NCBI GenBank assembly: GCA_010909165.1
Contig: VJWM01000011.1
Span: 682,001-746,000, forward strand
Reading direction: 5' to 3'
DNA from: Anthoceros angustus
Lineage: Eukaryota > Plantae > Anthocerotophyta
Length of the DNA stretch: 64,000 bases
A program made the translations under genes and the position numbers. The notes beneath the pieces were generated by a model, which ran no database searches, was not told the origin of the DNA, and saw only the letters and a program-made list of their open reading frames with translations. Within the stretch, counting starts at the first letter, position 1, and every line of letters starts with the position of its first letter. Positions 1 through 64,000 of the stretch are shown one piece after another.

Positions 1-489
1 ATCTCCGCAGCCAGAAATGAATGTGGATTGCGGCGCATTGAAGAGCCTGGCTTGGCCTCGCGGATATACATATTTGCTTGGCACAGCTCCCAGCCTGCCA
101 TTCCCTCCGCCCCCTCCCACCAGCGTTCTCGTCCTCTCTTCTTGCGCGCTCTCTCCAGACGTGTCCTAGGCCTGTGCGCGGGATTACAATCCAGTCTCAC
201 GCACCTTCCTTCTTGCGCGTCCCGAGCGCCATCTGTTTTCTTCCAGCAAGCTTTGTAATTGCTAGACATCCGAGATGAAGAAGCTGGCGCGAGCCAAAGC
301 CAAGGACCGGCAAGCCAGCAGCTCCGCCACCGGCAGCATGCAGGACCATGACTCGCACGACGACGATTCCTCCACCTCGGTCCCGGTACGCTTCCTCTCT
401 CTCCCTTTCTTGAATGCCGTCAATTCGTGACTCCGTCTGCTTCCGCCACAGCGCTGCGGCCAGGCGTCTTACATTGTTCCCTTTCTGTG

Positions 490-666
490 CAGCAGATGAG
501 GACCTGCGGGCCGCACAACGCCAACCCGCACCTGGTGCACTACTCCGACAGAAGCGAGCTCCGCCGCATCTGCGTGGTTTGCAGTAAAAGGCAACACTTC
601 TACTGTCCTTCTTGCAACAGCTTCATGTGCCTCGGCCCCTGCTTCGTGAAGCACCACTCCGGTTGA
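490..666 (+). mobile_element. Cys-rich zinc-binding tail resembling the C-terminal domain of piggyBac-like transposases (fragment)
   Basis: Translation RRICVVCSKRQHFYCPSCNSFMCLGPCFVKHH has CxxC-CxxC-C-CF-H spacing, follows a CAG acceptor and ends at a stop. No catalytic DDD core was recognised upstream. Confidence 0.35.
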
Positions 667-2288
667 TCCACTCGCGGGCTTCCGACCATCTCCTGTTCCT
701 CTTTCCCTCTTCCAGTCGCACCGGAGCGATCTCCGCTTCCATTGCGTTCTTGCGTCACTGACACACAGCCGAGCGGCTTGGGAGGAATTTCGGAAGCTAG
801 CACAACCAGGCGCTGTGTTTTTGTTGCCGCTGGAATCATCCATCCAGCAGTGCCCGACCAAAACCTTGGCCGGTGCAGGTGATCTTCCACAGTGAGCATA
901 GTGTGGAATCTGCTTGTCAAGTGCAGTCGCTGTTTCCAGACACGCATTCGTCGTGCTGGATCTCCGCGCACCTAGTCGGATTCCCAAGGAAATTCCAAAT
1001 GTGAGAATAATTTTGGTTTGGCCGGGCAGTAGCTTCAGATTTAGTCGGTCTATCAGCATTCGCATGCATGTACATACCTAGTCTGGAGCTGTCTCTCCGT
1101 CTCTCTGCTGTGAAACCGAGAAGGATGTTGGATTGCCATTTCCAATCGCTGCACAATCTCTGGCAAGGCTTTCTGATCTGCATTCTCAACCGCGCATTCT
1201 CAATCGCTCAACGAAATCCAATGCCCGTCTTTCCTCCGCGCAGGTGCAGAGTATCTTTCGGGGTCAAGTTCGTGTTGAGTTGTGGAACGCGGTTAGCGAA
1301 GGCGGCACACGCATTAACTGCGGTGTCTTTGCGTTTGTGCATCTAGGAGGAACGCAGTCAACGACAGTCGAGGATAATTAAGGCCTCCGAACAACAAGTA
1401 CGTGAGCGCAGGCTGCAGGAGCCTGCTCTGCTGCAGCCAATACTTGGCTGCCTTCCGATAACGCCGCAGTTAATGAAGAGTCTATTTCCGGTAACCGGAG
1501 GTGGTGTAACCGAGTTCCAAGTTCCAACTAGGAGTACGTGGTCAGCAGGCAGCCGCCAGCCGCCGACGAAGAAGATGGACATAAAAGCTCCCATCGGACA
1601 CGCCCCACTTGCCGCCGACACCCTCTGCGGCGATAACAGCCAGCATCTGCGAACGAACACCTCGTTACATTTCTGGGCTTTCCCCTATGAGCATATGCAG
1701 TGTATGACGTGTCCTGCACGTACTCACGTGTTGTAGCCTAAGTATTTTAACTTTTTTATATAATAGTCGAGAATAAGGAAAATATTAAAAATCTGTATGC
1801 ACATTAATTATGCTGGATACTACTATACTTCAATCTGCAGGTGCAAATTTAAAATACAAGCATATAATATACTATAACACTATCTATATAAAGATAGATA
1901 AACAATAGGTCTTGTCCTTATCCATAAAAGCTATTATGCATGGTGTGTTTAATGGGCGCGAGCGCTTCCATGGGCACTTAGAATGGTGTGTTTAATGATG
2001 CCCTGCCTTAACTAAACACCCCATCTAAGTATCCCATCTAAGTGCCTAACTATATGGATATTATCTTTTATATTACTTATTAAGCTTATAGTCTTTTAAT
2101 AAAATTATGATTTTTATCATATTAAATATTTACCATAAAATAAATATCGAACCTACATGACTTTGAAGTCCACATATCAATCATAAAAAATATTATATAT
2201 GTATATATCTCTCTCTCTTTTTATAGTATACAAAAGTAATATTATCGGTAGTTGTGTACGAACCACAAAGCTTGATGATGCGATAAGC

Positions 2289-2860
2289 TTTCAGCACCTT
2301 TTTATATCATTATCATAGGGCCTTTCAGCACCTTTTTATATCATTATCATAGGGCCTTTATCGAGGCGGTAGCTTGCCAGAGTGCTTACAAGATGCTTCA
2401 CTTCTTAGAATATTTGTGTAATAATCATCTCGCAGGATTAATAATTTAATCTACATTATAAAAGTATATCATAGTTACTTATGGTACAAAGTTTTATTTA
2501 TTGATGAAATTTCGGCACCCATAGTAGCAGAGCACGATGGGTGCCGCTGAGTGAAGGAAAATGATCAAAGATCGTAGCAGAGCATGATGGGTGTCGCTGA
2601 GTGAAGGAAAATGATCATAGATCGTAGCAGAGCACGATGGGTGCCGAAATTTGAATGTAGGTCACTGGGTGTGAGTATCCTAACCGTCTAGCTACCAATA
2701 ATGCATGTTGTCAATATGAAGAACAAAGTTATCCATCAGTAGTGACTACCCTATGATACAAATGGCTTAGGCTGGATGGACACATTTATAAAAACAATCA
2801 GTAGTGACTACCCTATGATACAAATGGCTTAGGCTAGATGAACACATTTATAAAAACGTC
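2289..2860. repeat. Cluster of short tandem duplications in AT-rich intergenic DNA
   Basis: ~34-bp unit x2 (2289-2360), ~53-bp unit x2.4 (2523-2646) and ~62-bp unit x2 (2737-2858), read directly from the sequence. Confidence 0.85.
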
Positions 2861-3942
2861 ACTATTAAGCATCTTGCACTTGGATCGATACTTAGATGTG
2901 GTACTTAGAGAAATGGATGCCCTTACTAGCACAAGGCACACTATGGTACAAGTTGTCTACCAAAGTGCATGACCGAAATTCGTCCTTAGCGGACTTAAAT
3001 AAGAGTTTTTGCAAGTCTACCAATAGCGATACTGTCCGATTGAATATCTGCTTGATTCTTTGGTTAAAAATTCAGGTCCATTAATAATTATTGGGTACGG
3101 ATAGTGAATGCTTTCCATGGAGGTACTTCAAGTTCACTGGCCTTGTTTGTGCGGGGCTTGGCAGGTATAGCTACAGCTGTAGCCTTTGTGATGGCGCTGG
3201 CTATGTAATCCTCAGCGGTTTTTCTATGTCCGTGCGGTCCCTACTGGTCTCTCCTGTCTCTCCTGTTCAACTTGCCTTTCTTTCTGGGAAAAGCAGTGCG
3301 AACGTGGTCCGCGCTGGCAAATCAAGTCCACAGACCAGCCTGATCGCCATCTTTGGTTTGTCTCTCTCATTTCTGGTGACTTGAGTTGCGGGAATTGAGG
3401 CATGCCCTTCCTCCAACCCCAGACAATTATCTCGTCTCAGGTTCTGGCTTGCTTCTGCTGGATTAGGAAGTCGTCAGGAGCTTTCTTGATCCCATCGGAC
3501 AGCACGATCTGGATCGGTGCCTTGGCCCTTCGTCGCTCCTTATTCGTTTGTCGACTCCCATTTTGCGGCACCGATGAGGGTATGCCTCTTCTTCCGCGGT
3601 GTGCTGTTTATTGGGTTTAGTGCACCCTTCTCACCGACAACCTGTGTTGTTCTGGTATCCAGGCGGAGAAAATTCGGAGCGGTGGCTGGATCTGGTTGCG
3701 GAGTCTGCCGGCGCCAGTGCACTGATTGCGAGTTCTGATCACGGGATGAGAGCTTTGCAATGTCATCGCTGGGGGCGGGGTTGACACTTCCCCGAAAGTG
3801 CGATAGGATTGACCGTACCTTCAGACGGACTGGAGCTTCCGAGCAGTAGCCAGATCATGCTGCTCCAGGCTGGGATTGGCAATTTAGTACGTGAAACAAC
3901 AGGAGGCTGGATCTCCATCTGACGAGCAACAGGTGAAGGGAC

Positions 3943-4575
3943 ATGGTGGGCAGTCAGTCTTCCTTCTCGGCTCCTTCGCCGGGTCTTTCTGGCACCGCCA
4001 GCCCTCCTCCAGAACACAGCTACTTCATCGGGCGGAGCAATCAGAACTATGTGAATGTGGTCTCTTTTGGCTTTGTTGCTTCCGCTATACTTATTTCCAT
4101 GTTTCTTGTCATGGCCATCTTTGAGAGGCTCTTGCGACCAAGAGCCTCTTTGCAGCCGATTTTACCCATGTCGGAGAGGGATTCCGACCACGTGGCGATG
4201 CTGCCAATCAGATCTCAGTTGACGACACGCATCCTGAAGTTGGAATCCACGGTGAGCTGTTTTCCAGTGTATGTACCCGTGGCTTCCACAGAATCTTTGT
4301 TTGCTGTGATAGAGTGCTTTGGTTTGGAGGATGTTGTGTGCTTTAGTTGGTGATGCTGCTCCCAAGGTGCGATTCTGATTCAGTACTTGTGTTCATTCAT
4401 ACAGGTGTATAGTAACCCAGAAGCATTAGGCATCCCGGTCCTGATGCCTGGCCAAGATAGCCCCTCTTTCATCGCACGTCCTGCACCAATTCCAGCTTTG
4501 CCGCGAAGCCCTTCAGTGACTCCAATGTTGGGAAGGTCTCATCTGGGATGTTCCAGTAGCTCCACGAGTGTTTGA
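3943..4575 (+). CDS. Small single-pass membrane protein, At5g65660-like plant family (2 exons: 3943-4251, 4405-4575)
   Basis: ATG at 3943; hydrophobic segment VVSFGFVASAILISMFLVMAIFERLL; in-frame GT-AG intron 4252-4404; second exon has the family motif VLMPGQDSPSFIARPAP. Confidence 0.8.
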
Positions 4576-5217
4576 AGCCACAAACCTCGACATGCAGTGT
4601 TAAGATAATATGTGCCTCTGGTCAGCAGGTGAAGCACGGATAGGGTTTCGTGAGGCGCAGCTGGTGAAGGTGCCTCATCAAGGGCTTTCCGACATGATCA
4701 ATTCCCGGAGTAGTGCCTTTCATGTGTCGGACCACAAATGTTAGTTGTGGACAGGGGTCCATGCTAGAGTATGCCGTGTTGTGTGGCTCCAATCTGGTCA
4801 CGGTGGGTCTGAAGATAAGGTCACCATGTCACTAGCGACTTGGGGAGCAGCAAAAGACGGGCGATGCCCTCTGTCAGCGTCATGCCCATCCTTGCCCATC
4901 TTGTTATGGGTTGTAACAAGGACAGATACCAAAGGTGTCATCAGTACGACTAGCAGGGCTCGAGGGCACATCCTGCAACGGATGTAACAATGCCAGATTA
5001 AATACCGACGTTAGCACGTATGTGTAGGTCTTTGCCTTCCGACGTGAGAGCTGGAGTTTCCACAGCTTTTACAGGGACACATAGTGTGCCTATCTGCAAT
5101 CAAAGGAGCAGTGGAATGCGTGCATCTGCGTGTCTTTGGGTGAGACGCGAAAAGTAGCAACAGTATAAAAATGGCTTTTCTTGGTCTGCTCTCAGATGGA
5201 AAAGGAGCTTGTTTGTA

Positions 5218-8200
5218 CTACAAGGCTTCCTGGCTACCCTTGGAAGTAGCCTCCGGCCTGACTGTGTTTTGAAGCGCAGGCTTTTTCTTGTTCATGAATG
5301 TCCTGGCACTGTAACGTGCTATGAGCAAGCGGATGAGAGGTTGGACATCTTCGTTCACTTTGATGCACACGAAGAAGAGGAGGCGGTAGATGAGGATCAT
5401 GAGACAAAGAACACCAAGATCCCACCACTTGCTTCTGTCCATGTCGATCTGGTAGTTGTCTCTCAGAATCTGGTCTCCTTTGATGTGCAATCCTGGAAAC
5501 GGGCTGTCGAAGGTCACTCCTCGTAACTCGTTTTGATACATTCCCTGCGTTACCCACAACGTGTGGTTACCAGCTAGCTGCTCCTGGTTGAAAGAGGAGA
5601 TACTTTTGAATGAAGTTAGAAGTGGGAAAAATTGACAGCATACCTGAAGGGCGTACAAGTGGAAGCTGAGGTAGGACATGGGATAGCGCCAGAAAAGCTT
5701 CGGGAGGTCATTGGGCAGGCGAAAAAATCCCGCAAGAAGCATATAGATTCCCTGTGTGGCCAGCACATTGCAGTATTATATGGCCGCACTTCATCAGGCA
5801 TCAGGCAGCAGTCAGTCATGTTTAATGTCTGTACCTGGATTCCAGCGCCAGTGATGATGCCCATGAGGAAGTTGGGGACCACGCTTGCCACCGCCATCAT
5901 CAGGCTCTCCACCACGGTTACACAGGCAAACAGGGACAGCACGAAGTAGGCAAAGTAGGAGAAGCCTGGATGCAGCTGCACCATGAAGTAGCAGATGGAG
6001 GCGGAAACTGCACTGATGAGAAACAAGAAGGGCAGAGAGGAGATCGTGTTCCCCACCACAAATGCCACCACGCCGTAGTGCCCATTCAGCCTCTCACGGT
6101 GATAGACCTGCCAGTAACTTCACGTGTCAGGTTGGTGCGAAGTTTGCCTCTTGCCCAGGTTTAGGAGATGTGCTGAAGAACATTGTGTACCTTCATGTCT
6201 TCCACGAACGAGGGGAAGCCGCCGATGGACATGAATGTGAGAAATCCTGTCACGTACGACATGCACGAAGCTCTGGCCTGCAATTTTATGTTACATATAG
6301 CAAGTTTACTTGAAGCTCGAGTGTGCAAGCATATGCGCTCTTGGGATGAAGTGGAGCAGGTGAGTGAGTAGAGACGGTTACCATGATGGCCCTGTAGTCG
6401 TTGCCTAGTTTGTAGTAGATTGTGCCAATGCACAGGCTTAACAAGATGTAGATGGCAAGACGGAGCCAGTAGTAGCCCATGTCCCGAAACATATTGGTGA
6501 ACGACCTTCGGGTGAGGGTAAAGGACTGCATGATGAAACTGGCTTGGCTGCCTGTTGATTCCAGCACCGTGCCTTTCTGGGTGGGACAGACATGGAGAAG
6601 AAAAGTGACAAGGATGAGTCGTAAGCCTGTTGGAGATGAAAAGTTTGAGTATGCACAGGACGTCTGGACTGTAATAGTAGCCCAGCATACCCTCTGGGAC
6701 AGTTCAGCGACTCTGGCAGCCGCCAGCATTGCAGCCTCTGATGTTTGATAGGCATCCACCAGCAACTTGACAGCCTGATTTGCACTCGTGTTTTCCAAAG
6801 GATCACTCTGAGCTGCCTCGCTATCCGCCTGAAGAAGGCATTCCAGAATGTTCATTAAATTGTACCGCAGGCCATGTACAAGACGAAGCCAGCAAAAGCA
6901 GGTTCGATCCAGTGCATGCAGCATCGATGATGAACATTGCACGTACCTTGAGGTTGAAAGAGCCAGAACGGAGAGTGGCCTTCACCCTGTCGAAATCGGC
7001 GTTGATGGCACGAAGGAAGTGGTCGGAAGGATTGCGGAGCGAAGGGCAGGGGAAGCCGGCAGCGGCAAAGTGCTGCGCGATGGCAGGCATGCATTGCCAA
7101 GCAATTCAAGGACTTGTTTGCAAGAATTTCCAAGCGCATGATTGCATGGCCAGATGCCAGGTGTAGGCAAGGTAATTGGTGAAGGAAGCAGCAATCACCT
7201 CGCATGCTGAAGGGGCATCCCCAAAGTAGATGAGCTTCCCTCCAGAGAGAAGCGTAAGGTTGTCGAAGAGCTGGAACACCTCGCTGCTGGGCTGGTGAAT
7301 GGAGGCGATCACGGTGCGCCCATCTCTTGCCAGATTGAGCAGCGTAGTCGTCACAAAGAAGGCTGAAGCACTGCAATGTCCATTTCATCATCCATCGCTC
7401 ATCAGGGAGTCTCACTGATTTCATCAGGCCATTGACAGGAATCGGCCTCCTCACCTGTCCAGCCCGCTGGTGGGCTCGTCGAGAAACAGCAAGCGAGGTC
7501 GAGTGAGAATTTCCAAGGCGATGCTCACGCGCCTCTTCTCCCCTCCGCTCAGGCCCCGCAGATGCCAGTTGCCGACGTAGGTGTGGGCGCAATCCTGCAG
7601 CCCCATCTCCCGAATCGTACTGTCCACGATGGCCCCCTTCTCCGCCCTGCCCATGCTGTCGGGCAGCCGCAGCTGCGCCGAGAAGAGGATGGTCTCCCGC
7701 ACCGTCAGCGTCCCGATCAGGGAGTCCTCCTGCGTCACATACGCCTGCAGCAGCAGCAGCAACAGCAACAATTCACCTTCATCGCCGACAACACAACACT
7801 TCCCGTTCCCGAAGGTGGTGCCCAGCGTGGTCTCTCACCGCAGTGCCGTAAGAACGCTGCGTGCGGCATCCGTTGATGAGAATGTCGCCCGTCTGGGTGG
7901 TGTTCCTGGCCAGTCTCCCCGCAAGCGCGTCCAACAAGGTGGACTTGCCGGAGCCGGAAGGGCCCATGATGGCCATGATGCTCCCGGGCTCGGCATAGCC
8001 CGTGAGCCCATGCAGCACGGTGTGCGTCTCCCCCTTGGCGTTGCTGGCCCGCACCCACACATCCTTCCACGTCAAGGTGGCGCAGATGCTGGGCCCGTCC
8101 TCAGCTTCCTCCATCTTGCTGCTCCCGGCCGCGCTCCTTCCTCGAAGCGTCTCCACGCCGGCTGCCTTCGACCGAGCTGGCTTCCGCGCAGCAGTAGCAG

Positions 8201-8396
8201 CAGCAGCTCCAGAATGCCGAGGCGGAGCTCTCTCTCCCGCTCCCGCTCCCGCCGCCTGGTGCTTCCAGAGCAGCTGGCTGAGCGGGCTCATGCCGCCCCA
8301 TTTCACGCCTCCCTCCTGCGCGGAAGGCAACGGCAATGGCAGCGGCACAGCCGTGGCGGCAGACGCTGACGATCGGGCCGTGTTGGATACTCTCAT
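5218..8396 (-). CDS. ABC transporter G family half-transporter (WBC, ABCG11-like), multi-exon
   Basis: Walker [10 protein letters not shown], signature LSGGEKRRV, Walker [42 protein letters not shown] domain ending [20 protein letters not shown]. Start codon uncertain (8396, 8291 or ~8115). Confidence 0.93.
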
Positions 8397-8782
8397 TCTC
8401 CCGGCCTGGCCTGGCCTGACGCCCCTGCCCGGACACTGGACAGGATCTTGGTCGATCTGTTTCACGCTCCGAACCGACTGTTCAAATTTCCCAGTTTCAC
8501 GCTCCGTGCTGCAGTGCAATCGACGCCCGGTCGTGAGCTTCAAACAAATCGCAGTCCTGCCCTGCCACAGCCTCTGCCACCATGCTCCGACTGGACTTGG
8601 ACTCGGGTCAAGAGAAGTTGGGTCCGAGTTGGCAACAGCCTCCCACAGCAGGGAGAGAGCGGGAGGGCTGGCTGGCTGGAGGTGGGTCGTGCCTGCACTG
8701 CCCGATGCCGATGCCGGAAGCCGGAAGCGGGTAGAATGATATCTCCTCCTGGAATTGGACGAAGCTTCTCCTTCTTCTTCTT

Positions 8783-8820
8783 GTGTGTGGGTGTGTGTGT
8801 GTGTCTGTGTGTGTGTATGT
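8783..8820. repeat. (GT)n microsatellite
   Basis: tgtgtgtgggtgtgtgtgtgtgtctgtgtgtgtgtatgt. Confidence 0.9.
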
Positions 8821-9311
8821 ACATGCATCGCAGGGCTGAGCTTAGGTGAGCTGAGGAGGTGGCATCGATCGAGCGGAGCGCATTCATGTCACGGGCCCTT
8901 GCAGCCGTGGCCTCCTGGACTTGAAGGCTCCCGAGCGAGCAACGCGAACCTGCAACACGGTGCTCACAGTGTCCAAACCGTGCAGCCAACAACTGCGATG
9001 ATGAGGCAGTGGCTACAGGCGGGTGAGTCATAGACCGTGAGCCTGCAACACCATGCGCAGCATTCAAGGCTAGGCACGCGAATGCACGTCACGGAGTCCG
9101 CGTGTCTTCTCGTCTCAGGCATCCGCACATCATGGTGGACCACTGCAAAGGATGGAATGCGATGGAGGATGGAACCCTAGCTGCTTCTTTTATTCAAAGT
9201 CAGGTCCAGGTCCAGATCCAGGACCATTGTGTTTCTCTTTGTCTGATCGTGATCCGCAGGTGTCAATGGGGAAGGAAAGAAAAAATTAGACAGACAGCAA
9301 ATCTCCTCCTA

Positions 9312-12300
9312 CTAGGAAAGGCACACGGACAAATTCTGCTTCCTCATGGCCCGCACCACGTCGATCAGAAATCTGAGCACCTCCGCCAGGACCAGGGACA
9401 GGAACAATATGATTCTATACCCCACAGCTATGCCAGCTAAGATTAACAAGCTCACCCACTTTCCGTGGAACGAGTCCAGTTGGAACACGTCCTTCAGAAC
9501 CTGCTGGTCCGATAGTGCAGCGGGTGAGGTAGAGTTGATTCCGGAGAACTCGTTTTGGATCAGACCCTGCACATTTTTTGGTGCACCACCGTCAGCCAGC
9601 AGCAACAGCAGCAGCAGGAGAGACAGGTTGGTGGTGTTGGTTCTGTTGTGTTACACCCGGCAGAGCAGCAGCAGCAGCAATAGGGATGACAAGAGATGAA
9701 AACTGCCAGCTTTACCCCGACTGCGTATGAGTGGAAGGAGATGTAGGAAGCTGGATATTTCCAAATGGGCTTGGGCAGCTCACCCGAGAGCTCAAAGTAC
9801 CCAGCCACCAGGAGAAAGAGGACCTGCAATGCCGTACATCACGAGAGTTCTGGTGAGCACCGTTCACGGAGAAAAGAAAAGGAAAGGTCACGATAAGCAC
9901 CGAGGGAAAGGGGGAGGGAGAAGAAAATACCTGCACCACAGCGACTAGAAGAATGCCTTCGTACACTTTGGGCAGGACAGAGGCCACCACCAGCAGGAGG
10001 CCCTCCACGATGGTGAGGCACAGGAAGATGGTCAAGACGAAGTACATGAAGAGGCCAAACACAGGCCGAAGCCCGATCAAGAAATACACGATTCCCGAGC
10101 ATATGCTCGACAGCAGGAACAAGAAGGGGATGGAAGATAGCAGGTTCCCCAAACAGAACATCACAGGACCGGTCTGCATGTGCGATCGTTCTTGCCAATA
10201 CACCTGCACCCACCATGATTTAGATTTTGAGGACGAACAACAAGTGCGCAAGCGACTCGACACTGGATATTGGCCCACAGCCGACCCGGGTACCTTGAGA
10301 TCCTTCACCAGGGCAGGAAACCCACCCGACGCCAGCAACGATAGGAGCGAGACGCACAGAAAAATTGCCGAAGCTCTGGGCTGTCAATCTCAAATGGAGA
10401 CTTGTTACGACTGTTCATGTTTCAAATTCATGTCGACAGTCGAAATCTGTCATATCAGCAATAGGAAGGATTGATGCATTACTTACCCGTACATTGTTCG
10501 GTTTGTCATCGATCTTGTAGAAGGCCGTCCCAATGCTAATCATCAGCAGACAGAAGACAGCCAGGCGCAGCCAGTAATACTTGAAATCCCTCGTCATGTT
10601 CACATACGATCGCCATGTCATAATCCCCACTCGGATCAGTGTTCCTGCCGTTTTTCTTTCCTCTAAAGCTGGTCTTTCCTGAGAAAACCATGACAAGGTC
10701 ACCGTCATGCTCCCAAGAAGGAACGTGACTGTCAGCGGACTGTGAACTTGGACAAGGGAGCGCCTTGTCGACACTGTTACCTGTTCTGCGAGGTCAAGGA
10801 CGCGTGTTAAAACTGTGCTGGCATCAATAGAAGCCTGATAGGTGGTCTCCAGAGTTCGAATGACGACCGAAGAATCCAGCCTTTCGCGAAACAGATCTCC
10901 TTGCTCGTAGTCCTGCATCAAGCAACGGCATTTTATTCATCACTATGATCGGTCCGGCCCCTGAACATGCACATTCGCTTGCGAGAGTTTCACACTTGGC
11001 ATATCAAGATATGTTACCTGCCCAAGCCTTAGTGACATGACTGCCTTGTCGAAGTCGGGGTTGATGGACCGCAGAAAGTGGTCCGGCGGGCTCTGCAGTG
11101 CTGGGCAAGGAAACCCAGCAAGCGCAAAATGCTGTCAAGAAACACATGTGGAGGTGAGGAAATCACTGCCGGCCGACCAAAACAGTACACTTGTGCTACA
11201 CCAACAAGCAAACAGAGCCTACATCTAAGATTGAGCTGGATCCAGGGAAGATCGATCACGTACTTCCAACGCCCCCACAGCTTCCCCGAAGTAGATGGTT
11301 CTACCATGTGAGAGCAGCAACAGGTTGTCTAGGATGGTGAAAGCCTCACTACTGGCATGCTGCAGACTGATTAGCACTGTCCGACCCTTGTTAGTCAAGT
11401 TCTTCAGAGTCGCCATGAACATCAATCCTGCCACACTGGTAGCAACACATCCACCATACCGATCAGCGAGTGCATGAAGGACCACGCAAGTGCAGAACAT
11501 GAGCCAAAGCGAAGTATGGACGCAAGACACTGAGAGCACCACAATGTTTGTACCTGTCAAGGTTATAGTTAGGCTCGTCTAGAAACACCAATCGTGGCTT
11601 GGTTAGTAACTGTACAGCGATGCTCAAGCGCTTCTTCTCCCCCGTCGACAGAGCTGCGATCCTGGATGTGGCATACGCAGTGAGAGAAGTCTCTGCAATC
11701 GCTGCTTCCACCAGGGCAGATTTCTCCGCGCATGAAATGCTGCATTCTGGAAAGCGGAGCAGGGCCGAGTAGTGCAGAGCTTCCCGGATCGTCAGGGTCT
11801 CTATCATGTCCTCCTCCTCCTTTTGCACATACACCTAAACATGACAACAGCCTATATCAGGATCCACCCACCTGCAAAGACAGCACGAGGACAAAATGGG
11901 CCAACTTGAAGCACGTCGTACATATGATCCAGGAGGGATGAACTGTGGGCGCCCATTCAGAACGATCTCTCCATACACTCTCGCATAGGATGGCAAAGTC
12001 CCTGGAGCAACGCACAGACCCACCAAGTATGAACGACAAGTACAGACAAGAAAGGGGAAGGACATGAAGAAACGCGTCTCACCCGCCAGAGCCCTCAAGA
12101 GCGTCGACTTCCCACACTGTGGCGGACCCATCACGGCCAGCAGCTTCCCGGGCAGGGCGTACCCTGTGAGGCCCTGCACCACCTTGTATGGATGGCTCCG
12201 CTTCCCACCATACGCGACGGTGAGATCCTTCCACACCAGCACAGCCCCGCGGTCCAGCTTCAGGGCCTGCCGTCTCTTGTCAGACTCCGACCGCAGCAGC

Positions 12301-12806
12301 GAGTCGTTCTCATCGTTGGGCTCCTCGCCCTCCTGCTCGCCCACAACAAACCCGCTGTGCACCAGCTTCAGGTCCTGCTCCCGGGCCTGGGACTGGGCAG
12401 CCGCCTCCACCTCCTCCTGCTGCTGGAACCTTGCGAGGTCCGGGACGTAGTAATCGGACGCCCTCGCCCCCTGCTCCTCCCACAGCGCCAGATCGCTCCC
12501 GGGCGGCTGCAGCTGCTGCTGCTGCATTCCGGGAAACGCAAACTCGGAGTCGGCGAGAAGGGCATTCTGCCTGGCCGCCTCCCCCCGCCTACCATCCTCC
12601 CTGAAGGTGACGGGAGGCTCGTGCGCCAAGGGCACCGGCGGAGGAGGCGCTTCCGCCACCCGCGCAGCCTGCCCCAAGGGGCTCGGCCCCGGGCTCCGCT
12701 GCCGCCGGACGGAGAAGGGAACCCGCACGAATGGCGGCTTGACCGCCCCGATGCTGGTGCCCGACAACTGGGACTCTGTCACTTCCGGGAGAAAGGCGGA
12801 AGCCAT
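9312..12806 (-). CDS. ABC transporter G family half-transporter, ABCG3-like, multi-exon
   Basis: WKDLTV...GYALPG, variant Walker A GPPQCGKSTLLRALAG, variant signature LSTGEKKRL, DEPNYNLD, FKYYWLRL, LPKPIWKYPASYISFH. These deviations match my memory of Arabidopsis ABCG3. A short extra last exon near 9170-9245 is possible. Confidence 0.88.
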
Positions 12807-15293
12807 TGCGCAGCTGCTTCACCCCGGGGCAGCCGGGCTCGCCGCGGCCATCAAGCTCTATCCCCGAATTTCACCCGCGGATGCTGCTGCTGCACATTGC
12901 AATGCTCACCTCACCTCACCTCAGCACAACCCACCTCGCTTTCTCCAGCTCCTCCTACTGCCCACAACCCGTTTCTGCAATGCCGCAGAGAAACACGTGA
13001 GGTGAGCTTCCACCCAACATTGCGCGTGCTTCCTGCACCCGACCCACTAAAACGCTCCACCACCCACCAGCAACACGCGCACTGACAGACCCGGGGGAGG
13101 AGGAGGAAGACGCCAGAAATGACCGACCCAACAAAAGGCAAGGCAAGACGAACGCATGGATGAAGGAATCCGGCAAAGGCACCTGAATTTGCTTGCACCC
13201 CACAATCCCTCCTCACTCGCAGAGCGGCAAATCCCGGGGCGGCATTACCGTTCACTGCATTAACACCGGCGTTGGCATGGGCGTTGGCACTTCATTCCAA
13301 TCCAATCCAATCCGGTGCACGCGACTCCTGCCCGCCGGGCGTCAGGGCGAGCGAGGATGGGCGCAAATTTCACAGCAAGGAATCTGGAACTAAGACGACT
13401 CTCACCAGCAAGCCGGCGTATCACCGCAGCCGCAGCAGCAGGTTCAAGGGGGAAAGGCAGGGGCAGGGGCAGCGAGCGGCGGGGCGGGGCAACGGCACCG
13501 GGGCGCGTGCAGCCGATCGTGACGAGTAGTGGAAGAAACGCGGCAGCGACGCGCCCGCAGAAGCAAGGCAGCTCCAGCTGCAGCTGGCTGCTGGTCGAAG
13601 GCTGGAAAAGGCCAGCCCGGACGGGCGAGCCGGACAGCACCAAGGTGGGAGGGGAGGAATGTCCAGCCCCAGGCCCTCAGGCCCAGCCCGGGGCCCACCA
13701 CTTCCCGGCCCGAGCCCAAGCCCGAGCCCGAGCCCGAGCCGGACGCCCGACCCCACCACATTCTCAGTCTCCTTTTGCACTTGCCAGTAAGCCAATAAAT
13801 GTGGACATTAATCTCCCGCTATGTACATATGTCGAAGTGGCAGCCAGCCGGGCTGCCGGAAGGAGGTGAGAATCGGGATCCTCTCCCCAAAGTTACTCCC
13901 CGCTCAATCAAGGCGGCGGCCCATACTCGCCGCTCACACGTCCTGTACTTTCACACTAAAGCTCAATCGGCTTCTGCCGGCCCCTCATGTACAGATTTCT
14001 ATACAGTATTATAACATCATTATCATTCACTACATCAGAGGCTGTTGCTGTTGAGGAATTTTAACTCTGCCGTACAATACAGTTTTAAGTATTTTGAGAT
14101 TTTCAGGAACTTAATTTGATATTTTTTAACTCATATAACTCTTTCATTTTTGTCAATCTCGTCTCTTGTTGGTTGGGCGTGTCCTTACCTTATACAAACT
14201 CTCTTAAACTCTCTTATACAAATTCTAAACCGATATGTATATCCTATCATATGATATCTGAAGAATACTCATATCCCCATGCAAAGGTTATGGGTGCTAG
14301 ACTGTGATTCATGTCATATCACCATCAATATCTGGTATCATATATTATCCAAAGAATACTCACATCTCTATCTAAGGGCTCATGAGGGAGCTTAGTTGCT
14401 CCTCTCCACCTCGACCCCCTGGTCCCCTTTGGTTGTCCCCTCGTGGATGGGCTTTTCTAATCGTTTTTTCACCTCAATAAAAACCTTCGTCTCTATCAAA
14501 AGGTTCATGAGTGATTGACTATGATTATGGGGGAGACGTGTGACTTGAAACGTTCGAATTTACCATAAAGAAAGCTAAGGTTCTATAACATAATTTAACT
14601 TAATATATACGTCTTGTCTTCTGCAAGTTGTTTAAGTGCTGTTTCTGATATGGAGAGCGTGTACATAATGGGGCCGGGGCCGGGGCCGGGTCACTGGAAA
14701 CCTTGATAGAGCCGAGTGTTTGAGAGCCGTTGGGGCACTTAGAGCCGTTGCGCAATAATTCCGGGCCTTTTTTATGTGTAAATTTCAGCGCCGGGCTCGG
14801 ATCCCGTTTTAACTGCCATTTACCTTGCGCTGTTTTCATTTACTGTGAGACGGCGGGTGGATCCGGTAAAACGGAACTGCAATTCATGCTGCGCGAGGCG
14901 TTTGAGGTTCGAGGGCGGAAACGCTCGTGCGTGGTGAGGGGCTTTTGGCCTCCCGCCACTCCGAGTGCGGGCTCCTCCTCCTCCGTTTCCTGGTCGTCTC
15001 GTGCACCCCTTTGCTTTGCCTCGACTTCTCGCACCTTCTCTTGCGGTCTCGCGCTTTTGTCTTCCAGGCAGTCCGACCGGCAGCTGGAGGTTTATGGGCT
15101 GCTGCTGCTGCGGTGGTGGTGTTATATGGAGCCGGGGCCCGGGTAGGGATCGGTGAAGGAGCAGTAGGCTGTGAAGATCTGCGGGCCGGAGACGGAGGAA
15201 GGAAGGAAGAGTAGGAGGTGGGTTCCAAGGGTTTAGGATATCGGAGGTGGGCGATTGCTGCTTTGGGTTTGACAGGTTGTGTGTCTGCGGCAG

Positions 15294-16334
15294 ATGGTGC
15301 TACGAGAGGAAGAGGTCGGGGAGGCCCGGGAGGTGAACAATTGGTTCAGGCAGTGGGTTAGCCAAGTACCGGTGGAGCGGCTGATCCTGGGGCAATATGA
15401 GGAGTATGGGGATGACGCGGTTCCAGCATGCGATCAGTGTGCTGAGGTTTGTGAATGGGTGTACTTCTCCAGGTATGGTTCGGGCAAGACGGCATTCGGC
15501 AGGATGTGGTTGTGGGGATTTGTGGGCTGTTGGGGAGAGGATGTTTCTCGAGGTGGGTCGGTGGGTGGGTGACTGAGTGACTGATTCGATTCATGGGTTA
15601 TTGTTGTGAATTGCAGGAAGCAGGGTAGGGGCGGGGAAGTCATCGTGTGCGGGAAATGCGTGGATCGTGTTCAGCATGGGGCTGGCACTGGGCAGTGGAA
15701 GCAGTTTGTCAGGGAAGGGCTCGAACAGCACATGGGAGCCTGCGAAAGGCTGTCGAACCGAGCTGGGCAGCTTCTGACAGGAGCCCCCGAACCCCGCCCA
15801 GCTCCTGCCCAAGCTCCACCTCAACATGGCATTGATTTTGCCCTAGTCCCTGTGGCTCCTCCTGCCCAGGTTCCTCCTCAACTTCCTCTTCAGCTTGCTC
15901 TAGCGCCTGAAGCCCCTCCTGCCCAACCTCCAGCAGTGCCTGCATCCGAAGGGTGTCCCCTCGCTGCTCAGCCTCGACTTGTTCTCCAACCAGGCCGAGG
16001 ACCCACCAGAAAGGATAAATCAGAATGGAGGCGATACAACGCAATGGAGGTCAGGAATCGAAGGTGGGCAGATCAGCTGGTGCCCATTGTTTATGACTAC
16101 TTTGACCTGGGTCCCGACTACAAATGCAACACTCTTGACATAATGCGTCGCTACCAGGAGAGTTATGGGTGCGACCATGATCCCTTATCTCTCCCTTCCT
16201 TGTATAAAATCCTGCCAAGGCTGGGTTTGGAGATTGGGCAGGAAACCATGTTCCACTTTGGGAATCGGGCCTATCGCGAAGTTTATGGTCTGACGCCGAA
16301 GAAGGACAATGGGCTGCCGAAAAGCAAAACATAG
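15294..16334 (+). CDS. Orphan 298-aa protein: C4 zinc finger, Pro/Ala/Gln-rich linker, C-terminal winged-helix-like domain (exons 15294-15472, 15617-16334)
   Basis: Splicing the GT-AG intron 15473-15616 gives an open frame that joins CDQC...CGKC. The C-terminus VYDYFDLGPDYKCNTLDIMRRYQESY...LYKILPRLG...GNRAYREVYGLTPK resembles RFX/D5-primase-type winged helices. Confidence 0.6.
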
Positions 16335-16671
16335 TGATGGCTTCTGCTGGAGAAGAAACCTCGCATAACTGTTGCCTGAAGAACCGCCCATCTCTGCCCT
16401 CCTCACCCTCGTCCCCGGAGCTGCTTTCCCACTCTCCACTTTACATAATACGGTGACGATTAGCATAAGGTTCTTCCGTTGGGTGAAGTTGCTGCACCCG
16501 CCTTGCGGGACTTTCTTAATTTTGTATAGTTAAAAATTGAAATACTCACTCTTGGAGCTTGAAGAAGGAGAGAGTAACCCTGGAGACTTTATTATGAAAA
16601 GGAGATGGGAAACCCATCTGCCCTCAAACTAGTACACTTCTCAGCAGATACCAACACAGATGATTCTCCAT

Positions 16672-16980
16672 GCATCCACATTTTTGGAGCCCCGCAGCAA
16701 AACCATTTTGAAACGCCAGAAGCCGGCTGGACCATCGAGAATCGTTCTCTGCCAGACGGTCGATCGATCCCAGCTCCTCGGATGTGATGCAGCGTTCATC
16801 CTGGTGGGCAATGACGTCCTGCAGAGACACCTTCGACTCCCCTTCGGTGCACAGGCTGCCCAGATCTCCGATCAGCGAGAAGGAGCCGTTTTCCTTCACC
16901 AGTACACGGAACACTCTCAGCTCGTGTTGGATGGGCAGCACCAACACGGCTCCGAATGTCTTCCACACCACTTCAGGCAA
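16672..16980 (-). pseudogene. Gasdermin-like gene fragment (copy A, divergent, truncated at both ends)
   Basis: VVWKTFGAVLVLPIQHELRVFRVLVKENGSFSLIGDLGSLCTEG...WSSRLLAFQNG aligns by eye to residues ~14-105 of the intact ORF at 19620-20486. Confidence 0.85.
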
Positions 16981-17296
16981 TGAAGCACTGGCCCCCATCA
17001 AGCTTGCCAAGGATTCTGCTCCTACCCACTTAAGCTGCTTGTGCTTTCCTGCTGCCTGTGCTGCTGCTGGGATGCGGAATTTGGAGAAGCGGGCTCACTC
17101 GCTCTCAGCCCACCTTCTCCGAGACACGACTGAGACGAAAAGCGTTCATTGGCGTAGAGGTGAAGCACATCGCATTCTTTTTCCACTTTCGAGGACACGT
17201 GGCGGGCCGAGCAGCAACGGGATGCAAGGGAGGAGAGTATGGACGAGAGAGTAGTAGAGCAGGAGAGCATGGAAGGAACCAGGGCAGAGCTGGTGG

Positions 17297-18142
17297 ATGG
17301 AAGCAGGAGGGCGCCCTGAGAAGAAATTTCAGTGTCCCGAGTTCTACTCCACACTCATAAGAAAGCTTTGCTGGTCTTCACCATGGTTCACTTACCAGCC
17401 TTCAATCAGCGGTGTGCAGGTATCGTCTCAGGAATGCACTATCGGTGCAGAAAACAGTAGTCTGCTTATGGTAATGTCTTCTCATTTGTCCTTTTGTGCT
17501 CATTTCTGTTCAGGCTGGCATGCACTTGGCAGGAGAAACGTCTCACAGCCTCCTTGTGTGGATGAACAGGAGGTAGCTCATGGACGTCAGGGAGGAAAGA
17601 AGGAGCAAGTTGTAGGGCTGTAGCTGTAGCTTTTGATTTCAAGAAACAAGGCCAGAGCTCTGGTGGAATGATTTTTTGGATCGTTTGCACACGAGATGTG
17701 TATTCTACGGCATCTTGATCCTGACCAGCCCTGGCAGGCTGGGACAGGATGTCCCTCATTATTAAATTGCTTCGGAGGTCTTTGACGATGACAAAAGACA
17801 AAGCGGGAAGTAGCAGACACCGCAGCTAGTGCCAGTGCCAGCCTCTTAAACGACATCAAATTTCAGCTGTTGAAATGTGAAGGAGATTTACTTTTCACGC
17901 GTCACCGACAGCACAAACATGTGTCTGTAGGTACTATAGTGCTGTCCTTCAGAATGGTTGCGTGTCGTTGCAGGACTTTGAATGGCGGTTACGCGTAAAC
18001 AGCAGCAAATGACGAGGTCCAGGCTGTGGGAGCTTGCTTCCTGCAGCTGACGCCTTTCCTGGATGGCACTCTCGTGCACCTGGAATTACCTGTGCCGGAA
18101 TTTTGCAACCTGTTGTCAGCGCTTGAGAGGTTGAAAGCCTAG
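17297..18142 (+). pseudogene. 3' fragment of a Roco-caspase gene (end of caspase small subunit plus C-terminal extension exons)
   Basis: KFQCPEFYSTLIRKL matches the caspase p10 end (KQxPExxSTLxK). The DNA is homologous to 45650-46258 and 52750-53606, with in-frame stops at codons that are Trp in the 45.9-kb copy. Confidence 0.75.
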
Positions 18143-18451
18143 CTGGATCACCTTGGACTCAAGTCAGACTGCGAATGGTTTCCGGTTGCGGCGCCGTTTG
18201 TAGGCGCTGAGATGCTGAGGCACCGAGGGTGGGGCTGTGAAAGCTGGTAAGAAGCAGAGCAAGTTAGGTTGTATCATCAGGAAGGATGGATGGGTTAACG
18301 TTGGATCAGTGAGATGGATTCGCGTACCAAAGCATGGATTCTTCTGTGGCTGCCTTGCTGCTTCAGCGTCATCTCTGGTCTTCATTGCCTGGGTGTGGAT
18401 TGCTGTAGTTCAATGTGAGTTTTACTGTTTGCTTTGTTCGTGGCTTTTCCC

Positions 18452-19510
18452 AGGGGTATAGGGTGACAGGATTATACATGTGGTACTAGGATCCGTTAAT
18501 GAACAAGGAAGCCCGACGTGCTCATCTGACTAAGATTATAAGGATGCTAAAGTAGTCTGCGATCAACGATCAACTTGGTGCGTTGATGGCTCACATGATT
18601 GAGGGGTTGATCGTCTATTTTCTTTGCCTCCTACTGTATTGATGATGGGTTTTGTGCATCAGATATCCATCTATTTCATGCTGATTACCACCAGCAGTAC
18701 CGGTGTTATGTGTCTGGGCCTTTGACAAACGATTATGCCCTGGGGCTGGCAGCCAATCCTGACCTCCATTGCAGTACGTTCTTTATGGTGAAAATTGGCA
18801 TTGAAGGTGGTTGATTCTGGTGAGTCTCGTTCGTGAGCAGCAATTTCATTCTTTCCCGGAGACACCCACTTGTTTCTGCACGCTGTCTGTCCACAAAGGC
18901 TACCACTGACTTGTTTATGTGGAAATTTGAGCTGAGAAGCTTGCCACTGGCCATTGTGCAGGTGTGCGTATCGATCAGCAAGGTAAGGTGCGTCTGTTTT
19001 GAGGTGTGGATGGTGATTAAGGATCAGTCCTACTTTCTGGCTTCTGTGGTAAGTGGCCTATTCAGAACTGCTCAGCTCATGCCGTGTCCTGTGAGGACAG
19101 GACAATCAATAATAGCTACCCATGAATTTTGGGTTTGGAGAGGGATGTTGTGTCTTGGAAACCTGCTAAATGTTGACAACCATAAAATGAAGAAGGGAAC
19201 TGCCTTTGAGCATGTCTTGTTCCCTATAGGCACATTGTGAAATCGGAAGTTCGCCAGATCGCAGCCACCGCAGGATTGCCAGTAGCAAGCAAACGACGAA
19301 GCCGAGAGAGAGTTCTGCCGGCAACAGGCATTTCGTGAAATCTTTTCGATCTACAGCACATCGGGATGACACCTGCCCCATGCATCTAAGTCTCGGATAA
19401 TAATCTTGTAGGCACACATGCCGGCAAAGCGGCTTACAGGTATGGGCTACCGGCAAGACTATCTGGAGCAGCAGAACCATGGGTCGTGGTGGGTAAAGAC
19501 ATTAAGGTGG
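18452..19510 (+). pseudogene. mnmA: Decayed tRNA-specific 2-thiouridylase (MnmA/TrmU) gene with introns
   Basis: Motifs GYRVTGLYM, DYKDAKVVCDQ, NDYALGLAANPDLHC, LATGHCA, KDQSYFLASV, LFPIGTL.KSEVRQIA, EPWVVVGKD appear in order. There are stops and frameshifts, and a GTAAGT donor follows YFLASV. Confidence 0.82.
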
Positions 19511-19619
19511 AGCTCAGTCGGAGAACGTGGAACTGAACTGCCCAGTAGATAATGCGGAAGTAGGGTGTAACAGATCTCCAAACCAGACCAAGAAAAGCGA
19601 AAGCAACGGAAAGTCTTAG

Positions 19620-20486
19620 CTAGTCTTCAGCGATAGAAGCGAACCAGTCATCCTCCACAAAATCTTGCATGTGGTCATCCGTGTAGGGGGTGGGATGGGC
19701 CTCCTCCTGCTGCCCAGCGCTCGGCCCTGGAGCAGCATCCCCGGGCCCGTCCGGTTGAATGCTGTTGGGTTTGAAGTTCTTGAGCATGCCGTGCTCGTAC
19801 CGGCATTTCCAGCCTTTGAAGGCCAAAGGCAGAGGACGCACCTCGGAACCCGTGTTAGGCCCGCGGATGTAAATCTTCTGGTGCCCACCGACATTACCTG
19901 ACACGCTCACATCCAGCGGCACGGGCACAAGAGGGGGCAAGCTAGCCCCGACGTGCCCTCCTTTCCCGTCCAGCGCCTCCAGCTCCAGGTATGGAGCTGT
20001 GATAACCTCAGTCACAATCCAAAGATCCAGAGTCCTGTGGTTTGCAAAGTAGAAGTTTTTGTAGTCAGGTTCGAACATTTCCACCGCACGGTGGAAACGG
20101 GGTGTGGACGATACCGACTGATACGAAGGGACAAGAATCTTCCAGGAATGCACATCCGTCATTCCTAGGGATGCCCCTGTCTGAAACGCCAGCAGCTTGG
20201 TGGACCATGAGATGTCATTCACCACTGTGTTGTTGATTGCGCCATATTCCTCCGACCGGCGGATGTAGGTAGGATCTTGGGCGGAGATGATGCGTACCAG
20301 CTCCTCCTTGTCCTTGCCTTCTGCACAGAGTTCGCCCAGATTGCCGATCAGGCGGAACCCTCGCTTGTCCTTCATCAGGACACTGAACACCGCCAGCCCG
20401 GGCTGGATGGGCAACACCGGCACAGCTCCGAATGTGGTCCACAGCATTTTCACCAATGGGTTCCTCCTGTAGGGATCACAAGCCAT
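19620..20486 (-). CDS. Gasdermin-like pore-forming protein (bacterial/fungal-type architecture), 288 aa, intact and intronless (copy B)
   Basis: MAC..NPLVKMLW..FGAVPVLPIQPGL..FSVL.KDKRGFRLIGNLGEL; LWIVTEVITAPYLELEALDGKGGHVGASLP; LPLAFKGWKCRYEHG; low-complexity linker and acidic tail DDHMQDFVEDDWFASIAED. This parallels bacterial gasdermins as I recall them (e.g. CSDPAITYLKRLGYNVVRLPREGIQP...YLGSL; LYVITQVIKS...GGGSIQLDVP; LVFGFKCFEI..KNG). Confidence 0.82.
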   Translation of the reverse strand: MACDPYRRNPLVKMLWTTFGAVPVLPIQPGLAVFSVLMKDKRGFRLIGNLGELCAEGKDKEELVRIISAQDPTYIRRSEEYGAINNTVVNDISWSTKLLAFQTGASLGMTDVHSWKILVPSYQSVSSTPRFHRAVEMFEPDYKNFYFANHRTLDLWIVTEVITAPYLELEALDGKGGHVGASLPPLVPVPLDVSVSGNVGGHQKIYIRGPNTGSEVRPLPLAFKGWKCRYEHGMLKNFKPNSIQPDGPGDAAPGPSAGQQEEAHPTPYTDDHMQDFVEDDWFASIAED

Positions 20487-20511
20487 CGCGCCTTGCCCGA
20501 GGTCACCCAAT

Positions 20512-21034
20512 CCAGCTGCTGCTCCTGCTCTTTCTGCTTCTCCGGCCAGCTACCCAATTCCTGACTTCACAGGATTAAGGTCATTCGCAGCATAGTGATG
20601 ATGGCAACTACAACATACCCAAGAACCGCATTCCTTCCATCTGGATACAAGCTTTGCAAGAAGGAGAGAGGGAGGAAGAGCTCATCTGCACAAACTTGAC
20701 ACATGCCTGAATATTCCGGTTGCCGGACCGGGATGCCTGCTTCCACCGCCCACGCGCCTTCACTCTTCACGCGCCCAGCAGCTGCTCCTGCTCTTTCTGC
20801 TTCTCCGGCCAGCTACCCAATTCCTGACATCACAGGACTAGGGTCATTCGCAGCATAGTGATGGCAACTACAACATACCCAAGAACCGCATTCCTTCCAT
20901 CTGGTTACAAGCTTTGCAAGAAGGAGAGAGGGAGGAAGAGCTCATCTGCACAAACTAGACACATGCCTGAATATTCCGGTTGCCGGACCGGGATGCCTGC
21001 TTCCACCGCCCACGCGCCTTCACTCTTCACGCGC
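20512..21034. repeat. Tandem duplication of a ~262-bp unit directly upstream of the gasdermin start
   Basis: Units 20512-20774 and 20775-21034 are near-identical; the same pair recurs at 55997-56513. Confidence 0.93.
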
Positions 21035-21839
21035 CTGACTGGGTCTCCGGAATGCCTTCACTTCAAAGGTCAAGGTCCACTATGTAGCGTGTGGTGCCGG
21101 ACTGGGGACAGGTCTGATTTGATTACCGAAACACACAGTATTTGATTGAACGCGTCCGGACATATCCGATACCTGTGTGATTGATCAGCGACGTCTGTAC
21201 AGTATGCAGACGCACAGATCAAGTGATTACCAGCAGCCTCATACATTGTGCACACGGAAGATAAGACTAATCGACTGATTACGGTGGTAGAAGTTGGTGA
21301 GATACATCAAAACATCGCAGCCCAATGATTTCACCGTGTTTTGATGAATGCATAAATCTCCAGTTTGTGTTTTGAGCACAGCACTGACACGAAGGATGGA
21401 CCGTCTCATAGTTGAAGACAACAAAGCTATAGCTGTGAAGCTATTAGATCTTCCCACCTCGAATCAAACGACAGTACAAGCAGCAGTGCAGCTTGACTTG
21501 AAGCAATTAATGTGTCTCTCTGAATATGGGTTATTCTCCATAAAGGGTTTGGGTCCCTATTACCAAAAAATGACCCCCGAAAACGGACCAAAATGCATCA
21601 TCTTTAGCAAAACCACTCTTTAGACATGTACTGAAAGACATTGACCATGTTATTTTCTTGTGAACACTTACGCTATGAGGTTTTAAGTTGAAGAAGGTTC
21701 GCGGATTTCACCTTCACAAGGAAGGGATTTCAAGGATTTTTAACAGGTGCTAGAAATCCTAAACACCTCTTTCGCAGGCGATTGTACTTCCTAGCAGGGT
21801 GAACAATAGGCAAACCAAACCAAACTAGTCCAGCAAGCC

Positions 21840-22070
21840 AAATTGCGACGGACGTCCGACGCAACCAACCCACAAAAGAAACAATTCGCATGCCGAAAAG
21901 AAGCAACTGTGCCCAACGTCCGGCGCAACCAACCCGCAAAAGAAACAATTCGTGTCGAAAAGAAGCAATCGGACGTCCGGCGCAACCAACCCGCAAAAGA
22001 AACAATTCGCAAGCCGAAAAGAAGCAACTATGCTGGACGTCCGACGCAATTGTGAGAGAACATTAACCGA
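21840..22070. repeat. Imperfect ~60-bp tandem repeats with GGACGTCC motifs (likely transposon-derived)
   Basis: cgcaaccaaccc(g/a)caaaagaaacaattcg occurs 3 times and ggacgtcc motifs recur to ~22320. Confidence 0.7.
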
Positions 22071-22439
22071 TAGCCTGATCATGGCCATCTCGAGAGGAAC
22101 AAACTACGACTCTAGAAAGTAGCGCTGGACGTCTAGTGCACTGTGAGTACACAACCCTGGGATCTCCATTGTTAGAGTGAAAAATAGAGGAAGGAATTGG
22201 AGCAATGCACCGACGTCGCGATTGGGCGAGTCTTAAAGCCCGGACGTCCGCGCCTTTTCCGAGACCCCAATCTTATGCGCCAGCGTGATGGAAATGGTGG
22301 AGTGGATGCTGACGTCCAAGAAATGTATATATATTATTTGTATCTCCCAATATATCATTTGTTTGGTAAAGGTGTAGATAGACACAATGGTATAAGAACT
22401 CCAAAGTTAAACACGCTTTGGGTTGGATCGCATCAAGAT

Positions 22440-22660
22440 GGGGTGTTTATTTTTGGTGCTTTGAGAACTCCAGGGTTTAGCACTCTTGGGTCGGATTAGT
22501 ACTAGGATGGTTTGCTTGTTTTTGGTGCCTTGAAAACTTTGTAACAACTCCAATCAAGCGCCTTTGAGAACTGTGGTTTAGCACTCTTAGGTCCGATTAG
22601 TACTAGGATGGTTTGTTTATTTTTGGTGCTTTGAAAACTTTGTAACAACTCCACTGTTAA
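22440..22660. repeat. Tandem repeats of gtttagcactctt.ggtc.gattagtactaggatggtttg...aactttgtaacaactcc
   Basis: Two full and one partial unit are visible; a copy lies at ~57840-58070. Confidence 0.75.
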
Positions 22661-23824
22661 GCAACCTAGAGGCGGATCTGGATGGAGTGTTGATTTTAGT
22701 GGTTTCAAAATTTGTAAATCATCCCGGTATCTAGGCGTAAAGTCATGAATATTATTTTTGAAAATCATTTGTTGGTTGATGTTATGTTCCAACATTCGCT
22801 TTTGTATACAACATGTAAAATCGTTTTGCCCTTACTCTATGTGCCCCTACGGATGACTTGCAGCTGGATCTTTTCGATTGGTGCGCCAAATGTCCGGCTC
22901 ATTCGAGTTTGATGCACGTATAGATGCATAAGCCTTGGTTTCTAGATGAGCTACATTTTCCAAAATTTGACATGTATGATGGTGGTTTCTAATGGCCAAC
23001 CTTTTGAAGACGACAATGTTTCACAATGTTTTGCATAGAAGCAAGAAAATAATTAGAATAGATGATTTGTCCTTGAGAAATGAAAGTTCTTGATGACGAA
23101 CACAAGTATAAGAGAGCATTTTCCTGGCCACTGCGAGCCCTAGTGAGAGGCAGCAAGTATTCTGAAGAAAATAGGGCTGATCGCCTAGCCGGGATTTTGA
23201 CCAAATGGCTGAGTATTTTTGAGGCTCAAGGAGGACTGTCACACCCACCGTGACGCCCACTCAGGTTGTGCTAGGTATTCGAGACAAACTATAGCCAAAA
23301 CAGTGGTAGAAAGGGGTTTCTCACAAACGGGTTTTGGAAAAATCCCAACCCTATTTCGTCAAAACCATCCGGTTTGGTTTTTGTTGAGTTTTGTAGGTGT
23401 TCATTCATCGGTTTCGGGCATTCTCGGCTGCACACTTCTGTCGATCATTTACACTGGTGTGGCGCCTTCTACTCAGTTCATGGCTATTTCGTTGGTGTGA
23501 AGGGCGGTGACCTCATTCTTCCATAATTTCGGCATGTCGAGTTTCGCAATTTGTGTGGTTCTCAGAGGTTCAGATACTGGGGAAGAAGCGCATAAGTGCG
23601 CGCTTAAACAAGGGTATGCGCAAACTTGTGCGTGCACAAGGCAAAACGAGTGTGAAACATATCATTCGACTGGGGAAATATGTCTTTTTGGAGGTCTGCG
23701 GATGTGGCGGAAGCCCCGATGACATAAGAAGTTGCACAAATCGGCGGACGTCCACATTGACACACCTCGTCTATCTATCCTATGCCCTAAAGCTACGAAG
23801 AACACCCTATCACCTTTCTATCCT

Positions 23825-26500
23825 CTACGGTGAGCTCCTTTTGATGACCAGGCTTTGATCATTATCAAACATGCCTTCAAAAGTACCAGTAGCCATCCCG
23901 GTTCCATTGCCTCTGCCGCGGGTTCTTGTTGCGATTGGTGCTGAACTGGAAGCCGGATGTCCATCATCATCAGCGCCTGCTTGTCCTTCTACTGCACCCT
24001 TATTTTCGGGATTTTCATCCGAATCAACATTTTCCTCCACTGCGACTTTCTCTGGACATGGGTGGTCTGCCCTGATATCCTCAACCCTATTAACTTCTTG
24101 CACGGCTGGTAGATGTTGAAGTTCGAACAGCTTTGTCTTGATGAGCTCCGGTGTACGGACTTGTAGAGTGCTATCCCTTGCAAAGGAGAACCCGTATGCC
24201 AAAATAAATGTCTCCGATATCAATAGTCGATCCAGATGCTTTGGTCGCTTTTCCGCTGTCGCAATCCCTCTCTATCACTGTTGTGTGGATGCCACATCCT
24301 GGGCCTAGGCATCCGTGATCACCGCACCTTAGCCAACTCCGGCATGATTCCTTCTGGCACAATTTCATGTCCAAGATACTCAATCCGCTTGAATGCAAAC
24401 TTGCACTTTTTCGGATGAGCCCTCAACAAGGTAAGTGGAAGGATAGGAGAATGTATGTTGAGAGGTGAGTGGAAGGATAGGAGAATGTATGCCAATCCAG
24501 TGCTCACTAACCATTTTAAACTGTACAGATCGAATGCCTGTCCCAGCAACGTGTGTCTGGATGCCTCACTTACACCCATGGTTTGCGTACCCTTTTTGGC
24601 AAACCCCATGGCTTGTTCGCGTTCCTCAGCATTGAGCTCTCCTAGCTCCTCTCCCTTCAAGTCTAGGATCATGCCATCTCCTCCTCACCTGAATGCATAA
24701 GATTGTGGCGCGGCGTACTTACCAAAGTCGGCCATGCCCTCCGGATCCTAGCTTCACCAACTCTGTTTACTGGATAAAACGGCAGTTTGTCCATCTTCTT
24801 GACTTGCTGTGAGCACCTTTCCAGTTCCAGAATATCATCAGCAGTCTTCCGTGGTGGAACCGTGAGGCTTCTGTGTTGCTTCAGCGTCTCAAGTCCTGCA
24901 ACATTGGTCCAATAATTGCGAATCCTATGTGCATAAGAGCCACAATGCACAGCATCAATAACCAACTCATTGCCGAACCATGATCAAACCTCCTCATACA
25001 GCGCTCTGACAGCCAGACGCTTGTTCAAAGCTCCACATACGTTTTCCAGTATGTACCAACATCTAGGGTTCACAAGTTGAACCTCCCTCACAACCCGCGC
25101 AACCTCAGCAGCAAGGGAAACACCTTAGCCTTTTCCTCTTCCTGCCACTGAGAAGGTTTTACACTCCCATCCTGCGATGATCATGTCCCTTTGGATGATG
25201 AGCTGTACTGCTTTCTTTCCCACGAGAGTCAGTAGCCGCTCGACAACCTCTCACTGCGTCTTCTCTTAACAGAGATGGAAATAGCTTGCACAACCTAAGA
25301 ATTCGACTTCTAGCCACGACTCTAGCCTTCTCGACACAGGTATAGCTGCAAACCTTGATGCCACATTGAAGCACCGCTTCCAATCCACTGCTGATTCTTG
25401 AGCATAATTCTAACAGGTGAATACCTTTAGAGCTTGCTCTCCATCGCACTACCGAGTTATTGATTCGCCTTCCCTCCGTCTTGGCGGGCTTCACGTTTGA
25501 CATGGATCTCTCAGGACATGTGTCAGTGAGATTCCATGGGCGATTCTCCTTCCTGCGCTGATTCTCTCGAACCCTTGCCTCCTCAAGGTGCTCAGAGTGC
25601 GCAATCTTCAGCACTCCCTTCCGCTCTGCGAGTTTCGATGCCTCCTGAGAGGACAATTCCTCTGTCTCCTCCCATATCTCATGCCTATGCTCAATTTGAG
25701 CACTGGAAGCCATCCTGCTGTCTGGGCCATCTCGCCGTGGCTTGCTGGCATCCTTCACAGCCCTGTCGTTCCTTCTGCCACTTTTGCTCATGTTCAGAGG
25801 AATGTTCGCAATTCGCGAGCAATCCCCTTGCTTCCACAGCGGTCATAGAAGGCTTCTTCATACAGTGGATCAACTCCCATGGTAGGGCCATGTGTGGCAT
25901 CCGCCCCCAACAACACATCATAAGATGTGGCACAAGTCACCAAGCAATGTACCTCCATTGTGGTTGCATCCTCTGTGCCCGGCTTCAACTCGATCTTGAT
26001 CGGTCTCCTGGTCATTCCCATCACCATCTCCTTGGTACCTACAGAAGTAGTGATGCTCACATCGCTTGGTACCAGCTTGCTGCCATACAGCTTGAGAGTT
26101 TATACGAGCTCCTAACAAGATCTTGGATCTCGCCCAAGATCCACCAAAGACATTGATCGGTGCAAAGCCGTCAAAGGTAATCTCCCGGTTTCTATTGTTA
26201 ATCATGGCAACACCTCCTTTACCTCGACGTTCAAGCTTTAGATGATCTCCTCGCAGGCACATCAGACTGCGAACTGGACTCCTCGGCTCCATCTCTTTCC
26301 TGATCCATTCTCTCATGATCTTTTTGAAATGCGAACTCTTGAGTCCAAGCTCCAGCAAATTGACCACAGGAACTTCCATGGCCTTCTCCAATAGTGCTTC
26401 CACATCCATCTCCGGGTTAGAAGCAGCCTACACAACAGTACCATCATCAACTTGCCTAAAGCTTTCAGGCATTTTGCTTTGCTCTCGTTCAGACGTGTCC
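23825..26500 (-). mobile_element. Degenerate Ty3/Gypsy retrotransposon internal region carrying a DNMT3-like C5 cytosine methyltransferase between protease and RT
   Basis: Order on minus strand: gag remnant, protease (LVDLG...SYDVLLG), MTase motifs I (IHLLELCSRISSGLEAVLQCG), IV (DMIIAGWECKTFSVAG), VI (YILENV), VIII (AHRIRNYWTN), IX (EEREQAMGF), X (RHTLLGQAFD), then RT C-terminus KCKFAFKRIEYLGHEIVPEGI. Most of RT and integrase is deleted. Confidence 0.85.
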
Positions 26501-28094
26501 AATCCCTAATTAAACTTTATTTAAAAGCATTAAGTCAAAACTGAAAGTAATAATCACCATTAAAATAACTCCCACTTAAGGAGAGCTGAGGTGAGAAACT
26601 AATAACTCAACTTTAAGTAATTAGGTTGGATTAAAACTAATTAAAAGTATTTAAGAAATTTATAAATAGGGAAATTCCAGAAAATATAATAGCTTAATTT
26701 CCAAAAAGAAAATACAAAGGATGATAGGTAATACCCCTCCTTCCTCCTTTTTGCGATTCGAAGCCTTGTTTTGCTAATGCAGTCCGATGGCGATGGCGAT
26801 AGCAACACCGATCAGGGCGCGCCTAATCCCGCCCACGGGAGGAGGCGCCTACGCACGCCCCCAATCCTCAACCGCGGCCCTCTCCGCGCACAGGGCCGCG
26901 GGCAGCCTCCTCGCGCCCTGTCCGGCCCCAGGCGAGGGACGCCCATGGGCTTTTGGGCGCCCTGAAAAAAGACAAGAGGGCGCCCATGGGCGCTGGCGCC
27001 CAAACAAAAGACAAGAGGCGCCCTACCGCAGATGCCCATAGTCGCTCCTGCCAATGAAGATTCTCCGCCTCCACACTTCGCCTTCTACATTTTTCAAAAG
27101 AAGACTCTGCATTGATCATTGATCCGACCTCATCCTGGAGGATGCACCGAAATGTATGCCTCAGATCCTACATGTGACGCCCAGCTCAAGAAGAAACCTG
27201 TCAGAATGTAAGATTGTGCCTCGTAATTTGCCATTTCTCCTAGAATGCACATTTTGTAAAGCAGCCGGATATGTCCACCAAAGGGGGGAAGCACACTCTA
27301 GTTGATGAGGACGTGCCCTCCCTCCCTTCAATCAATGATGCTCATGTCGAAAAATGTGCACCTCTGCCAAATGTGGTTGTAGGGAAAGCTTGTTGCCTAC
27401 AATATGCTTCTAAGAAGAAGCTATAGCAAAAGGATTGTGGGTGCTAGCTTTATGGATAAAGGGACATGGTTGTGACGACGCTTGCGTGATGGGTGGAGAC
27501 GGCATGGGGAGGATATGACAAAGGATCAAGGTGAAAAGGTGGAATATATTAAATAAAGGTTATTCGATTTAAAATATCCTAATTTCTATGTGGATTTTAG
27601 GATCGATAATAACCTAGCATTTTTCCTTGATGCTACAGACACATTTAGTTTCCTAAGTGCATTAAAGAAAAACATACAAGGGGACTCTACCAAAAGGTGA
27701 CCAGGAAAATAAAGTATACATACTCAACTTAGGTTTAAGTGAAAAGGGAGATGTCCCGGACTCCTACATATGTGAGGAGACTACCATCCACATGATAAAA
27801 ATAGCAACTCTCCCATGTGAGGAATTCCCAGGACATATCAAACATATTTTCCGTAGGTGCCTCTGGTGCTAAGGGAATTTAATGTTTTAATTACATAAAT
27901 ACTGCTTAAATATTATTATTTTTTAATATAAATATTCCAGGTTCTATGTTGGCTGTCTATGAGGAGGAGGCAGAGATGACCTAAGCTATTTTGATATAGA
28001 AGAAGAAAAATGTTCAGAAAAATAGTAAGACAATAATTTTTGGGCTAAGATTTTAAGGTTATCTTAAATCGGCCCTAAGGCTGCTAGGGCTGAA

Positions 28095-30662
28095 TTAGGC
28101 TAAAGGTTTGGACTGTGTGTCCATTATACCTAAAAATTTCATGTGTTTCCTATATAACTCAATTCCCAATGACTTTGTCAATAAATCAGTAGCATTATCT
28201 AAAGTTTGAACATAACTAATATGTATAGTTTCAACTTCTAACTTGTCCCTTATGTAGTGATACTCAACAGCTATATGTTTTGTTCTAGAGTGAAAAACAG
28301 GATTTCGTGCAAGTGTAATGGCACCCTGGCTATCACAAAACAAAGATGTAGGCTTGAGTTGAGGATGATGAAGTTCACTCAAAACTAACCTGGACCACCT
28401 ATGTCTTTCAAGATTCGCACCAAGGTAGGTGTTAAACCTTTGCAAGGCAAGGGGTTCTATATAGAGCTCCCTTAGACATTTGGATCAACTTTTGACTATT
28501 AGGATGACCAAGGCGACAATGCCAAAGCATGGTTTGGGTAGGTGTCGCTGAGTTTGAAATGACAACATTAGCAGAATGGGTGGCTCCCACTTGTACTGAC
28601 AATCTATAGAGACCATCATCTAAAGTGCATGTGCAGATCGTATAGTTTCTATCGCTTATGTAAGAGAGAAGAGAACTATGTGCATAAAGGATCACCTGCA
28701 GAGTGTGTTCTTGGCAAAGACTCGTAGCTGATACTAGATTCTTGCACATTGAAGGAACATGGAGGACTTGATGAAGATGAAGAACCTGCCCTGAATCACA
28801 CTTGAATACAACTGAACCGAAACCCGCTATGGGTAGGTTGTGATCATCTCCCAGGAGGACAGATTGATGTCCTGTGGCTGGTGAGTAGTAAAGCAGAATC
28901 TCGGCCTCTGCCTCGTCCTCTTCCTCTACCCCTTTGTGAAGACATCACCTGCTGCTTGCTGGCTCTGGAGTGATGGTGACGTTTGGTTGCCTCCTCCTGT
29001 AGCAATGCTCCAATAAGTTCGGAGACACTGATGTTTGGCTCTTCATTTGGATCTTCATCTGCAGCTTTTCTGACATTACGAATCACTGCATTTTGAGTTG
29101 TAATGAAGGGCCTATAGGAAGGTGGCAATGAAGATAAGAGAATGATGTAAGCCTCCATCTCTGAGATAGGTACGCCAATTGCAGATTCCAAATGAGATCG
29201 TGCCACTCGAAAAGCATTAACATGATGTTCGATGGTGTCAAACTCCTTCATTGAGAGGTTGCGGAAGTTACGTGAAGCTGCAACAATACTCATTACATCT
29301 CGAGATGAATATAATTGAGCAAGGTGAGTCCACATATCCTTGGAGGTCTTTGCGTGGACATGTCTCACCATATGTTGAGAAAGTCCACGACCAATAAATC
29401 TTGTGCCTTCGTCACAGCGTCCCGGAAGGTTGAAGTTCACGTTCAAATCGGGCGTGTGGCCTTGGAATTGATCCATCGACGATGCCCCAAAGGTCTCTTT
29501 GCCGCAAAGCTCCTCGCATTCTCAATGACCGGATGTCATAATCCTTCCATTGAATCTATCTTTCTCTTTGAAGTCACCATAATGATAATGCAATGAAGTG
29601 TTAGCATTATCATTACCCAATGGGGAATTAGGAGCTTTGTTCTTCATCATTGATCACTCCAGCCATTGTAGGTGATTTAGAGGACTAGGCCTCATGTCTG
29701 ACCTCATCTTCTATTGCATCGAAACTCTTCTCTTGCATCATAATCGATTCGGATGATGATAGCATGCTCTCAAATCTGCGCATTATCAACCTTAGAGAGA
29801 ATAGACAATTTTGTCCTTAATTCAGATAATTCTCCTTAAGATCAAAGATTGGATTCTAAGAGTTGCTAATTGACTATCAATTTCTTGAAATCTAAGAGTT
29901 TCTATGCTATTTTGTCTTGCAGACTAGAAGATAAAGGAGTACTAATACCGATTCAAATTTGGGATATGTTGGAGAGCTAATTCTAATGCCTTGGCGTGAA
30001 TTGGACTAAAAACTTCTAGCAAATCACGTCTAGCTAGCTTGATAAACTTCCCTTGATCCGTTTAGAAATTAAAATAGATGCAATGAAGTTTGCTATACAA
30101 GAGGAGGTTTCTTCTATCTCTCCTCTATAGCTTGTTGTCTTCTATTGCTTCTATGTGTTGGGCTCCTAATTTGTTCTTGTTGTCTTGCAGACTACTCTTC
30201 TTAACTCTATGCCTCTCCTTCTAAGGGAACACAAATCCATGGAGGAAGGACAAAGAATTAGTGCATAAAAGCATTGTTAGAAGAGAAATGTTAGCATAAA
30301 AGAATGCATGCAAAGATAGCAATTCTAGGATAAACACAATCCATCTAGGCAAATGCTAGATTAGAAAGTGTCTCCTAGATAAGCTACTTAGATGCATGAG
30401 GATGCACAAGCAAACAAAGAGCAAGTGTGCTCGATACCATGATGAGAATCATACACAAGCTCAAGCAATATGTGTTGCATTACATTCATAATAGAAAGTA
30501 CATGCCTTTATGTAGGCAAGGTAGTTGTAACCAATAAGTGGTTGTAACAACTAACCAATTAAATAACTACTAAAGAAACTACCTAGAGCCCTAAGGACTA
30601 AATTAATTATTAAGTCCTAGGTGCCCTAGTGAAGAGTGCCCTAATAGTAAGCTATTTTATCA
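28095..30662 (-). mobile_element. Internally deleted Ty1/Copia retrotransposon
   Basis: Gag (TSKDMWTHLAQLY...LLSSLPPSY), GAG-pre-integrase (LWHCRLGH) and RNase H (LFCDSQGAITLARNPVFHSRTKHI...DLLTKSL). A tRNA-iMet-type PBS (TGGTATCGAGCA, 30428-30439) is followed by a putative TG...CA LTR at 30440-30662. No matching second LTR was found. Confidence 0.88.
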
Positions 30663-32276
30663 TATCCTTCCGAGGTGGTGGCGCATGTCTGTTCGCCATT
30701 CCAGGATCAACATGCCCGCTTAATAGCAAAGAAACGGCGAGGTCCGTGATGTGGGAACTTGCTTTGTGCACCGAAGCTTCACTGGATGACACTTACTGCA
30801 CGAAATCATTTGTGCTAGAATTTTACAACCTATTGTCGAGCTTGATCGAGGTTGAAGGTCAAATCACCATCCCGGCGGCCGAAACTCGATGCGATGCCAA
30901 GTGAGCGAGAAAGCCGTGTTATGTGCACAATTTTGTACAGATGATTCTAGCGAACTGAAGCACCATGGCGCCACCGGTAGAAGCACCCTAGCGCGGTGCT
31001 TCTACTAGCCTCATGCAGAAGCACCCTAGCGGTGCTTCTACTAGTCTTCATGGGTAGTGTATATGACTATATAATGTAGAAATAAGAGTGTTGTGTCATG
31101 ATTAGGGTTTAGGGTTTAGTGGATAATGTCATTAGTGATTAATCATTATTAATTATCCAGCTGATACCCGTTCATTAGGGTTGTGTCCCTAGGTTGAATA
31201 GACATGCCTTTTCAGTTATAAGTTAAAGTTGTCTTTTCAACATATATAGTATGACTTTTCTTGATTGAAATATATATGTAATTTACTCACTATTTTCAAT
31301 AATCTGTATAAATTATCATATAATCGCCATGTCTATCCATGACAATCTTTATTTCTGTTTATGTTTATCCTTGTCTATATTGCTATGATTATTTGCAAGG
31401 TTCAGTTCTCAATTATTTACAACAAAAATATATATTTAATTTTAAATATTTAGAATGGCAACAAAGGAGCCTTTTATAGTCCACTTGGACATAATTTCCT
31501 TAACAACTCATGGTGCATACCTCAACGTGCTCAACAAAAAAAGAACCCTGGAATATGGGAGGAATGCCAATCACGCTTGTGTTTGAGTCGAGTATCTGAA
31601 TACTAAGACATGAGTCAAGTCTCCAAGTACTAAGACATGAGTCACATCTTTGAGTACGAAAACAGTACTAATAGAAGAAGAAGAAGAAGAATTTTATTTA
31701 AGGACAGACTCTTCTAATTAGGGCCGAATGCAATATATAAACGCCCGTGTGTGGAGCATGAGTGGCACAAGAAGATGCCAGTGGGTAAGACTCCATACCC
31801 GATCATTGGTACATGTACTTGATCAGCAACAGCTGAGGCCCCCAGCAGCACAGCATTTGACGGCGAGCATAGACGCATGGGAACAAGTTAGAACTCATCC
31901 TGGAAGTCAGCCGTCACTGTGTCAACCTTCAGGCTCTCAAGATGGAGTTGATTCTTAGGACTTGTAGAAGTCAGCAGAGCAATGCATGTCTGCAACTACC
32001 GGTGGTGAGGAACTGCCGACCTGGCACCTCCTGATGTTGCAAATCACTGCATGATGCATTCTTTGACAGATGCTATATGCTTGGTTTGGTTGCAGCGGAG
32101 GCATCTGGGCAGGCACGATGGCGGGAGAAGTCGCTGGCTAACTCTCCGCAGTGATGCCGGTTCATGTCAGATAAGGTAAATTGGGCACTTGTGGTCATAG
32201 CACAGCAAGGGAGGTAAACCACGTGAAGAGGAACATCTGAGTAAGGAGTAAGGCCGTTGAGGTCCTGGACCTTCTG

Positions 32277-33480
32277 GTGCAGCCAGGGTGGTATGTGCCC
32301 GCATCTTTCTTCTATCAGGTCATCAAGAGGTGCATTGCACACAAAGATCTGGGTGCTGGCAGGGGTGTGCATACCCTGATTGTCAGAAGTGGGTATGTGG
32401 CAGCAGATTCTTGGCTAATCACGTCATCCGTGTATGCTGCCTATGGGAGGTTGGAGGATGCGTTGCAGGTTTTGAATGGATTGGCTGCTCCCAATGCTTA
32501 TTCGTGGTCCTCCAGAGTTGAGGCACATGTTGACAATGGACAGGCCAGGCAGGCAATCGAGATCTATTTGAGGATGGAACAGTCATCCCCTATGTTGGCA
32601 GATAATCATCTGTTTGTGGCAGCATTTAAGGCTTGTGCCAGTGCAGAAGATCTGACATCAGGCAGACAGGTCCATTCCGATGTCCTGAGTAGTGTGCTTG
32701 AGCCTGATGTGTTTGTTGGGAGCTGCCTGGTGGAAATGTATGCAAGATGTGGGAGGTTGGATGATGCTCGCACAATCTTTGACAAGTTGGACTCGAGAAC
32801 GTGGTCACATGGAATACGGTGCTTGGAGGGTATGCTCAGGGTGGGCGTGGGCAACTTTGAAGCCCTTGCGCTCTATGCAAGTATGCAAGAGGAGGGAATC
32901 CACCTGCCTGACCATGTCACGTTTTTGTGCCTCCTCAAAGCATGTGCTAGCAGTGGAACACGACACCAGGAAGGCAGCTTCATTCACAAATACAGGAAGC
33001 AGGTGTCGGATCTGAGGTGATGGTGGGGAGCTGCCTCATAGATATGTATGCAAGATGTGGAAGCTTGGATGATGCCCGGACTGCCTTTGACAACATGACC
33101 AGAAGAAATGTGGTGACCTGGAACGTGATGCTCGCAAGATATGCTGATGGTGGGCTAGGTGAAGAAGCCCTGTCTCTTTATGCAACTATGCAACAGGAGG
33201 GCGTTACTTCAGCAGATCACGTAACTTTGTGTGCCTTCTGAAAGCATGTAAAAGCATCGGGGCATTGGAGCAGGGAAGGCAGCTACATGACCAGGTTCAG
33301 GAGATGGGCTGCAAGTTGACGTGGTCATTTCGAGCTGCCTGGTGGACATGAATGCAAAGTGTGGGAGCTGAGAGGATGCCCGCAGGGGTGACTGCCATTG
33401 CTTCTGGGAAGCTACGTGCATCCACGACTTGCTCCAAAGACAGCTCACCTTGGGAGCATCACGTGGCAGAGGAATATACC
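32277..33480 (+). pseudogene. PLS-class pentatricopeptide repeat gene, frameshifted/degenerate
   Basis: DVFVGSCLVEMYARCGRLDDARTIFD, VGSCLIDMYARCGSLDDARTAFDNMTRRNVVTWNVML and DHVTFLCLLKACAS; several frameshifts and stops. Confidence 0.85.
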
Positions 33481-34099
33481 TGTTCTACAAAGCAGTCTTA
33501 GTGAGATGAAAGAGCATCGCTTGACGGGGTCAAGAGGAACGTGCCTCATGTTCTGAAGTTCTGGAGCCCAGCAGACAGTGTACGGATTGGGGCTGGACAT
33601 CTCGCTTCCTTTCACGGAAGAGCCATCTTCATGGACGAAAGAGAGAGTGCAGCGCTCCTGAGGCTGACAGCCACTCACAAGGCATCCGACAAAGCACAGA
33701 AAAATGTCGTCCGAAACCACTGGTGTCAGGAATGCCTTGTCGTGCAAGTCCACAGTGTAGACAGGTTGGGAACAAGTAGCTAGAGGCGCCTTTGCAGGCG
33801 TGCAGAAGTTGCTCCACTGCATGCTTCTCCGCGCCGCTGGCCAGCACTGGCCCAGCAGAAGTGGATTCGAATCTCCCAATCACACTTGCACGCTTTTGTT
33901 GCAACTTGCAAGAGCCCACATTGATCCATATAAGATAATTGGGATGAGCAGGATGGAGTGGGACGCCGTTTGCTCTGCTTGCCTTTTCTTGCAAGTCCTC
34001 CTGAGAAGGTGGGACGTTGTTGTGGAGGTTGGGCTATGGCTGATCCATCTCTTCCTGCCGGCGCCGCGCTGGTGGACCTGCTCGAGATCCTCGAGTCCC

Positions 34100-37000
34100 G
34101 CTCGCCGCAGCTGCGTGCGTTGCTTGCAGAGCTGGAGTCCGACTCGCCAAAGCGGCAGGAACTGCCATCTGTTGATTCGTGGGAAGCTACTTCAATTGCG
34201 ACTGCCAGGACGGGGAATGTCACCACCGCGAGGAGTGGCACTGGGCGGTGCGCTTGCGTCTGCTCACCGCTATCGGCAGATGCCGTACGCTCAGGAAGAT
34301 TCAACTGAATCCTCTGTGGAAGAGGGTCACAGCGTGAGGCGGGACGAGGCGTTGGCGCTCTTTTCAGGCTTGCAACACAACCTTGTGCTGGAGGAGCTGA
34401 ATCTGTTTGGCTACAAGGGGTTTGGGACGGCAGCAGCGTGCCTCCAGGCACTGAGTGCCGTCATCGACAGAACTCATCGCTCACTGGACTTCCTCGGTCT
34501 GCAATCTGTGGGATTGAGTGCAGAAGGACTGGGTGCCATCGCTGCAGCCCTTGGACGCAATGTCAGCTCTTCAGTGCTGTCCAGATTGTCTCTGTGTGGG
34601 AACGACATCGGGAATGCTGTCGGGCGCAACACTTGGCCGACATCCTTACCAAGTCGCCCAAGCTGCGCAATCTCTGGATGAGCAACATAGGCATGGACGA
34701 GGAAGGAGCCGTGGTGATTGCACAGGCCCTGGCGCATACCACTACACTGGCTGGGCTTAGAATCGGAGATCCTGCGCCCCGGAATCCAAACCGGCCCGCG
34801 CCCATGTTCCTCGTTCCATTGCTCCAAGCTTTGGTGTGGCACACCCTGGCGGATCCTCCAGCTGCTGTTTCTGGCAATCACTCCATCACACGGCTTGTCC
34901 TTGAGTGTCCGGGAGGCCAGGAGGCTGTGGAGCCGGGCTGGGAGAAGCCCTGGCTGGTGCTTCGCACCAACCGGGCTCTGAAAGACCTCAGACTATCCAG
35001 CTTCTTCGTCACACGCGGATTGGGAGCTCTGCGGGAAAACAGCAGCATCACCAAACTCCTGGTGTTTCACTCGGCAGTCGGAGGATGATGACATGGATCC
35101 CATCCTGACCACCATCCTGGATGAGTGCAAGACTGTTGAGGAGGTGCAGATCCGGTTTGACAAGCCCTTTGGTCCGTCCAGCTTCACCAAGGCGTTTTTC
35201 AAGGGTTGCTGCAGAAAACCGCAGCATCAACAGGCTGGTGTTGGATGGCTGGGATGGGCTGGACGACGAGATGTTTGAAGACCTGATTCAATCCCTGTCT
35301 ACCAACACCAACACCCACCTCAGGCTGGATCACATCTCCATCAAGGGCACCTCATGGGAAAAGCAAGGCAGGGGCGAACGTCTGGAGAAAGCGTTGGGAG
35401 CTGCGCGAGTGCAGCCGCAGCTGCGTGCGTTGCTCGCAGACTTGGAGTCCGAGTCGCCAGTGCTGCAAGAACTCCCATCTGTGGATTTGTGGGAAGCTAT
35501 TTCGATTGCCTTTGCCAGGAGGCCTACAGGGAGTGTCAACACCGGGGCAGTGGCAGTGGTACGTACGCCTGCGCCTGCTCACAGCTATCGGCAAATGCCG
35601 GTCGCTGAGGAAGATTCATCTGAATCCTCCGGGAGGAGGGCACTTACAGCGTGAGGGAGGTAGAGGCGCTGGCTCTGCTATCAGGCTTGCAACACAACCT
35701 TGTGCTGGAGGAGCTGAATCTGTATGGCTACAAGGGGTTTGGGACGGCACCCTGCCTGCAGGCATTGACTGGCGTCATGGAGAGATGCTATTTCATTGGA
35801 CTTGCTGGGTCTGCAATCTGGGATTGAGTGCAGAAGGACTGGGTGTCATCGCTGCAGCCCTTGGACGCAACCGCAGCTCAGTGCTGTCCAGATTGTCTCT
35901 TTGTGGGAACGACATCGGGAATGCTGTCGGGCGCAACACTTGGCCGACATCCTTACCAAGTCGCCCAAGCTCCGCAATCTATGGATGAGCAACATAGGCA
36001 TGGACGAGGAAGGAGCCGTGGTGATTGCACAGGCCCTGGCGCATACCACTACACTGGCTGGGCTTAGAATCGGAGATCCTGCGCCCCGGAATCCAAACCA
36101 GCCCGCGCCCATGTTCCTCGTTCCATTGCTCCAAGCTTTGGTGTGGCACACCCTGGCGGATCCTCCAGCTGCTGTTTCTGGCAATCACTCCATCACACGG
36201 CTTGTCCTTGAGTGTCCGGGAGGCCAGGAGGCTGTGGAGCCGGGGCTGGGAGAAGCCCTGGCTCAGGTGCTTCGCACCAACCGGGCTCTGAAAGACCTCA
36301 GACTATCCAGCTTCTTCGTCACACGCGGATTGGGAGCTCTGCGGAAAACAGCAGCATCACCAAACTCCTGGTGTTTCACTCGCGGCAGTCGGAGGATGAT
36401 GACATGGATCCCATCCTGACCACCATCCTGGATGAGTGCAAGACTGTTGAGGAGGTGCAGATCCGGTTTGACAAGCCCTTTGGTCCGTCCAGCTTCACCA
36501 AGGCGTTTTTCAAGGGTTGCTGCAGAAAACCGCAGCATCAACAGGCTGGTGTTGGATGGCTGGGATGGGCTGGACGACGAGATGTTTGAAGACCTGATTC
36601 AATCCCTGTCCACCAACACCAACACCCACCTCAGGCTGGATCACATCTCCATCAAGGGCACCTCATGGGAAAAGCAAGGCAGGGGCGAACGTCTGGAGAA
36701 AGCGTTGGGAGCTGCGCGAGTGCAGCCGCAGCTGCGTGCGTTGCTCGCAGACTTGGAGTCCGAGTCGCTGCAAGAACTCCCATCTGTGGTGTGGGAAGCT
36801 ATTTCGATTGCCTTTGCCAGGAGGCCTACAGGGAGTGTCAACACCGGGGCAGTGGCAGTGGTACTACGCCTGCGCCTGCTCACAGCTATCGGCAAATGCC
36901 GGTCGCTGAGGAAGATTCATCTGAATCCTCCGGGAGGAGGGCACTTACAGCGTGAGGGAGGTAGAGGCGCTGGCTCTGCTATCAGGCTTGCAACACAACC

Positions 37001-39350
37001 TTGTGCTGGAGGAGCTGAATCTGTATGGCTACAAGGGGTTTGGGAGGCACCCTGCCTGCAGGCATTGACTGTCATGGAGAGATGCTATTTCATTGGACTT
37101 GCTGGGTCTGCAACATCTGGGATTGAGTGCAGAAGGACTGGGTGTCATCGCTGCAGCCCTTGGACGCAACCGCAGCTCAGTGCTGTCCAGATTGTCTCTT
37201 TGTGGGAACGACATCGGGAATGCTGTCGGGCGCAACACTTGGCCGACATCCTTACCTCGCCCAAGCTCCGCAATCTATGGATGAGCAACATAGGCATGAA
37301 CGAGGAAGGAGCCGTGGTGATTGCACAGGCCCTGGCGCATACCACTACACTGGCTGGGCTTAGAATCGGAGATCCTGCGCCCCGGAATCCAAACCAGCCC
37401 GCGCCCATGTTCCTCGTTCCATTGCTCCAAGCTTTGGTGTGGCACACCCTGGCGGATCCTCCAGCTGCTGTTTCTGGCAATCACTCCATCACACGGCTTG
37501 TCCTCGAGTGTCCGGGAGGCCAGGAGGCTGTGGAGCCGGGGCTGGGAGAAGCCCTGGCTCAGGTGCTTCGCACCAACCGGGCTCTGAAAGACCTCACACT
37601 ATCCAGCTTCTTCGTCACACGCGGATTGGGAGCTCTGCGGGAAAACAGCAGCATCACCAAACTCCTGGTGTTCCACTCGCGGCAGTCGGAGGATGATGAC
37701 ATGGATCCCAACCTGACCGCCATCCTGGATGAGTGCAAGACTGTTGAGGAGGTGCAGATCCGGTTTGACAAGCCCTTTGGTCCGTCCAGCTTCACCAAGG
37801 CGTTTTTCAAGGGTTGCTGCAGAAAACCGCAGCATCAACAGGCTGGTGTTGGATGGCTGGGATGGGCTGGACGACGAGATGTTTGAAGACCTGATTCAAT
37901 CCCTGTCCACCAACACCAACACCCACCTCAGGCTGGATCACATCTCCATCAAGGGCACCTCATGGGAAAAGCAAGGCAGGGGCGAACGTCTGGAGAAAGC
38001 GTTGGGAGCTGCGCGAGTGCAGCCGCAGCTGCGTGCGTTGCTCGCAGACTTGGAGTCCGAGTCGCCAGTGCTGCAAGAACTCCCATCTGTGGATTTGTGG
38101 GAAGCTATTTCGATTGCCTTTGCCAGGAGGCCTACAGGGAGTGTCAACACCGGGGCAGTGGCAGTGGTACGTACGCCTGCGCCTGCTCACAGCTATCGGC
38201 AAATGCCGGTCGCTGAGGAAGATTCATCTGAATCCTCCGGGAGGATGGGCACTTACAGCGTGAGGGAGGTAGAGGCGCTGGCGCTGCTATCTGGCTTGCA
38301 ACACAACCTTGTGCTGGAGGAGCTGAATTTGCTTGGCTACGTGGGCTTTGGGACGGCACCCTGCAGGCATTGACTGGCGTCATGGAGAGATGCTATTTCT
38401 CATTGGACTTGCTGGGTCTGCAATATCTGGGATTGAGTGCAGAAGGACTGGGTGTCATCGCTGCAGCCCTTGGACGCAACCGCAGCTCAGTGCTGTCCAG
38501 ATTGTCTCTTTGTGGGAACGACATCGGAATGCTGTCGGGGCGCAACATTTGGCCGACATCCTGAGGAATTCGATCGCCCTCCGCAATCTCTGGATGAGCA
38601 ATATTGGCATGGATGAGGAAGGAGCCGTGCTGATTGCAGAGGCCCTGGCGAATACCACCACCCTGATCCGTCTCAGAATCGGAGACCCTGCGCCCCGGAA
38701 TCCGAAGCAGCCGGCGCCCATGTTCATTGGTCCAATTCTCGAAGCTTTGGTGTGGCACACGCCGGATTCGGAGAATCAGGAGGATTGTCATCCTCCTGCT
38801 TCTAGAGCCACTTCCAATCGCTCCATCAGGCTGCTTGTTCTTGAGTGCCCAGGAGGCCAGCAGGCCGTGGAGCCGGGACTGGGAGAAGCCCTGGCTCGGT
38901 GCTGCGCACCAACCGTGCTCTCACTGACCTCAGACTTGCCAGCTTCTTCGTCACACGCGGATTGGAAGCGCTACCTGAAAACAGCAGCATCACCCAACTC
39001 CAAGTAAGTCACACGCGGAATTCGGAGGATGATGACATGGATCCTATGCTGATCACGATTCTTCAGGAGTGCAAGAATGTCCAGCAGCTGCAGCTTCAGT
39101 TTTATAAGCCCTTTGGTCCATCCAACTTCTCCAAGGCGTTTTTCCAAGGGTTGCGGGATAATCGTAGCATCAAGACGCTTGTGTTGGATGACTGCGAAGG
39201 ATTGGATGACTACATGTTCCAGAACTTGATGCGGTCTCTGGGACGCAACTGCAACAACGTCCTGGAGAACATTTCCATCAAGAAAACAACCTGGGAAAGC
39301 GAAGGCAAAGGAATATACATCCAGAATGCTCTCTCAAGGAACATGCGCAG
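34100..39350 (+). repeat. Four tandem ~1.3-kb coding repeats (LRR supermodule)
   Basis: The anchor gcagctgcgtgcgttgct.gcaga..tggagtccga occurs at ~34107, ~35417, ~36727 and ~38026 (period ~1300-1310 bp). Copies 2 and 3 are near-identical; the 5' part of copy 1 and the 3' part of copy 4 are diverged. Confidence 0.95.
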
Positions 39351-40043
39351 AAGAAGCGCTGCTCCGCAGGGTAGGTGCCCCAAGCCAGTAGCTAGCTACC
39401 CTTGTCCTGATTTGTATCTACAGTCAGAACCCACAAACTCAGATGTATACTGACCCCTTCTCACTTGTGCAGGTTCGGAAGAAGTGCCACCACCGGTCAC
39501 GCAACTGTGGCAACCTCTGGTGCCGCAGCAGGTAATGAAACTACATGAATCCATGGATTTGATCCAACCACTTCCAAGCTGTTGTTGTTGTTGCAACTAG
39601 TTTGAATGCCTGTACCGAATGCACCACTTGATGCTGCTGCCGGCAGGCAGTCTGATGATTGACTGATTGGCTGTTTTGTTTTCACCACAATTTCCAGTTG
39701 CTGTTCCTGAGGAGCTCAGTGCCCTGCTTGCCGAGCTCGACTCACCTTCGCCCACACACTCAGTAGTCTTCCTCGTGTGAAGCGTTTGGGCACTTGTTCA
39801 AGAGGGACGTGGAACATCCACAGGTGGAACTTGAACTGCGCATGCGCCTTGAAGGCTATCGGAAATGCCCCACACTCAGATTCATAGATCTCGACCCTCT
39901 TGGGCGTCGAAATTACAGGGTGACGGTGGCAGAGGCGATGGCGCTGCTAGAAGGCCTGAGCTCGAATGCAATAGTGGAACGGCTGGACTTGAGTGGCTTC
40001 CTTGGTTTTGGAACAGGTGAAGTCTGCGCTGCAATCGCCGCTA

Positions 40044-43000
40044 TCTTGCAATCCAGCCGCACCTTGCAATTTCTGAATATGGGATACACTGGCATGACTG
40101 TCGAAGGACTGGCTTGCATTGCCCTGCTGCGACATAATCGCAGCACTGTGCTTCGCACCTTGTATCTTTCTGGAAACACGACTGTGGGAGAAGGTGTTGG
40201 AGCTCAACACCTGGCTGATATCCTGACCAGCACTCCCGCTCTTCGCAACCTGGGGATGTGGGATACAGGGATGGATGAGGCGGGAGCATTGATGATAGGG
40301 GATGCTCTGGCTCAGAACACCACACTTGACTGGCTGAACATAGGATTCAATCAAGCGTGGAGGCCAAAGCAGGCAGGGATGATGGCCACGCTGTTAGCTC
40401 GAGCATTCACCCTGGCATGCTGGACGCAGACCAGGAGGCTGAAGGTGTTGCTCCCAAGCTTCCTTCTGTTAACGAGTCTGTCACACATCTCCAGCTGGAA
40501 GTATGGGGAGCAGGACAGCAGCCTGTCATCGCTGAGTTGGGAGAAGCTGTGGCCCGCATGCTGCGGTCGAACATGACTTTAAGGCATCTCGATGTATGTA
40601 GCTGCTTTATAAGCCAGGGATTGGAGGGGCTGTGTGACAACAGCAGCGTTATCCGTGTGACAGTCCGACATGGTAGCTCTAGTGCTAAGGAGGACTACTG
40701 CAAGCTGATGCCAATACTGCAGAGTTGCCAGACAGTGGAAAGTTTACAATTAGCTCAGAACAGTTTGGGACCTTTGGGATCATCCGACCTCCCGAAGACG
40801 TTTTTCAAATCGTTGCAGGACAATCGTTACCTCAACAGGTTGGTGTTGGATGGCTGGAAAGGGTTGGACGACAATATGTTCCAAGACCTGTTGCGGGCTC
40901 TGCAAGTGAACACCAATTTGAAGAGTATATCGTTCGAGAACACTGTGTGGAAAAGTCAGGAAAAGGAGCTGCAGTGGATGAACTACTACGCCAAAACAGG
41001 GAATACCGGAAAGCTCTGGCAGGGCTCCAACAATGCCAGTGAAATCATGTCGCCTCGTACTTTGTGGATTTCCATATGCAGGTGAGCCACATGCTGAACC
41101 CAAAGTTTGTACATCCCCAAATGGCGTAGTTTGTGTCAGACTTCACTGCAGTTGTTTCTGTCTTCTACATCTGTTTTCTTGTCTTAACGTTGTTTTCGTC
41201 TCCGGAGTGTAATCGGTGGTAAATGTTGCTGTTTCAGGAAAACCACGATACGGAATACGTTGATGAGTATGCAAACACACGAAAACGATGTTGAGATGGA
41301 GGGTGAAACGATTTCGAAGCACATACCTCGAACCCTTGGGTTTGAGGTTGAGGTGATAAAAGATGGTCCAGCCTTGAGAATTACCGTTTGGGATCTTGCA
41401 GGGCACCGGAGTTTCATGCTCTTCACGATTTCGTCTTTCCTGCTGTGAATAACTCTTCTCTCTTCTTGTTTGTCTATAACCCGTTCAAATTTGGTGGTAA
41501 TTATTCAAGTGCGGAAATGAAGGATAGAAAGGATTTTCGAGATGAATTTATTTATTGGCTTAAATTTATTGCTTCCAACTCATGGTTAGCTCAACAGGTG
41601 AAACCTTATGTTCATGTGGTGGTAACATTTGGTGACAAGCTTGAAGGTAGGATGTCTTGCAATCCAGCCGCACCTTGCAATTTCTGAATATGGGATACAC
41701 TGGCATGACTGTCGAAGGACTGGCTTGCATTGCCCTGCTGCGACATAATCGCAGCACTGTGCTTCGCACCTTGTATCTTTCTGGAAACACGACTGTGGGA
41801 GAAGGTGTTGGAGCTCAACACCTGGCTGATATCCTGACCAGCACTCCCGCTCTTCGCAACCTGGGGATGTGGGATACAGGGATGGATGAGGCGGGAGCAT
41901 TGATGATAGGGGATGCTCTGGCTCAGAACACCACACTTGACTGGCTGAACATAGGATTCAATCAAGCGTGGAGGCCAAAGCAGGCAGGGATGATGGCCAC
42001 GCTGTTAGCTCGAGCATTCACCCTGGCATGCTGGACGCAGACCAGGAGGCTGAAGGTGTTGCTCCCAAGCTTCCTTCTGTTAACGAGTCTGTCACATCTC
42101 CAGCTGGAAGTATGGGGAGCAGGACAGCAGCCTGTCATCGCTGAGTTGGGAGAAGCTGTGGCCCGCATGCTGCGGTCGAACATGACTTTAAGGCATCTCG
42201 ATGTATGTAGCTGCTTTATAAGCCAGGGATTGGAGGGGCTGTGTGACAACAGCAGCGTTATCCGTGTGACAGTCCGACATGGTAGCTCTAGTGCTAAGGA
42301 GGACTACTGCAAGCTGATGCCAATACTGCAGAGTTGCCAGACAGTGGAAAGTTTACAATTAGCTCAGAACAGTTTGGGACCTTTGGGATCATCCGACCTC
42401 CGAAGACGTTTTTCAAATCGTTGCAGGACAATCGTTACCTCAACAGGTTGGTGTTGGATGGCTGGAAAGGGTTGGACGACAATATGTTCCAAGACCTGTT
42501 GCGGGCTCTGCAAGTGAACACCAATTTGAAGAGTATATCGTTCGAGAACACTGTGTGGAAAAGTCAGGAAAAGGAGCTGCAGTGGATGAACTACTACGCC
42601 AAAACAGGGAATACCGGAAAGCTCTGGCAGGGCTCCAACAATGCCAGTGAAATCATGTCGCCTCGTACTTTGTGGATTTCCATATGCAGGTGAGCCACAT
42701 GCTGAACCCAAAGTTTGTACATCCCAAATGGCGTAGTTTGCAGACTTCACTGCAGTTGTTTCTGTCTTCTCTACATCTGTTTTCTTGTCTTAACGTTGTT
42801 TTCGTCTCCAGTGTAATCGGTGGTAAATGTTGCTGTTTCAGGAAAACCACGATACGGAATACGTTGATGAGTATGCAAACACACGAAAACGATGTTGAGA
42901 TGGAGGGTGAAACGATTTCGAAGCACATACCTCGAACCCTTGGGTTTGAGGTTGAGGTGATAAAAGATGGTCCAGCCTTGAGAATTACCGTTTGGGATCT

Positions 43001-43263
43001 TGCAGGGCACCAGGAGTTTCATGCTCTTCACGATTTCGTCTTTCCTGCTGTGAATAACTCTTCTCTCTTCTTGTTTGTCTATAACCCGTTCAAATTTGGT
43101 GGTAATTATTCAAGTGCGGAAATGAAGGATAGAAAGGATTTTCGAGATGAATTTATTTATTGGCTTAAATTTATTGCTTCCAACTCATGGTTAGCTCAAC
43201 AGGTGAAACCTTATGTTCATGTGGTGGTAACATTTGGTGACAAGCTTGAAGGTAGGATGTCTT
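40044..43263 (+). repeat. Tandem duplication of ~1.61 kb (40044-41654 / 41655-43263) spanning late LRR and N-terminal Roc
   Basis: The junction ggatg-TCTT-gcaatcc at 41655-41658 shares TCTT with both parental ends (40044-40047 and 43260-43263). Confidence 0.92.
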
Positions 43264-44994
43264 CGTTTGCAATACAGTGTTGGTGATGAAGAAAAGTTCA
43301 TGGCTGTTGTGGAACATCCAATGAACCCACTTTCATCAATGGACAGAGTTGGAAAGATGTGTATGCACCACGCAGCCTTATAGAGGAAAAGCTACGCTTG
43401 TCAATAAATTGGCCCCAATTCCCAATATTTGTGAGCAGACCCGTATACATGTGCAAAGATGGGCTGAGGATCAACAAGGTATGCCAATCATTTCTTGAGA
43501 AGTTTAGTGAGTTGTTTCATAGCACATGGGCGGCAATAGGGCATCCACTCATCTCGAGGATTACAAGATTTCTTAGAGACTTCATGGACAAAGAGGATAG
43601 CTGGAAAGTAGTAGCATCATATCTCAAGGATTGTGGGAGATCATATATTTCCAAATGTCGCGACTTATGGTCATCAACCTCCGATGGTTAGGAATGGGCG
43701 TTTTGGTCAGCTGATTAGTATATTTGGTGAACGGACAATAGGCAAGATTGGCTTCAAGTTCAAAATGGGTTCATCAGCAAATATGGGTTGAGTAGCCTTC
43801 TAAAAATGTCTTTGAACAAGGTAGGGCTTGATGAAACCATTGTGAGCGAGGAACAATTCATCCAATTGATGCTTGAGTTACACCTTTGCCACGAAAGTAG
43901 AGATGAGGAAGGAGAAGTGCGTTATTTTGTTCCAATATGTATGTATAAAGAAGATGGATCAGGAGTTGACCAACAGTTAGTATGGCCTTCACACGGTGGT
44001 AATCTTCATGATTATATCTTTATGGGTTTGCGTCTACAATGTGATGATCAAGATTGTACATTCCTCACACCAGGATTTTTCCCTAGATTACAGGTTTGTA
44101 ACTTTTCTCAAGCTCACTATCTTTTTGTTTTATGTCCTTGGAAACTTCTTCTTTTGTTTATTATTATTATTGGCTGTTCACTAGTCTCATTGTTCCTATA
44201 TATTGTAGGTATTTTTATACACATATTGTTTGACAAAAGGCTGGGTTGATGAGGAAAGACCAATTGATTCAGGAATAAAATTGGAGCGTAATGTCCTTTT
44301 AATATCTGCAGAGGCACTGGATATTATTGTGGAATTTAATCCCGCAATCGGTTGCTACATAGATATATTGGCCCGATCTACTCAAGGCTATTTAGAGTCC
44401 ATGTCATTTCTGAAGGAACATATTGTATCTCAGATTCGGGCATTTTGTGCTTCGTATGAGGGTTGTGCAGGGGTCACACTGGTTGAAGGTGTTCTTCGAC
44501 ATGAATGTGTGGCATCCCTCACTCTATGCAGACATAGGAAACATGAGTGTATCCTGACAGATAAGCTAGTCAAAGCGGTGGCTGCTGCAAAGCACCGATG
44601 CTATGCTCACTACACGCAGTCTTGGAGAGCTATCTTTAATAGCAGCGTCGAGGGCTCTGCACTCATTTTAAAGGCCAACAAAGAGTATGCAACCGTGGTG
44701 GATGGTCATGTCATTTTGGGACAAAAAGAGGACCTTGTCAGAGCCGAAGCAGAGTTCCAAGGTTTGAAGCTCTCAATCCTGTGAATAGTCTGTTTTTTGC
44801 TAGGTGTCCTCATTCTGCACATGTAGTTTTCAGTAGCATTACACAAGTAGGCCATTTGTTCCAAACTCTGAGGCTGTACCTACTGCAGGATCAAAATCTA
44901 GCAGAAGATGTTGAAACTTCTACACTATCCGCAAGTAGTGCAAGTGCGAAAGAAGAACCCATTGTTGGGAGTAGTTATCCTAACCATGGTGGAA

Positions 44995-45710
44995 GGAAAC
45001 GAAGAGGTTTGGCAATGATTGTGAGTATGGAAGAGGAGACTGGAGGAGTCAGAGAGGCGACTTGAAGCTCTTTTGAGACTTTGGCATTTGATACGATATA
45101 TTAGTGGATGGTTCGAGAGTGTGAAAGCACGATTTAGGAGCGTACAAACTCCCTACCTAGCTAAGGACGATTGCTTTATGTTGCATCAATGCTCATGGGG
45201 GGATTGAAGAAGATGGCAGACAGTACATTCTCACAAGCGGAGCACGGCGGGAGAAGCTATATGTTGATGATGATATTTTGAAGCCCATCTCTGAATCCCC
45301 GTGGCTGAGAGACAAGCCCAAAGTGTTTCTGCTCAATGCTTGTCGAGGCACTGGTAGCCTTATCACAAGCGAGAAAGCTAAGGACTCTGAAGTTGAGAGT
45401 AGCCAAATTGTGAGCAAGAGAGCCGGAGAAGTCCGACTCCTGCATTCTGTGAAGGATTGTCTCATCTTCTTCTCGACCAGTCATGGACAACAGTCCTTTA
45501 GAGATGTTGAGAAAGGCACAAACTTTATCACAGCTTTGATGAAAGCCATCATTGTGGGTCTCAAGAAGGGATGATGTACAGATTTTAACATCGTGATTGC
45601 CGAGGTCACGGAGATAGAAGTCAAGCTCCCAAGTGAAGCGAAGGCGCCGAGAAGAGATCCCAATGTCGAGTTGTACTCCACACTCACAAAAAGCTTTGCT
45701 GGTCTTTACC
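44995..45710 (+). other. Caspase-type (peptidase C14A-like, p20+p10) domain of the Roco gene
   Basis: KRRGLAMIVS; ..LFETLAF; DDCF..CINAHG (His codon 45194-45196); WLRDKPKVFLLNACRG (Cys codon 45341-45343, same frame, 49 codons later); DCLIFFSTSHGQQSFRDVEKGTNFITAL; VELYSTLTKSF. Small indels lie in the p20 N-terminus and an in-frame TGA is at 45572-45574. Confidence 0.85.
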
Positions 45711-46258
45711 ATAAGTTCACTCACTTGGCCAACGGAGTTGTGTGGCCATGTTCCTTCATCCGTAATCGTAATAGAATCATCGTTCCCAACAAGACATTGT
45801 TGGTGCAGCTTCTAATGCGGTCTCATTTGTCCTTTTCTGCTCATTTCTTGTTCAGTGGCTCGCATACAATTTGGAGGAGAAACGACTCCTTCTGTGGATG
45901 AACCTGTAGGCAAGAGCTTATGGACTTTAGGGAGGAAAGAACAAGGGAGTTGTGGAGCTGTAGTTGTACTCTTTGGTTTCAAGAAGCAAGTCCGGATGTA
46001 AGCGTTCCTCGGATCAAATGACTTCTAGTCCTTTTGCATACTAGATGTGTGTCCATCTTCCTGAGCGGCCCAGGCGTTTGAGGCTTGCCTTTCTTTCACG
46101 ATGAGAAAACACAAAGCGGATAAAGACTCACGTAGCGGTGCCAAACCCTCACCTCCAGTGTTAGAGCTATGACATTTTCGCTATTGAAATGTGGATTAGG
46201 TTACTTTTCATGAATCACCGACAAAAGACAAACATGTATGTAAGTTTGTGTTGTCCTT

Positions 46259-49200
46259 CCGTTGTACCAAATTGACCAATCCATGTAATCTCTCGATCGC
46301 AAGGAAAAGTGCGCTATATTCTCGCCTGTGAGGAGAGGCGATCGTCAAAGCTTTTTGCTTTGCCAACTAGTAGTGATCCACATAAAAGTGTGCGATGTCG
46401 CTATCGACTTCTCGGCCGCCAACATCCTTAAAAGTGAGGTTGAAATTACTTGCCTTGGTATATGTTAGACATAAATGTCTAGTGCCTTTCAATTAGCGAG
46501 GATTCGCTTTAACAAAGGACCCAATGGCGCTTCTGTGGTTGGACAGAAACGTGAAACAATGCACGTAGCTTGTGAAATATCAGCCTTGTCCGGCCTGAGG
46601 TAAAGTAAATCACACAACTCGATAAGGGACAACCGCCATTTTTGCCTTGTCTAAATTACATCGCGCCTCGAGTGATAGCTTCACCTCGCAACCGGGTGGC
46701 TACTCAATTAATACCTTGCAGTTGAATTTAGATAAAATCGAATGAAATGCTCTTGATGTAATGTGATGATCCTGTAAGGTCGAAGAAGAACTGAATGCCC
46801 AATGCGAAACGAAGAGGGCCTACATCTGTCATATCCCACTCTTCGAAGAGCTGCTGCTTGACTTCTGTAAGGATTTCGTTGTCGCTTGCAAAAATGAAAT
46901 TATCATCAATGTAAAGGGCAATAATGCATAGCTGGTTGTTCTTGCACAGGATATAAATACTGCTATCGGCAGTAAGGGGCTCAAAACCTAAAACACGAAG
47001 CTTTGCATCTGCTCTTCCATTCGGATCGTGCGGTGCTTCGATTCCATCGACTTTATAAGCTCACATACTGTGTCGATCTAATACATAACCATGGCTGCGC
47101 ATGTAGATTGTTTATTCTAGAGGCCCATTTAGAATGCTGCTTTTACGTCCATCTGATGGACGATGAGTTTATGCTGAACAGCGAAACATAACAGAATTCT
47201 CATTGATGTCGGACTACGGGCTAAATGTCTCGTTATAATCGGGGCCTTGAACTTGGGTGTAGCCCCGTGCTACAAGGCGGGCCTTATATCTAGCAACAGA
47301 CCCATCAGGATGAAGCTTAAGTTTAAATACCCATTTTGAGGTAATAGCTTTCCGTCCTGCAGGCAATTTGACTAGCTTCCATGTGTGGTTATCTATCAAA
47401 GATTGGTACTCACTATCAATGGCTTTCTGCCAGTCTACCGTTTGGGGTGAACTAAGAGCTTCCTGAAATGTCATAGGCGTATCAAGAGGCTCCGTAATGG
47501 TAAGAGCAATGTGCTGAGCCATCTCTGCTAGACTACCTCGCACATTGTCTGAAGCATTTGGTGTTGCACGAGAAACAAATGAATCACCTGGTGTGTAGGG
47601 AGGTTCCAACCAGGCTTCTCTTGGACGATGTGTCCGTGCAGACCTACGTAAAGGTAACTGATCATGTAAAGGCTCTTGTTGTGGCTCATCAGCAACATGG
47701 ACAGGTGCTGGTAAATCAGGATCTAACATGTCATCAGCGAGATTGGGTGGACCAGGGTCATCATGATGCTGGAAAAGAGGCTGATCATCATCAGGTGGTA
47801 TGTCAATGTCAGGCTCATCAAAGTCAGGTGCTACAACTGTTGGTAAGGGTGCTACATAATTCAAAGGTTGAGGTTGACTTAAAGGTTCATCATCAAAATC
47901 TGACTGGTGGTATATGTTGTCTTCAAAATCTAACTGTACATACAGGTTGGTCAGTGAAAATTGCAGGAGGTGTGTGTCCATAGATGGAACCTGCAGGTAT
48001 GGGGTCGTCATGGCTAGTGCTAGTATGTGCATGTGAGTCTAGGATGAAAGCTTCATTAAAACTTACACTGCGAGCAATACATGTATTGCTATGTAAGGGA
48101 ACTATGTATAGTTCCCTTGTAAGGGGATTAAAAAGCTTATAGCCTTTGACTGTGTCGGAATAGCCGACGAACACATGTTTGGTTGCCTTGTTGTCCATCT
48201 TATAGTGCTTATCAGCAGGAATATAGGCATATGCCACAGCACCAAAAACTCGAAGGTGACCAATACGTGGCTTGTGTCCAGACCATCTTTCAAAAGGAAT
48301 TGTGTCGTACAGAGGTTTAAGGGGCAGCCGGTTGGCGACATAGTTGACAGAATCAACAGCTTCTGCCCAGTAACCCCTGGTAAGTCTTGCTATTGTAAGA
48401 GTTGCTCTTGAACGCTCCTGTAATGTGCGGTTATACCTTTCTGCATATGGATTCTGAGGAGGATGGTAGGGCACTGTCAACTCATGAATGATGCCCTTCT
48501 GCTTGCAGAATTCAGTAAATTCATGACTGAGGTACTCTTTGGCGTTGTCAGTCCGTAGGCGTTTGATGGTGGAGCCTATCTGAGTTTCTGCCATGGCTAC
48601 ATATTCCTGAAATTTGCTGAAGACTTGATGTCTATTGTGAAGGAAATAGAGCTTGCAAAAGTGGCTCTATTCATCTAAGAATGACAAGAAATACACTGCT
48701 CCTCCAAAGGATTGTGTAGACATGGGTCCACAAACATCCGAGTGTATGACTTCCAGTAAAGAGGTGGCTCTTGTAGGTGAGGGGTCATTGTAAGGCTTTT
48801 GAGTAAGTTTCCCAATTTGACAGCTTTTACAAAAGAGTGTTGCATCAGGTTTGAAAGTAAGCCCGTCTTTGTACAAGGCTTTATTTTTCACTACCCTATC
48901 TACATATGCTAGACTAGGGTGACCTAATCTACAGTGCCATAAGAAAGAGGGACTTACTGCTGGTTTAGCATCTGCTACATAGGCTTGCTGTGTGTTTGAC
49001 TGAACATGCTTGGTGGTAATGTGTAGATGATATAGGTCATGGTAAGGGAAACCATTAGCTAGGACCGGTGAAATGGCCGGAGACTACATATGAAGCTGGG
49101 GTAAATGTACCTGCAGTGCGATCACGGGTTAGTTTGTGTATTGAAAGCAAGTTTTTAGTCATACTAGGAACATGGAGTACCCTCTGTGAATGTTGTGTCC

Positions 49201-64000: not shown

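Follow-up and report, generated by a model that had tools for sequence, protein, structure and literature searches.

The locus described here raises the question of whether a land plant carries a gasdermin gene of its own, and, if so, where that gene came from and how its product could act. Gasdermins, which are pore-forming proteins, have been shown to mediate cell death in animals, fungi, bacteria and archaea, and the reviews and literature that we searched made no mention of a plant gasdermin. The stretch under study (hereafter the window) comprises 64,000 nucleotides of the hornwort Anthoceros angustus (contig VJWM01000011.1, positions 682,001 to 746,000), and a first-pass annotation, made from the sequence alone, had claimed an intact gasdermin ORF of bacterial or fungal type within it. 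Our analysis indicated that the product of this gene (copy A) is almost certainly a gasdermin homologue, and that copy A is very probably a genuine plant-resident gene. The best overall explanation, which we consider fairly probable, places it in a streptophyte clade that is small and deeply diverged and that comes structurally closest to the short-tailed bacterial gasdermins.

The coding sequence of copy A lies on the minus strand at 19620-20486 and is intact, with an ATG at 20484-20486, 288 codons and a stop at 19620-19622; its identity is indicated by the PADLOC bGSDM profile and by fold matches. The minus-strand reading given for it in the ORF list extends further (19620-20510, 296 aa from a TTG). 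Since an in-frame TAG is located upstream in the same exon (20550-20552), the ATG at 20486 is the first usable start. The gene had been described as GC-rich and intronless. The former was confirmed, with 56.7% GC in the ORF against 49.1% in the window, and the GC3 of copy A was 0.685, where host exons span 0.56-0.75. The latter applies to the coding sequence but not to the transcript, for which the reads point to an intron in the 5' UTR. This probable 142-nt GC..AG intron (20565-20706, minus strand) has a joint seen only in run X2, where the same joint was repeated one repeat unit upstream (20822 to 20966); the region around it (20512-21035), which is 5' UTR and promoter-proximal, is a tandem duplication with a period of 260-264 bp and 96% identity. 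Run X2 was assigned as RNA by a guess from its behaviour, and all reads were in the form of short contigs. Its depth was about 900-1200 across the ORF of copy A but under 130 over most of the flanks, its contigs showed zero mismatches, and one of them gave mismatch-free cover of a 3' UTR of at least 368 nt (19252-19619, minus strand). Copy A is apparently transcribed. In a signal scan, bacterial promoters and terminators were not over-represented around it, and an Rfam scan of the window returned no family. On balance, we believe that copy A is likely to be functional.

Profile searches matched a single family, the bacterial gasdermins, in line with the original assignment. The PADLOC bGSDM profile hit copy A with E 3.4e-8 and 31 bits, covering residues 148-242 only, and the sole NCBIfam match was prok_gasdermin (NF051890), at 13.3 bits versus a cut-off of 100. 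Judged by its sequence, copy A, which misses this curated threshold, is a distant relative of the prokaryotic gasdermins and not an equivalog. Pfam-A gave no family for copy A at E ≤1, Gasdermin_C included, and for copy A together with its relatives nothing apart from a chance match to DUF2187 (E 0.09). No match was returned by a PDB search with the single copy A sequence or by a word-indexed protein search with the single protein. The family profile, when searched against the PDB, had 7n51, 8sl0 and 7n50 as its only significant matches, all of them bacterial gasdermins. The three sequence blocks from which the assignment had originally been made are all present in the translation. Blocks 2 and 3 (beginning LWIVTEVITA and LAFKGWKC) align to the corresponding strands of the Vitiosangium bGSDM, whereas it is only by way of a relative, P0001, that the N-terminal block can be aligned to the bGSDM profile.

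Two AlphaFold models of copy A were obtained (pTM 0.69 and 0.68), and by their structural matches both have the gasdermin N-domain fold, a twisted beta-sheet core with an N-terminal helix. As the first-pass annotation had anticipated, the best structural matches were gasdermins, bacterial ones first, and not some other fold. The top 25 Foldseek matches were all gasdermins, led by 7n51 (E 3e-10). VIA Z scores of the models reached 12.5 (221 aa) to 7n50 and 12.3 (223 aa) to 7n51, and across both models the bacterial proteins scored Z 12.2-12.5 over 212-223 residues. Animal gasdermins ranked next (Z 8.4-11.2), with the Trichoplax protein among the better matches (Z 10.4-11.2), followed by fungal RCD-1 (Z 6.5-8.1), with CDC/MACPF folds at 7 or below. 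The best structural match in the ESM Atlas was a Bact_GSDM cluster (TM 0.60/0.65), and the language-model neighbours of copy A in the same resource included unnamed Ascomycota clusters of similar length. Sequence identity to the bacterial gasdermin structures was 12-17%. Taken together, sequence profile and fold agreed that the protein belongs to the short-tailed microbial type and not to the two-domain animal type.

These bacterial matches could also be accounted for by contamination, that is, by an ORF of a plant-associated bacterium or fungus that was misjoined to plant DNA, and no single read or contig among the short contigs bridges copy A and its flanks. We rejected this reading, which appears exceedingly improbable. 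The codon GC of copy A is host-like, and its DNA-run depth (20-39) is the same as that of its flanks (22-68). The intron-like joint in the 5' UTR occurs alongside a neighbouring transcript that is spliced. Moreover, a 6.7-kb duplication holds two copies with common plant flanks; both copies were found in independent runs, and each was reproduced exactly by independent contigs. Among 1.84 billion representative proteins no bacterial or fungal match was found at E ≤0.001, and the relatives that do exist are on plant-like contigs. PPR, copia, LRR and Roc genes surround copy A, and its physical linkage to plant DNA, which had been claimed, is borne out to the extent that short contigs allow.

Amplification of the gene, also proposed at the outset, was evident from two copies of nearly full length, accompanied by two fragments, within the window, a segmental duplication, and many variants of 90-99% identity in the DNA run. 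The duplicated unit that carries copy A (17300-23971, 6.7 kb) has its counterpart at 52749-59418, with identities of 92.3% and 88.6%. Copy B (55118-55971, minus strand) has 79.8% amino acid identity to copy A, and the RNA-like run contains it as well; as assembled, its reading frame is shifted near codon 25 by a 1-nt deletion, and there are three deletions of 3 nt in addition. One fragment is internally deleted (52227-52579, minus strand) and joins about 107 N-terminal residues to 25 C-terminal ones, and the other is an older N-terminal piece (16624-17010, minus strand), about 50% identical over residues 13-109. The flank holding this older piece had been interpreted as an mnmA relic. No tested ORF at 13.3-19.5 kb gave a tRNA-methyltransferase match, so this interpretation is unsupported, and the flank contains instead the older gasdermin fragment and a remnant of the 3' end of a caspase gene (17320-17660, plus strand). 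The remnant lies inside a spliced plus-strand transcript with GT..AG joints at 17469/17569, 18576/18662 and 18818/18961. A second caspase 3'-end remnant is found at 52593-53417, and such remnants are 2 kb from each gasdermin copy. A larger caspase-type protease piece (45161-45571, plus strand; Peptidase_C14, E 1.8e-13), with the catalytic motifs Ala-His-Gly and Asn-Ala-Cys-Arg-Gly, is a candidate activating protease. It ends an LRR-Roc gene at about 33.8-46 kb, in which the LRR and Roc parts are upstream on the same strand, and which is 25 kb from copy A. The caspase domain of this gene is broken in the assembly by stops and frame changes. Given these stops and the frameshift of copy B, both as assembled, the array may be decaying.

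The proposed transfer from bacteria or fungi did not fare as well as the amplification. Nine distant relatives of copy A, all on plant-like contigs, were recovered by phmmer and a later profile search. The exhaustive phmmer search against the 1.84 billion representatives yielded only six, all starting with Met-Gly. Neighbouring genes could be classified for two of the six, and in both cases they were plant-type NB-ARC/LRR genes. At the locus of relative P0005, two NB-ARC-LRR genes were accompanied by a Peptidase_C14 gene 6.3 kb from the gasdermin; NB-ARC-LRR neighbours of a relative were of the Streptophyta type. Another relative lies 380 bp from a convergently oriented LRR-ARM gene of the plant R type, and a seventh, from the later profile search, has copia retroelements on its contig. 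This later, word-indexed search with the family profile returned plant-like relatives only, none bacterial or fungal. In the form claimed, the transfer finds no support, given the want of any close non-plant relative, the low identity to bacterial structures, the 13 bits against a cut-off of 100, and the Met-Gly relatives beside plant-type genes. Because the relatives are few, start with Met-Gly and have plant contexts, and because bacterial identity is low, the family appears to be old within streptophytes. Ultimately it may have arisen by an ancient transfer or by vertical descent with loss.

Among the relatives dN/dS was 0.26-0.41 at dS 0.5-1.0, and these distant sequences are under purifying selection. 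Between copies A and B, dN/dS was 1.24 (NG86) or 1.84 (ML) and the differences were even across codon positions (23/24/28), a pattern of neutral drift or diversifying selection and not of constraint. The ORF is stop-free after 75 substitutions, for which the chance expectation is 9%. Such figures would suit a decaying relic, a true gasdermin once paired with the Roco-caspase, of which copy A and the array are now drifting neutrally, transcribed but functionless. The frameshift of copy B, the two truncated gasdermin fragments and two caspase remnants in the window, and the stops interrupting the caspase domain as assembled all fit the same account, under which a stop-free ORF is only weakly surprising (P ~0.09). 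We nevertheless regard decay as rather unlikely, since copy A retains 288 codons, every family-invariant residue, the Gln-x-Asp/Gly site (the slash marks the putative cut) and the tail motif, has high coverage in the RNA-like run, and has relatives elsewhere under purifying selection. A raised dN/dS is also usual for immune and allorecognition genes.

A pore-forming core is predicted at residues 9-241 (19764-20462, minus strand) from the AlphaFold models and their Z scores of 12.2-12.5 to 7n50/7n51, and the low-confidence segments at about 91-109 and 180-199 may represent membrane-inserting hairpin regions. The fold ends near residue 241, and 47 residues remain to the end of the protein. Directly after the last strand is a candidate Asp-specific cleavage site, Gln244-Pro245-Asp246/Gly247 (19746-19757, minus strand). 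In the alignment of 11 family sequences D246 and G247 are nearly invariant, and both models place the Asp246/Gly247 bond in a disordered linker. The C-terminal tail of 42 residues (247-288; 19623-19748, minus strand) consists of an acidic linker and a motif at residues 270-285 that is conserved in the family, Asp-(Asp/Glu)-His-Met-x-x-Phe-x-x-Asp-x-Trp-Phe-Ala, and is a candidate autoinhibitory peptide. Since the tail is undocked on the core, with pLDDT below 50 in both models, autoinhibition is named here as a candidate role; a complex prediction of core (1-246) and tail (247-288) scored 0.02, which makes no call either way. Bacterial gasdermins have a palmitoylated N-terminal Cys, and Cys3 of copy A (20478-20480, minus strand) matches its position and may likewise be lipidated. 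A Met-Gly start is a eukaryotic N-myristoylation signal; the relatives have acylation-type N-termini of the form Met-Gly-x-x-Cys-Ser, and copy A is without Gly2.

We propose, as a probable reading, that this resident plant gasdermin gene works by tail release through a linked Asp-specific protease. The 288-residue protein would be kept inactive by its 42-residue tail, by means of the Asp-Asp-His-Met...Trp-Phe-Ala motif. Once a linked sensor had been activated, a protease with Asp specificity, for which the caspase domain of the LRR-Roc protein nearby is the likeliest candidate, would cut after Asp246 in the conserved Gln-x-Asp/Gly. The freed core of about 27 kDa would then oligomerise, with membrane targeting perhaps aided by Cys3 acylation, and would insert beta-hairpins to form large pores, leading to cell death as a defence or self/non-self response. 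For the single step of activation by Asp-directed tail cleavage, read from sequence features, we see an even chance.

A functional protein of gasdermin fold may instead follow another route or serve another role, being cut by a different Asp protease such as a phytaspase-type subtilase, activated without cleavage, or acting as a non-lethal channel or secretion conduit, with the Roco-caspase linkage arising simply from local duplication. Cleavage-free activation is reported for the gasdermin of Trichoplax and for fungal RCD-1, and the former is among the better fold matches of copy A (Z 10.4-11.2). Furthermore, the caspase gene is 25 kb off and not adjacent, with only remnants close by, and some relatives have NLR-type neighbours but no protease detected in the DNA around them. 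Plant phytaspases with Asp specificity are known (PMC8851545). Even so, this second account seems quite improbable to us: an inhibitor released by cleavage predicts just this combination of a conserved Asp-Gly right after the fold and a conserved tail behind it, and linkage of protease and gasdermin recurs in bacteria, in fungi and at the P0005 locus.

A transcribed plant gasdermin in a sensor-fused caspase array, with NLR-adjacent relatives, would bring the protease-gasdermin module to a fourth kingdom, and would offer a testable candidate for a missing executioner of plant cell death. Hornworts are transformable, and knock-outs are therefore feasible. The clade mixes bacterial architecture, an animal-like Asp site and, in the relatives, eukaryotic acylation motifs, and so bears on the choice between inheritance and repeated acquisition of eukaryotic gasdermins. 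According to a published review (PMC9104976), true caspases "do not exist in plants". More speculatively, some land plants (hornworts and other streptophytes with relatives) might keep a complete pyroptosis-like pathway, in which an LRR-Roc or NLR sensor, a true caspase-type protease and a lipid-anchored, short-tailed gasdermin cut after a conserved Asp would produce lethal pores; such a gasdermin would be an executioner of plant cell death distinct from a resistosome channel, and the loss of this pathway in seed-plant models would lie behind the textbook view that plants have neither caspases nor gasdermins. This wider proposal is tentative, and our own judgement leans somewhat against it.

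Compared with animal gasdermins (GSDMD, GSDME, GSDMA3, GSDMB and that of Trichoplax), copy A shares the same pore-forming fold. In GSDMD and GSDME, caspases activate the protein by cutting after an Asp in the linker, and the Gln-x-Asp/Gly of copy A resembles their caspase sites. Unlike the animal proteins, copy A is much shorter, has an acylation-type N-terminus, is without the C-terminal repressor domain of about 200 residues, and matches neither Pfam PF04598 (Gasdermin) nor PF17708 (Gasdermin_C). Among fungal systems, HET-Q1, which is paired with HET-Q2 or TPR-CHAT proteases, is likewise eukaryotic and short-tailed; a protease encoded next to it cuts off a tail of about 5 kDa, and about 20% of the proteases found in this position are caspase-like and repeat-fused (PMC8851545). 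The 42-residue tail of copy A is of about the same size. In HET-Q1, however, a subtilase cuts after Phe238, and in copy A the residue conserved at the site is Asp. Solved structures of RCD-1 match copy A less well (Z 6.5-8.1) than do bacterial or animal ones, and the phmmer search of the 1.84 billion representatives found no fungal protein matching it at E ≤0.001.

The bacterial gasdermins, represented here by 7n50 (Bradyrhizobium), 7n51, 8sl0 and 9a84 (Vitiosangium), 7n52 (Runella) and the profiles Pfam PF26164, NCBIfam NF051890 and PADLOC PDLC02986, provide the closest comparison. Copy A differs from them in being a gene of a eukaryote that has UTRs and, probably, an intron in the 5' UTR, in a longer (42 aa), acidic tail with a conserved motif of its own, in a predicted cut after Asp, in having relatives with eukaryotic Met-Gly acylation motifs, and in a candidate partner that is an LRR-Roc(-COR)-caspase and not a bacterial protease operon. 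On the other hand, they give the best fold match and the sole profile match, and copy A resembles them in its single domain of about 250-290 residues, in a short C-terminal tail in place of a repressor domain, and in a Cys at position 3. Proteases of bacterial gasdermins are fused to LRR, TPR, WD40 or NACHT domains (PMC8866957), and copy A, too, has in its genomic neighbourhood a caspase-family protease with fused sensor repeats, in a linkage that, at 25 kb, is looser than adjacency.

On the minus strand, the ORF listing of the window gave a reading frame spanning 19620..20510, within which the gasdermin gene studied here (copy A) encodes 288 residues from an ATG at 20486 to a stop at 19620-19622. 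A start upstream of this ATG was ruled out because an in-frame TAG lies at 20550-20552 in the same exon. The GC content of copy A was 56.7%, versus 49.1% for the whole window. The first-pass annotation had described an intact gasdermin ORF with three sequence blocks (an N-terminal block, the LWIVTEVITA block and the LAFKGWKC block). Our analysis confirmed the intact frame, 288 codons followed by a stop, and all three blocks were found in the translation.

A Pfam-A search of copy A matched no family. The profiles that did match were those of gasdermins: the PADLOC bacterial gasdermin profile matched residues 148-242 with an E of 3.4e-8, and the sole NCBIfam match was prok_gasdermin, at 13 bits and thus below its curated cut-off of 100. 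When a profile of copy A and its relatives was compared with 177,635 PDB sequences, only three matches were significant, the bacterial gasdermins 7n51, 8sl0 and 7n50 (E 5.5e-4 to 2.7e-3), and a larger family alignment gave the same result. In the PDB profile alignment, Leu-Trp-Ile-Val-Thr-Glu-Val-Ile of the second block was aligned to Leu-Tyr-Val-Ile-Thr-Gln-Val-Ile of the Vitiosangium gasdermin, and the third block to the next strand of that protein.

Two AlphaFold models, built from alignments of 7 sequences (model 1; pTM 0.69, mean pLDDT 64.9) and 11 sequences (model 2; pTM 0.68, pLDDT 69.3), had the same topology. In Foldseek against the PDB, the best 25 matches listed were all gasdermins, headed by bacterial ones (7n51, E 3e-10; 7n50, E 5.6e-9). 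An independent structure alignment against representatives likewise placed bacterial gasdermins first, with Z-scores of 12.5 for 7n50 (221 residues), 11.7 for 8sl0 and 10.7 for 7n52. Next came the gasdermins of Trichoplax and animals (Z 10.5-8.2), then fungal RCD-1 (7.7-7.0) and CDC/MACPF toxins (at most 6.5); model 2 ranked the matches in the same order as model 1. In a comparison of shape, the ESM Atlas cluster closest to copy A was a Bact_GSDM cluster (TM 0.60/0.65). A non-gasdermin best match, which would have spoken against the annotated fold, was thus not what we observed. Collectively, three independent kinds of test, namely profile, fold and family context, support copy A as a gasdermin.

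Searched exhaustively with phmmer, 1.84 billion representatives yielded only six relatives (E 4e-17 to 2.5e-7), and a profile search added three. None is named, and none has a Pfam domain in a Pfam search. Every relative starts with Met-Gly, several with Met-Gly-Asn-x-Cys-Ser-Ser, which is the eukaryotic myristoylation/palmitoylation pattern. The genomic contexts of these relatives are plant-like. For P0005, an NB-ARC-LRR gene that falls among Streptophyta resistance proteins lies 1.9 kb away and a Peptidase_C14 gene 6.3 kb away. P0003 (L009:183-1205), the nearest-type relative, stands tail to tail, across a gap of 380 bp, with a gene (L009:1585-2631, minus strand) that has plant resistance-type LRRs at its end and then armadillo repeats, and the 117-kb contig of P0007 bears copia elements. 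The P0005 contig (JGI sample 3300059835) holds six genes on one strand within 11 kb, in the order NB-ARC-LRR, unknown, Peptidase_C14 (275 aa), unknown, NB-ARC-LRR and gasdermin relative; its C14 gene encodes either a caspase or an ordinary metacaspase.

Transfer from bacteria or fungi, as proposed in the first-pass annotation, was not supported. Neither search found a close bacterial or fungal relative, the identity of copy A to bacterial gasdermin structures was 12-17%, and the family occurred in several plant-like sources with GC contents from 35% to 52%; recent transfer is therefore unsupported. The family may have reached plants by ancient transfer or by vertical descent. No plant gasdermin turned up in full-text literature searches, with most subscription journals outside their reach, and an evolutionary gasdermin survey mentions plants nowhere (PMC8742441).

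In order to place copy A in the plant genome we considered composition, read data and surroundings. Its GC3 was 0.685, with 0.56-0.75 for the other coding ORFs of the window. In a DNA run under the same organism label, depth was 20-39 over copy A and 22-68 in its flanks; read data were short contigs throughout, none spanning copy A plus its flanks. A second run, X2, shares its sample with the DNA run and behaves like RNA, and GT..AG joints of the neighbouring plus-strand transcript were seen in X2 alone. Also confined to X2 was a 142-nt joint, 20564->20707, with GC..AG ends on the minus strand, which is probably a 5' UTR intron of copy A. X2 depth reached about 900-1200 over copy A, with flanks mostly below 130, and included zero-mismatch contigs on copy A. 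Elsewhere in the window lie a PPR gene, pieces of copia and other retroelements, an intron-bearing ABC transporter and an LRR-Roc gene. Contamination as the source of copy A was rejected on its host-like GC3, flank-like DNA depth, UTR joint and plant gene surroundings. A run filed under another organism label, X3, contained two low-depth contigs 100% identical to copy A at 19617-19822 and 20321-20493 and nothing from its flanks; they could come from this species filed under a second label, from RNA or from carry-over.

Amplification of the gasdermin, also proposed earlier, was supported by duplicated 6.7-kb units, two copies and further fragments. The unit carrying copy A (17300-23971) has a duplicate at 52749-59418 (92% and 89% identical), and this second unit contains copy B (55118-55971), 79.8% identical to copy A in protein. 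Variant contigs in both runs agreed with copy B at 12/12 listed positions, and one showed exactly 26 differences, the number expected for copy B; both copies are therefore present in independent data. Judged from these contigs, both appear to be transcribed. As assembled, copy B has four deletions (3, 3, 1 and 3 nt), all within its first 110 coding nt (region 55860-55975). The adjoining 5' UTR is identical to that of copy A at 74/74 positions; this pattern is odd for decay and might stem from an error in the assembly or the consensus.

Each unit is accompanied by one gasdermin fragment that is older or truncated (16624-17010; 52227-52579), with a caspase-gene 3'-end remnant beside it (17320-17660; 52593-53417), and a tandem duplication of 260-264 bp covers the 5' UTR region of copy A. 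Between the units, the plus-strand LRR-Roc gene comprises LRRs, a Roc domain and, at its end, a Peptidase_C14 piece (E 1.8e-13) that bears the caspase-type motifs Ala-His-Gly and Asn-Ala-Cys-Arg-Gly; stops interrupt this caspase domain in the assembly used. A PPR-repeat ORF (32277-33020, plus strand) lies directly upstream of this LRR-Roc gene.

Several further features were observed around copy A. A spliced plus-strand transcript at 17300-19100 (GT..AG joints 17469/17569, 18576/18662 and 18818/18961) crosses the caspase remnant towards the 3' end of copy A; it is either a pseudogene tail that is transcribed or an overlapping transcript in convergent orientation. One DNA-run contig joins 19636->20781 with six other letters between, skipping the whole of copy A (1144 nt); its shorter side is only 36 nt, and it may represent a paralogous or allelic locus without the gasdermin. 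Contigs of the DNA run and X2 jump back about 1470 nt (21460->19986/19996), pointing to another genomic copy in which upstream sequence and gasdermin body are arranged differently. Upstream of the gasdermin unit, a 57-64-bp tandem repeat occurs in about three copies (21849-22049), and DNA-run depth was zero at 21831-22027. A 242-aa ORF (15606-16334, plus strand), Pro/Ala-rich in its first half and well formed in its C-terminal half, had no Pfam match.

Among five relatives, dN/dS was 0.26-0.41 with dS unsaturated, so selection maintains the family. As evidence against function of copy A itself, dN/dS between copies A and B was 1.24 (NG86) or 1.84 (ML), and their differences were evenly distributed across codon positions. 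In simulations, 9% of runs stayed free of stops by chance after 75 substitutions. This pattern, which rests on two sequences, fits drift and diversifying selection alike.

In both models the fold of copy A stops at about residue 241, and residues 245-288 are disordered. In the 11-sequence alignment Asp246-Gly247 is nearly invariant, with Gln at -2 in most members, and about 25 residues further on the tail has a conserved motif of its own, Asp-[Asp/Glu/Pro]-His-Met-x-x-Phe-x-x-Asp-x-Trp-Phe-Ala. The protein would comprise a core that forms pores, a flexible linker in which the candidate cut site is conserved, and, at the C-terminus, a conserved peptide of about 4.6 kDa. Because the conserved Asp would occupy P1, an Asp-specific enzyme is the candidate protease, cutting after Asp246; the obvious candidate would be the caspase-type domain that the linked LRR-Roc gene encodes, with plant phytaspases as the Asp-specific alternative. 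Cys3 of copy A occupies the position at which bacterial gasdermins are palmitoylated, and together with the relatives' acylation motifs it suggests anchoring of the gasdermin to membranes. A pyroptosis-like mechanism, by analogy with known systems, is a coherent hypothesis for copy A. Bacterial gasdermin proteases are fused to LRR, TPR, WD40 or NACHT modules (PMC8866957), and about 20% of the proteases encoded beside such fungal gasdermins are caspase-like domains fused to repeats (PMC8851545). The anatomy of copy A matches short-tailed gasdermins: in fungal HET-Q1 a tail of about 5 kDa is removed by a protease encoded next door (PMC8851545), compared with about 4.6 kDa for the tail of copy A.

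Follow-up and report, generated by a model that had tools for sequence, protein, structure and literature searches.

A caspase-type domain at the end of a putative LRR-Roc gene in the hornwort Anthoceros angustus

The window analyzed here, a 64-kb stretch of Anthoceros angustus DNA, carries on its forward strand a series of exons that reads as an LRR sensor array, a Roc GTPase-like exon, a region at the position expected for COR, and a caspase-type domain with a C-terminal tail; a gasdermin homologue lies on the opposite strand (Table 1). The LRRs are of the RI type, with Pfam LRR_6 matching the sensor region at E values of 6.5e-8 and 4.7e-5. For the exon that follows, the best atlas cluster was Roc (score 0.92, 184 shared features), and Pfam Roc scored it just under the cut-off of 27 (25.3 bits, E 1.9e-5). 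This exon has the DxxG motif and a switch II of WDLAGH. Its P-loop is noncanonical in the RNA too, reading SICRKTT across the splice junction, and because it departs from GxxxxGK[ST], gating by GTPase activity is doubtful. A different stretch, VVFVSSVIGGKCCCFRKTT (~42795-42850), was considered as a disrupted P-loop and rejected, since the RNA shows it to be mostly intron with the exons joined at ...SICR/KTT...; an X1 contig of 980 nt begins to align at 42841, and its upstream letters are those of the window sequence ending at ~42691.

Table 1. Features of the gasdermin homologue and of the putative LRR-Roc-caspase gene, in window coordinates (a slash marks an exon boundary)
Feature	Position	Strand	Basis or remark
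296-aa ORF, bacterial-type gasdermin homologue	19620..20510	-	PADLOC bGSDM
LRR sensor region, RI-type LRR_6, ~1.3-kb supermodules	33800..42691	+	Pfam; repeat families D1-D5
Copy A of 1.6-kb tandem duplication	40044-41658	+	Inside LRR sensor region
Copy B of 1.6-kb tandem duplication	41655..43263	+	Last LRR module and first half of Roc
Intron, last LRR exon (...TLWISICR) to Roc exon (KTTIRNTL...)	42692..42841	+	RNA
Roc GTPase-like exon	42842..43286	+	Pfam Roc; atlas cluster
Expected COR-A position	43300..44091	+	Assembly frame-broken; open once RNA-corrected
GT..AG intron	44092..44206	+	X1 spliced joint 44091->44207, depth 560; depth dip in bin
Last pre-caspase exon, COR-B position	44207..44761	+	184-aa ORF 44230-44781 inside
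Putative intron	44762..44955	+	Donor AAG/GTTTGA (phase 1); frame-keeping acceptor 44952 or 44955
Caspase-type (Peptidase_C14, C14A-like) domain exon	44956..45714	+	Profile, PDB, homologue and model searches
First frame-break cluster	45038..45178	+	RNA contigs compared with window
Stop-free 137-aa core	45161..45571	+	Contains His, Cys, intersubunit-type loop, SFRD Arg
Second frame-break cluster	45554..45592	+	Net 6 nt missing vs RNA; TGA 45572-74 in shifted part
141-nt intron after domain	45715..45855	+	RNA joint reported as 45710->45856
Last coding exon (...IWRRNDSFCG), stop TGA 45899-901	45856..45901	+	RNA

The region between Roc and the caspase-type domain gave no COR signal. Three pieces were searched against Pfam and, by phmmer, against the PDB, two against the ESM atlas, and the 184-aa exon against homologues, all without a COR match, and the single-sequence AF2 model was unusable at pLDDT 41; the exon at the COR-B position returned no homologue or family of any kind. 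Frame errors in 43528-43731 may hide COR from these searches. Because COR gave no signal, it is the architecture that suggests the names Roco and TORNADO1-like, which an earlier note on this DNA had used: the RI-type LRRs and the Roc-like exon that they imply do lie upstream, but the COR went undetected.

That note had also placed the C-terminal domain with true caspases and apart from plant metacaspases, and here profile, sequence, and structure searches bore it out. The stop-free core matched Pfam PF00656 (Peptidase_C14) at E 1.8e-13 (51.2 bits, cut-off 21.4), well above what chance would give. In a phmmer search of the PDB with the core, all 60 matches listed, of 121, were caspases, with caspase-4/-11 matched at 1e-7. 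The structure prediction that had been proposed as a check yielded a caspase fold for the core (AF2 pLDDT 86, pTM 0.74), for which Foldseek ranked caspase-8/-11/-7/-3/-9 and CED-3 at the top, MALT1 at 35-43, and legumain at 50; metacaspases were absent among the top 50 matches. Bryophyte proteins are the closest relatives overall, with animal caspases next, and the closest named non-plant proteins in the homologue search are insect, mollusc, and mammal caspases. A family HMM built from 14 relatives of the domain recognized the core at E 2.5e-39 and the RNA form of the domain with 194 bits over positions 15-253 of 269. Within the 64-kb window, tblastn found no second caspase-like stretch, and neither the caspase piece nor P0006 nor the Roc piece matched a PADLOC model. 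Sequence and model comparison together assign the domain to the C14A type of caspases rather than to metacaspases.

As assembled, the domain is split among three frames by at least eight interruptions, with two in-frame TGAs. Numbering frames by codon start modulo 3 (frame 0 = 0 mod 3), RGLAMIV lies in frame 0, which ends at TGA 45063-65, and F..LAF follows that TGA, also in frame 0; the DCF motif is in frame 1; CINAHG, KPKVFLLNACRG, SFR, and GTNFITAL come in this order in frame 2; and STLTK is in frame 2 but 3′ of the second TGA at 45572-74. The motifs quoted in the earlier note are therefore present, but not in the single frame after COR that it described, and although it mentioned indels, it left unsaid how thoroughly they interrupt the domain. 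Its narrower claim that the His and Cys codons share one uninterrupted frame holds, since both fall within the stop-free core.

The same-species RNA reads the domain intact. Against near-identical RNA contigs, each break in the domain is a deletion of 1-8 nt. Missing from the window in the first cluster are 8 nt at 45038-55, three single T (following 45070, 45094, and 45114), a net 3 nt at 45144-57, and a TG following 45178; an 88-nt RNA contig differs from the window by 1 substitution and by 3 T absent from the window. Eleven RNA-supported edits yield a single 282-aa frame for the domain, and the stretch at the COR-A position likewise becomes a continuous open frame when the letters supported by RNA are added. 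TGA 45063-65 lies within shifted frame, as does its counterpart in the second cluster, and both were rejected as nonsense mutations because they sit in deletion-shifted stretches. Because the RNA is intact, the breaks are probably sequencing errors and not decay, in which case the real locus, or a copy ~99% identical to it, would encode and express an intact domain.

The deletions could instead be real, making this copy a truly decayed pseudogene in a tandem array, with the intact RNA coming from paralogues such as one ~11 kb past the window end. The number of breaks and the two TGAs would fit such decay, as would the internal 1.6-kb duplication and the many LRR-array breaks in the same gene. 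The caspase family is multi-copy, its contigs are 90-99% alike, and the RNA contigs used here could derive from a paralogue. Moreover, X2 DNA contigs match the window, and not the RNA, at 45070, 45094, 45114, and 45178, where they do without the additional letters. X2 may represent independent data or the noisy reads behind the assembly, perhaps the latter because its G-run length at 45197 varies, whereas the RNA is consistent at that site. The spectrum of changes argues against decay. Substitutions far outnumber indels in natural decay, but here ~14 deletion events stand against ~1% substitutions, with zero nonsense substitutions. Eight of the 18 RNA-versus-window indels fall at CG/CHG sites (background 12%, P = 6e-4), and the remaining sites are mostly in homopolymers or TG repeats. 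The two tandem copies within the gene differ by 7 indels (12 letters) and 0 substitutions over 1606 matched bases, and comparison of the LRR supermodules gave 8-45 substitutions versus 9-16 gap events; the difference between the tandem copies marks indel noise and possibly a false duplication. Against the error reading, indel density between window and RNA, at ~2%, lies above the ~0.2% per copy estimated from copy to copy. Because the tandem copies differ by indels only and the indels are enriched at CG/CHG sites, consensus errors of an indel-noisy long-read assembly are probably the better explanation of the breaks, and we regard a pseudogene as possible but rather unlikely. In this assembly, a frameshift should not be equated with pseudogenization unless checked against reads.

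Within the core, the catalytic His is CAT 45194-96 in NAHG, the catalytic Cys is TGT 45341-43 in NACRG, and the p10 S1 Arg is AGA 45500-02 in SFRD. The p20 S1 Arg, which the earlier note could not place because of indels, is indeed missing from the assembled frame, but the RNA form carries it within DRPGGAVD, and relatives have it as well. Aligned with caspases from cricket, pangolin, and mussel, the domain has its R, H, C, and R in the canonical columns, and as judged from sequence the RNA form has both S1 arginines and the His/Cys dyad. The S1-pocket Gln is replaced by Asn in NACRG; this replacement and the SWR-type Arg, here SFR, are as previously described, and both residues are invariant across the bryophyte-type relatives. 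Because N stands for Q in the S1 pocket, another P1 preference is conceivable. The domain might thus be intact and fused to LRR-Roc without being an Asp-directed death protease, acting instead on other P1 residues (Glu or small residues), as a scaffold, or in the non-lethal processing of signaling peptides. The presence of N in every bryophyte-type relative and the degenerate Roc P-loop speak for such a role, but the dyad and both S1 arginines are conserved, and the company of the domain, fused or adjacent to LRR-Roc, NB-ARC-LRR, and a gasdermin homologue, suggests an immune or cell-death function. On balance we consider a role of this kind somewhat improbable, and a caspase-like specificity for acidic residues is the reading carried forward here.

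The connection of the domain to the LRR-Roc exons depends on the putative last intron before it. RNA depth is ~1500 in the preceding exon and drops to ~70 at 44762, and X1 depth is zero across 44798-44941. On the 3′ side, RNA cover continues through the last coding exon and fades by ~46100, and the C-terminal tail resembles the ...LYWRRRD... ends of relatives. The splice evidence fits a single gene of which the caspase domain is the last large coding part, following RI-type LRRs and Roc. The C-terminal fusion proposed earlier is thus supported by shared strand and by splicing, but at its last junction no RNA contig was found that bridges 44761 to the caspase exon at the locus. This gap would also fit a caspase exon transcribed separately and only incidentally adjacent to the LRR-Roc gene, as would the other architectures in which relatives of the domain occur, upstream of NB-ARC-LRR or fused to an alpha/beta hydrolase in Marchantia. 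However, the caspase exon contains no ATG ahead of the first beta-strand of the domain, and RNA ends at a consensus donor, with the next covered plus-strand stretch being the caspase exon in compatible phase, so a separate transcript is very unlikely.

The gasdermin homologue was recognized by PADLOC bGSDM (E 3.7e-8, 31.2 bits), with no match to the ORF in Pfam, PDB sequences, or word-indexed homologues. It lies ~13 kb upstream of the 5′ end of the LRR-Roc-caspase gene in divergent orientation, with a PPR gene and retroelements between the two, and is a candidate substrate of the caspase domain. Contamination of the assembly by animal or microbial DNA, which animal caspases as closest named non-plant relatives might suggest, has a negligible chance and was rejected: the PPR gene and a copia element are on the same contig, short GT-AG introns interrupt the gene, whose LRRs are of the RI type, hornwort and liverwort proteins are closest while animal caspases reach only ~31-37% identity by phmmer, and both the DNA and the RNA runs of the species itself show multiple copies of the caspase family.

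In seven eukaryotic contigs, which come from several samples (L001-L004 and L010-L012), the closest relatives of the domain are found directly upstream of NB-ARC-LRR ORFs, with identities of 33-39% by alignment and 38-46% by phmmer. In L001, a donor CAG/GTAAGT and an acceptor TTACAG/ join the caspase-type and NB-ARC-LRR ORFs in frame. Judged from the adjacent ORFs in these contigs, the caspase would precede a STAND ATPase, whereas in A. angustus it is C-terminal to Roc. The same bryophyte-type domain, at 29-44% identity, is found in Marchantia alpha/beta-hydrolase-caspase proteins (MARPO_0108s0037 / Mp6g00900, 807 aa; M. paleacea KAG6554914, 1113 aa) and in transcripts of the hornwort Nothoceros. 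In the Marchantia proteins the caspase is also C-terminal in a multidomain protein, but its N-terminal partner is an alpha/beta hydrolase and not LRR-Roc. Public databases list the Marchantia members under the automatic name "Caspase family p20 domain-containing protein," and no paper discussing them was found in the literature searched. Relatives in a representative library reached no more than 46% identity to the domain, and a metagenome scan yielded five contigs, all of them short, distant, and lacking context; neither search turned up a second example of the architecture, which the earlier note had proposed looking for in other organisms.

Animal caspases (MEROPS C14A; caspase-8, -4/-11, and -3/-7) are the best sequence and structure matches outside this group and have the same fold, with 20-25% identity to solved caspases in structural alignments. 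The xAHG His, the xACRG Cys, both S1 arginines, the flexible loop between large and small subunits, and the GxxF(I/V)xAL and S(T)L(T)K motifs are common to both. The hornwort domain differs in having N and not Q before the catalytic Cys, in the absence of a CARD or DED prodomain, and in its C-terminal position on an LRR-Roc protein of a land plant. The locus also shares a logic with gasdermin systems and inflammasomes, the common scheme combining a sensor made of repeats with an NTPase switch, a protease of caspase fold, and a gasdermin. Bacterial and fungal gasdermin systems have a neighboring caspase-like or subtilisin protease, and the animal inflammasome runs from NLR through CARD and caspase-1 to GSDMD. 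Unlike in these systems, sensor, Roc switch, and protease would form one polypeptide in the hornwort, with 13 kb separating the protease gene from the gasdermin gene on the other strand. The hornwort gene resembles TORNADO1 and other Roco proteins in its N-terminal RI-type LRRs and the Roc-like G domain after them, followed in the hornwort by ~400 aa at the COR position, but it has an undetected COR, a noncanonical P-loop, a far larger LRR array, and an added C-terminal protease, where TORNADO1 has no effector domain. Among the green lineages searched in an earlier survey, ROCO genes were found only in flowering plants (PMC4104024). Among placozoan ROCO proteins, some carry CARD or TIR domains (PMC4104024, Figure 1). 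Those proteins combine a Roc-COR core with death or immunity modules and recruit caspases via CARD, whereas here the protease itself would be fused.

Taken together, we favor with moderate confidence a spliced gene encoding an RI-type LRR array, a Roc-like domain, ~400 aa in the place of COR, a complete C14A-like domain, and a tail ending at the stop at 45899, the breaks in the assembly being errors. Its mode of action can be proposed by analogy. The LRR array would sense a ligand, upon which Roc and the region following it would alter the oligomeric state of the protein and bring the C-terminal caspase domains together. Initiator caspases switch on by proximity, and the hornwort protease may do the same. 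The active enzyme would then cut substrates after an acidic residue, and cutting of the clustered gasdermin homologue could lead to a cell-death or immune output. We speculate further, and consider it doubtful as a whole, that bryophyte-grade plants keep a pyroptosis-like pathway in which an LRR-Roc receptor with an Asp-directed, proximity-activated caspase kills the infected cell by cleaving the clustered bacterial-type gasdermin, and in which the same module also provides the signaling output of NB-ARC-LRR receptors.

According to reviews, caspases occur only in animals and the plant complement consists of metacaspases alone (PMC10896300, PMC5756287), and neither bryophyte caspases nor caspase-NLRs nor Roco-caspases were the subject of any paper in the literature searched. 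The locus provides evidence for a caspase-type domain family in land plants that is expressed and spliced. The sensors to which this family is tied resemble immune receptors, being LRR-Roc at this locus and NB-ARC-LRR in relatives, and a gasdermin homologue lies nearby in the hornwort. The pyroptosis-like reading, if true, would overturn the rule that plants lack caspases and gasdermin death pathways. Should the domain prove active, the age of the caspase/gasdermin death logic would become testable, as would its descent within plants as opposed to transfer into them and the identity of the executor of receptor-triggered cell death in non-seed plants.

The domain encoded at 45161-45571 is of caspase type, as the earlier note had held. 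Its 137-aa piece matches Pfam Peptidase_C14 (E 1.8e-13, 51 bits; cut-off 21.4) and 121 PDB sequences; true caspases account for all 60 of these that were listed, led by caspase-4/-11 (~1e-7), with -8, -1, -6, -3 and -7 next. When an AlphaFold model of the piece (37-row alignment; pLDDT 86, pTM 0.74) was compared with PDB by Foldseek, caspase-8, -11, -7, -3, -9 and CED-3 came first and MALT1 and legumain lower, with no metacaspase among the best 50 matches. Among 1.84 billion representative proteins, 101 matched the piece, at no more than 46% identity. The nearest were caspase-only ORFs of 260-380 aa from Logan and JGI assemblies, transcripts of the hornwort Nothoceros aenigmaticus, and proteins of Marchantia polymorpha and M. 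paleacea in which a caspase domain at the C-terminus is joined to an alpha/beta hydrolase; caspases of insects, molluscs and mammals ranked after the bryophyte and Logan/JGI matches. The best match was P0001, a 4564-aa protein from an ENA assembly (E 7e-23); this and a second giant ENA protein, P0110 (6872 aa), contain 18 separate stretches matching the piece. No other caspase-like stretch was found in a search of the whole 64-kb window.

The motifs originally quoted for this domain do all lie on one strand, but they are not in one frame and the domain is interrupted; the catalytic His and Cys codons do stand together in a single unbroken frame, as had been claimed (table). We aligned two sequencing runs of the same species, X1 and X2, to the stretch. 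X1 behaves as RNA, with a spliced GT..AG joint (44091 to 44207) and introns without cover, and X2 is a DNA run; both runs show several copies of the caspase family, whose contigs are 90-99% alike. Near-identical RNA contigs hold extra letters at every frame change of the window, and the 127-nt contig carrying three extra T has a single substitution across the 88 nt covered. Both TGA codons fall within deletion-shifted stretches, and comparison of the window with these contigs gave no nonsense substitution in the caspase stretch. Eleven RNA-supported edits yield a single open frame of 282 aa (44889-45714), which matches the family HMM at positions 15-253 of 269 (194 bits).

Features of the putative LRR-Roc-caspase gene and of contigs holding its closest caspase-domain relatives
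Feature	Position	Strand	Remark
RI-type LRRs	upstream of caspase, same strand	+	Pfam LRR_6
Roc-like G domain	after LRRs	+	Pfam E 1.9e-5, 25.3 bits, just below cut-off 27
Intron	44092-44206	+	directly seen in RNA
Caspase motifs quoted earlier	~44,990 to ~45,700	+	spread over more than one frame
RGLAMIVSMEEE		+	codon starts 0 mod 3; frame closed by TGA 45063-65
F-ETLAF	after TGA 45063-65	+	same frame as RGLAMIVSMEEE
DDCFM		+	frame 1
CCINAHG...KPKVFLLNACRG...QSFRD...GTNFITAL	45161-45571	+	frame 2, open, 137 aa
Catalytic His codon	45194-96	+	frame 2
Catalytic Cys codon	45341-43	+	frame 2
Second TGA	45572-74	+	then ...ELYSTLTK
RNA extra letters, eight	45038-55	+
RNA extra T, one each	after 45070, 45094, 45114	+	all on one 127-nt contig
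RNA extra letters, net three	45144-57	+
RNA extra TG	after 45178	+	DCFM/CCINAHG becomes DCFMCCINAHG, length common to all relatives
RNA extra letters, net six	45554-92	+
Intron, 141 nt	45715-45855	+	leads to short tail
Stop after short tail	45899-901	+	tail similar to ends of relatives
Caspase + NB-ARC-LRR contigs	L001:1855-5564 and 7538-12643; L002; L003; L004:139-5984; L010:591-6749; L011; L012:10001-18614

The apparent breaks are deletion-only and lie in error-prone contexts, and we think it fairly probable that they are consensus errors of an indel-noisy assembly. Upstream in this gene, two tandem copies (40044-41658 and 41655-43263) differ over 1606 matched positions by 0 substitutions and 7 indels, so that either a very recent duplication has been overlaid with indel noise or the assembler duplicated the sequence falsely; the duplicated 1.6 kb spans the last LRR module and the first half of Roc. 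Copies of the 1.3-kb LRR supermodule (34300-39300) show gap events (9-22) nearly as numerous as substitutions (8-144), and in the youngest pairs indels outnumber or equal the expectation for natural divergence; supermodule comparisons with 8-45 substitutions had 9-16 gap events. At 43300-44091, six RNA-supported insertions, in groups summing to three, restore a single open frame from three broken ones. A CG or CHG context (RNA form) occurs at 8 of the 18 sites of RNA-versus-window indels, against a background of 12% (P = 6e-4); the remaining sites are mostly homopolymers or TG repeats, and CTG read as CG occurs twice. These counts fit a suspected imprint of methylation on long-read base-calling. 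Genuine decay of this copy, with the intact RNA deriving from a paralogue, seems to us rather unlikely. Against the error reading, the RNA could have a paralogue as its source, and X2 DNA contigs have the window's form at four sites where RNA differs; however, the six-G run at 45197-45202 is constant in X1 and has five or six G among X2 contigs, which suggests that X2 is error-prone in homopolymers and may itself be the noisy read set behind the assembly.

When the RNA form is aligned with cricket, pangolin and mussel caspases, the canonical columns hold the p20 arginine (…EEDRPGGAVDRGR…), His (NAHG), Cys (NACRG) and the p10 arginine (SFRD). The p20 arginine, which could not be placed from the genomic sequence, therefore exists in the expressed form. 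Asn in place of Gln (NACRG) is invariant among bryophyte-type relatives.

The caspase exon (44956-45714) is, we infer with good support, fused to the LRR-Roc gene, since LRRs and Roc lie upstream on the same strand and RNA-supported introns and frame-compatible splice sites lead toward it. The last LRR exon and the Roc exon are spliced together, across 42692-42841, in one RNA contig of 980 nt. RNA depth falls from ~1500 to ~70 exactly at a consensus donor (AAG/GT, 44762) and is zero until ~44,950, where acceptors at 44952 and 44955 preserve the frame into …EEPIVGSSYP…, the start of homology to relatives; no ATG precedes the first strand of the caspase exon. Among the RNA contigs, none was seen to bridge 44761 and the caspase exon. 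The gene's stop is followed, 1.3 kb on, by a copia-type retroelement (RVT_2, integrase, SH3-like; 47214-48594, - strand).

The label of a TORNADO1-like Roco protein is weak at two points. LRRs are followed by a Roc-like domain, for which Roc is the best atlas cluster (0.92), but no tool detected COR in the region after Roc, for which frame errors there may be the cause, and the P-loop, read across an RNA-supported splice junction (42660-42870; ...TLWISICR/KTTIRNTL...), is SICRKTT, not GxxxxGK[ST]. 'Roco' and 'TORNADO1-like' therefore stay resemblances of architecture. By its motifs, the Roc domain may be that of a pseudo-GTPase, or else a G domain of atypical type; its G4 region (…VTFGDK…) also looks non-canonical. 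TORNADO1 itself has RI-type LRRs and Roc-COR without an effector domain (PMC4104024).

Reviews restrict caspases to animals (PMC10896300, PMC5756287), and a wide-ranging plant survey of NLR N-terminal domains leaves a caspase domain unmentioned (PMC11218826). Our literature search turned up no publication on caspases of bryophytes, on Roco-caspases or on caspase-NLRs; Marchantia caspase-domain proteins are already public, under automatic names only. Fusions of sensor, NTPase and protease, like pairings of a protease with a gasdermin, are already known from bacteria, fungi and animals.

Seven contigs, drawn from several independent samples, carry the caspase domain's closest relatives immediately upstream of NB-ARC-LRR ORFs on the same strand, so this module appears to be joined again and again to sensors of immune-receptor type. 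In L001, a CAG/GTAAGT donor closes the caspase ORF, and splicing to a TTACAG/ acceptor would continue its frame into the NB-ARC ORF; these contigs possibly represent a caspase-NLR class in a bryophyte-like eukaryote. In some of them the two ORFs are separated by another, of ~250 aa, that weakly matches a thioesterase or hydrolase. Within the window, PADLOC's model for bacterial gasdermin matches a 296-aa ORF on the - strand (19620-20510; E 3.7e-8, over positions 141-229 of a 257-position profile), which has no Pfam match, PDB sequence match or word-indexed homologue. About 13 kb, including retroelements and a PPR gene, separate this ORF from the 5′ end of the gene; its acidic tail includes ...IQPDGPGD....

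Induced proximity activates initiator caspases, Roc-COR modules dimerise in a nucleotide-dependent manner, and gasdermins of bacteria and fungi depend on neighbouring proteases for their release. On this background, a receptor-coupled protease is the most likely working model; the window shows its parts, and each step is an inference. The large LRR array would sense a ligand, and the oligomeric state would change through Roc and the region after it. A preprint reports that bacterial Roco proteins monomerise upon GTP binding (10.1101/2023.11.13.566844), and the P-loop here is degenerate, so the direction of such a switch cannot be guessed. The change may bring the C-terminal caspase domains together and permit cleavage of a substrate after an acidic residue, for which the gasdermin homologue would be the prime candidate.
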